Source: Phyllobates terribilis (lineage: Eukaryota). From it: 64,000 bases of DNA. The stretch spans positions 512,244,001 to 512,308,000 of the forward strand of contig NW_027362771.1 of assembly GCF_046119375.1 (NCBI RefSeq), written 5' to 3'. The notes under the pieces were generated by a model. That model did not search any database, was not told where the DNA came from, and saw only the letters and a program-made list of their open reading frames with translations. How positions within the stretch are numbered: the first letter of the stretch is position 1; each line of letters begins with the position of its first letter. Below are positions 1-64,000 of the stretch, in pieces. Both the position numbers and the translations under genes were made by a program.

Positions 1-585
1 CTTGGACTGGCCCACAGGAGAACAGGAGAATCCTCCGGTGGGCCATCACCCGCTTAATGAGCGGTACTTGGCACTATATACTTGAATCACTCTGTACAGA
101 CAAAGGCGGAATCTTATTCATGTAACAATCTACCCAGTTCATTGTTCTATAAATTTGTGATTGAGGACAATGTCACATTTGCATGTAGCTGAAAAGTGGC
201 CTTGGTTACCGATGGGCCCCTGGCACCTCAGTCCAACACTGGTCGCAGGTTGTCATTTTCACAGAAAGAAAAAGTGCAGTTTGCTGTGTTTTTTCTTCTG
301 TTAAAGTACCACTCCAGGTTTGTTTGTTTTTTTGATTTTACCACCAGACAGGTATCGGTATAGTATGTATGTGTGTAGTAAAATACTTATTGGTGGTCAT
401 CTTGTACTGTTTCCAGCAGCGCTTTGGGCATCTTGTGACTGCAGCTGTGACTGGCCGGAAGTCAGAACTAACTGTTACTTTCTATCTTTGGCCACTTTCA
501 TCTGGATCTCCCTTCTTTGTTAGTGCTTGCAAAGTCTGTTTTTTTGTTTTTAATTCATTGCCTGAATTGGTATCACTGACCCTAA

Positions 586-777
586 GGCCACGTTCACACG
601 TTCACTATGTGGTCAGTGTTTTACATCAGTATTTGTAAGCCAAAACCAGGAGTGGAACAATCAGGAAAAATATAATAATAACATGTCACCACTTCTGCAT
701 TTTTCACCCACTCCTGGTTTTGGTTTACAAATACTGACGTAAAATACTGACCAAATACTGAACGTGTGCACGATGCC
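586..777. mobile_element. PIF/Harbinger-like palindromic MITE; related copies at ~10520-10690 and 36815-36935 (left half)
   Basis: taa|GGCCACGTTCACACGTTCA ... TGAACGTGTGCACGATGCC|tta; shared core gtaagccaaaaccaggagtgg. Confidence 0.75.
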
Positions 778-1206
778 TTAATGAAAGTCTACAAGAGCCT
801 CGTTCTGTGTCTCGTAGACTTGCATTGAGAAGTGACTTCTAGTCCAAACAGCAAATACCGGAGGGATCCAACCAGCCACAACTCCGGTCTCGTGGTGCAG
901 AAGAGAACCGGAGCGGCGCTGGAAACGGTGAAAGACAACAACCGATAAGTATTTTACTGCACTCAGGGGACAGACATTGCTGATACCTATCCGGTGGCGA
1001 AATAAAGAGAAACCCCGAGTGGTAAATTAAAAATGACGGTCAACCTAACAGAATCCCACTGACTCACTTTAAAGTCAGTGGGGTCCATGAGGCATCCTTG
1101 TGTCGGTCATGTGATGCAGAACTTTCCGCATCGTTTCCATTTCTCTCTTCCAATAGTGGAATAGAAAAACAGAACTAAGAACGCAGGTGTGAACCTAGCC
1201 TAATGC

Positions 1207-1390
1207 TAGTCCCACAGTATTATGAGTGGGATGCCAGGCAATTTATCACTCGTAGTCCCACAGTATTATGAGTGGGATGCCAGGCAATTTATCACTCGTA
1301 GTCCCACAGTATTATGAGTGGGATGCCAGGCAATTTATCACTCGTAGTCCCACAGTATTATGAGTGGGATCCCAGGCAATTTATCACTCG
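1207..1390. repeat. 46-bp tandem repeat x4
   Basis: tagtcccacagtattatgagtgggatgccaggcaatttatcactcg starts at 1207, 1253, 1299, 1345. Confidence 0.95.
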
Positions 1391-2639
1391 TGATAATATC
1401 CCACACACATGCCTGGGAAATTACAGGGCAATAGTGAATTCCCACAGGACATTTAATGTAATTTGTCCATAATACCACAAAGGCAAAAAGAAAAAATGAG
1501 AATATATAATATCGTGACCTTATGCCATAAAATATGCCCTTCCTATGGCATTGCTACAAGATGGTGCAAGGGGACCACATGATTATCAGTCCTTGTCGGA
1601 TCGGTGTTCTTGTTTAATGAGACCTTTTGCTCCTGCATATAGTGATGCCCCCTTTATTATCTCTATGTGCACTATTACAGTGTATGGAGAAAGGTTATCA
1701 GCAGATAACACCCTCAGCTCTGATATAGGCTATAACATAGGTAATTTCACTATTAAACACAGACAGGCAGATGGTAAAATAAAAACATTTCTTTACCCAT
1801 TTTTCCAAAGTCAGATTTCAAAGTGAATTCCCAGCTCTTCGGTAGTTTCAGCGACATGGTGAAGGAGCATGGAGTGTGCCCCTGGGAAAAAAAATCGCTT
1901 AGTGGTCTGCTTCTCAGGGCCCTTATCCACCATGTAAACCCATGTGTTATACAAGACCACGGTCTTCCTCTTTCAGCTGCTCCACTTAGCAAGTAAAACC
2001 CTGTAAATTCACAGAAATTCCTCTTGCCTGTATAGGTTCGATGTTTGCTGGGTAGTCACAGGTGGAGGTCCATAGTTATAGGTCTCGTCCGGCAAATCAT
2101 TTCATTACGGTTTTAGAAAAGAATCACAAAGAAGCCGACTCTCCGGTCTGTCTGTGCACAATGCAGCCGTGGAGGAAGTTGTGGGTATTTTATAAACACT
2201 TCTCGAAAAATGCTGAAAAAAAAAAAGTCTGCAATCCTGTCTGATAGGTTACGTGACTCTCAGAGACATGACCGACAATGCAAATAATTCCTGGAATCCT
2301 GTAACCTGTAGTTATAATCTGCATCGTAAATTAATGGACAATTCACATGCGTTGGATTAATCATGGATTTTGTGGCTGATTCAGGGGAAAATCAGGGTCT
2401 TATGTAACAATCTGAATCCCGAGCAAAGTGAATGCGGTTTCTGCAGCACAACTTACAATCAGTGAAAGAATGTAACACTTATTTTGTGCTGAAAAGACCT
2501 TGATGAGCTCCAGTGAAGAGACATGGGAGATTTCCTTGTGCAGATCTGCTGCAAATGTAACACATGGGTTCTTAGAAAAACGCCTTGGATCTTGATGTAA
2601 CAGACTTGTAAATGTGCTCATATAATATTCTGATTTCTA

Positions 2640-3560
2640 TTTGCACAAAGAAATACCTGTGTTAAGTCTCACCTAGTGAAGAGGATCCTTGAAGACCGTG
2701 GTCCAGCTGAGAGAGTGGTTAGACGGCTCGGACAGATGATGTCGGTACAGCAGGGAGATCCAGGTGGAACAGAGGAAACAGTGAAGGCAGAACAAGAACC
2801 ATAAGGAGCAAACGGGCACCAAAGGATCCAATTAACCAGAATTGAGATTAAGGCAACAGGCATAACAAAGCTGTAATCCACAACAGGAAGCAGGGGAGAC
2901 GGAGGTTGAGGAACCGTTAAGGCAGAGCTCGCAGGACTGGTGTGAAGTACTCTTTCGAAGGCCTTTCATGGCATTGCCCACATGGTCTCCATACCAATCT
3001 CCGGCTATAATTGTGTCCACGACAAAAGTGGTTCTCCTCACTGGAGATGATAGACCTCCATTCCAGCCTCTATTGCCATCTTGCTCAGCACCATGATAGC
3101 CTTTGCGAGCAGTGATGTGAGGTTAATGGAACAACTGTAGCAGGACATTTGGCTCATAGACGAATGCCGTGCAAATGGCTCCTGATGGTTTGTGTAGTCG
3201 CGGTTTGCTGTCTTAGGCTTGCAATGTGACTTCATATTTCACTTACAGCACAGAACCAGTGATTCGTCCATTTCTCCAAAGCCAACGACAGACAGCATGT
3301 TTCATGTACTACTGTGAGCTGAATGTATGGCCTGAAAGTGTTACTATGGCCTGCAGCATCTCTGGACTTTACCTCTATCAAGCACATCTGGGAAGTCATT
3401 GGTCGGAAATTGCAATGGGGGCTGCCAGCAGCGGATATTGATGATTTGCCCATGTGCATTCTGTGCACACACTGCACATTGTGAGAATTCTCCGGTACCA
3501 GGAGCAGACGGTCATCTAACGACAAGAATACGATTTGCAATCACCCAGCCACAATCCAAC
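2640..3560 (+). pseudogene. Old Tc1/mariner transposase relic
   Basis: 3347-3415 translates WPAASLDFTSIKHIWEVIGRKLQ (Tc1 WPxxSPDLNPIEHxW motif); DWCEVLF at ~2935; many stops and shifts. Boundaries approximate. Confidence 0.7.
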
Positions 3561-4779
3561 TAGACTGTTTCCGGCCTCACTCATTACACTTGTATTGAGC
3601 GATGCTTGTCCCATCTAGTCGGATTGTGGCCAGGCGTATTCATATAGGATACTTGTGGTCACATGACTGCTCTTTCCGATGCGGACACCAGATAATCATC
3701 AAGTGGAGCCATATCCTAATAGTATGCACATTACACACTGCTAAAATTTTCCGTGGTAGGTGATGGAGGGGAGGGGTTCTTTTGCCTGTTTTATATTTGT
3801 ATGCGTTTGTAGCAATTGGTATAAAAGTGATTTGTGACCCTTTTTATCTTCTTATTTTCTAACAGGAATAACAGAAGATGACAACAGCGTTAAGTCTGTT
3901 ATCGGCTTATGTCCAATGATTTTTTATTTATATCCCAAGATAAATCCAAATGTGTGGGCTGAATCTCAAAAGAGAAAAAATAAATAATGGAAATGTACCA
4001 ATTAGACCTATCTATATGGGGAGAGCTTCCTGCTGCTTCACACCCAGGATATTTTGGCAAGCTGCAATTAACTGAGTCACATCTTTAATAAATGAATGCC
4101 AGTTAAATCCCTATAAGCCATCTGTGACTTTTATTAAAGTACAATAGATAGGAGGGGATCAGGCAGTATGAAGACACCTCTGCAAGCCACCTTCTCAGCG
4201 TCACTGGATCTTGAGTAATAAATTGCAACTGGGAGATATGAAGGCAAATTTGGAATTCTTAAGTTATACATAGAGGTGCGAGTTAACACTTAGAAGATGT
4301 GGAGATAACCTTTTAATATTACACACTACTGCCATAAAAAGAGATTTATTTTGCTCCTGAGGATTTAATGCTATTAAATAAAAAAGAAAGTAGTACGAAG
4401 GTAGCCTCAGCCTTAAAGGCCCATGACAGATTAGTCTAAAGTCGGCCAGCCTGCGGTCCTTAATCACATAGCAGTGATTTTTTATTTTCACATCCACAAA
4501 AATAAAAAGCCATAAATGACAGTCTGTCCCTTCTCTCCAATGAATTACGCAAACCAGAGGAAGCCATGCAATTAGCTGTAAGAATGTGGTGGAACCATCA
4601 ACAATTGTAGAGTTTCCATGTAGCACTGCCACTAGGACACTAATGTGCTATTCATATAATGCATGGATATGCCAAGTCCCCTTTCCAATCCAGTGGCAAA
4701 CATAGAAATTGTGGGTCCTCTGAACAAAAGTCTATTTTGCCCTCCCCCACCTCCACAAAAAGGAAGCACCAAAATGTTC

Positions 4780-5220
4780 TTCTCTACTATGATATCCTTT
4801 ACACAGCCCCCATACAGTATGATTCCCCACAGTGAATTTTCCCACACAATTTGCCCCCCACATGTACCATGATGATGATCCCAGAGCATGATGCCTCCAC
4901 AGTCCCCCCAACACAGTTTGACATCTCTACAAACTATGAAAGGCCTCACATGGTATGATGACCCCACAGCATGATGGCCCCCAGTTTCCCATACAGTATA
5001 ACGCCCCCACACAAAGTGAAGGAGCACACAGTTCCCATACAGTATGATAGCTACCACAGTCCCCCCTCTACCCCAATACAGTATGACGCCATTACACAGT
5101 AGGCTGACACATCCGCCACCCATACAGTATGACTACAACCCCCCCCCCCCCCCCACACATGCACGATGATGCCACCACAGTCCCCATACAGGATAATGGC
5201 TACCACAGTACTCTACAAGT
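4780..5220. repeat. Degenerate cccccatacagtatgat minisatellite within an old MITE
   Basis: Recurrent c-rich catacagtat(g/a) units. Confidence 0.6.
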
Positions 5221-7338
5221 AATTACTTACCTAGCCTCGTTCCACAAGCTTGCTGTTTCAGTCTCTGCAGATATGATCAAATGATATCAATGTGCCTGCT
5301 GTGCAGAGACTCAGACCCACAGGCTTAATGGTGGAACAGGGAGTCGATGGTTCTCTCCTCTACCACTGTGGGGAATAGAATTTGCATACTGAGGACGATG
5401 AAACTGTTGAAATTGCAATGCCAGGCAAAAGGAGGAAGCCGCCTCATTTGGCACAACCCCTACCTCTCCCCCACCCACCAGGGATTGCATGGTCTGTTGG
5501 TATAGACAGTGCACTCTTGAATAGTTCTTAATTTTTCAAAATGTTAAGCTGTACAACCTCTTCTTTTCATGGTGTTATTATAAATACCTTTGCAAAAGCT
5601 TTGATGCAACTTTTCAAACATTAAAGAACCAGATTCCACCAAATGAAAGTCGATGCACACCTCTGAAGCCATGGCTGTGTGTGTGCTTTTAGAAATTGAA
5701 TTGTAATTGGTTCTCAGTAAAAAAAAAAATCATTTTTGTTTATGGTTTGGTCTGAAGAGCGTACATGCAATCAAGGTTGAATGGCAGTATATGCTCAGTA
5801 TAGGATCAGACAGCTCACCGACATCTCAAGGCTGCAGCCACTCCAGCCAGGGTTGAAAGACCAGCATAGATAGATCATTTTTGTGCATTCTCCCACCTAC
5901 TTGTTTTGCAACCATCTTGTCCATCCTCTTCCTTAATTGACAGCTTTGGCGTTACAGTAGAAAATAGGACGGCGATGCATGGAAAAACAAGCTGGTGGGA
6001 CGGTGCCAGACTCCTTTTAAGCCAAGGACAAAGTTACAACTCTTTCTAGACTGCAAACGTCCACTTGAGGGTCCCAAATGGCTAATGACATACTGTGTAC
6101 AATGAACTCTATGTAGTAGAATACACTGTATAGATATGACGGCACAGAACACAGATACATTGGGTGATTTATAAGGCTGTATGCACCAAAATTCTTTGTT
6201 ATTTTGTGGCAAAAGCGTCTTCCAGGCTTTGCACTGAATTGTGTGCGTTTCAGACATGATCTAGACATTTTCCACAAGCTGTTGTGGTGGATCGCTAAGT
6301 GGACAGGAAATAGAAAGTGGTCTATACGGTGCCCCAAAATTGCACCACAATTTGTTGTGACTGAAAGTGAACCTGACCGGTAAGACATGCTTCCCAATCC
6401 ACGGGGAGCATGTATCAGGCACTGGCTGTATGCTCTCAGCGAGGTATGTTTGACTCTGAAATACTGTGGCATTTAAGAAATCTTTAAAAGCTGCCGGGGA
6501 CCAAACTGTGCTGTAGATTAGTCGGATTGGCGGGACACCAGAAGTTCTTCCCGCCTGCTGCCCTGGATTGACAGGTCTCTCCCTATACGTGCACATAGGC
6601 AGAGATCTGTCATTCAAGGACAACAGACGGGGGAAGCCACCAGGGACCCACCTGTCTGACTAGTCTTCCATGCAGTTCGGTCTAGGCGGCTATTAAAGCA
6701 TGTTTTTCTCCAACGCCACAGCATTTCAGTGTCAAACATACTGCCCGTGGATCGGGCAGCATGTATCAGCTTTCAGGGTCACTAATTGGCCAAAGTAAGC
6801 CAACATGGAGTAAACCTAGACTAGATAGTCTTTATAGACTATGGTGGCCATTCATCAAAAGGAATTATGCATAAATCGCTTTGAAAAGTCTAAAAGCAAC
6901 ATATGGTGTTTTTATGCCAGTTTTGGCAGAGAGGGACTATGACTATGCAGCTTGTCTAATTCATGAAGAGCTGCGGTGCACCTTATGCCAGAAATCTTAC
7001 TTCAGTCCCCAACTAGAGTGCGATTTGTGGTGAGGTGCATGAAGGGGCGCACCACTTTTCAGACATATCTAATTCATTAACAGGCACAGGCTTCTTAATG
7101 AATGAGGAGACTCTGCCTCCTCATCAAGTGAATAACGCTGGTCATGATGAATCAGGGCCTATAAATTTATTAAACTAGTGCAGCTGTGAAAAATCTGACG
7201 CATTTTAAAGACGGCCTTTCACTACATTTTTGGAACTGGACATGCAATGTACCACCGGCTGCAGAGCAGAATAAAATGTTTTGGTAAGTTGTTTCTTTCT
7301 TTAACTTCTCTGTTGTGCAGATATTAGCATTCAAAGCA

Positions 7339-8092
7339 CTGTATTTTTCGGACCATAAGACGCACCTAGGTTTTAGAGGAGGAAAAAAAAAAAAAAAAAT
7401 TAAAGCAAAAAATGTGGTCATGATGCACTGTTAAGGGGGATAGGGTCTGCTGCTGACACTGTTATAGGGGTAATATCCCCCATCCTGGTATGCATGGCCC
7501 CCCTCAACCTGGTATGTATGGCCCCCCACTCATACCCATCCTGGTATATATGGCACCTTAATCCCTCTTCCCGGTATGTATGCCCCCCCCTCATTCCGGT
7601 ATGTATGGCCCTCCCCTCATCCCCGTCACACTGCACAGAAAAAAATATATATATTATACTGACTTCCTCTCTCCTCCAGTGCTGTGTCACGCTCTGTGCC
7701 GGAATAGTCACTGCTCCCTACGCCGGGACTGTGTGCGTGAGGTGCAGTGACCATTCATTCTCCCTAATAGGACGCACACTGTAGCTGCAGCGCGGCTGCT
7801 GCTGCGCTCGGCTGTCAGCGTGCCCGCTATTAAAGGCCGTGAATATTTACCACACCCATAGGAGTTTATTTTTTTTCTGTGCAGCGCCATGGGCGTGGGG
7901 AGCAGTGAACATTCACTTTCTTTAGTAGTGGGCACAGTGTAGGCTGCAGCAGGCAGCTGCTGCCTCCTGTCCGCCGCAGTCGCTTCCCCCACCACCCACA
8001 GTATTTATGTATATCGGACTATAAGACGCACCCCCTACTTTCCTCCAAAATTTTGGAGGAAAAAAGTGCGTCTTATAGTCTGAAAAATACAG
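7339..8092. mobile_element. Tc1/mariner (Tc2-like) MITE
   Basis: TIRs CTGTATTTTTCGGACCATAAGACGCAC/GTGCGTCTTATAGTCTGAAAAATACAG followed by TA; internal degenerate ccccatcctggtat minisatellite. Confidence 0.8.
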
Positions 8093-8124
8093 TATTTGCC
8101 ACCTAATGACTTAACTATTGTTAA

Positions 8125-8496
8125 AGGGAATCTGTCACCAAGTTTTTGCCCTGTAATCTGACAGCAGCATGATGTAGGGCCAGAGACTCTAATTCCAGCA
8201 ATTTATCACTTCGTTTACTGGGCGCTCAGAAGTTTAGCAGTGCTCAAAATGTGGAGCCCCGTATAACCCCACCCACACCATTAATTAGCAGCTTTGTCAA
8301 TATAAAGTGTACACAGGAAGATGCCAATCAGTTGTGTGGGCGGGGTTAAATGAGTCACGAGGTAGCTTGTCCTATAGTGATAATCTCCTGCTGATAAAAC
8401 ACTGATTGTATTGAAACTGCAAAACACTACCAAGTAAGTGACATATTGCTGGAAACCGGGTCTCTGCCTCTACATCATGGCGCTCACAGATTCCCT
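8125..8496. mobile_element. Kolobok/T2-like MITE
   Basis: TTAA|AGGGAATCTGT ... ACAGATTCCCT|TTAA. Confidence 0.8.
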
Positions 8497-11400
8497 TTAA
8501 GTCAAAGTGGGTGTTATCAGATAGTTGTCAATGCGGCATGTACTTGATTCCTCTGAATGATTCTGAAGAATCCCAAGGCAGGCATCAATACAGCAAGAAC
8601 ATATACCTACACTAGGTTACAGCAGGTTTCTCAGTGTGAGATGTAATGATACAGCCCTGATCTTCTGGTCTAACCTCCCACATAATTACTGTAGGTATTA
8701 GTCATCTGTGCTTTCTTTCAGATAAGATCCCTGTGTGGAGGTGGGGCAGCACAGCAAAATTTAGCTGGGTCACATTACAAACCTTTTCATCAGCTCTGCA
8801 CACGTCTGTTGTGCTCAAGCAATTTGTAATCGCTTTGCAGAGAGATCAGTTTGTAATTACATCTCACACAGGAGAGGCCCAGAACAGGCTGCTTCTGCGT
8901 GAGATATAATAACAGACAGTCTGATCTCGCTGCAGAGCATTGAGCACATCAGACAAGTGTAATTACATCTCAAACACTGAGAATCCTGCTCTAAGCTATG
9001 GTGGGGGCGCGTTCTTTCACCTGTGGGTTGCCGCTTGCTTATGATTGGTCGGCATCATACAGGAAGAAGTACACGCCTCCAGTGAAAACTATCTAATAAC
9101 ACCCACTTGGACTTAACTTATTAGGTGCCAAATATTTTGATTGCTAAAAATCTCCATAATGGCAAGGCAAATTATATAAAAAAAAGTTGTATTTAGCTCT
9201 GCAGCCACGATTACATTGGGAATTCAGTTCAACATGAAAATTTTGATGAAAAGGTCTTTAATTCGCTGCATCTTCTCAATTGTATGCGTCTCATCTGTGA
9301 CTGGAGTAACATTTCTGGCGTAGAAAATGCTAGCACTTAGGGTGAATTTGATGGGTGGACGTAGCTACACTCCATCTCTTCCCCAGCTCCACCCATTTTG
9401 GCAGAGTTGCTTCAAACTGGCATAAAAATGCCAAAAGTTGTACATGTAAAAAAAAAATTGCAACTTTTCAAAGTTTTCTGGCGAAAACACTGAATAATTG
9501 CCCCATTATCTTTAAAGTAATGTGCTGGATAAATGCTCAGCTATTTGGATAGTTACAGACTACTACTACGACTACATCATTGTGTCATCTGAAACATTTT
9601 GCATTCTCATCAGGAACATATCAAAATATTCCATATCATCGGGAACCCAGGGTAGAAAAGAAAAGAAAAAAATAAAATAAACTTATTGGCTACAAAATAC
9701 TTTTGTTGTAGACATTTATTTTTTATTTTTTCAGTTGCATAAGTATATAAATAGAATAAACATACATTATATTCACATGGGAACATTCAGTTCAGAGAAG
9801 AAACACCTCGTATTGCTAAACACAAGGAGGCTTCACGGAAAGAGGCCGGCACTGCAAGACAATACAAGTCTAGAATATGCTTCTAATTGTGTCCTACAGG
9901 CTGTTCCCTGTATGTTTAGCATCAATGCTAAGGTCAGCTCTGCTCTTTTTACAGAGAAAGATACTCGGACTCTGCTGGCCAAAGAACTTTATGTGGATTC
10001 CCTCATAATGTGACTTACAGGAAATTGTAGACCACCCCCAACAGCTGACCCCTCAAGTTGTCCAATTCTTCCATCCAACTGCTAAACCACAATATATACA
10101 CATGATGGGATCATCAATGGGTTGTACTCAGAACTCCCTTGGACGCATGACTCAACCAGATAGCTGTAACGTGCGGTGTCAAATTTAGTCACATATTTTA
10201 TAGATTTTTAAAAAGGATCACATAAAATCTGGCCATCTCTACTTCTTAGAAAGTTAAGCTTGTGAGTGCAATTGCTCCAATAAATGGCCCAGGGAGCACC
10301 AAACAAGAGGTAAGAAGAAGTACCCTACCCAGCTGGGTTTTTCTCAACACTCAAGGACTTTAGACTTGTGTTCGTGGGAATGGTAGGAGTTCCAACCATC
10401 GGATCCCCAGGGATCAGACTCTGAGAAGTTATGGTTTGTCAACTTCTTTAAGTGATCTTTTAGATCACTCGTGATTAAATGGGTTTTCTGGGCTGAAGAG
10501 AGAAATCTGCGGTCAATGTTAGGGCTTATTCATACATCAATATTTGGTCAGTATTTCAGTATTTTGAATCAGTGTTTCTTTACCAAAACCAGGAGTGGAA
10601 CTTACAGAGAAAAACTATAATTGAAAGATTGACAGCTGTTCTCTGTTTTGGAGACACTCCAGTATTTTTTGGCAAATATTTGTGTGCCAAGACCAGATGT
10701 GTGACTAAAGCCTTATATTGAAAGAAGCAGCACCTGACAACAGTTATCCAGATCGCACACATGCAGCCACGTGACTGCCCACTCGTCCTGCAAATGCAGA
10801 AGAACCTTGACAGGGCACATTGCACATAGTCACGGTTCAGCAGTCTGTGGTCACACGAAGTGACTGAAGATTTTTCCGCCCAAAAAACCCCTTTAAACTT
10901 TTGAAAAAGTCTCTCCCCGATTCCAACGAGTCAGGTGGGTGGAGATCACTTCTTCTGACCTTCTAATGGTTGCTTCTTCAGATGTAATAGCACTGTACCA
11001 ATGTCAGGCTCCATTTACACCACACTACCATAGAGCCTACTGGCCACTACAGCTTTTGAAACCAACCATACGTCCCCGAGACTCCTTTATTAAATTTTTT
11101 TATATGCGCTGTCAAATATACAAAGGACTATATTAGTGCCTTTTAGGTACCAGCAACACACAAGCTGAAGCTGCAGTATAAAGCAGGTATATACAGCATC
11201 TACTTCAACACTTTGGCCAATAGTAATATAGATCTCTGCATGGTAACACAAGATCTCTTGGCCGGCGATCCGGCCCCACAGCAATTAGAATAAAGAAAAA
11301 TATCAAATTAGACAATTGATCAGTATGTGCTTTCTGCTTAGTTTCAGGATTGGTTGAATCTTAAAAAACAAAAACAAAAAAACAAGTTATTTAAATAAAA

Positions 11401-12425
11401 AACACATATAGTAAATGCAATAAATATATATAAACATTTATGGGACAGTATTTGACAGACCGTACAACCCTCCATACATCTTTTTGTACATATATCACTA
11501 TTCTCAAAATTCAGTTTTAAAGGGGAATTTGTGAGTAGGACAGATCTAGTAGGTGCTGAGCAGGGGCGGAAACATAACGCGTGCTCCATGCAATTAGTGA
11601 AAATGACATCCAACCAAAGATGGGCCAAGCAAAGTAGGAACACATAATACCCTGCAGACTGGCCAATATAGGACATGCCGGATTATAGCTATCCTCTCTT
11701 TCACACCACAGGATGCTCACTCTTTTACAGCAACATATAGAAATAAACTTGTTTTTATTTATTGAAGGCCAAGCATTTCTTTACAATGAAAGCAGAGGAG
11801 AGGGAAAGTGCACGCTGGATGCTGGGCTGTGACATGCGGTGAAACACCACCCACAGCCCATCAATCAGGGGGGACGCGCGTCACTAGGTCACAACTGGCT
11901 GAACTTGACGTGACATCAGCGGATGTCAGATGAGGCTGCAGCCGGGTCACATGATGCCTGTGAGCGGTCAGCGATAGCGCCGCTCACAGGCAACAATGAC
12001 AATGGAAGGCAATTACAAAAACACTTCTTTCCACTGTTTAAATCAATGGAGGCATCATGTATAATAGTGGACAACCTCTTTAAGTTACTTGCAAAGTTAA
12101 AATTCTCCAGTGACATATAAAGTTTAGAGCATACACACCAAAAATAAATATGTTCCCTGCACCTGGACAAAAAATACCAACACAGCAGCAAAACTATAAG
12201 GCCTGGTCATCATAAAATACTGTTATGTAGCCTCTATTCGCAGTAGTAATGGAATAACTAATCAGCGATTGATAGGACAATAAACATGTGAAGGTAGAAG
12301 AACGACCATCTGACATGAATGTGAAGCCAACGTTCTCCAGACATAAGAACAACATATTCACAGCAACAACTAATCTGTATATGTAGAGTGCAAGACCTGG
12401 CAAGCCTGTAAGGGGGGCACTTAAT

Positions 12426-12910
12426 CTTCAGTAGACCCCCATGTCCTGCCCAATCACCTCAGTCTTCAGTAGACCCCCATGTCCTGCCCAATCACCTCAG
12501 TCTTCAGTAGACCCCCATGTCCTGCCCAATCACCTCAGTCTTCAGTAAACCCCCATGTCCTGCCCAATCACCTCAGTCTTCAGTAGACCCCCATGTCCTG
12601 CCCAATCACCTCAGTCTTCAGTAGACCCCCATGTCCTGCCCAATCACCTCAGTCTTCAGTAGACCCCCATGTCCTGCCCAATCACCTCAGTCTTCAGTAG
12701 ACCCCCATGTCCTGCCCAATCACCTCAGTCTTCAGTAGACCCCCATGTCCTGCCCAATCACCTCAGTCTTCAGTAGACCCCCCATGTCCTGCCCAATCAC
12801 CTCAGTCTTCAGTAGACCCCCATGTCCTGCCCAATCACCTCAGTCTTCAGTAGACCCCCATGTCCTGCCCAATCACCTCAGTCATCAGTAGACCCCCATG
12901 TCCTGCCCAA
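12426..12910. repeat. 38-bp minisatellite, ~13 copies
   Basis: Unit cttcagtagacccccatgtcctgcccaatcacctcagt, almost invariant. Confidence 0.97.
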
Positions 12911-13978
12911 TTGCCTCAAGACAAAGATTTTACATTACTCGACAAGCACACTTTACCTGCTGGCTGTATCACATTTTTTTGTGATCCCATTGTTGGTGGG
13001 ATGCAAATTCTCCATCAACTCTGACATTTACAGTAGAGTCAAATAAGGATCCAATTGCTGAAATGCAACCTGTTCAAACGCCCTGGTGATGAGTGATGCC
13101 AGACGGTCCAACAGCCACTTATCCTTCACGTTTTAAGCCATTACGTACTGATATAAAATAAATGTTTTTGTGGAAATCTTGGCAATAGCAGACGTCTGAA
13201 AGCCATCCAAGATCCATGGTTAAGTTAAAAGTGCCTTTTAAAGGGCTTAGACTGATAAGAGTAAGAAATACTCATCCTCACTGATCACCTTCAGCTCCTC
13301 TCCTAACAATAACAAGGTCCTCTACGGTCTCGTCTTCCAGATTCCACCTAGACACATTGGAAAATTCAGCTCAATCAAGGATTGAGGACGGTCACTGCAG
13401 TGGCCAGGGGTAGGAAGAGCGGGCATTTCGGTATGTCGAGAGAAACCAAAAAGCAGAGACCAAAAGGGACTTGGTGGATATTAGAACATCCGCTAGAGAT
13501 CATTGAGTGCCTGTGCTAATTATTTTACTTTAACTACTCTGAGCCCTTTTATAATTACTTATTATCCCCCTCATAATCCTCTTCAGCTGCCATTGCCTGT
13601 GAAATGTGACAACTCTAAGATAATGCAGTAGATCTACAGGTCGTCCCGCCGTGGAAGGCCAAACTACGCATTATGGTATTGTAATTATGAGTAGTATCAG
13701 CTCTGTGACATCTATACGCACAATAGATAGTATTAGCTAATATACATTTTATCTGCTACGTGACAACACACCCTTCCAGCACCTCTTCTGCATCGGGAGG
13801 CGAGAGGTGGTACAGAAATTGAGTCCACTGGCCTCTTTCCAAGGCTCATGCATCCTTGGCAGAGTTAATGCACTTATTCCAATTAGAATTGGACACGTGC
13901 ATGATATCCGACAAAAGGCTAACACGACATCGCCAGAGCCTTCCACCTCCCAATGCAGAAGGGAAAGGCTCTAGATAT

Positions 13979-27287: not shown

Positions 27288-27391
27288 CTGATGAAGCTTG
27301 CGATATACACGTTCACAAATGTGGCCATCAAATATTGACAGTCAAACCTATCCATGATACCTCCGTGACCCGGTATTGTGTTGGCAAAATC
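27288..27391 (-). CDS. cds2: cds2 exon 12 (104 nt; [35 protein letters not shown])
   Basis: Catalytic D-F-x4-PGHGG-x2-DRFD signature; cag| acceptor, |GTTAGT donor. Confidence 0.99.
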
Positions 27392-28261
27392 CTGTAAAAT
27401 AAAAAAAGAAAAAATTATATATATGCTGGCAGCATATACATGGAAAAATAAGAACATAAATGAACTTTCTATTTTATAATTTTAAGTTAGAATATTAAAG
27501 GAGTATTGCTATTTTATCATTAGGATATGCCCTCATGTATTGATTGCTGAGGGTCCAATCTTTGGGAACCCACCACCACAAATGATTCAGCGCTGTGGCC
27601 CCTACACGGCTTCTTTTCCCTGAGCAAGACCCAGCTGGGAGCTGAAGCTATCCCCATTTATTAAAAAGGTAGGCCCGCTGCAGCTTGTAGCAAAGAACTG
27701 AACAGGATGCAGCAGCGCTGACACCCAATCATTATTGACCCAGAAATAGGGTCCCCCTGCAATAATTAAAAGGTTATTGCCAATACCTACTCATGTCCTC
27801 GCTGCATAAAACAGGTTCAAGCAGTCAGACCACCATAGATTGAGAACAGGGCTCTGTAGAGCCACATCTTAAATAAAGCAGAGGTGCATGCTTGACCTCT
27901 GCTGAATTCATTGTCTATAGGACTGCTATGAATAGCCAAGTGCTGTACATCACTTTCTCTATCAGTTTTATAGACAATGAATGGAATGGAGATCGAGCAT
28001 GCTCACATCCGCTCTATTCAATACAGACACTCAGGCTCATTCTTCGGATCACTCGGGGTGCAACTCTCCCCTGAAGGGAGCGGATAAGTTTCAATAGAGG
28101 AAATAACCCTTTAAGTAATGGCATATCCTAACCTATGCAATCACTTACTGGAGAATACCCCTATAAGTAAATAAATGTGCACAGACTGGACAGTGGTGTA
28201 TTGCTCCCAGGCACATTCTCTAACGTTAAGACTTCAGGCTTCTATCAATGAGAATATTTAC

Positions 28262-28381
28262 TTTGATTTTGAAAGCTCTCTTAAATCCGCTGGCAAAGAA
28301 TCCCCCAAAAGGTCCAATGAGTGACGCAAACGTGGAGAGGGCAATGCTGTGTATTTGGAAGGGATACATCCAGACGGTCTT
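28262..28381 (-). CDS. cds2: cds2 exon 11 (120 nt; [40 protein letters not shown])
   Basis: [15 protein letters not shown] signature; cag| acceptor, |GTAAAT donor. Confidence 0.98.
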
Positions 28382-29187
28382 CTGCGGGAGATGAAAACAT
28401 AATGAGATGTTACATAATCCGGACATTCCCCCATTATAGTTCTACTCTTCAGATCATGTTCACACTGCTGCGAGTTCGTCCACTTGGATCAGTTTCTTTT
28501 TAATGACAAGAATATTGCTGCATAAAAAAATGCTAATACCACCCGTGTGACCTGGGTCTAATTGGTTTGGATACCTCTTTCCTCCCTTGTATGCTTTCCC
28601 CACAATTTATTCTGCCATCACGCACTATAAAATGATGATCTCAGAAAAACTCAGTAGCTGCATTTCTGTGGAAAGTTGGCAATCCAGTGCAAAGTCAAGG
28701 AGTCAAAACATTTTTTTTAACGAATGAGAACAATTTGGCTTTTAAAAACACAGTTTATGGCAAGTTCCTGCCACATCACAAAATATGGCTTTTCATAGAT
28801 ACAGTTCTCTGACTTTACTTGGAATGAAGCTGTAGTATAAAGAGAAAAAAAATAACCTACAGCTTTTCTTTGGATCATTTTAACACAAGACTAAACTTGC
28901 AACTTTAATAAGATCTGGCAAATCCCCATTCTCTGCAGAATGTACTTATCAAATATCACATGAGACACAAATATCAGGGCTGCATCTGTCATCTGAATTA
29001 CAGCCACTAGATGTCCTCGTTGTATTACAACCACGTGCACACACAGCTAAATGTTCCATTTAACAAAATCGCTATGTGCACTGCAGACTAGTCCCATCTC
29101 TCTGCATGGTTACTATTCACCATCATGTCTCTTATGTAATATTCCTGTAGTGTAAATCTCTAGTATTCACACTGTGGAATACATTAA

Positions 29188-29730
29188 AGAGCACCTGTCA
29201 GCAGGATTGTGCTCAGTAAACTACATACACTGTCAGGTGGGCACTGTTACACTGATTAATATGATACCTTGGTTGGTGAAATCTGTCCTGTGGTTCTTGT
29301 GTAATCTTTACTTTCAGTTTGGAGATCATGATATGCTTGTGCTTCGGGGCGGCCCGTGGGGGGGCGCTCTGCTTGCATATTCATCTGTATACTCTTATGA
29401 CCTCTCACTGCGCCTTCACTGACCTGCCTCCTATTTTACATAATGCATCTAGTAGTGCGGGGCTAGGTAAAATAGGAGGCAGGTCAGTGAAGGCGCAGTG
29501 AGAGGTCATAAAAGCATACAGATGAATATGTAAGCAGAGCACCAGATAGAGCCCCCCCCCACAGGCCGCCCCGAAGCACAAGCATATCATTATCTCCAAA
29601 CTGAAAGTAAAGACTACACAAGAACCCCAGGACTGATATCATCAACCAAGGTATCATTTTAAACAGTGTAATGTCGCCCACCTGACAGCGTATGTAGTTT
29701 ACTGAGCACAATCCTGCTGACAGGTGCGCT
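29188..29730. mobile_element. Kolobok/T2-like palindromic MITE (543 bp), cds2 intron 10
   Basis: TTAA|AGAGCACCTGTCAGCAGG ... CCTGCTGACAGGTGCGCT|TTAA; inverted arms of ~255 bp are highly similar. Confidence 0.88.
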
Positions 29731-30299
29731 TTAAGTCATAAAAGGTGTTACACAGTTCTGTAATTCCAATGATTTAGCCGTATGGTCCCCTTACACATTA
29801 CATTAAAATCTTCCGATTTACAGTGCGATCGGCTGGCAGCATCACGACTCTCTCCAGACAAATGATGTTGGGTAGTGAAGGATCCAACCTTCACAGATAT
29901 CCAGTGACCAATCTTTATTTTTCTGGGAGATGAACTGCCGCCAGAGGAGTCGGTCACAACTCTCTCGCAGAGAGACACAGGGGCACTCGGTCAAGCACAC
30001 TGTTCCTGTGTATAAAGGAGATAGCTACCAATAGCTATCTATTGTATACAGAGGGGTGGGTGGTCATTTAGGATAAGCCATGAATATTAGTTTGATGCAA
30101 GTCCAGATCTTACCACATCTGATGATCCGCTGTCTGAAGGTGTAGCTTCACAGTTTACAGGTACAGTACTGTATTTTCAGTAGCAGAAATGCCGGATATT
30201 GCTGCTGCGTCCTACTCAGCAAAATGGAACCGAGCTTCCCTTCAGCATAATGATTGGTAGGGATGACAGGAGTTGGCCCACAACAGACTAGCTCTTTAA

Positions 30300-31270
30300 A
30301 GGGAATCTGTCAGCAGGTTTTTGCTACTTCATCTGAGAGCAGTGTAACATAGGCAAAGAGACCCTGATTCTAGTGATGTATCACTTAGATTACTGAGTGC
30401 AGCAGTTGTGACACAGAGTTTAGATTTAGCAATGCAGCAGAGCTGAGAAAGCGTCCCCCACCCACACCAGGCTCTGTATATACACACATACACGGTCTGT
30501 AGACAGTGAGCTGATTATAAGAGGAGGGGGTGGAGTCAGACTAGCATGCACTGCTGTAGCTACTGTAGTTTAGACAATACAAAAAGAACACAGCAGCGCC
30601 CTATATGGGCCAAGATATATGCAAACACGATATTTAAACTACAGTGTTGCTAAATAAAATGTACTTACAAAAAATGAAGGTTCTTCGCTCATAAATTGGC
30701 CAATTTATGTATGCCCATCAACCATGGCAAGGTGACCTCCTTTGATGGGTCCTTATCCTCAAGCCACCCTTGGGTTGATGGGTGGAGTGCACAGTCAGAA
30801 AAGGAGCCTTATAGACAGAGAGGCATGCTTTCCCATTTTAAATTGTAGGCTTATAGCCCAAGAGTAGCATTAAGATAGGGACCCATCAGAAGGAGGTCAC
30901 CTTGCTGTGGTTAATGGGCATACATGAATTGGCCAATTTATGCGCCAAGAACCTTAATTTTTTGTAAGTACATTTTATTTAGCAACAATGTAGTTTAGAT
31001 CTCATGTTCCCAGTGTTTGCATACATCTTGGCCCATACAGGGTGCTGCCGTGTTCTTGTCTTTTTAGGTTATGCGGTAATTGCAACTTGCACCTGTTCCC
31101 GCTATATGGAGGTGCTGGTCAGGTTTTTTATAGTCTAGACAATGATAATCACCAGGTGATAAAACTTCCATTTTAAAGTAAACAGGACACAGCCTGACAT
31201 GTGACACATCGATGAAATCTGTGTTTTAACACCCACCTCATACAAGCAAAAAGCTGCTGACAGATTCCCT
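30300..31270. mobile_element. Kolobok/T2-like MITE of the 8125 family, carrying the nested insertion 30579-31130
   Basis: TTAA|AGGGAATCTGTCAGCAG ... CTGCTGACAGATTCCCT|TAAA. Confidence 0.8.
30579..31130. mobile_element. Penelope-type non-autonomous insertion with a long inverted head, nested in a TTAA MITE
   Basis: 13-bp TSD TAGT(T/C)TAGACAAT (30566-30578, 31131-31143); ~30580-30755 is the reverse complement of ~30870-31065. Confidence 0.6.
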
Positions 31271-31746
31271 TAAAAAGAAAATCTCTAATCTTTTATCTAT
31301 CCATATATCATTATATACATCCAGCTATATACAGTACAGTATAAAAAGGCTTCTACATACAGCTATATACAGGCAGTATATAGAAATACATACAGCTATA
31401 TAAAGTATATACAGGCCTCTATATATAGATAGACACATCTATATAAATATTATAATGTGTATATAGAAATATTGCTATCTATCCATTCATAAATAAAGAG
31501 ACAGAAAAATAAAAGCACTTTTATATACACAGATGGGAGAAAAGCCCTTAAGGTTATCACTAAAACTTCTTACATACAATAACTCAAAGAAATGGGCTAT
31601 TTTGAAGCATGGGCTTGTGAAAATTTTTCCATCTGACTTTGGAGCGCTGCCCCCACTGTTTGGAGTTTTGTATGCATGAACATAGACACGGATATACATC
31701 TGTATACTGGGAGTGTTATCCCATCCTTGGGATCGGGCGTCCTTAC

Positions 31747-31899
31747 CCAGCCGATGACAGACTGCAGCACGGCGGGGATATGATATTCCTGTAACTGGTA
31801 GAGCTCTGATGGTTCACAGTCCACCATGAACCGGTTGGTGTCGCTGTTAAACTCCACTGGGCAGACAAAGTAGCTGTATCCGGCCATGACATAAGACAA
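31747..31899 (-). CDS. cds2: cds2 exon 10 (153 nt; LSYVMAGYSYFVCPVEFNSDTNRFMVDCEPSELYQLQEYHIPAVLQSVIGW)
   Basis: ORF 31597..31899; tag| acceptor, |GTAAGG donor. Confidence 0.97.
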
Positions 31900-32440
31900 C
31901 TACAGGAGATACAAGCAGACGACGCTGGTTAGGATCAGATATCGCTGCAGACAGACCAGGACAGCGACCTCTACACAGCCAGCAGAGGACTAGTGACTTA
32001 TCAGCCACCATATCATACATGGGCCAAACATGCAACCTGCGTAGCCAGCGTTCAGTCTGAGCCCAACATAGAAACTAAAAATGGCTGGTAATGAGTGATC
32101 CCTCCCTTTGGTTTCTGATAAAGTTAGATGGTAACCAATCATAATCCATTCAACTTCCTCCAAATCTGCAGCCCAGTCCCAATCACTGGCACATTGCAAT
32201 ACCAGACATGGCCTATGGACAGGAGGGGCGCTGTTACTGAAGAAAGCGGCCTTGTTTTCTGAGTATAATAACCCCGCTAATAGATCTGTAATGGCACCAA
32301 CTAAGTAGTGGTGATATATACTGGCTGGAGACATCCCTCATTAGGCCGGACATTGCACATGGGTTATAAGCCTTAAATGGATTAAGTTCTGTGAGGCAAG
32401 AATAGAGGAAAGGAGAAGCAATCAGAAGCCGAGGACTTAC

Positions 32441-32509
32441 CAATATACCAAACACTACTGTAGAGAAGAAGCCCCCAATAAATCCTTCCCACGTCTTCTT
32501 GGGCGACAG
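32441..32509 (-). CDS. cds2: cds2 exon 9 (69 nt; [23 protein letters not shown])
   Basis: [12 protein letters not shown] cytidylyltransferase motif; cag| acceptor, |GTAAGT donor. Confidence 0.98.
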
Positions 32510-33232
32510 CTGGTGAGAAGAGAAAGAAGCAGAGCAGAAGTCAGGATACACGGCCGGGGGCAGGTTAGTAACGTTCCTATATGTTTCTCATAAAAGACCC
32601 ATTCTGGCAGCCTGCAGCCCCCAGGAGTGAAGTAAACTCAATAAATCTGTATGTAGTTATCAGACGCAGCGTCATCCCAGTAACTGCAGCAAGCAACCGA
32701 AATGTGTCCATCCAGAAGACATGGGTGTCCTCTATTAACAGATTAGGGTCACCTACTCTGTACGACCAGGTATTAAATGGTTGCGCAAGAAGGGGGGGAA
32801 CCAAACTGCACAAGGGTGTGCGTGTGTGTGTGTGTGTGTGGGGGGGGGGGGACAACAAATTGAGCAAGGGCTAGTAAGCTTTAGGAGTATGAAATATCTT
32901 CCACGATCATGTGGCTCTAGAGAAGTGTGCAGATCCCCATGATGAGCAGCAGCTCCCTATGTATCGCTGGGACCCTCAACAATTCAAAGCACAGGGTTCT
33001 GCACCTCCATTCCATTCATTCTCTACGAGACTGCTGAAGATAGAGCGCTGTACGTGGCTATACCCAGCTGTCCCAAAGACAATGAGGGCAGCAGAGGTGC
33101 ACAAGCTTGGACCTACGCTCCACTCAGAGCCCTCCTCACCACTGGCGGTCCTAGAGGTAGATATCCTGTGATCAGCGATTTATCCCTAATCCACAGAGTT
33201 ATTCAATTCTAGTACAACCCTGTTTGCCTTAC

Positions 33233-33320
33233 CTTAATAAGAGGAGTTCGGCCAAAGAAAAAGCCAAACATGTATGCCATGATGTCATTACAGATCACAC
33301 AGGAGATGGGCACTATAAAC
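33233..33320 (-). CDS. cds2: cds2 exon 8 (88 nt; [29 protein letters not shown])
   Basis: Manual translation, CTP_transf_1 signature ND..AY..G..FG; ttctgcag| acceptor, |GTAAGG donor. Confidence 0.97.
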
Positions 33321-33830
33321 CTGCAGAAAAAGGATGGACATGTTTAAAAAGGTAGAAAATGGCAAGATAATGGACAATGGTTCACCTTCCATAGTTATGT
33401 ATAATATAACAGGAGATACGCATCTCTGTCTGAAGCCTTTATAGACTGCGCAAGCACGACCCGTCTGCACAGTCTGGCTCCAGACAGAACGCATGGAGCC
33501 ATTACAGGCAAGAGGAGTGTATGGCGCTGGGGATCGCGGTATGCGTAGGCACTGAACGCATACCGCGATCTCCAGCGCCATACTTACCTGACCGGGAGGA
33601 GCGTTGCCGCGGCGTCTCTCTTCGCTGGAGACCGGGGACGGAGTGAAGGCGTTGGAATCGGCACATGTGCATAGCGCTATCCAGCGCCATTTTACTGAAG
33701 ACACATTTGCAGTGTCTTCAGCAAAATGGCGCCGGAAAACGCGGTATGGGCACGCGCGTACTCCGGCGCCACACTCCTCCCCCGGCAGAACAGGACACAG
33801 CAGCGCTGGAGCACAGAGAAGAAAGGCGAG

Positions 33831-34400
33831 TGTGGTAAGGCCAGGGACTGGAAATTCATATTCGCAGTTATGAAGGTCTCAGCAGGAATGCTAGTCTGTC
33901 TGACTTCAAAGGACCCCAGGAGAGAATTGAATACAGGTCAGCTAGGATATATACCTTTGTAGTGCAAATGCCTATCCTGACAAGAGTATGGGGGAGCTAA
34001 TTGAATCATGGCAATGAGGAATAGCTAATTGAATTACCTCTGAAGTCAGGGGAAAGCTCCTGTGTTAGATCAATTACCATGCGCACCTTACAATGAGGAT
34101 ATTGCTGGGAAATGGATTATGAAATGTCTGATAGAAGGGAAGAGGAGATTACATGTAAATCGCCTATTTTCTGCCCTGCCCAAGTTACGTATAAATGTGT
34201 CCCTCTGTGAGAGGAGGGGTCTTCTGTTGAGGGTCACCTGTCGCTACAGATGGGCAGAAAGACACAGGGAACCACCCTGGACCCATGACAGCACCCTTCC
34301 TGCCATGTCCAGAGACATTTGATGAAAGTGTGGTATATTCACTTTTATTCCTTTTAATTTTACTGTATCGTATTACTGCTTCCTTACTGTATTTGTCTGA

Positions 34401-34463
<63 letters not shown>

Positions 34464-34615
34464 TGTAACCGCTTGTATATATTGTACCTAGCATCGCTCT
34501 TTTGAGTAAATAAATATATAACATTTATAAGCTCGCTTCACATTATCCTAAACCCGGAACTCACGGAAGTTGTGAGGAAGGATCAGGGGCACGTGGCTCC
34601 GATCGGTTTGTGACA
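33831..34615 (+). mobile_element. Solo LTR (785 bp)
   Basis: TGT...ACA termini; 5-bp TSD GCGAG/GTGAG (CpG-type difference); internal TATA-like gtataaat, (TA)n and AATAAA. Confidence 0.7.
34404..34461. repeat. (TA)n microsatellite inside the solo LTR
   Basis: Direct reading. Confidence 0.95.
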
Positions 34616-35441
34616 GTGAGTATAAGTGTTTATTTTTTTGTATGTGTGCAGCGTGAAAGGGATGAGGGGTGCCACGCATGCCAGGATTGGGGGGGTAAGG
34701 GGTGCCACACATTCCAGGATTGGGGGGGTGAGTGGTGCCACGCATACCAGGATAGGATGGTGGGGACAGGATGGGGGCAGCACAAATACCAGGAGGGGAG
34801 ACCATATACCAATAAAAATGCTTGCCACCCAGGCGTAGAACGGGTTCAATAGCTAGTATATTTATAAGTGGATATAATAAGTATGAATGGACGCCAGGGA
34901 TTATGTAATGAGGCTCAGCAGCCATCACTGGCATTATGTTATGTGTTCCTATAGCACAGTCCTATTTGTCCCATTTTAGATTGCAGAGTTATATTATTTT
35001 ACATGGATAATGGGAGACTCTACTGTGGATTCCATCATCTTGTCAAAATGATGGACTTCTCAGAGGAACATTACGGCGCTGCTGGTGTCCACTGTGCAAG
35101 TGTCCGCAATCAGTATTTTATAGAAAACCTTATACGACGCAGTCTTCACCATGTTACAACCATTCTATGAGGATTTTGACCATGGGATAATTTTTTGTTA
35201 AAAGGGAACCTGACAGATTCCAGCTGCCCAAACCACAGGCATGAACCAGACACTGCATTATTGCAGCATTATACGTTTTACTCTTTCAGAGGAAACATAC
35301 TTAGACAAGTCAGCGAGGTACCAAGTGTCTCAGAAGACTAATCTGGGGCAGGTCCCTGGTGGCTTCTCCCGCCCTGCTCTCTACGACTGCCAGTTCTCTC
35401 CCTTTGTGGGTGTATAGCAGATTTTTTTTCACTGTCAGTAA

Positions 35442-36307
35442 GGCTATGTGCCCACGATGCAGAAATGCTCAGGATTTTTCCTGAGCGTTTCTCCATCTCC
35501 CTGGCAGAAAAAAACGCATGCGGATTGTACATGCGGATTGTACATGCGTTTTTCCTGCCAGGGACATGCGGATGTGAAGCGTTCTTCACATGCATTTCCG
35601 CATGCGGGTTGACAAGCACTTTCCAGGCGATTTTAGCATCACTTGGAAAGTGCTTGTCAACTTGGTCACACTATATAAATCCATGCAGCCGGCATGGATT
35701 TATATACTGTGACCGAAAGAATGGTAAAAAATAAATATCATACTTTCCCTCTGATGGCCCCCGGTGTCTTGATTCACTCCGTTCTCCCTTGCCGGCAGCG
35801 GTACACTGAAGGACCTGCCGACGTCAGCGTCGCGTGACCCGTCACATGACTATGATGTCAGCGCAGGTCCTTCAGTCCATCGCTAGCTGCCGGCAAGTGA
35901 AGACAAGGAGAGCGGGGACCGTCAGAAGGTGAATATAATATTTATTTTTTATTTTATTCTTTGTTTTACAGTTTTCTACGGTACCCGGGTCCGGAGGAGA
36001 GTCTCCTCTTCTCCAGACCTGGGTACCATCTGCACATTAGAACGCATGGAATGCGCATCTATATATACAGTGATACGTAATACATGCGATCTAATGCAAG
36101 TCAATGGCGGCGAAAACGCAGCACTTCCGCAAAATAATTGGTAGTGCTGCGTTTTTTTCCGCAATGATAATCCGCAGCGGACATTTCCGCAGCATGTGCA
36201 CAGCACATGCGGATTATCGTTGGGGACCATGGCAGGCCTTCTACCATGCGTTTAAGCGTTTTTGCCGCTGCGGAAACACTTAAAAAACGCATCGTGGGCA
36301 CACAGCC
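35442..36307. mobile_element. PIF/Harbinger-like MITE
   Basis: TAA|GGCTATGTGCCCACGATGC ... GCATCGTGGGCACACAGCC|TAA (3-bp TAA TSD). Confidence 0.82.
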
Positions 36308-36939
36308 TAAGTGTTCGCAAATGATGTACCCGTCTATTATTTCCCATAGAGTGACAAGGCAAATCACAAAATGCGCAAAAGAAAAATCACTAATGGCGCA
36401 TTGGAGGCAATCTCTATCTAAACAACTGATGTTCCGCAGATTGTGGCGATGCGCGCCAATATCTAACCCGTGTACCAGCATCCAGCTTCACAGAGTGATG
36501 TTTGGAACAGGAGATGTTTGGAACATGACTTATTTTTTACATATGAATCCATTCAAAAATTACCAAAATGTGTTCCTCAGTGGCCAGGTTTTTTAAAGAA
36601 GCACCTACAGTTATAATATAGACCCACATTAGTCCATTTAAGCCCTATCACAGACATGGGTCATTATGCAACAGCTAAGAATACGCAATTAATTTACTAT
36701 ATTGATATCTGAAATTTTACATAGGACTGCAGGTATATTTTTATCTTACTGATTTATCAAAACGGAAACCAAACAAATGAGCCAGAGCATAAATCGGTAT
36801 ATGCAACGTATAAGGTCACGTTCACACGTTCAGTATTTGGTCAGTATTTTACAGCCGTATTTGTAAGCCAAAACCAGGAGTGGAACAATCAGAGGTAAAG
36901 TAAAATAGAAACACGTCACCACTTCTGTATTTATCACAA

Positions 36940-37550
36940 AAAGATAGAAACAAAATGGGCTTAAGTAAATCGTAATTGAACATAAATAACATTGGGTACT
37001 TCGTAAACACTGTTTTTGATCGAAACAGCATAAAAACCATCCCACCGTGACAAGGTGTACCCCAATACTTACTACTATCACTAATTACTTATATAATGCA
37101 GGGTATAGGCTCATTTTGTTTCTTTCTTAGGTTTTGCCTGTGAAATGGCCATAGTGTGAAAATGCTCTTATATGTTGCATGTACACCATCTTATGCTCCG
37201 GTTCATTTCTTTGGTTTTGCTGTAGTTTCTTGTACTTTGTATACACAGGGGTGTAGCCCCTATTTTTGAGGTAGGCATTTAATTTAATAACTTCCCATGG
37301 CTGGGTGGCTGAACAGTCAGACCCCGGGTCCTGCTCTGCCCCATCTACATTGAGGTCGTCTAAGGTTTTAATCCTAGAGGATAGGACTATCCCGGTTGGG
37401 GTACACCTTGTCGTGGTGGGATGGCTTTTACACTTTATTTTATTTTTTTTTTTTAATCAAAAACAGTGTTACTAAGCACCCTGTGTTAGTTATATGCACT
37501 ATTATTATATACGTACTTACAGCAGGGGATATGCTCATTTTGTTTCTTTG
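36940..37550. mobile_element. Short repeat with an inverted head and terminal redundancy (Penelope-type architecture)
   Basis: 36940-37065 is inverted relative to ~37395-37545; gcaggg..tag/tgctcattttgtttcttt is repeated directly at ~37099 and ~37522; it truncates the MITE at 36815. Confidence 0.45.
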
Positions 37551-38489
37551 AGTTCGGGAACGTACAACGCGGAGCAAAGACTCAAATGATGAACACAGCA
37601 AGAACATAAACATAAAACTCTGTAAATCAGGCGAATAATTGGGTCGTGTCCAGATAATTCAGAACTTTATTCTTTTGACAAGGTCAAACATTCCCTCCAG
37701 AGCCGTCCAATGTCCTCATAAAGAGAGGACAATATAAATGAAACCCCCGGCTCAAACAGGCTTATAGACTGAGCAGAGAAAAGGCATCATCCAGAGGAGG
37801 TGGGGGAGGTCGGTAATTATAGGGTCGGCTGAATTGCCTAGTTAGACCTTTTATTCACTGAATGTCAGACGTGGAGACAGCTTTTTTTCCGACAATGTAG
37901 ATCATTGTGCTGTGAAAATGAACACTAAAAAAAAGAGAAGGATAAACCCCCCAGGGCAGGAAAAGACAGATTTTCCAAACATTACAACATCTATTTCTGC
38001 AAGACCAAGCTCTTCAGCTTCTGGCTCAGTTACTGCATTGAGTTGGCTTATAGGGCTTAGATAAGACAGTCCTTTTGTCCCAGGATGACGCTTTTTATAT
38101 TGCAGATCCCCTAATGGGGAAACACACCAGTTATTTGGGACTTTCAGAGCAGCAGTTTCCCTTATGGCTTGTACTTAGCAGGAAATATCAGGAGCAGACC
38201 ACCTATCCGGGGCTCCAATAAATTCTCTATTCAAAATAACATAAATGCAGAGTTTTGTGTATATGGATTGCTCTTATATAAACCTGGAAAACATTCTATT
38301 AAGACGCTGCAGTTCCCATTGTAACTGGTCTTTAGGGAGTGCAGCAGACGTCCGAGGAAACTATGTATAGTTATACCAATTTTTTTATCAATTGCCCACG
38401 TGTTCTGGGATCAAAATTTAGAAACAGCCAATTTTTACATTCCTGTGGTCCAGTGGGTCAGTTGGACCCTCAGAGGAGCGAGGACTTAC

Positions 38490-38572
38490 CAGATCATCCC
38501 CTCAAACAGGTTGTGAATTATTAGGTGAGACTGCGTGACAACGATCAGAAGAGTGACGTGAGTCCAGCCAAA
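38490..38572 (-). CDS. cds2: cds2 exon 7 (83 nt; FGWTHVTLLIVVTQSHLIIHNLFEGMIW)
   Basis: Manual translation; ttttctag| acceptor, |GTAAGT donor. Confidence 0.96.
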
Positions 38573-39028
38573 CTAGAAAAAGAAGAAGAAAAAAAATCAT
38601 TTAAGGAGCAGATGGACGCACAGATACATGTCAATCTGGATTTTCTCAGAAGTTTAACTATACATTTAAAATGTGCCATCAGTACCTGATGTAAGGGATC
38701 AAACTATTGAGCCCCCCACCCAAAATCCTCTGAATAAAAGGGGGCTGCAGCAGTAGTTACATGCAGGCACCTCCTATGTCTTCAGCAGAGCAAAAAAAGC
38801 CAAAATTGTAAGAATGAGAACGGACACACCGACAAATTATTTTTTCTCCATGGGTGGTTATGAGAATTATATATAAGAATAATAATCTTTATTTATATAG
38901 CACAGATATTATAGATAGCGCAACTGCCCATGGAGAATATTATATATATATATACATATATACATACATATATAATGGGTAGTTATGAGTTTTGCTATAT
39001 ACACACACAATTCTCATAACCACCCATT

Positions 39029-39186
39029 NNNNNNNNNNNNNNNNNNNNNNNNNNNNNNNNNNNNNNNNNNNNNNNNNNNNNNNNNNNNNNNNNNNNNNNN
39101 NNNNNNNNNNNNNNNNNNNNNNNNNNNNNNNNNNNNNNNNNNNNNNNNNNNNNNNNNNNNNNNNNNNNNNNNNNNNNNNNNNNNNN
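39029..39186. other. Assembly gap (158 N)
   Basis: Run of N. Confidence 1.
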
Positions 39187-39675
39187 TATTAGACAAAATG
39201 TGGATATATAAATTTTCTTTAACATACATGTATATATTAAGAAAAGTGTAATCATATATACACACATTTTTTCACCACAGGTAGTTATGATAATATGAAT
39301 ATATTATATATGTGTTATTTGTTTTGACACTATGATGGACGGACATATGTGTTCTACATCTGCTATTACTAGACACTGTGACTAGGATTGATTGCATTGT
39401 ACAAGTTGTTAAGCAGCGGCGAGCAGAGGTTTCTCTGATCTCCATCATTACTTCTCTGTCACATTTCCACTCTTAATCTCAAATTACTTCTGATCACCAT
39501 GCGGAAAGGGGAGAAAGCATCATCATTAGTGTTGAGCATTCCGATACTGAAATATCGGGTATCGGCCGATATTCGCGGTATCGGAATTCCGATACTTAAT
39601 TCCGATACTATTGCAATATCGTATACCGGAATCGGAAGTTCCCATAATGCAATGAGACATTTTCATTTTATTCAG

Positions 39676-39802
39676 CCAATGAGGATCCTAAGAAGTGTGG
39701 GCACATCCTGTTAGGCATGTAGGCATCTTAACTAATGGCATGGCTGTGATTGGCTGCTGAAATGATGTCATGATGCACTATAAAAGCCACCGCCGCCATT
39801 TT
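39676..39802 (+). promoter_or_regulatory. Putative internal Pol II promoter of the hAT element
   Basis: CCAAT (39676-39680), reverse CCAAT (39749-39753), TATAAAAG (39779-39786), YY1-type CCGCCATTTT (39793-39802), about 1 kb upstream of the transposase ATG. Confidence 0.45.
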
Positions 39803-39920
39803 GAGCTCACTCTGCTGTGAATTCAGTTAGGGATAGGACGCTGTTGTTCTGAGGGACAGTTTTAGCTACCTATTTGCTCTATACTGCTTTACCCAAGCTA
39901 CTTTCTAAATCACTGTGCCT

Positions 39921-40440
39921 TGCAGTGCTAGTGCACAGTTCCCTGTGCTGTTCACCGCTATCTGCAAGGTCTGTGTGTGTGAGTGCAGCTCACCCTGTAG
40001 TGTGTGCTTCAGCCAAGTCTGGTTGTAGTGCACTCAGTGTGTGTCACTGCCTCATACATTGTCCTTTTTTGCCAATTCATAATTTTTCCTGATATCTCCT
40101 ATTAGTGTGGTGGTTCCATCTGTATTCAGCTAAATTGGTTCCAAACACACTATATAGGAGTAGATAGAGAATTTTTTTTCCGTCTTGCAGCACTAGTGCA
40201 CAGTGCTCTGCATCTGTACTGTTCACCGCTGTCTGCAAGGTCTGGTGTGTGAGTGCAGCTCACCCTGTAGTGTGTGCTTCAACCCCGTCTGGTTGTAGTG
40301 CACTCAGTGTGTGTCACTGCCTCATACATTGTCCTTTATTGCCAATTCATAATTTTTCCTGATATCTCCTATTAGTGTGGTGGTTCCATCTGTATTCAGC
40401 TAAATTGATTCCAAACACACTATATAGGAGTAGATAGAGG
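39921..40440. repeat. Two-copy ~260-bp direct duplication in the 5' part of the hAT element
   Basis: gcagtgctagtgcacag...tatataggagtagatagag occurs at ~39921-40169 and ~40187-40439. Confidence 0.85.
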
Positions 40441-40794
40441 AGCCTTTCTGCAGCATTGGGCCCTGCAGCCCCAGCCAGATTAGTATTAGCCTATTTTTTG
40501 CAGCCTCATCTATTGCATTGTAGGTTACCTTCCTACATTGTAATAGCTACAAAAAGTTTGTGATACTATCGTTATTACATCTTTAGGCACATCCAGTGTC
40601 TTTTTGTGACAAAAAAAACCTAAATAAAGTTCACCAAACACTCCACTTTACAGTTGTGTAGGCCACATTAGCTCATATTAAAGTCTAGTCCACACTTTAT
40701 AAAATTAGTGTTTCTTATACCTGTTAGCAGCTGTTCAGGAATAAGCACACTAAGCCCTTAGTACTTTTCTGCCTATCTTTATCAGTCTACCAAG

Positions 40795-43700
40795 ATGAAG
40801 AAGGCAGGGAGTAAGGCATGTGGTCGTGGGCGTGGAGTTTCTGCAGGGAGAGGACGTGAGGATTCTGTGCCTGCAGGGAGAGGACGTGGGGATTCTGTGC
40901 CTGCTGCGGGCACCAGTGACTCAGCATCCCCCAGTTTTACCAGGGAACAGTCCTTTATGCGCAGCTTTGTAGGAGCTAGCCGTACCCCACTGCTGCGCGA
41001 GGACCAAATTGAAGCCGTTGTCGGATGGATGGCAGCTAACGCATCGACTTCAATTAGTTCCAGATCCTCTCAGGTCCTGAGCACTGAAGAGCACCCATCT
41101 GTCTCTTCACCACCTGCCAAATTGCCCAGGCAGTCAGAGAGCCCTGGACAGGAGCCATCTCTACTTCTGTTCTCTGAATCTCTTGGCTTGGAAAGAGGGG
41201 GCCAGCCAAGCAGAATTCGAGAATTTGAAGAAGAGGTAGTATGCAGTGATGCGCAACCGTTTTGTCTCTCTGAATCTGAAGAGGCGGGTGGGCCAGTGCC
41301 TATGGTCAGCAGCACACCTCAGTACGCATCTGATGATGAGACTCAGGTGCCACTTTCTGGTGCGTACTGTGCTGTCGAGACTACCCAGGAGAAGCAGTTG
41401 TTTGAAGAGGGTGGTGTAGATGATGAGGTCCTTGACCCATCATGGCGTGAGGGACAGGAAGGTGGTGGGAGCAGCTCTGAGGAAGAGATTCCCCGAACGG
41501 CCCAAAAAGGAGGGAGAGGGAGGGGGCAGACTTGGTTGCCTGTAGCCTCCACTTCGGCACCCATTAGGAGCATGGCTCTTCCAAAATCCAAAGCGGGCGC
41601 TCCCAAGACTTGCAGTGCCTGGTCCTTTTTTGACACAGTTGCAGATGACATTTGCTTTGTCAAATGCAAGCTGTGTAATCAGAAGGTGAAAAGAGGGAAA
41701 AGTGTCAGCAACCTCAATACCACAAATATGTGGAAACATGTGCGGACCAAGCATGTGGTGGAGTTACACAAACACACTGAAGACCTAGGCCAACCTACAG
41801 CGCCACCTACCACCTCTTCAGCTCGTGTTGTAGCCTCTTCCTCCAGCTCACACACAGCTGGTTCGGCTTCCTCACAGGATCGCCATGGAAGAATCTCTGG
41901 CACTGTCGTACAGAGACACAGTGTAATTCCACCCACAGCACCACTTTCCCAGTCATCCTCACACTCCCAGGCCAGTCTACAGCCATCGTTAGCACAGGCA
42001 TGGGAGAAAAGGCGCCCATACTCGGCAAACCACCCCCGAGCACAGGCTCTGAATGCTGGCATTGCTAAACTACTGGCCCTTGAAATGCTATCATTCAGGC
42101 TGGTGGAGACTGACACATTCCGTAACTTTATGGCATTGGCAGTCCCACAATACAACGTGCCCAGCCGCTTTTATTTCAGCAGGCAAGCCGTCCCTGCCCT
42201 GCAACATCATGTGGAGGGAAAAATTAAACATGCGCTACAAAACGCCGTCAGTAGCAAGGTCCACCTGACCACTGATGCGTGGACCAGTAAGCATGGACAG
42301 GGACGATACCTTTCCCTCACTGCCCATTGGGTAAATGTTGTGGAGCCGGGTACAGATCTTGAGAGTGGCGCTGTACGTGTTCTGCCAACTCCAAGGATTG
42401 CAGGAATCCAGTCTGTACACATTGACTCCTCCTCATACTCCAGTTCCTCTGAATCAGCGCTGCAGGAGCCGTCACGGTCTACCTCCACATCGACCCGTGA
42501 ACGGTTACCTGTTATGATGACCGATATGAGCACAGCCGTGGCCAAACGTCAACAGGCCGTATTAAAATTAATTTCTTTGGGGAATCGAAGCCACACAGCG
42601 CAGGAGCTCTGGAATGCCATCAAGCAGCAGAGTGACGTGTGGTTTGTGCCAGCGAATCTCCAGCCAGGCATGGTAGTGTGTGACAATGGCCGAAATCTGG
42701 TGGCAGCTCTGGGCCTAGGCAACCTCACTCACATCCCATGTCTGGCACATGTGCTCAACTTGGTCGTGCAGAGTTTTTTGAGGGACTATCCGGATCTTGA
42801 TGCACTGCTTCACAAGGTCCGCATAGAGTGCGCTCACTTGCGGCGTTCCAGCAATGCAAGATCACGCATTGCAGCTCTGCAGCGCCGATTATGTCTTCCG
42901 GAACATCGCATCATATGTGACCTACCCACCAGGTGGAATTCAACGTTACATATGTTGGAGAGGTTGTGTGAGCAGCAGGCAGCAGTAATGGAGTACCAGC
43001 TGCAGCAGGCGCAAACAAGTCGCAGTGCGCGCCGTTCACACTTCACCACCACTGAGTGGGCCTCTATGAAGGACATTTGCCACGTTTTGCGTGCCTTCGA
43101 TTATTCCACGCGGATGGCGAGTGCAGATGATGCACTAGTCAGCATGACTATCCCCCTTATCTGCCTGCTTGAAAAAACACTGCAAGCACTAAGGGACGAG
43201 GTTTTGGAAGAGGTGGAGGATGAGGAGTCACAAATGCCATCTGCTTCTCTACAGTCTGCGCAACGTGGTTCCTCACAAAGGCCTAGGCAGGGGACACTTT
43301 GTGAGGAGGATGAGGAGGAGTCAATGGATGAGGAAGACATCTGTCCAGAGGAGGGAGGTACACAATGCTCTAGTAGTCAGTATCTAGAGCGAGGGTGGGG
43401 TGATGCAGAGCAGGCAGAGATCACGCCTCAAGCAGGGGACAGCGTTTCTTGGCCATTTGGCAGTCTGCAGCACATGGTTGATTTCATGCTGCAGTGCCTC
43501 AGAAACGACCGCCGCATCGCCCACATTCTCAACACGGCTGATTATTGGGTGTCCACCCTCCTAGATCCTCGCTACCGGGACAACTTACAAAGCCTCATAA
43601 CACCATTGAACCGGGAGCGTAAAATGCGGGAGTACCAAGACGCACTGGTGCATTCCATCATGTTCTCCATTCCAACCGAGAGCAGTGCTGCTAGTGCTTT

Positions 43701-44175
43701 ACAAAGCAGCTCAGTGCGTCGAGGCAGTGGAGGAAGCTCTGCACAAAGAGGGAGCAGAAGCAGCGCCTCAGCACAAGGCAAGACCAGTATGGCCGAAATG
43801 TGGCAAAGTTTTGTGTCCCCGCCGCCACAAATGTCTACACCATCACAGACAGCTCCAGTCAGCAGGAGGCAACGTTTCCGTCAGATGGTGACAGACTACA
43901 TGTCTTGCCCTCTTAGTGTACTCCCAGACGGCTCTTCTCCCTTCAAGTTTTGGGTCTGTAAGCTGGATACATGGCCAGAGCTTAGTCAGTATGCACTGGA
44001 GGTGCTAGCTTGCCCTGCTGCTAGTGTATTATCGGAACGCGTCTTTAGTGCCGCAGGTGGTGTACTAACAGACCGTCGCATGCGACTATCCTCCGATAAC
44101 GTTGACCGGCTTACTTTTCTCAAAATGAACAAGGCCTGGATCTCTCATGAATTTGCCAGTCCTCTTCCAGAATAA
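40795..44175 (+). CDS. hAT transposase, 1126 aa, uninterrupted (BED zinc finger + RNase H-like DDE + C-terminal dimerisation region)
   Basis: BED finger AWSFF...CKLC...MWKHVRTKH; TTD494AWTS, VCD630NG, C649LAH, TRWNST, WPEL...ACPAASVLSE1081RVFS. Confidence 0.95.
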   Translation: MKKAGSKACGRGRGVSAGRGREDSVPAGRGRGDSVPAAGTSDSASPSFTREQSFMRSFVGASRTPLLREDQIEAVVGWMAANASTSISSRSSQVLSTEEHPSVSSPPAKLPRQSESPGQEPSLLLFSESLGLERGGQPSRIREFEEEVVCSDAQPFCLSESEEAGGPVPMVSSTPQYASDDETQVPLSGAYCAVETTQEKQLFEEGGVDDEVLDPSWREGQEGGGSSSEEEIPRTAQKGGRGRGQTWLPVASTSAPIRSMALPKSKAGAPKTCSAWSFFDTVADDICFVKCKLCNQKVKRGKSVSNLNTTNMWKHVRTKHVVELHKHTEDLGQPTAPPTTSSARVVASSSSSHTAGSASSQDRHGRISGTVVQRHSVIPPTAPLSQSSSHSQASLQPSLAQAWEKRRPYSANHPRAQALNAGIAKLLALEMLSFRLVETDTFRNFMALAVPQYNVPSRFYFSRQAVPALQHHVEGKIKHALQNAVSSKVHLTTDAWTSKHGQGRYLSLTAHWVNVVEPGTDLESGAVRVLPTPRIAGIQSVHIDSSSYSSSSESALQEPSRSTSTSTRERLPVMMTDMSTAVAKRQQAVLKLISLGNRSHTAQELWNAIKQQSDVWFVPANLQPGMVVCDNGRNLVAALGLGNLTHIPCLAHVLNLVVQSFLRDYPDLDALLHKVRIECAHLRRSSNARSRIAALQRRLCLPEHRIICDLPTRWNSTLHMLERLCEQQAAVMEYQLQQAQTSRSARRSHFTTTEWASMKDICHVLRAFDYSTRMASADDALVSMTIPLICLLEKTLQALRDEVLEEVEDEESQMPSASLQSAQRGSSQRPRQGTLCEEDEEESMDEEDICPEEGGTQCSSSQYLERGWGDAEQAEITPQAGDSVSWPFGSLQHMVDFMLQCLRNDRRIAHILNTADYWVSTLLDPRYRDNLQSLITPLNRERKMREYQDALVHSIMFSIPTESSAASALQSSSVRRGSGGSSAQRGSRSSASAQGKTSMAEMWQSFVSPPPQMSTPSQTAPVSRRQRFRQMVTDYMSCPLSVLPDGSSPFKFWVCKLDTWPELSQYALEVLACPAASVLSERVFSAAGGVLTDRRMRLSSDNVDRLTFLKMNKAWISHEFASPLPE

Positions 44176-44248
44176 ATAATTGGTTGGCAACAGTATCCAG
44201 GTCTCCTGTTCTGTTCATGTTTCTACCACCTGAACTGTAATCCCTGAG

Positions 44249-45870
44249 CTCCAACACCGCCAGTTGGCGCTCGGAAGTGCCGTCTGCACAGTCAACACTT
44301 GCTGCCGTGTTATTGGGGTTCAGTAACGTCAGCTGTTCTCCTGCTGTGCGGACGGCAATTTCTCCTGATTTGTCCACATCCACTGTACTACACATTTTAA
44401 AGTTGCTCCAATTACTCCTCTGGCTCCTCTGTTTTCATTCTTATCCCTGGGCTCCAGCACCGCCAGTTGGCGCTCGGAAGTGCTGTCTGCACAGTCAACA
44501 CTTGCTACCATGTTATTGGGGTTCAGTAACGTCAGCTGTTCCCCTGCTGTGCGGACGGCAATTTCTCCTGCTCTGTCCACATTCTCACTACTACAGATTT
44601 TAAAGTTGCTCCAATTACACCTCTGGCTCCTCTGTTTTCAGTATTATCCCTGAGCTCCAACACCGCCAGTTGGCGCACGGAAGTGCCGTCTGCACAGTCA
44701 ACACTTGCTGCCGTGTTATTGGGGTTCAGTAACGTCAGCTGTTCTCCTGCTGTGCGGACGGCAATTTCTCCTGCTTTGTCCAAATCCACTGTACTACACA
44801 TTTTAAAGTTGCTCGAATTACACCTCTGGCTCCTCTGTTTTCATTCTTATCCCTGGGCTCCAGCACCGCCAGTTGGCGCTCGGAAGTGCCGTCTGCACAG
44901 TCAACACTTGCTGCCGTGTTATTGGGGTTCAGTAACGTCAGCTGTTCTCCTGCTGTGCGGACGGCAATTTCTCCTGCTTTGTCCACATCCACTGTACTAC
45001 ACATTTTAAAGTTGCTCGAATTACACCTCTGGCTCCTCTGTTTTCATTCTTATCCCTGGGCTCCAGCACCGCCAGTTGGCGCTCGGAAGTGCCGTCTGCA
45101 CAGTCAACACTTGCTACCATGTTATTGGGGTTCAGTAACGTCAGCTGTTCCCCTGCTGTGTTCACGGCAATTTCTCCTGCTCTGTCCATATTCACTGTGC
45201 TACTTATTTAAAACTTGCTCCAATTACACCTCTGGCTCCTCCGTTTTTAGTATTTACCCTGGGCTCCAACACCGCCAGTTGGCGCTCGGAAGTGCTGTCT
45301 GCACAGTCAACACTTGCTACCATGTTATTGGGGTTCAGTAACGTCAGCTGTTCCCCTGCTGTGCGGACGGCAATTTCTCCTGCTCTGTCCACATTCTCAC
45401 TACTACAGATTTTAAAGTTGCTCCAATTACACCTCTGGCTCCTCTGTTTTCATTCTTATCCCTGGGCTCCAGCACCGCCAGTTGGCGCTCGGAAGTGCCG
45501 TCTGCACAGTCAACACTTGCTGCGGTGTTATTGGGGTTCGGTAACGTCAGCTGTTCCCCTGCTGTGTTCACGGCAATTTCTCCTGCTCTGTCCATATTCA
45601 CTGTGCTACTTATTTAAAACTTGCTCCAATTACACCTCTGGCTCCTCCGTTTTTAGTATTTACCCTGGGCTCCAATACCGCTAGTTGCTGCTCAGAAGTG
45701 CCGTCTGCACAGTCAACGCTTGCTCCAGTGTTATTGGGATTCAGTAACGTCAGCTGATCCCCAGCTGTGTGTCCGGCAAATTCTCCTGCTTTGTCCACAT
45801 CCACTGTAGTACGGATTTAAAACCTCCTCCAAATACACCTCTGGCTCTTCTGTTTTTAGTATTTACCCTG
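44249..45870. repeat. 203-bp tandem array (~8 copies) inside the hAT element
   Basis: Unit ctcca(a/g)caccgccagttggcgctcggaagtg... starts at 44249, 44452, 44655, 44858, 45061, 45264, 45467, 45670; explains the repeated ORFs. Confidence 0.95.
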
Positions 45871-47320
45871 GGCTCCAGCACCGCCAGCTGGTTCTCGGCA
45901 GTTCCATTGGCTCTTGTACCTTCTGCTACCCATCCGGGTTCCAGTACCGTCAGCTGGTTCTCGGCAGTGTCTTTGGCACGGGTACTCCCTCCTGCCCAGC
46001 CTGGTTCCAGCACGCCAGCTGTTTCCGGGTAGTGTCAACGTCACTTTGCCTCCAATGCGTTGTCCTGTCGTGTTGCGGTCGGGTTAGCCGACTCTATGGT
46101 GCCTGCAGTTTAGGTGACTCCTATGTGGGCTGCGGGATCTGGCAATGAAGGCTGGTTCCATAGTGCCAATAGGACAAGCACCCTCTGTAGGACTGTGGGT
46201 TTTGGTAACTGCGGCCGGCTCGCGGCCTTGAACTTTTTTTTTACATGGGTACCTTCTGCTACCCATCCGGGTTCCAGTACCGTCAGCTGGTTCTCGGCAG
46301 TGCCTTTGGATTAGGTGCCTCCTTCTCGGTATCCAAGTTCCACCAACGTCTGCTGGTCCTTGGTAGTGCTTTCTGGCACAGGTACCTCCTGCTTAGTAAC
46401 CGAGTTCCAGTAACATCAGCTGGTCCTCGGTAGTTCCATTGGCTCTTGTACCTTCTGCTACCCATCCGGGTTCCAGTACCGTCAGCTGGTCCTCGGTAGT
46501 TCCATTTGCTCTTGTATCTTCTGCTACCCATCCGGGTTCCAGTACCGTCAGCTGGTTCTCGGCAGTGTCTTTGGCACGGGTACTCCCTCCTGCCCAGCCT
46601 GGTTCCAGCACGCCAGCTGTTTCCGGGTAGTGTCAACGTCACTTTGCCTCCAATGCGTTGTCCTGTCGTGTTGCGGTCGGGTTAGCCGACTCTATGGTGC
46701 CTGCAGTTTAGGTGACTCCTATGTGGGCTGCGGGATCTGGCAATGAAGGCTGGTTCCATAGTGCCAATAGGACAAGCACCCTCTGTAGGACTGTGGGTTT
46801 TGGTAACTGCGGCCGGCTCGCGGCCTTGAACTTTTTTTTTACATGGGTACCTTCTGCTACCCATCCGGGTTCCAGTACCGTCAGCTGGTTCTCGGCAGTG
46901 CCTTTGGATTAGGTGCCTCCTTCTCGGTATCCAAGTTCCACCAACGTCTGCTGGTCCTTGGTAGTGCTTTCTGGCACAGGTACCTCCTGCTTAGTAACCG
47001 AGTTCCAGTAACATCAGCTGGTCCTCGGTAGTTCCATTGGCTCTTGTACCTTCTGCTACCCATCCGGGTTCCAGTACCGTCAGCTGGTTCTCGGCAGTGC
47101 CTTTGGATTAGGTGCCTCCTTCTCGGTATCCAAGTTCCACCAACGTCTGCTGGTCCTTGGTAGTGCTTTCTGGCACAGGTACCTCCTGCTTAGTAACCGA
47201 GTTCCAGTAACATCAGCTGGTCCTCGGTAGTTCCATTGGCTCTTGTACCTTCTGCTATCCATCCGGGTTCCAGTACCGTCAGCTGGTCCTCGGTAGTTCC
47301 TCAGCTTTCTTGTACCTTCT
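45870..47320. repeat. Nested 598-bp and ~198-bp duplications built from a ~60-bp subunit, inside the hAT element
   Basis: Identical ORFs at offset 598 (46084/46682, 46114/46712); gtaccttctgctacccatccgggttccagtaccgtcagctgg recurs many times. Confidence 0.9.
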
Positions 47321-47380
47321 GCTACATTTCCAAGTTCAAGCTTTTTGAAATGGTTCTTGGTAATCACTCTGGATCTCCCT

Positions 47381-48200
47381 GACGAGGACCCTGAAGACGA
47401 GGACCCTGAAGACCAACCCTAAGAAGACGAGGACCCCGAAGACAATGACCCTGAAGACGAGGACCCTGAAGACCACCCCGAAGAAGACGAGGACCCTGAA
47501 GACCACCCCGAAGAAGACGAGGACCCTGAAGACCACCCCGAAGAAGACGAGGACCCCGAAGACGAGGACCCCGAAGACGAGGACCCCGAAGACGAGGACC
47601 CCCGAAGACGACGACCCTGAAGACCACCCCGAAGAAGACCAAGAAGATGACCCTGAAGAAGTTGACCAAGAAGACAAAGAAGAGAAGACAAGCACCAAGA
47701 TACAGAAAAACAAGAGACAGAAAACCAAGAAGCAGAAATACAAGAAGCTGCAGAACAAAAAGCGGAAGAACATTAAGCATAAGACTAAAAATCAGAGCAA
47801 AAGATAATATCTAAATTATAAGCAGAAGATGACTAAGCAGTGTATGGGGGTGAGTCCGGTCCTCCTCGTGGTGCCCCTGGAAAAGACCTGCTGCTGCAGG
47901 CCAAACTGAACGCGGACAAATCCTGTTGTAAATCTTTTGTGACGGGCAGAACGAAAGGTGTAATGTCCAACCTTTTATAGATAACAACTACAGGAATGCC
48001 TGTCACAAATAAGAATATGATGAAGAAGAAGAATATGAAGAAGATGAAGAAGTAGAATATGAAGAATGTAAAAAAAAGAATAATACGAAGAAGGTGAAGA
48101 AGAAGAAGGTGAAGAAGAAGTGGATGAAAAAGATGCTGAGGATGATGAAGGAGAAAGTGTGGGAGAAGTAAAAAAGAAGGTGAAGAGCATGGAAGTAGTG
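47381..48200 (+). repeat. Purine-rich GAAGAC/GAAGAA low-complexity tracts in the 3' part of the hAT element
   Basis: (gaagacgaggaccc) type repeats at 47381-47690 and a gaagaa-rich tract at 48010-48200. Confidence 0.85.
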
Positions 48201-48688
48201 AAACATAAATATCTGACAAAATATAAAAATACTTAACATAGTTAATATTTCCATAACTCAGAACATAATAAAAAAATATTAATTCCTGCTATTCCATTTG
48301 ACTGGGCTAAACCTCTATGCCTTTATTGTCTCCCCCACCTCCCCCAATACATTCTACATTATTCTTAGTTGTTTTCCTTCATGTAGAAATAACCTACAAG
48401 GAAAGAAAGGGTTTATTTTAATTCCGATATTTATGTCCCATTGACTTGCATTGGTTTCCGGTATCGGAATCGGCGATATCCGATACTTTTTCGGTATCGG
48501 TCCGATCCAATCCGATCCGATATTTCCCGATATCGGAAGGTATCGCTCAACACTAATCATCATTCTCTGAGAGACCAATATAAGCACCACCCTATTACAG
48601 CATCCTCCCATCGTCTTCTGCTCAGGTTTCTGGTGTCTACCTGGATCATTACTGTTGTACCAAACCATTATAAATGTTCATTAGTTAC

Positions 48689-48747
48689 CATGTAGAATTG
48701 CAGGCGGTAATGCTTCTTCACCAAGCTCAGCACAAACATACAGAAGC
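48689..48747 (-). CDS. cds2: cds2 exon 6 (59 nt; FCMFVLSLVKKHYRLQFYM)
   Basis: Manual translation of the reverse complement; ctccag| acceptor, |GTAACT donor; phase fits both neighbours. Confidence 0.95.
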
Positions 48748-48963
48748 CTGGAGACAGAAGAACAGTTATGGTTAGAGATTCCGGAAGAATTTACATAAGT
48801 TGTGTACAAGAAAGTGTCGGTGGGTGTGGAGGGGTCACAGACAGAATTTCCCATTTACTTAATTTATACACACACATTATGCAAGTGATCAAAAGTGGTA
48901 AATCAATGTGCTTAGCTTTGGGGCTACGATTAGTGGTGAAAGTCTTGATGGATGTCTTGGCAT

Positions 48964-49263
48964 TAGGGTTGAGCGAGGATGTTCTGTCCGAGTATGCTCG
49001 GGCCGAGCTCCGAGTATTTACAGCTGCTCGGTGATATGGTTGAATCGCTCCCGTGTGCATGATTTGCAACTGTTTGACAGCTTTATTACATGTGAGGAAT
49101 GTGTAAGAAATAAACATTCCTCACATGCAATAAAACTGTCAAACAGTTGCAAATCATGCACACGGGAGCGATTCAACCATATCACCGAGCAGCTGTAAAT
49201 ACTCGGAGCTCGGCCCGAGCATACTCAGCGAAAGGGTTAATAGAACATACTCGCTCAACACTA
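48964..49263. mobile_element. 300-bp palindromic hAT MITE, cds2 intron 5
   Basis: Termini TAGGGTTGAGCG/CGCTCAACACTA; perfect 8-bp TSD CTTGGCAT; near-perfect internal inverted repeat with arms of ~115 bp. Confidence 0.93.
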
Positions 49264-50892
49264 CTTGGCATCAGTCCACCATAGCATTGCATTTAAAGAG
49301 AATCTGAAGATCTAAAAGCTCTGTCACTCCAGCTCTATTCCCCGCCCAGTGCCACCTCCTCCTATTGCCAGCCTGACTGCTTTTATGCGGTGTGACTTCA
49401 GGGGCAGGTTAAGCACAATGCACAGTGTTCATTCATAGACAGTGAATGGAGCGGTAATGCGCAACCTCGATTACCACATCATTCAGACTTGGCTTGATAT
49501 GTCCCTGCTCTCAGGATTGGTGGGGGTTGCAGTGGACCAGACCCCTAGAGCTCAACAAGTTCCCTGTCCCATCAGTAGGGAATAACCGATATATTTGATA
49601 AAAAGCTCTTATAGGGGTTGTATTCCTCGTCATTAAGGCGTTAAAGGGAAATATTTCTCCACTAAGTTTTCCAGTGCACTAATTCCTGCCAACATCAGGC
49701 TATTTGTACAGTTTACACTTATGTTCTCATATGGAAATACTATGATCACATAGGATACTCTGATAACTAAACAGAACATCAAGTTTCAAAAACCATTAAG
49801 GCCTCTATCCAGATAGCGCTCTGAAGAGCTCCATTCTCGGGACCCCAGGGGGTCTCCATGATCGATAGGTTCTCTCGTATCCTACGGACAAGGGAAAATT
49901 TACATACTTTGTGCAATCGTTAAACTCAATTAATGACCAAACATTTTTTTTTTGCATTTTTTGTCCCTGCATTTGCTTATTAAATATTAACATTTTCTTT
50001 TAAATTTAGGAGGGACTTTCTTCAACATTTGGAATACATTATTTTACTTATATTTTATATTTGTTACAAAATATGTCCACCAATAGGTCATACAGGCTCT
50101 CTGTGGGACAGCCATAAAAACAACAGTTACAGGGGGAAAACAGCCTCCTGTCCTAACATTAGTAAGAGACAGGACTCATCTGGGTTCCCGGCAGACATAT
50201 GATCACCGGGTACAAGAGAAGAATCGCTGATGACTTAACTCACTACATAGCGATCATGGAGTGCTATGTAGATGGCAACACAGAAGACAGAAGCGGTGAT
50301 AAACCACTTCTGCATTTTCTTTAGGATAGTCCTTGGCTGGTGTTGACTGCTGTTGGCCCAACTGGCTATGAAAAGAAGTTGCTCAAGACTCAGGACTTGC
50401 CATCAGCAAGCAGTGGGCGGCCAGAAAAGGGCTAATGGAGATTAGTGATCCCTCTAATTAGCTGATCAGAGAATATATCCCGGACATAAAGTTTATGAAC
50501 CTAATGCACTGACATTGCTTCCTCTGCACAGTATTAATCAGTGCGGAGATAACATAAGAGGGTGTTTTGCTCCCCTCAATTAAAAGTGGACTCAAAGTTT
50601 ATCTCTAATATAGTCTCTGATCACTCCTTTAGGCAAAAGGCGCACATTTTTTGGGCCACTTTGGCTAATAGAAGAGACGACAGATCCAGCTTTGGCCGTT
50701 TTCACACAGCGCATATTGCGGTCCATACTCTGATTGTACTTGTCGGATATGTGACACCGGCCTTAATGAGGGAAACATTCTGTAGAGAATCACGTGACAA
50801 CGCTTTAATCATGCATAATTCATATGTTCTACCAGGAAATGGAAAATAGGTGGAATTAAAAAAAAATGAAAAAAAAAGGAAGATGTTCTTAC

Positions 50893-51032
50893 CAGTGAGA
50901 TATAGAGCAAAAGAAATGAAGCGATGATATTTGCTGAGGATTCTTAGCGGCTCCTCTCTTTGGACCAGCGTAAAGAAGTAGTCTGTGACCGTCTCTCCAT
51001 AAAAAAAGTAGTTGACACATAACAAGAAGTAC
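50893..51032 (-). CDS. cds2: cds2 exon 5 (140 nt; YFLLCVNYFFYGETVTDYFFTLVQREEPLRILSKYHRFISFALYLTG)
   Basis: CDS2 motif in ORF 50702..51061; cag| acceptor, |GTAAGA donor. Confidence 0.97.
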
Positions 51033-51197
51033 CTGTGGATGATCGAGATACATAAAGACATTCAATGCTAATAAAAGAGAACATTTTTTTTTTCTTAGAT
51101 CATGATAAATTCTCAACCATAATTCTTAAAAAATTCTTTGTGCAGAGATTACTGATACACACTTGTTATTGACGGCCTTTGGTGTTTCTTAAATGCC

Positions 51198-51272
51198 GAG
51201 CATGCCACAAATACTCGGCGAGCACCCGAGCGTGCTTGCCGAAAGAGTTAATACACGTTCGCTCATCACTAC
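51198..51272. mobile_element. Solo right end of a hAT MITE
   Basis: ...tactcggcgagcacccgagc...cgctcatcacta resembles the ends of the MITEs at 24221 and 48964. Confidence 0.6.
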
Positions 51273-51377
51273 TGCTCAGTCCATCATTTATGGGACTGAC
51301 CTATACAGAGCAATGAGGTTGAGGGGGATCACACAGCACTACTTCACTATATGGGTAGCACCTCATTAATGCACTAA

Positions 51378-51625
51378 GCAAATTGCCTCTTCAGAGAGGG
51401 AGAGGATGTAAACTCTAGCGCCACCTATTTGGAAGTAAAAGTGAATATCTACCCTTTAACGAGCACTGTCACATGACTTGGAATAAAAGCCAAGCTAGCA
51501 TCTATATTTGCAAACACACGTTTCGGGGTGTTGCCCTCCTCAGTGCAAAGCAAGAGATCTGATTTTGCTGTATGAGCGGCCTGTCAACAGCATAAGGGGT
51601 AATGTCTCTCCTTGTGGAGAGTGAC
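51378..51625 (-). mobile_element. Retrozyme-like short retroelement copy 1 (segments A-hammerhead-B), cds2 intron 4
   Basis: Shares gtcactctcca(c/t)aaggaga(g/a)ac(a/g)ttacccctt and ctcgttaaaggg...ggtggcgcta...ctctgaagag..aatttgc with 61558-61809. Confidence 0.7.
51507..51549 (-). ncRNA. Minimal type-I hammerhead ribozyme motif
   Basis: Minus strand TTTGCA-CTGAGGA-GGG CAACAC CCC-GAAA-C GTGT G-TT-TGCAAA: complete CUGAnGA/GAAA core, 6-bp stem I, 3-bp stem II, very short stem III, GUU cleavage triplet. Confidence 0.8.
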
Positions 51626-52162
51626 AAGCCACTTTATAGACTGTTCTGGACGATTCATTGACGCTACATAAATAGTGCAGCAATTGCACAGCTTTGATTA
51701 CAGAGGAAGTATTGCAATTTTGATATAAGTACATGAGCTGGATTCATTTGAAGGATCGGCTGTTACATATTTACATGGTTTCTGTCTCATCTGATTGGTT
51801 GACTTGATTCCCTATAGTTATTGTAATCATGATATTAACAAATACCGCCCCCTGTTGCTACTTGCAATCACGTATATAGTCTGTGTGATCCCACATTTGT
51901 AGTCTTCAATATTTTTAATAGCTAACATTAAGGTTTATGTACTTTAATGAAGGATTATACATTTTTGAAATAAATTATGAGGTTTCTACGTCTCCTTCTC
52001 TCTGTAGACAGTAATATCCTCGGCTATCTGTATCAGATCGTCTCAGACTTTGGTGGAACATTACTTTGTCTGTGCACCATAGGCCAGTTCTATCAATGTA
52101 GTCCACAAAAGTATTAACAGCATTGCGAAAGAGAGAGAGCGCGCGAAAGAGAGACACACAGT

Positions 52163-52473
52163 TGGGGCTGTGGAGTCAGTAAGCCAAACCTCCGACTCCT
52201 CAATTCTATGACTCCGACTCCCTCATACATGGCTCATGTTTATGTGATAAATTTACTGTAGCACAGATTCATCTCAGCTAAAAGTTTAGACCCTTAGATC
52301 AGGAATAGGACAGACATTTATAGGACATTTCATAACTTTCCCAAATTCTTATGAAAAAATATTCCCCACTAACTGCACTGAACTACTGTACCCAATTTAT
52401 TATATATTTTAGGAGTTGGAGTCGGTACATTTTATACCGACTCCACCAAAAAGGACACGACTCCGCAGCCCTG
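52163..52473. mobile_element. Non-autonomous derivative of the CAGGGCTGTGG hAT family, cds2 intron 4
   Basis: Termini tggggctgtgg/ccgcagccctg with GGAGTC/GACTCC subterminal repeats; degenerate TSD cacacagt/gagacagt. Confidence 0.8.
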
Positions 52474-52947
52474 GAGACAGTATGGGCAAAAATAGAGCGA
52501 GAGACACAGCAAAGGGGAAAAAAAGAAGATCGCAAGACACAGAGAAGGGGAAAAAAAAAAAAAAAGAGCGCGAGAGAAAAAAAGGCGTAAGAAAAATGCA
52601 AGAGAAAGAGGCCCGGCCACAAGTTTTTCTGACATGTTGCTGTCATCAATTTCTAAGTGAGATAATTTTTTTCAAATGAAATGGAAAAATATCCAAAGTT
52701 CATCTTCTGATCTGTGATCTATGTTCTGTAGTGAATACAATATGGCCATAAGAGACTTCAAAATCATTGCATTCTCGTTTTCTTTACATTTTATACAGCG
52801 CTCCCAATTTTTTAGGAATTGGGATTATAGATGTGACACAAAAATACAAGAGATAAAAGCGATAGATAAAGCTAGATATGAAAGATATTACTAGATGTAT
52901 ACCGTACATACAATTTGTCAGTAATGGCCTTCAAACTTTTTACATAC

Positions 52948-53045
52948 CAGCTAAGTGTCCGAAACCAGGGTAGATCATAGGAATGGTAGACATTGTAGCC
53001 GATCATGATAATCTCCTGGAAACACTTGATCTGCACACACATCAC
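52948..53045 (-). CDS. cds2: cds2 exon 4 (98 nt; [33 protein letters not shown])
   Basis: CDS2 motif in ORF 52872..53090; cag| acceptor, |GTATGT donor; preceded by a 76-nt intron. Confidence 0.97.
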
Positions 53046-53121
53046 CTGTCGGAAGAATCCCACACAGGTTATACACCAGATTATCCTCAAACATTACCAG
53101 ACGCCTCCAGGAGGGACTTAC

Positions 53122-53218
53122 AATCATCATGAGCACGATAGGTCCCAAATAGATGATGAAGAAGAAGAATGCTATCATGGCCAGCGTGAGGATGCCTCTG
53201 ACCCACCAGTTCTTCCAT
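53122..53218 (-). CDS. cds2: cds2 exon 3 (97 nt; RWKNWWVRGILTLAMIAFFFFIIYLGPIVLMMI)
   Basis: ORF track 52975..53226 carries this CDS2 segment; tag| acceptor and |GTAAGT donor. Confidence 0.97.
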
Positions 53219-54598
53219 CTAGTCACAGAGAAGATACAGGAGACATCAGTGTTGGCAAAGGCAACTGAAGATCATGTAATAGATCAGACCTAATACAATA
53301 GTTCTAATGGCCATACACCAGACCGGTAACAATAATCCTCAAAATATTAAGATGGAAATTGGATATACAATGCGGCAAAGAGTTATCACACCAACAACAT
53401 ACAGAACTACCCCCGTGTGAATGAACGGTAGTGCTCATACATTACCACTGCTCCACTCTGGGTCTATGGAGTGCTGTCACACAAGCGCTCTACCGCTCCA
53501 GTCACACAAGACTTTGGGACCACCCACCGTTCAAGAATTTGTCACATGTGCCATCTTGGGGTTTTCTTTTGTTACAGTAATCACCGGTTATAGCTTTGTG
53601 GTCTTACTATGGATTGTCCGTGGGTCTCCTAATCCAAACTTGACACACTCATAGGCATATTTGTGTTTGAGTTTGGGTTGGTACATCGGAGTCCGTACTT
53701 GGACCATGAAACATTAATGTGTGGAACCAGCCTTACAATGGAAGCCACAGCGTTATGTTGTATGTGTCGCCCAGCAAGCCCCAATACATTGTCAGGTTCT
53801 GGTGTCTATGGCTTTGGCATAACGAGTATGATGATTACACAATTTTTGATACATTTGTATATTTTGTGAGTGCATTTAGAAGTATGTAGCAGAGCGGCAT
53901 CTTGTCTGCTTCCTCTTTGGCGTTCGTCTCATTTACCCCATAATTCTTCCGGCCGATGTTTCCCACGTACATGTTTGGGGACGGCGTGTAGATAAAGTGC
54001 TGTGCATTGCACAAGTATTATACATCTATGACGCCGCTGTTTAATAAACTTGCTGTTTTTATTTCTGACACTTGTAGGACTCCCACAGGAAAACTCTGTT
54101 TGATCAGGATTGTAGAGCTACACATCATCTGCGGCATCCAACGTCTTATCCCCCCTCCCTCGTCCATCTATTTAAAGCGCCATTTCCTGACCTGCAGCCC
54201 TTATCCTGTAAGGGAAGGATCCAATTTACTTATTGTTAGTGAGAGGAAGGCCAATCTCATCAGAAAGCAGCTGCTGCGTGGCTAAGGAAATGAAGACATG
54301 GGCATGCAAGGTCTTCACCTGGCCTGGTCTTCTGTTACCTGTCATGAATAGTTATGAGTGAAGTGGCTGGTGGCACCGTGGTACGGCGATGGCAGCTCGT
54401 TCGGTAGTACTGATAACGTGGGATTGGGTAACTGCCCTCGGGTCGCTCTGCCATGCGATCTCATTAAGCATGGCTGCTCTGGTGACAACGGAGGACAATT
54501 CTCACATTTCAGCAGATTTGCTTAGATTAAACGGATATCGGTGCCTGTAACAGATGTGGAGAGCAGAAGCCGCTGTAGGAAATGCATAATGATATTAA

Positions 54599-55809
54599 CC
54601 CCTTTCCGACATGTGTTGTAATAGTACAGCACACCTTGGCTCGTTCAGATCAGAGGGAAGTGCGGGCTCAGCGGCAGAGCCCGCACCTTTCTGGGCACAC
54701 GACAGCTGATCTGGTCGGATCAGCTCTCATGTGCCCCAACAGCCGCGGGTGGAATCGCGATCCACCCGTGGCTGTTAATTAGTTAAATTCCGCTATCAAT
54801 CTCAGACAGCAGTATTTAATTTGCACTTCCCGGAAGCCCATCACATGACCGTGGGTCGCCGATCGGTTGGCATGATAACCCGGGGTCTGCAGGAGACCCC
54901 TGCGGTTGTCATAACAGTTTGCTATGAGCGTCGCCCAGAGGTAGGCGCTCATAGCAAGTGAGTGCTGATCATGGCCTGTGTGTAGCAGAAGCAATCAGAC
55001 AATTGCAGCTTCTAATCTCCCATGGAAACTATGGAAGCAAGCAAAAAAAAAAAGTTATTAAAAATATTAACGAAATGAAAAAAAATATAAGTTTAAAATC
55101 TCCCCTTTTCCCCCCATTCAAAATAAAAAAAAAAAAAATCAAACCTACACCTATTTGGTATCGCCACGTTCAGAATCGCCCGATCTATCAATATAAAAAA
55201 ATAATTAATCCAATCGGTAAACGTCGTAACGAAATAAAAAGTCAAAACGCCATAAGTACTTTTTTTTGGTCGCCGAAACATTGCAACAAAATACAATAAT
55301 GGGTGATGAAAACATCGGATCTACCCCAAAATGGTATCAATAAAACTATCAGCTTGGCACACAAAAAATAAGCACTCACCCAGCCCAGATCCCGAAAAAT
55401 GGAGAAGCTACGAGTCTCGGAAAATGGCGCCTTTTTTTTTTCCACCACTTAAATAAAAAAGAACCTATACATGTTTGGTGTCTACGAACTTGTAATGACC
55501 TGGAGAATAATAATGGCAGGTCAGTTTTAGCATTTAGTGAACGTGGTTAAACAAAAAAAAACAACAAAAAAAAAAAAAAAAAAAACACACTTCGGAATCG
55601 CACTTTTTTTTGCAATTTTACTGAACTTGGAATTTTTTTCCCAGTTTTCCAGTACACAATATGGTAAAACAAATGGTGACGTTCAAAAGTACAACTTGTC
55701 CCGCAAAAAAATAAGCCCTCACATGGCCATATTGACCGAAAAATAAAAAAAAGTTATGGCTCTGGGAAGAAGGGGAGCAAAAACTGAAAATAGCCCGGTC
55801 ATGAAGGAG
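54599..55809. mobile_element. piggyBac-like non-autonomous element (~1.2 kb), cds2 intron 2
   Basis: TTAA|CCCCTTTCCGAC ... GTCATGAAGGAG|TTAA. Confidence 0.8.
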
Positions 55810-56431
55810 TTAAAAACACAGCCGTGGTTACTGCTTTTGCTCACAGTCCATTAGACGGGGTCTGGTTTTGGAAAACTAGTGAAAGTGAGTGGAGTGTCTC
55901 TTGCTGTAAAGAACTTAACAAGCTCATGTAATACACAAACAGGTTATTAAAAAGGTCATCCAATGTTAAAAAAGCACCAATATAAAAAAAAAAACTGTTA
56001 CGAGACGTACAAAATAAAGAATAAATCACGTGTAATCTTTTTTCCCCTCGACAGATCCACTACAGACTCTATAGCTCCTGGTCTTAGTTTACAAGCGGCC
56101 AGCATGGGGCGGCTGCAGCTAATTGTCGGCTTCAGAAGGTCAGGTGCCATGTTTCGTCGTATTCATGACTGCTGTGGAGACTAGCTGCAGCGGTCAAATG
56201 ATGGCTCCTTGTAAACAAAGACTAAGAGGTCAGTGCGGTATCACCGTGGGAATGAAGACGTGAGCGGGGTGTTTTGTTTTGCTTTTTTTTTAATACCATT
56301 TCCCTTTGTTTTAGACGTTTGATGACCCATTTAATTTCAATCATAATGATGTAAAGCTTTACTTTCCTGCAGTGGCGCCACCGGAAAATTCAGCACTTGA
56401 TGCCAAGCTAACCCTCTAAAGAACTGCTTAA

Positions 56432-57160
56432 AGGGGTGGTCAGAAAGCCAGATGAATTTTCATCCTTAATCCCTTTCTATTTGATGCCATAATCTAAACC
56501 ATTTTCTAATAAACTTGAATTAAAAAAATTCCCTAACTTCCCGTACTTCATTTCTGATGAAGCTTCATTTGAGAATCCTAGTGCATGATGGGATACTCAA
56601 ACGAAGCGTCATCAGGGTTTATAGGCTGCAGTCAATGTCACAGCCCCTGACCCCTCTCTGAACTGATGCGTCATCAGTCACCTCCGTTTCAGAGGCTGTG
56701 CTAGTCCCTGGGCTATGTGCACAATGGCAGTGCGCACTCTGTTGCTGGTTTAGAGTAAGCAGTAACAAGCCGGCAACAGAGCGCGTTGTCAGAGGGCAGG
56801 GCTCGTCTCTGCACACTGGGTATTCTGACACTACAAACTAACAGTGTGCTCACCTGCCAGCTCATTACTACTGATCTGAGCCAGCAACAGAGAGTGCGCT
56901 TTCATTGTGCACATCGTGCAGGGACTAGCCCTGCCCCTAAAATGAGCTTAGTTTCAGGGAGGGAGCAGAAGCTGATTGCACTGGGTTTATCAAGCAAAGA
57001 TTCAAAAAAAAAAGAGAAAAGCAGTTCGATAAATGTAGTTAGGGAAGGATAGGAAATTTTTAATTCAATTAATTCAAGTATATTAGAAAATAGTTTAGAT
57101 TACGGCATTAAATAGATATGGATTTAGGAGGAAAATTCATTTGGATTTCGGATCACCCCT
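56432..57160. mobile_element. Kolobok/T2-like MITE
   Basis: TTAA|AGGGGTGGTC ... GATCACCCCT|TTAA with internal inverted segments. Confidence 0.75.
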
Positions 57161-57449
57161 TTAAAGTTTTTGTCCATGCCAAATTGGCCACCCAATTTGA
57201 CACGGGGCATGAAGGCACACTATTGCATGCTGGACAAAACAAGTTTCAAAGACAACCATCTGAAATCCAGCGAGTATCATGAACGGGTCTTATTCTAATT
57301 AACTGGACCCATAGAAGATACTTGTCAGATTGTTACTTTGGCAACTGTACCGCTCAGCATGCACGGCTTTGATTTGGTGGCAGAGTATAGCTGAACAACC
57401 CCTTTAACTATAATAACGATACTCATGTGCACAAAACATCTGTCACCGC

Positions 57450-57720
57450 TAGGGGGACGGGCAGGACAAGTGGGTGCCAGCAGAGTCAATGAGCAACTCA
57501 GCCATGGCATTCAGATACTGCCAGGGCTGTTTTCATTAGGTTTGCCCCAGATAGAGAAAAGCTTAGCAACAACCATAAAAATGGTTTGCCAAGTACTGAC
57601 CTCAATCCATCAGGCACCTTAGTGATGGACTGGGTCGTCAGTGGCCAAACGTTAGTCAACGGAACGCCTACTGTTGTATCAGAAGTTCTAGAACTTGGTG
57701 TACAAGAGGATTGATGAAAC
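57450..57720 (+). pseudogene. Old Tc1 transposase relic
   Basis: ccaagtactgacctcaatcca = PSTDLNP, a degenerate SPDLNP motif, in decayed context. Confidence 0.45.
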
Positions 57721-57993
57721 ATGCCTTAGGTTAGAAGTCTGGGAGTAAAGTAAACCATTTACCCACAACAGATATATGTATGGCCACCTGAGGGGTTTGG
57801 GGATTTCTAACAGCAGCAAAACACTGTCTTTCCATCACTGCAGCAATTCATTAGTGAAGCTGCTGGCTGAGGATTGTGTGTAATCTGCTTACACTGCAGC
57901 CAGTCAGGGAGCACAAGTCACCGGCTTTGATGTTCTCATCACAATGAGCATTTAACTCCTGCAAAGCAAACAATGATTACAAAGAGATGTGAC

Positions 57994-58142
57994 CTGGAGG
58001 ACAGGCTGGAAAGGGCTCTGTTGAGGACTTCAGGGGTGTCATCGGTCGGGGTGCCTTGCTGAGTTCCACCAGTGTCCGTCTTGCTGTCGCTGTCTGATGC
58101 AGTCTCCCCATCGAGTTTAACTTCAGGTTCCGGCTCGATCTC
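57994..58142 (-). CDS. cds2: cds2 coding exon 2 (149 nt; EIEPEPEVKLDGETASDSDSKTDTGGTQQGTPTDDTPEVLNRALSSLSS-R)
   Basis: Manual translation matches the CDS2 N-terminal DGETASDS...DDTPEVLNRALS motif; acceptor ttttcttctag, donor CAG|GTCACA; phase 2 joins exon 3. Confidence 0.92.
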
Positions 58143-58908
58143 CTAGAAGAAAACAAACAGACATTTTCAACAACTTCATTAAACCCTTAATTTCATACAT
58201 CCGGGTAAGTCCCTCTAACACCCCAGCATCCAGCTAAGGTCGCACGCATTAGTGTCTAGAGGTCTCAGGCATATTCCCTAAAAGTGTCAATACTGGGTCA
58301 GGAATTACAGACTCACTTTTGGACCATGCACAGAAAAGAAAATCTCCCGATCATGAAAAACTTCCAAAGTCTAAGCTCTGAGGACACAAATGACGATAAA
58401 GCAGCTCTTCAATGTGAGGAACCCACAGGATCACAGCCTCCAGGACACCTCTTTCAATGAACATACTACCCATTACTGTATATGCATGAGGAGGGTCCCT
58501 CCACCCAAGACACCCTCAATACAACAACACCAAGATCTGCTAAGAAGCAGCAGCACTCCCAGGCCTTACATTATATTTCTCCATGATTATTAATGAGTTT
58601 CTATTAATAAGCACATTGTTAAAGGGGCTGTCCAACTAACCAATAAATTCTCAAAAGGCAGGTAAATGTTATAAATATATAAAACAACGTATATATTCCA
58701 TCTCTAACCCTTGTAATAATCAAGAGCGGATTTCTCCGATGACGTCCGCTAAGAGAGAAAGTCAGGACATTCTGTTCTCTGGTCACCTGACCAATGTCTC
58801 CTCAGAATGTTCCAAGATTCTTGATGCGTCAGATGAGGTCTCATTACAGTCACCTGACTATTGCAGCCAATCCCATAGCTCAGATTATAAAACAGTGGTA
58901 TCCCTTCA

Positions 58909-59017
58909 GACCACAGTGGAGACCACAGTGGAGACCACAGTGGAGACCACAGTGGAGACCACAGTGGAGACCACAGTGGAGACCACAGTGGAGACCACAG
59001 TGGAGACCACAGTGGAG
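58909..59017. repeat. 12-bp tandem repeat (gaccacagtgga) x9
   Basis: Direct reading. Confidence 0.95.
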
Positions 59018-59093
59018 ACGCAAGGGCTAGAGCCCGAGAGTAAAGTTTCTGTCATTATCACATGGCCTGCATTTTGAGATTTTTTTTTTGTAA

Positions 59094-59274
59094 GGCCTTA
59101 AATCAGACAATTACGGCCCACGACTTCAGGTCTTACCACAGGTCTCCTGATCCAAACTCTACAACTTCATAGGCATATATAAAGGCTGTTGAGTTGGGGT
59201 CAGGAGGAGACACACGGTAAGTCCTGAAGTTGTGGGCCATACCCAGACTGCGATATACACATCTGAATGATGCC
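59094..59274. mobile_element. Palindromic Harbinger-like MITE
   Basis: taa|GGCC...ggcccacgacttcagg ... cctgaagttgtgggcc...GCC|caa. Confidence 0.6.
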
Positions 59275-59599
59275 CAAGTCAGACAACCCCTAGGTGGAAA
59301 AGGACAAAAATAACAAAGAAAAAAAAACACCCCACTTTTTACATTCCCCAGAATTATCAAATATAAGCAGCGTGACTGAAAATCACGTAGCATACCTGAA
59401 GCGGTGTTTCAGGTATAATATCCAGCCAGGGACCTTAGCTGGAGGTGAGAGGAGTCCGGCTCCGCCCCAGGTGAAAGACCAATCACCTGGAGCTAAGCTG
59501 GCAGAAGCCGGACTGATCTGGTCTCCAGCTATGGTCCATGGCCGAATATTATAACTGTATTTTTTCTGAAACCCCGGCGGATTTCATAGGAAAATATAC

Positions 59600-60470
59600 C
59601 TGGCTGCAACTATGCTCCGATTCATGTTTCTCACAGTTTGGGCTAAATGTTACTCAGACTGGAGGCGTGTACTTCTCCCTGTATGAGTTGTCCAATCATA
59701 AGTAGGCTAAAACACAGCAGAAAAAGAACACGCCCCCAACCAGAGCTTAAGTTTCTCGAGTGTGAAATATAATACCACTGCTCTAATCTCATGGTTTTAT
59801 CTTCTGCATGATTACAAAGTACAGATTACCAAAACCTTTCAGACAACGTCCCTGTGGGGGAGGGGCAATGCAGCTCTGTTACATTAAAAACCCTTTTTTC
59901 AGCTCTCCTCTACTAGCACAGTCAGCTCTGCTGTGCTGCCACTCCTCCCATACTGCCAGTCCAGAGTTGTGTCAGTAATCACACTTCTGTCTGTTGTGCT
60001 TAACTTGTACTAGCTCTGCAGTGAGATCAAGAGCAGGGTCTCATTAAATCTCACGCAGGAGTAGTCCAGAACATGAAGGTTACTCCTGTGTGAGAGGTAA
60101 CGACAGCCTGGATCTCACTGCATAGTGATTACAAGTTGCTTGTGAGCATAAGATATAAGTGTGATTGATGACACATCAGTAATCAAGAGAGTGGATAGAA
60201 TGGTTTGTAATGTGACACAGCTAAACTCAGCTGCACCGCTCCTCCCTAACACTGACTGAGTGCAGGGAATAAGACCAAGAGATGAGAGCTGTATCATTAC
60301 ATTTCAAACACTGAGAAACCTGCTCTAAGCTATTGTGGGGGCATGTTCTTTAATTTATGCGTCACTGCCTACTAAGGATTGGTCAGCATCATACGTGGGA
60401 AGTAGTACATGACTTCAAGTGAAAACTCTGATAACTTTTTTAAGTCCGACTGGGTGCTAACTCATTAGGT
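59600..60470. mobile_element. Old palindromic MITE of the same family as ~8500-9130
   Basis: Shared caaacactgagaa.cctgctctaagctat.gtggggg and inverted arms; boundaries approximate. Confidence 0.55.
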
Positions 60471-60537
60471 ACCAAATACTTTCACATTTTTCAAGTTGAA
60501 TTGGACACATGATGTAACAATGGCTCGAGAGTGGAAT

Positions 60538-60572
<35 letters not shown>

Positions 60573-61523
60573 GGGGGGGGGGGGATATTTAGATCCTGAT
60601 AAAACAACTGTACTCCAGGTGCTCATAAAGTACTCCATTTAGTGTTAGCCACAGGGCTGATAGTGGTGATGCAGACATGGCTGCAGGAACAAACACCCCC
60701 ATTTAAAATGTTGTTGAATAAACTATCAACCCTTATAAAAATGGATTGAGACGAGGCATCACTGCACATGGAGAAACAAGTAAATGCCTTTTATTCCCCA
60801 GACATGGGAAAGTTTCACTTTGCAATTACCACAACCAATAAAACACAAAGAACGGTCTTTTCAGCTTCCAATCAATAGGAAGCCCTGATATTTTTTAATG
60901 GATAATGATCAATTATGTGCTGTTCAGAATTAGCAAGTAGTAGAAATGCCAAAGAAACTGAAAAACAAAGAATCCAAGAGGATAACAGGACGCAGGTGAC
61001 TACTACAAGCTTCTTCCCTTCTGGCCATCTTCTGATCAGTGTCCACAGTAAAAGCATTGTCCTTTGCTATGAGTGTTCCTAGGAAGGTTAGTTTCCTGAT
61101 TACTGGCCTGTCTAAACAAGCCGGCCATCACACGATTAAGCAAAATGCTCGTTCATCAGGAGAGATGATTTTTCACCAGGACATGTGCTGCCGATAAAAT
61201 GATGTTCTATGGGAACAGAACAATTGTTATTAATGATTGTTATGTGCCCACAGAATCCTGGTCGGTCTGTAAAAACAGGGCATTACGTGTCCGCTGATCA
61301 TATTGCATGTAGCTGAATAGCGGCCATTTAATGGCCAGGATCAGGCAGTGTAAATTGGCCCTTACATCGGTCTTCTATTTAGGATCCATCCCAGAGTTCA
61401 AAAAACGCAACAACATGAATGTGGAAACATACCGTTTAGCTGTATTTTATGTCCAGCTGCAGGTACACAATCAGGGAATTTACAGCCAGTCATTAAAATT
61501 GACATTGTGTCCACCAGTCTTAA

Positions 61524-62855
61524 CCCTTTCACAACCTTGGGTTTTTCTGTTTTTGCGAATTGCCTCTTCAGAGAAAGAGAGGACTTGTACTCTATATATT
61601 GCACGACTCGTTAAAGGGTTGATTGTGACTTGTAGGATCGCTGCTTCCAATAGGTGGCGCTATAGAGTACAAGTCCTCTTTTTCTCTGAAGAGTTAATTT
61701 GCATATTAAATTTCCCAGAGGAGCATTGCACGGCAAACAAGCCTCCATACCTTGACGTGCCAGAGCTGGTGTGTCACTCTCCATAAGGAGAAACGTTACC
61801 CCTTCGACCTCTGTTTTTGCGGTGTTTGTTTTTTGCTCCCCCCTTCTTCCCAGAGCCATAGCATTTTTACTTTTCCATCAATATGGCCATGTGAGGGCTT
61901 GTTTTTCGCGGGACGGGCTGTACTTTTGAACGACACCATGGGTTTTACCATACTGTGTACTGGTACATGGAAAAAAAAAATCAAAGTGCGGTAAAATTGT
62001 AAAAAAATTCCACAATTGTTTTTTTTTTTACCATGTTCAGTAAACTCTAAAACTGACCTGCCATTATGATTCCCCAGGTCATTACGAGTTTGGAGATACC
62101 AAACATGTATAGGTGGTGGGGGAAAAAAAAAAAAAAAAAAGACATTTTCCGAGACCCGTTGCGTCTCTATTTTTCGGGATCTGGGGCCGGGTGAGGGCTT
62201 ATTCTTTGTGCGTCGAGCTGACGTTTTGATGGATACCATTTTGGGGTAGATGTGATCTTTTGATCGCCTGTTATTTGCGAACAAAAAAAACCTTAATTCT
62301 GGCGTTTTGATTTTTTTCTCATTACGCCGTTTACCGATTGGATTAATTCTTTTTATATATCAATAGATCGGGTGATTCTGAACGTGGTGATACAAAATGT
62401 GTAGATTTGATTTTTTTTTTATTGTTTGATTTTGAATGGGGCAAAAAGGGTGGGGGGCGATTTGAACTTTTATTTATTTAAAAAAAAAAAAATGTAACTT
62501 TTCACTTTCTTTAATAGTCTCCATGGGAGAGGCTTCATCCTAAAGTGTGTAACAAAAGTGCTCACTTGCTATGAGCGTGAATCGCTGGGAGGTGACCATG
62601 ACAACAGCAGGGGTCTCTTGCAGACCCCGGATTATCATGCCAACCCATCGGCGACCCTCGGTCATATGACTAGTGACAAACTTCCGGATGACAACGGCAT
62701 TTAACATGTTAACAGCCGCGGGTGGATCGTGATTCCACCCGCGGCTGTTAGAGGCACATGACAGCTGATCAGATCAGCTGTCATGTCCCTGGAAAGGTGC
62801 GGGCTCAACTCCGGAGTCCGCGCCAAAAAGGTCCGCGTCCAAGGTCATTAAGAGG
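61524..62855. mobile_element. piggyBac-like element of the same family as 54599-55809, in opposite orientation, cds2 intron 1
   Basis: TTAA|CCCTTTCACAACC start, ggtcattaagagg|ataa end; 61820-62000 aligns by eye to the reverse complement of 55600-55790; interrupted at 61558-61809. Confidence 0.8.
61558..61809 (+). mobile_element. Retrozyme-like short retroelement copy 2 (inverted head + segments B-C-A), inserted in a piggyBac-like MITE
   Basis: 12-bp TSD TCTGTTTTTGCG (61546-61557, 61810-61821); the first ~42 bp are the inverted complement of 61661-61702. Confidence 0.75.
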
Positions 62856-63664
62856 ATAATGATCGGGACCAATAGAGTGAGATGCGCCTAATTCTTTAAG
62901 AGGTCTCTCAGAGAAAAAATGAAAAATCCATATAGACATCTTCGGGGAGGCGACATCTCACCCTCACATTGAAGATATGGGATTAATTATAACTGGGGAA
63001 GTGAGAAAGAGCAAACACTTCAACCTCCATTGAAGTAGGACCTCCTGCTGTAAACAGGTAATTACATCAGGGGATCTGCTTAGAGCCAGCCACCAAGTAT
63101 AGGATTCGCATACTCCAAGGCGGAGAAGTACACTTCCCGAGATTGAGATTCCTTTGAACAGAGGAATCCCCTAACACTCTGGAGCCAGTGGTCAATGATG
63201 AATATTGGGGTTTACACGGATCCAATATTTATGAGAGATATATTTTCGGCGTCATGGCGAAGTGATGAACATAACACATTCACTCACATCACTGTAAAGC
63301 CGGCCTAACACCTCCAACTTTACATCACACTAGATGGATGATGCTATCCATGCCATGTTTCATCTCTATAAAAAGAAAAAAATTGAGATAATGAAAATGA
63401 CGACAATATCTCCATCCTGGGACCTCCAGGGGCAAAGAGATCCTGGAACCCTACTCTGTGCTCCATGGGATTGTGGTGATCCTAGGGGTCAAACTCCCAG
63501 CAATCAGTAAGTTATCACCTATCCCATGGGTAGGTCATAATCTACAAACTGTACAAACCCTTTAAAGAGCGAGATGATACCAAATCCAAAAAGAGGTCTA
63601 AAAGGTAAAGTTTATCCTTGTGGATAGTGCCAAGCCAGTGTATGAAGACTTCTAGCCACGCAAT

Positions 63665-64000
63665 TGTCATGCAAGGTGCGTGAAAGACTAAGTGCAAAAC
63701 AAAGGGATGGGGGGAAAGAGGGGAGTGAAGACCTCCTAGACTGATCTGATATCACCCTTTCTCCCCTAACGTCCCTATACATGTTCCTCACCAATCGCCG
63801 CACACGAACCTAAACCCTGTATTTCTCCAGTGCTTGGCCCAGGATAGGGAAGGGGGATGAGCACTAGTCAGTCCCCACTAACAGCTAAAGACAACAAGGG
63901 AGAAACACGGGGGAAAGTAGCTTAGCTTTAGCAGACTTCAGAGAGATAACTCCAAGTGTCCTCCTAGCACCACAGAGGAAGATAGCAGTCTGAGAGCTCC
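63665..64000. mobile_element. Possible LTR fragment running off the window
   Basis: Begins TGTCATG after AT-rich sequence with LTR-like composition; the far end is not visible. Confidence 0.3.

Follow-up and report, generated by a model that had tools for sequence, protein, structure and literature searches.

A worn hammerhead ribozyme copy in intron 4 of Phyllobates terribilis cds2 belongs to a dispersed repeat family of likely retrozyme type

Within an intron of the Phyllobates terribilis cds2 gene lies a stretch that reads as a complete hammerhead ribozyme in the sense orientation of the pre-mRNA, which raises the question of whether cds2 transcripts are cut there, and of how such a motif came to the locus. 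We addressed this in the 64-kb window (the whole analysed stretch of 64,000 nucleotides, whose numbering is used throughout) and in related copies elsewhere in the genome. Most probably, the motif belongs to a single, worn copy of a repeat that occurs thousands of times in the genome and is likely a non-autonomous retrozyme mobilised by Penelope-type elements; we predict weak or no cleavage, and cds2 intron 4 is likely spliced normally.

The motif (Table 1) combines the CUGAnGA and GAAA boxes, an NUH triplet and three stems with stem I open, the features that define a type I hammerhead. Stem I is formed by TTTGCA (51549-51544) and TGCAAA (51512-51507) through six Watson-Crick pairs, stem II by GGG and CCC around a 6-nt loop, and stem III by one A-U and one C-G pair over a GUGU loop, while the GAAA box is complete at 51524-51521 of the minus strand. 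Sequence reading and descriptor scan agree here with a first-pass annotation, made from the letters alone, that had described this core with its three small stems; the cut that it predicted after GUU, between 51513 and 51512, likewise agrees with our reading of the triplet. The descriptor scan, a check proposed in that annotation, returned 51549-51507 as the sole match, and a strict one, on both strands of the 64-kb window. Because 400 windows simulated with a third-order Markov model yielded no match to the strict descriptor and four to the loose one (a separate set of 60 simulations likewise gave none), the motif is more than a chance match. Two other approaches returned blanks. Single-strand folding did not form the hammerhead (z 0.65 to 1.45 against shuffles; 0.65 for the 43-mer), and the Rfam search, also proposed at the outset, yielded no hammerhead match for this copy with RF00163 and its clan at gathering and E-value thresholds. 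The Rfam blank is uninformative, since five of five family loci picked for an intact core were missed too.

Table 1 Positions of the hammerhead, the repeat copy and the neighbouring cds2 exons in the window.
Feature	Position	Strand	Details	Basis
Type I hammerhead core	51507..51549	-	stems I 6 bp, II 3 bp, III 2 bp	sequence reading, descriptor scan
Core box CUGAnGA	51537..51543	-	intact, reads CTGAGGA	sequence reading
Stem-loop II	51525..51536	-	one G fewer than 4-bp family form	family comparison
Stem III/dimerisation segment	51514..51521	-	family palindrome disrupted by two changes	family comparison, homoduplex energy
Cleavage triplet GUU	51513..51515	-	predicted cut 51513/51512	sequence reading
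Extended stem I, 5' arm	51554..51568	-		family alignment
Extended stem I, 3' arm	51489..51504	-	4/15 pairs broken here	family alignment
Solo copy of hammerhead-bearing repeat	51376..51626	-	incomplete (~250 of ~320 nt)	blastn of 30 loci, nhmmer
cds2 intron between exons 4 and 5	51033..52947	-	1915 nt, GT-AG	tblastn; contig joint skipping 1915 nt
cds2 exon 5	50893..51032	-		protein matches, tblastn
cds2 exon 4	52948..53045	-		tblastn, contig joints

The host gene was confirmed as cds2 on the minus strand, with exons at about 58142-57993, 53223-53119, 53045-52948 and 51032-50893. The last of these translates into 46 residues with 91-100% identity to the 120 proteins listed, the named ones being mostly phosphatidate cytidylyltransferase 2 and including frog CDS2 matches. 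With four full-length proteins, tblastn traced twelve exons on this strand between 58142 and about 25164. It did not locate, in the window plus 100 kb, the exon that encodes residues 1-19, and the name 'intron 4' presumes one such further coding exon upstream. The hammerhead stands in cds2 sense orientation, its end 474 nt and its cut site 480 nt from the exon 5 acceptor, matching the distance of about 475 nt given initially.

In X8 and X9, two putative RNA runs from the same study, contigs join exons 3, 4 and 5 exactly and skip the 1915 nt of intron 4. The contig comparison took in assembled contigs of four of 23 sequencing runs, none of the 23 being labelled as RNA, and spliced contigs are evidence that some mRNA is made, not that cutting is zero. 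Among the pieces listed, none of the contigs from the putative RNA runs X8 and X9 covers the motif. DNA contigs of two further samples also contain this copy, X2 with 0 differences over 51223-51555 and X6 with 2 over 51223-51572.

A genome search with 51400-51700 produced 3623 candidates, of which the 40 scored were 73-95% identical, and nhmmer recovered 51626-51376 at E 9e-70 with a profile that contains this copy itself. Same-strand tandem pairs (17 in 105 loci) have a period of 206-428 nt with a median of 324, so the cds2 intron copy is a single incomplete unit. Three rough estimates put the copy number in the thousands. At the two ends of the cds2 intron copy, contig depth in X2 reaches 34,700 and 63,465 against ~11.7 for single-copy DNA, about 3,000-5,400 times the single-copy level. 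A pattern of core, palindrome and GUC has 159 exact genome matches (0 for the reversed control) and is present in 2 of 67 aligned copies, which together give roughly 5,000 hammerhead-bearing copies. Evenly spaced stretches amounting to 400 kb hold three family loci, all of them 3'-part fragments and none with the hammerhead part, a density that would imply tens of thousands of fragments.

The architecture of the family is that of a retrozyme in several respects. Its unit falls within 150-450 nt, carries one type I hammerhead and occurs in tandem, with a GC content below 50% as the reference value for such units and 0.36-0.51 across the ribozyme region of family copies; target-site duplications, at 8-14 nt, are longer than 4 nt, as described for retrozymes. 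By these sequence marks, the repeat is likely a non-LTR retrozyme family, which is in keeping with the initial assignment of the motif to the retrozyme- or Penelope-related type I hammerheads. Flanking direct repeats of 8-14 nt were seen at 31 of 107 loci and, counting outer flanks only, at 10 of 107, where controls averaged 2.25 and reached at most 6. An inverted part occurs in 48 of the 107 family loci (two loci overlap another), the longest merged span in this set is 1101 nt, and a ~40-nt end piece recurs among family loci. The insertions also display the 5' truncation, partial tandems, inverted copies and 30-40-nt tail of Penelope-like elements (PLEs), and it is the partial tandems, inverted parts and 8-14-nt flanking duplications that point to Penelope-type retrotransposition. 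A young homogeneous array was not found in the genome searches, the commonest 35-nt core having 11 matches, or 23 with two free positions. At the cds2 intron locus itself we see a monomer derivative, not the two or more consecutive units with complete hammerheads of an active retrozyme, and no clear target-site duplication within about 170 nt. Fragments of the same family with inverted parts also lie in the upstream cds2 intron (61554-61813, 63597-63632 and L042:148-410).

To characterise the ribozyme at family level, we aligned 67 copies that had not been selected on the core: 38 from the first search, 28 from a search that used the unit's 3' part, and the copy at L133. In the commonest form, the 6-bp stem I continues beyond an internal loop into 15 further pairs, stem II has 4 bp and the triplet is GUC (52/67 copies). 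Stem III of the family derives from the palindrome ACACGTGT, exact in 14/67 copies, and the next two commonest forms (15 and 7 copies) are CpG-decay products of it; the palindromic origin suggested for stem III in the first-pass annotation is thereby borne out. Its label of a minimal-type hammerhead has to be given up, as the family has the canonical metazoan type I anatomy described in PMC4209133, with a long extended stem I that had been missed and a 4-bp stem II.

Covariation, which had likewise been put forward as a check, gave a modest signal. The 27 pairs are held in 89.7% of cells across the 67 copies, with 18 two-sided changes against 7.7 ± 2.4 in shuffles (0/500 as high) and 14 double transitions against 5.3 ± 1.8 when partners were re-paired within copies (0/2000). 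However, slid controls gave 17-25 two-sided cells, as many as the real pairing, and one-sided breaks, at 171, lie far above compensations, so that compensatory changes lend the stems modest support. Core letters outside CpG sites diverge about half as much as their neighbours once five variable columns are dropped (A/T 12/466 vs 186/3541, p = 0.012; G/C 14/201 vs 462/3388, p = 0.005), a constancy that is not significant within the 38-copy set alone and that we read as selection on source elements, not at the cds2 locus. The CpG-embedded core letter G12 has changed in 24/67 copies, like other CpG sites (36% vs 37%). Copies differ from the commonest letter at 5-23% of positions; the core is intact in 29/67, the strict descriptor is passed by 14/67, and core, stems I and II, palindrome and GUC are all kept in 0/67. 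On our reading, the ribozyme is selected in source elements and then decays freely after insertion.

Four metagenome contigs (L205-L208) also hold type I hammerheads and share the stem I end, palindrome and GUC with the family. Their stem II pairs differ, their flanks are unrelated, and two score weakly to Rfam hammerhead models. We rejected them as family members, the rest of the unit being unmatched, and regard them as unrelated hammerheads of like build.

Against this family background, the cds2 intron copy is more worn than average, differing at 14.3% of aligned letters (set means 9.6% and 11.9%) and ranking 41st of 69 matches by family-model score. Its stem II has lost a G, where paralogous contigs carry an extra base at 51533. 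The broken palindrome has a homoduplex energy of -3.1 kcal/mol versus -10.3 for the intact form, a value that 24/67 copies equal or fall short of; it can pair through G-U wobbles, and with an intact family palindrome the predicted energy is -7.4 kcal/mol. The GUU triplet satisfies the NUH rule, and PMC3138052 gives GUC and GUA as the fastest triplets and lists GUU as also usable. Judged by family comparison, the 3-bp stem II, the GUU and the broken palindrome read as decay of this copy, not design. At the same time, the copy keeps each of the 11 invariant core letters and a full 6-bp stem I; an intact core occurs in a minority of copies. The predicted cost of the active fold is 6.9 kcal/mol, close to the median of 5.9 for 48 intact-core copies, so folding energy does not mark the copy as dead; constrained folding was rejected as a discriminator of activity, as it fails to part this copy from intact ones.

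From these features we predict that the cds2 intron copy cleaves weakly or not at all. Over 164 kb (the window plus 100 kb upstream), no second sense-strand hammerhead was found, and the sole other remnant, at L042:298-383, is antisense to cds2 and has lost the GAAA. The first-pass annotation had stated that every cds2 transcript carries a potential self-cleaving site. As regards the strand this stands, but it overstates the case, as we found no support for cutting of cds2 transcripts. Since thousands of copies are scattered, sense intronic placement is expected for a share of them, and the copy is most likely without effect on cds2.

How such copies arise can be proposed by analogy with published retrozymes. 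Tandem ~320-nt units of source elements would be transcribed, two hammerheads would pair via the 8-nt stem III palindrome and cut after GUC (a dimer model of this kind is summarised in PMC6765202), and a Penelope reverse transcriptase/GIY-YIG endonuclease would write a DNA copy of the unit-length RNA into the genome, with inserted copies decaying afterwards. The genome holds 4370 GIY-YIG candidates, so a mobilising partner is plausible. Among 30 of these 4370 candidates, examined with 1.5-kb flanks, we found no autonomous Penelope element carrying the repeat and no case of the repeat flanking a reverse transcriptase (RT) plus GIY-YIG frame, as a pseudo-LTR (pLTR) does. The repeat was present at one of the 30 loci (L133), inserted within the frame and not downstream: a Penelope-like GIY-YIG-bearing frame is interrupted at L133:2501-2934 by a family copy that includes an inverted part and is flanked by a 12-nt target-site duplication. 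With 28 GIY-YIG-overlapping frames as tblastn queries, matches were not enriched near family copies (7/109 loci, 340 kb, vs 9/40 stretches, 400 kb), and the descriptor found a hammerhead in none of the 30 GIY-YIG loci and none of the 400 kb of evenly spaced stretches. A tblastn search with all long frames of the GIY-YIG loci was discarded as uninformative, matching 38/109 family loci and 32/40 background stretches. One GIY-YIG fragment with the same two stops recurs at many places ~1-2 Mb apart, on small contigs (G000:C37, C320, C430, C810, C297), which suggests a large amplified unit.

Several other explanations were weighed against this one. The repeat could be the pseudo-LTR of an autonomous Penelope-like element and the cds2 intron copy a heavily 5'-truncated insertion of it, an alternative that we hold to be unlikely yet worth keeping in view: the family's ~40-nt end piece, its inverted parts and its partial tandems match features that PMC8557442 describes for PLEs (there with tails of 30-40 nt and inverted truncated copies), and the preprint 10.64898/2026.07.22.740005 relates retrozymes to Penelope pLTRs and proposes their derivation from them. 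Against it stand the canonical, not minimal, ribozyme anatomy, the frame matches that are no denser beside copies (7/109 vs 9/40), and the single GIY-YIG locus of 30 (of 4370, 1.5-kb flanks) in which the repeat sits as an insertion into the frame. Its consequences for cds2 would be unchanged. At the other extreme, a chance arrangement of letters has a vanishingly small probability. The Rfam blank and a 43-mer that folds no better than shuffles would suit it, but Rfam misses intact family copies as well, strict matches appear in 0/400 simulated windows, and the family keeps its 27 pairs with 18 two-sided changes versus 7.7; we consider it refuted by the simulations and the family covariation.

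The remaining explanations concern activity. The copy might share the proposed origin and still cleave at a low, unselected rate, as a monomer via its 2-bp stem III or by trans pairing with other family RNA, and so trim or slightly lower cds2 pre-mRNA. This reading has in its favour the unbroken core and stem I, a predicted heteroduplex energy of -7.4 kcal/mol with the family palindrome, and the 22% cleavage in 1 h that PMC7229834 reports for axolotl monomers whose helix III has 2 bp; but stem II is short, the triplet is GUU, 4/15 extension pairs are broken, intron 4 is spliced exactly in two putative RNA runs, and the cut lies only 480 nt from the acceptor, so that for a slow ribozyme splicing would likely come first. 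We rate this as rather improbable. PMC2995048 reports that introns cut by a slower hammerhead could still splice, whereas a fast ribozyme blocked splicing, and for an Anolis Penelope element PMC11167929 describes no reads starting or ending at the hammerhead site. Co-option of the copy as a regulatory intronic cds2 ribozyme, after the manner of the CPEB3 ribozyme or the ultraconserved amniote intronic hammerheads, would fit its sense orientation, its intact core and its presence in DNA contigs of two further samples (X2, X6). Yet the copy is more diverged than average, what it has lost is precisely what would favour activity, its intact core needs no selection because about a fifth of copies (14/67) pass the same descriptor, and presence in three samples of a single species shows no conservation; we give co-option hardly any credence. 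It is also very doubtful, if marginally conceivable, that intronic sense copies are conditional ribozymes, silent alone and activated in trans by stem III pairing with abundant retrozyme RNA, in which case tissue expression of retrozymes would cut cds2 and many other pre-mRNAs at once, as a genome-wide network in a 10.6-Gb genome. If intronic copies did cut in vivo, thousands of sites would burden transcription or feed domesticated intronic ribozymes. The preferred reading, a worn solo retrozyme copy, has little consequence as found: it adds one amphibian family and shows ribozyme decay after insertion.

Other repeats surround the copy. Within intron 4, a second repeat at 52165-52480 reaches a depth of up to ~1,000,000 versus 11.7 for single-copy DNA, with high depth in the putative RNA runs as well, and is a very high-copy short element; a third repeat fragment at 51197-51271 has a depth of ~35,000 and occurs twice in L017. 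In cds2 intron 5, 48990-49226 is a near-perfect inverted repeat with 116-nt arms, 97% complementary, and a 5-nt gap. The plus-strand stretch 43600-47400 in intron 6 includes a C-terminal piece of a hAT transposase (PF05699, E 9e-16 at 43900-44172); behind this piece come two arrays, one of a 203-nt unit (8.2 copies) and one of a 66-nt unit (about 16 copies). The stretch is likely a hAT DNA transposon whose subterminal arrays are long. Just after these arrays, 47381-48167 (+) consists of GAAGAC-rich, acidic-codon-like repeats of 15 and 30 nt.

Among known systems, the CPEB3 ribozyme and the ultraconserved amniote intronic hammerheads are domesticated intronic ribozymes, single-copy and conserved across species. 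The cds2 motif resembles them in being a self-cleaving motif that lies within an intron, in sense orientation and ahead of an exon; unlike them, it is a decayed member of a family of thousands and gives no hint of selection at its own locus. The minimal hammerheads of PLE pseudo-LTRs, according to PMC4209133, are likewise of type I with palindromic positions around helix III, are found in partial-tandem and inverted insertions, and share what would be a dimer requirement. In them, helix II is longer, helix I is shorter and an additional unpaired base precedes helix II, whereas the present family has 6-bp and 4-bp helices with an extended stem I and lacks the additional base, and no RT/GIY-YIG frame linked to it was found among the 30 candidate loci examined.

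The closest likeness is to amphibian retrozymes (axolotl Rtz331/Rtz353 = HHR_Amex1/2, the newt ~330-bp satellite, and Xenopus families including REP4), with which the family shares canonical type I hammerheads with a short palindromic helix III, a unit of ~320 nt (amphibian mean 316) that encodes no protein, flanking duplications of more than 4 nt, and dispersal as monomers with some dimers or multimers, the amphibian copies being frequent in introns. It differs in that no long homogeneous array was found here and the copies look old. According to PMC7229834, helix III is weak in the type I hammerheads of the axolotl retrozymes (330 and 350 bp), the monomers cleave 6% and 22% in 1 h and the dimers better, and duplications of non-LTR retrozymes exceed 4 nt. 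The preprint 10.64898/2026.07.22.740005 describes non-LTR retrozymes in all seven amphibians examined, with units that average 316 bp; in X. tropicalis, introns hold 43.9% of the copies, and of nine dimers tested one cleaved and eight remained uncut. We found no published account of this repeat family, though the supplement of the latter work may already list it. What this analysis adds is one further amphibian hammerhead-bearing repeat family, of a kind already known in amphibians.

Follow-up and report, generated by a model that had tools for sequence, protein, structure and literature searches.

Two copies of a short repeat and a third fragment of it lie in the window, the term used here for the whole 64,000-nucleotide stretch of Phyllobates terribilis DNA that was analysed. 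In the features that follow, A, B and C are segments of the repeat, HH is its hammerhead, and E1 and E2 are the two sites at which most of its 3′ ends fall.

51376..51631, minus strand: copy 1, old subfamily, solo, order A-HH-B, 5′-truncated, 3′ end at site E1
51507..51549, minus strand: type I hammerhead core of copy 1, with helix I strands, CUGAnGA, helix II, GAAA and a weak helix III
between 51513 and 51512, minus strand: predicted cut of the copy 1 hammerhead, fold-based
61520..62859, plus strand: host element of copy 2, a TTAA-bounded, MITE-like multi-copy repeat with inverted ends
61546..61557, plus strand: left target-site duplication of copy 2, 12 bp, its final bases overlapping the E1 arm (microhomology)
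61554..61596, minus strand: inverted arm of copy 2, 43 nt, monomer positions about 66-110, outer end at site E1
61596..61814, plus strand: main arm of copy 2, young subfamily, monomer 1-219 (B-C-A), 3′ end at site E2
61697..61704, plus strand: exact octamer motif in copy 2, with a conserved Staf/ZNF143-like stretch after it
61706..61811, plus strand: E1-to-E2 segment (C plus A, about 105 nt), between the two 3′-end sites
61810..61821, plus strand: right target-site duplication of copy 2, 12 bp, identical to the left one
63595..63637, minus strand: third, short fragment of old type (segment A), ending at E2

Segments A (33 nt, 91% identity, E=5e-7) and B (60 nt, 82%, E=1e-7) are common to the two copies, and the orders given by the first-pass annotation, A-HH-B on the minus strand for copy 1 and B-C-A on the plus strand for copy 2, are confirmed, though for copy 2 it missed the inverted 43-nt arm and the 12-bp target-site duplication (TSD). 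The copies belong to different subfamilies: the best relatives of copy 1 match it at about 80% identity, those of copy 2 at 95-96%. The core of copy 1 has its conserved bases intact and its helices decayed (hammerhead domain fold z=+1.4), and no target duplication was found for it, the best match between its flanks being 6 nt; copy 2 is without a hammerhead. The TTAA-bounded element in which copy 2 sits may be of the piggyBac/Kolobok kind, and that location is what a DNA-level satellite or MITE cargo would lead one to expect, spread by recombination or DNA transposition with the hammerhead incidental. Relatives of the host element, however, are without the insert and have the target motif once, and 0 of the 29 closest relatives of copy 2 align on into its flanks, which rules out copy 2 as MITE cargo. 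For the family at large the TSDs, 5′ truncation and compensatory pairing described below fit RNA-mediated insertion, and spread at the DNA level is very unlikely.

The two window copies are members of a single tandem family, non-coding and equipped with a type I hammerhead. The continuity A-HH-B-C proposed at first pass occurs in natural tandem copies (L047 and L088) with a period of 332 nt, and the expected monomer of about 320-330 nt is borne out by 332 nt in the young subfamily and about 305-320 nt in the old, where tandem periods are about 305-318 nt. Exact-pattern searches of the genome matched at least 1,595 young hammerheads, 1,414 B segments and 286 old hammerheads, with reversed controls giving 0 each. 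Tandem arrays reach six units, and several exact hammerhead cores occur in one array (four in L088, three each in L099 and L061), as is expected of a retrozyme and is seen in neither window copy alone. Monomer GC is 45.8%. Coding capacity is lacking, as had been claimed: no ATG ORF longer than 54 aa overlaps the array, and the repeat does not carry the reverse transcriptase (RT) plus GIY-YIG ORF of an autonomous Penelope-like element (PLE).

On fold and alignment the monomer is predicted to carry a self-cutting type I hammerhead, with the cut at monomer position 294/295. The core and three helices are present with covariation, as in canonical type I hammerheads: 92.8% of cells in the alignment are paired, and compensatory changes include GC in 19 and CG in 8 for helix II and AU in 17 and UA in 10 for the extension of helix I. 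The hammerhead domain folds with z=-4.5 and the whole monomer modestly, with z=-1.8. Helix III is weak, and Rfam gave no hammerhead match for the window at the gathering threshold or for three loci at E<=5. Dimers of eight out of nine Xenopus retrozymes were without cleavage in vitro.

Promoter-like motifs are also found. The octamer, exact in copy 2, is conserved in both subfamilies (chance about 1.3%), and together with the Staf/ZNF143-like stretch is possibly a candidate snRNA-type enhancer, going by motif resemblance. A conserved motif in B may be CTCF-like. Comparison of segment A with the regions upstream of this genome's U1 and U2 genes for a proximal sequence element was no better than shuffles (21-57 of 60), and 5′ ends do not pile up near the predicted transcription start. 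An snRNA-type internal promoter, with an octamer plus a proximal sequence element, is reported for newt satellite 2 in work cited in PMC2220036.

Whereas 5′ ends of the insertions scatter over the whole monomer, 3′ ends fall at two fixed sites, E1, which is internal and 148 nt past the predicted cut, and E2, about 105 nt from E1. In the hammerhead-anchored sample of 83 3′ ends, 65 are at E1, 10 at E2 and 8 elsewhere (binomial p about 1e-55); a separate B-anchored sample of 52 gives 37, 12 and 3. When 3′ ends are pooled, 199/231 lie within 40 nt (positions 101-120 and 201-220), and 0/231 lie within 10 nt of the predicted cut. The first-pass expectation, that a circle integrates without a fixed priming site and leaves random circular permutations, accounts for the 5′ ends and for the common head-to-tail junction, and the tandem multimers expected with it exist (up to six units), yet the predicted scatter fails at the 3′ side, where 75/83 anchored ends are at two fixed sites. 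Clustering in the anchored, B-anchored and pooled sets refutes random permutation, to which we give hardly any credence. Copies 1 and 2 appear permuted because copy 1 has its 3′ end at E1 and copy 2 at E2.

Of 50 insertions with two arms in inverted orientation, 38 pair E1 with E2 (21/28 and 17/22 in two samples). Among the 50 none is E1+E1 or E2+E2, L216 (115/127) being a borderline E1+E1, and the other 12 have an end outside both sites; in the old subfamily 8/12, read by eye, are E1+E2. A TSD of at least 10 nt flanks 34/38 of the E1+E2 insertions as against 7/600 mismatched control pairs, the typical length being 12-16 bp. Flanks are 67% AT versus 58%, and there are often a few bases of microhomology at the E1 priming end. 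The insertions combine two internal 3′ ends and an optional tail with an inverted 5′ arm, 5′ truncation and a TSD of about 10-15 bp, as in PLE-mobilised elements, and by analogy the E1-E2 segment (C plus A) is interpreted as an optional ‘tail’ of the PLE type. The consensus fold of B-C-A is weak, with a double change in 2/25 pairs, and shows no defined structure at E1 or E2.

Of 51 arms, 40 read through the predicted cut site, and 11 stop at 287-306, around the cut, compared with 24/398 elsewhere (Fisher p=7e-4, post hoc), so that linear RNA already cut may have served as template in some cases, or RT may pause there. Some multi-unit insertions (L061, L075, L086, L089) contain unequal units, which one monomer circle does not explain; with L061 set aside, 18 columns are subset or all-but-one as against 22 common to all units. 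Rare variants are shared about ten times more commonly within an insertion (0.0047/nt for tandem units, 0.0042/nt for arms) than between insertions (0.00043/nt), and an arm-offset test for the unit copied by E2 found sharing equal at offsets 0 and +1, which favours neither; the locus counts from that test are unreliable and are set aside. Four contig sets under as many organism labels, which we guess to be RNA-derived and from which strand, ends and circularity are unreadable, cover 28/28 bins and the go-back joint at 332. Unequal or alternating units in single insertions, the weak helix III, the excess of stops near the cut and the dominance of unprocessed RNA as substrate of the anole PLE PAc (PMC11167929) would all suit the same element and PLE machinery working from a linear, incompletely cut multimeric transcript of genomic tandems, with circles absent or irrelevant to mobility. 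Against this, though just 7/83 hammerhead-anchored insertions reach two units, dispersed TSD-flanked insertions extend to about 2.4 kb (L061, L088), lengths easily regenerated by a circle, and, on the account given in PMC7229834, like-sized retrozymes of the axolotl are circular to about 50%. An exclusively linear template is a serious contender, if one we would not bet on.

A check for a Penelope-like partner, suggested at first pass, succeeded in respect of the scar and gave no shared sequence among the loci sampled. The genome has a resident GIY-YIG PLE family of Neptune type, whose copies are 96-97% identical within the main subfamily. It too ends at two 3′ sites, which lie about 80 nt from each other, and in three of four head-to-head pairs a long end is combined with a short one, with TSDs of 13-18 bp (the Neptune-type pair L152/L310 was left unscored). 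This same scar points to PLE target-primed reverse transcription of the repeat. The partner search sampled 30 of 63 scored matches, from 4,370 candidates: blastn between the repeat and 30 GIY-YIG loci with 1.5 kb on either side, and with a further 10 longer stretches, together a small fraction of those candidates, found no shared sequence. No intact PLE ORF was seen in the loci sampled, the longest frame being 430 aa with an RT match below cut-off (E=1.5e-4). That the copies are instead what remains of an autonomous PLE, namely solo or partial pLTRs, and not an independent non-autonomous family, is improbable. All the scars are PLE-like, many Xenopus retrozymes match pLTRs and PLE diversity was sampled in part, all of which such remnants would accommodate; yet pure monomer arrays, the longest with six units, have TSDs immediately at their flanks, tblastn of 219 locus records (12 with an endonuclease match) found no endonuclease end abutting the 5′ end of an arm, the hammerhead is extended and canonical rather than of the minimal PLE form, and the array is non-coding as noted above.

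The reading that we prefer, and hold with considerable confidence, is that a 332-nt protein-free hammerhead repeat with two fixed 3′ ends and 12-15-bp TSDs is copied by the endonuclease and RT of a PLE, likely Neptune-type, from likely circular or uncut multi-unit RNA. The repeat would be transcribed and cut by its hammerhead, which with its weak helix III probably works best in a dimer, and some of the RNA would be ligated into circles. Judging from the scars, a PLE protein would then nick AT-rich DNA on both strands, the nicks lying about 13 bp from each other. One strand would be primed at internal E1, often with a few bases of microhomology, and synthesis would proceed backwards across the cut site, covering 0.4 to 6 units before halting at scattered positions; the second strand, if extended, would start about 105 nt further 3′, at E2, and the product would be the head-to-head E1/E2 insertion. 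Both steps are modelled on the genomic pattern. On this preferred reading the old, truncated copy 1 is a product of E1 priming and the young copy 2 one of E1+E2 priming. A more elaborate version, tentative and on balance doubtful, is that a dimeric RT-endonuclease of Penelope type holds a single small circular ribozyme RNA, recognised by its shape and sharing no sequence with the enzyme's own pLTR, and primes each strand from its own site, E1 first and E2 second, the RNA having its own snRNA-type promoter; the repeat would then be a viroid-like parasite of Neptune. If true, a dimeric enzyme with one site per strand would account for the ‘tail’ and the inverted-repeat structures of PLEs generally.

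The insertion scars point directly to PLE target-primed reverse transcription as the mover of an animal retrozyme, a matter so far argued from co-occurrence and pLTR similarity. The loosely described PLE ‘tail on one end’ becomes countable, as one arm per start site in 38/38 classifiable pairs, and with its two start sites mapped, a 332-nt template opens both the second-strand step of PLEs and the part played by the circle to testing in the in vitro system that already exists.

The family is a non-LTR retrozyme, and as a class is already known. The first-pass identification of a non-autonomous hammerhead-bearing non-LTR retrozyme with multimers and PLE-type mobilisation stands, with a tandem monomer in the range of about 150-450 nt, GC below 50%, no coding and TSDs longer than 4 bp; its suggestion of an undescribed system fails because non-LTR retrozymes have already been reported in amphibians including Xenopus. 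Plant LTR retrozymes differ in having LTRs, a type III hammerhead and a 4-bp TSD, as against type I, tandem units and 12-16 bp here. Axolotl Rtz331 and Rtz353 and newt satellite 2, as presented in PMC7229834, are alike in their monomer of about 330 nt (GC is 46% here), in having both tandem and dispersed copies, in a type I hammerhead whose helix I is extended and whose helix III is weak, in lacking an ORF and in a TSD longer than 4 bp. For them circular RNA is demonstrated, whereas for the present repeat it is predicted; conversely the fixed 3′ ends and the E1+E2 rule seen here are not described in what that source sets out. Xenopus and other amphibian retrozymes, including REP4, are alike in size (mean consensus 316 bp) and in occurring as monomers, dimers and multimers (bioRxiv 10.64898/2026.07.22.740005). 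That preprint proposes retrozymes as non-autonomous PLE derivatives, arguing from co-occurrence and pLTR similarity with no insertion-end analysis in its main text; here, in contrast, the link to PLEs is the insertion scar, and pLTR similarity was not found among the loci sampled. A 2020 review states that the repeats of animal retrozymes lack any motif that would indicate a partner (PMC7761336).

PLE RT has two internal start sites, and both strands are extended by it (PMC11167929); a tail is found on one of the inverted pLTRs (PMC3846280, PMC8557442), the optional ‘tail’ being a concept of all three papers. With the PLEs they describe, PAc/Poseidon, Adineta Penelope and the Neptune clade respectively, the repeat shares two internal RT start sites, an optional one-end tail, a head-to-head inverted 5′ arm, 5′ truncation, AT-rich targets, a TSD of about 9-15 bp and a hammerhead upstream of the start sites. 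It is unlike them in having no ORF and a canonical rather than minimal hammerhead, and in a tail of about 105 nt, as against 30-40 nt in those papers and about 80 nt in this genome's Neptune-type family. The strict pairing of one site per arm contrasts with PAc in vitro, where the start site shows no difference between strands.

A and B are common to the two retrozyme copies of the window (G000:C11:512244001-512308000 within the 10.6-Gb assembly) in the orders given by the first-pass annotation, A-hammerhead-B in copy 1 and B-C-A in copy 2. A natural monomer at another locus, L047:1497-1828, is 332 nt long, and all monomer positions are numbered on it.

Window 51376-51631, minus strand: copy 1, sharing A and B with copy 2
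Window 61596-61814, plus strand: copy 2, sharing A and B with copy 1
Monomer 1-110: segment B
Monomer 110-177: segment C
Monomer 177-219: segment A
Monomer 236-318: hammerhead domain

Genome searches gave 4,041 first-look candidates with copy 1 as query and 2,627 with copy 2; among the 40 scored for each, the best relatives of copy 1 are 78-82% identical to it and those of copy 2 95-96%, and so copy 1 is assigned to an old subfamily and copy 2 to a young one. Exact patterns for the young hammerhead core, for B and for the old hammerhead core are present in at least 1,595, 1,414 and 286 places in the genome, respectively, and each reversed control in 0.

Insertions end 3′ mainly at two fixed monomer sites about 105 nt apart, E1 (100-122) and E2 (205-226). 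The first sample was the first 100 listed core matches (C1, 5-379 Mb), from which removal of six overlapping loci and one duplicate gave 83 insertions. Their 3′ ends are at E1 in 65, at E2 in 10 and elsewhere in 8, and their 5′ ends are scattered, so that the proposed scatter of copy boundaries on a circularised monomer holds for 5′ ends and fails for 3′ ends. Removal of one further duplicate left 54 solo insertions (46 E1, 3 E2, 5 other) and 28 head-to-head two-arm insertions, 21 of them E1+E2 and 7 with an end elsewhere. A second, B-anchored sample of 52 insertions absent from the first (40 retrieved and 12 of 30 auto-loci) comprises 30 solo (24 E1, 5 E2, 1 other) and 22 two-arm insertions (17 E1+E2, 5 with another end). 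Pooled, E1+E2 accounts for 38 of the 50 two-arm insertions, with no E1+E1 or E2+E2 pair among them (L216 of the second sample, with ends at 115/127, is a borderline E1+E1); even assuming equal use of E1 and E2, the absence of same-site pairs has p ~4e-12. Read by eye, 8 of 12 two-arm insertions of the old subfamily are E1+E2. One more E1+E2 insertion was met, unselected, within a Penelope-like element (PLE) at L179. The window copies do differ in order, but their apparent circular permutation arises because copy 1 ends at E1 and copy 2 at E2, each 5′-truncated on a tandem unit.

Target-site duplications (TSDs; at least 10 nt, at most one mismatch) flank 17/21 E1+E2 insertions in the first sample and 17/17 in the second, 22/54 solo copies in the first, and 7/600 mismatched flank pairs used as control. 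Copy 2 itself belongs to the E1+E2 class, the two copies of its 12-bp TSD being identical, and its host is a TTAA-bounded MITE-like element, the insert being absent from all nine relatives inspected. The host's family has 2,321 first-look candidates genome-wide and two window copies in opposite orientation.

Window 54662-55800, minus strand: TTAA-bounded MITE-like family, copy a
Window 61520-62859, plus strand: the same family, copy b, host of copy 2

The predicted fold is a type I hammerhead. It has a 6-bp helix I that continues into a stem with an internal loop, the CUGAnGA element, helix II of 4 bp, GAAA, and a nearly palindromic helix III of 3 bp; the predicted cut is at monomer 294/295. 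The young domain folds with z=-4.5, and an alignment drawn from both subfamilies (37 distinct rows) has 92.8% of its cells paired (slid controls, 22-48%). Two-sided changes number 22 cells in these rows versus 10.4 ± 2.3 in shuffles, a control inflated by kinship among rows, though the switch is clean at two pairs. In copy 1 the conserved core bases are intact but the fold is poor (z=+1.4), copy 2 has no hammerhead, and an Rfam search of the window and three loci detected none. For amphibian hammerhead motifs, both helix I extensions with internal loops and cleavage that depends on the dimer are on record (PMC6155905, PMC7229834).

None of 231 pooled 3′ ends is near the predicted cut, which 40 of 51 B-anchored arms cross, so the template was mostly continuous there, either as an uncut multimer or as a circle closed again by ligation. 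Sharing of rare non-CpG variants is about 10 times more frequent within insertions (tandem units, 87 in 18,362 nt; arms, 49 in 11,596 nt) than between them (221 in 509,143 nt), which argues that the two arms of one insertion share one source; with L061 left out the counts, by subtraction, are 52 in 13,808 for units and 30 in 9,609 for arms. Against one monomer circle as template stand unequal or alternating units in several insertions and the 11 of 51 arms that stop about 10 nt or less from the cut (p=7e-4, post hoc). Arm stops are also in excess at the 167-186 hairpins. In three loci (L086, L075, L061) variants alternate from unit to unit with period 2, which may reflect dimeric templates or subsequent duplication. 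The best fit is a mixed template of circular monomers, multimers and cleaved linear RNA, and by analogy with axolotl it seems somewhat more likely than not that retrozyme circles exist in vivo.

A possible promoter is suggested by an exact octamer (chance about 1.3%) and an adjoining stretch that resembles ZNF143 sites (those of PMC7154149) and is one base longer, both kept in both subfamilies. Segment A matches the U1 and U2 upstream regions of this genome no better than chance. Newt satellite 2 is cited with an snRNA-type promoter (PMC2220036, citing primary work), but retrozymes are described as seemingly having no promoters (PMC7761336). There is also a third retrozyme subfamily (L070:1067-1266, L083:2090-2300), with 5 nt deleted between octamer and Staf-like stretch. 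U1 snRNA has 403 exact matches genome-wide and the U2 snRNA 5′ motif 60,562, the 100 listed for U2 being mostly part of tandem arrays with a unit length of about 1,306 bp.

G000:C1:534.63-534.74 Mb (L271-L295): U1 snRNA tandem array, period 1,079 bp, octamer at -240
G000:C5:12.4-12.8 Mb and 76.0-76.2 Mb: U2 tandem regions

At L266:1501-2830 and several neighbours the first 41 nt or so of U2 are separated from the rest by an insert of about 920 bp with a short A run at its end, like a non-autonomous U2-targeting retroelement, possibly of the Keno/Utopia kind; dispersed copies have the same U2/insert junction. Within the window, a very short CUGAnGA...GAAAC motif that lacks a flanking helix I (5389-5404, plus strand) is probably due to chance. 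The longer of two hAT frames is possibly intact and is directly followed by the 203- and 66-nt minisatellite arrays.

Window 14896-16200, plus strand: hAT transposase frame, 434 aa
Window 40762-44175, plus strand: hAT transposase frame, 1,137 aa, zf-BED and hAT dimerisation domains
Window 12344-12973: minisatellite, period 38 nt
Window 20417-21284: minisatellite, period 54 nt
Window 26027-26584: minisatellite, period 31 nt
Window 44240-45962: minisatellite, period 203 nt
Window 45846-47374: minisatellite, period 66 nt
Window 58884-59043: minisatellite, period 12 nt

The retrozyme's scar is the same as that of a Neptune-type PLE family in this genome, a long and a short end with a TSD. A genome search for GIY-YIG gave 63 matches among 150 scored of 4,370 candidates, and most of 30 loci inspected have the Cys motif assigned to the Neptune and Nematis clades (PMC8557442). 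In the commonest family (13 of the 30) 3′ ends form two groups about 80 nt apart, and four head-to-head pairs could be scored: three combine a long with a short end and have TSDs of 14, 18 and 13 bp, and one, which lacks a TSD, combines a short end with an intermediate one.

L306:1082-8945 (G000:C5:542.31 Mb), L308/L309 and L313: Neptune-type PLE head-to-head insertions, long plus short 3′ end, 13-18-bp TSDs

The long end of these pairs is just beyond a splice-donor-like motif. An autonomous PLE sharing the retrozyme's termini had been proposed as something to look for; no sequence is common to the retrozyme and the GIY-YIG elements inspected, in which no intact PLE ORF was seen and the RT match is weak, and so it is the scar, and not a particular element, that points to a PLE partner.

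The retrozyme family is genuine and its insertions bear clear scars of PLE type, and since it shows all the testable defining features of a non-LTR retrozyme its class is already known. The earlier suggestion of an undescribed system gives way to a report that each of seven amphibians sampled has such elements, 316 bp long on average, and that in Xenopus cleavage assays one dimer, of the retrozyme REP4, cleaved and eight other elements did not (bioRxiv 10.64898/2026.07.22.740005); our comparison is with its main text, and this family or its ends might be included in its supplements. In the literature searched, in which subscription journals are thinly covered, neither fixed 3′ ends nor an E1+E2 rule was described for retrozymes, and the mechanistic detail is possibly new. 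For PLEs one-sided tail asymmetry is already known qualitatively: the tail is on one of two inverted terminal repeats, pLTRs (PMC3846280), and with a purified PLE both strands are nicked and extended, synthesis starting at two internal sites, which delimit the tail, and the start sites in vitro being without strand difference (PMC11167929).
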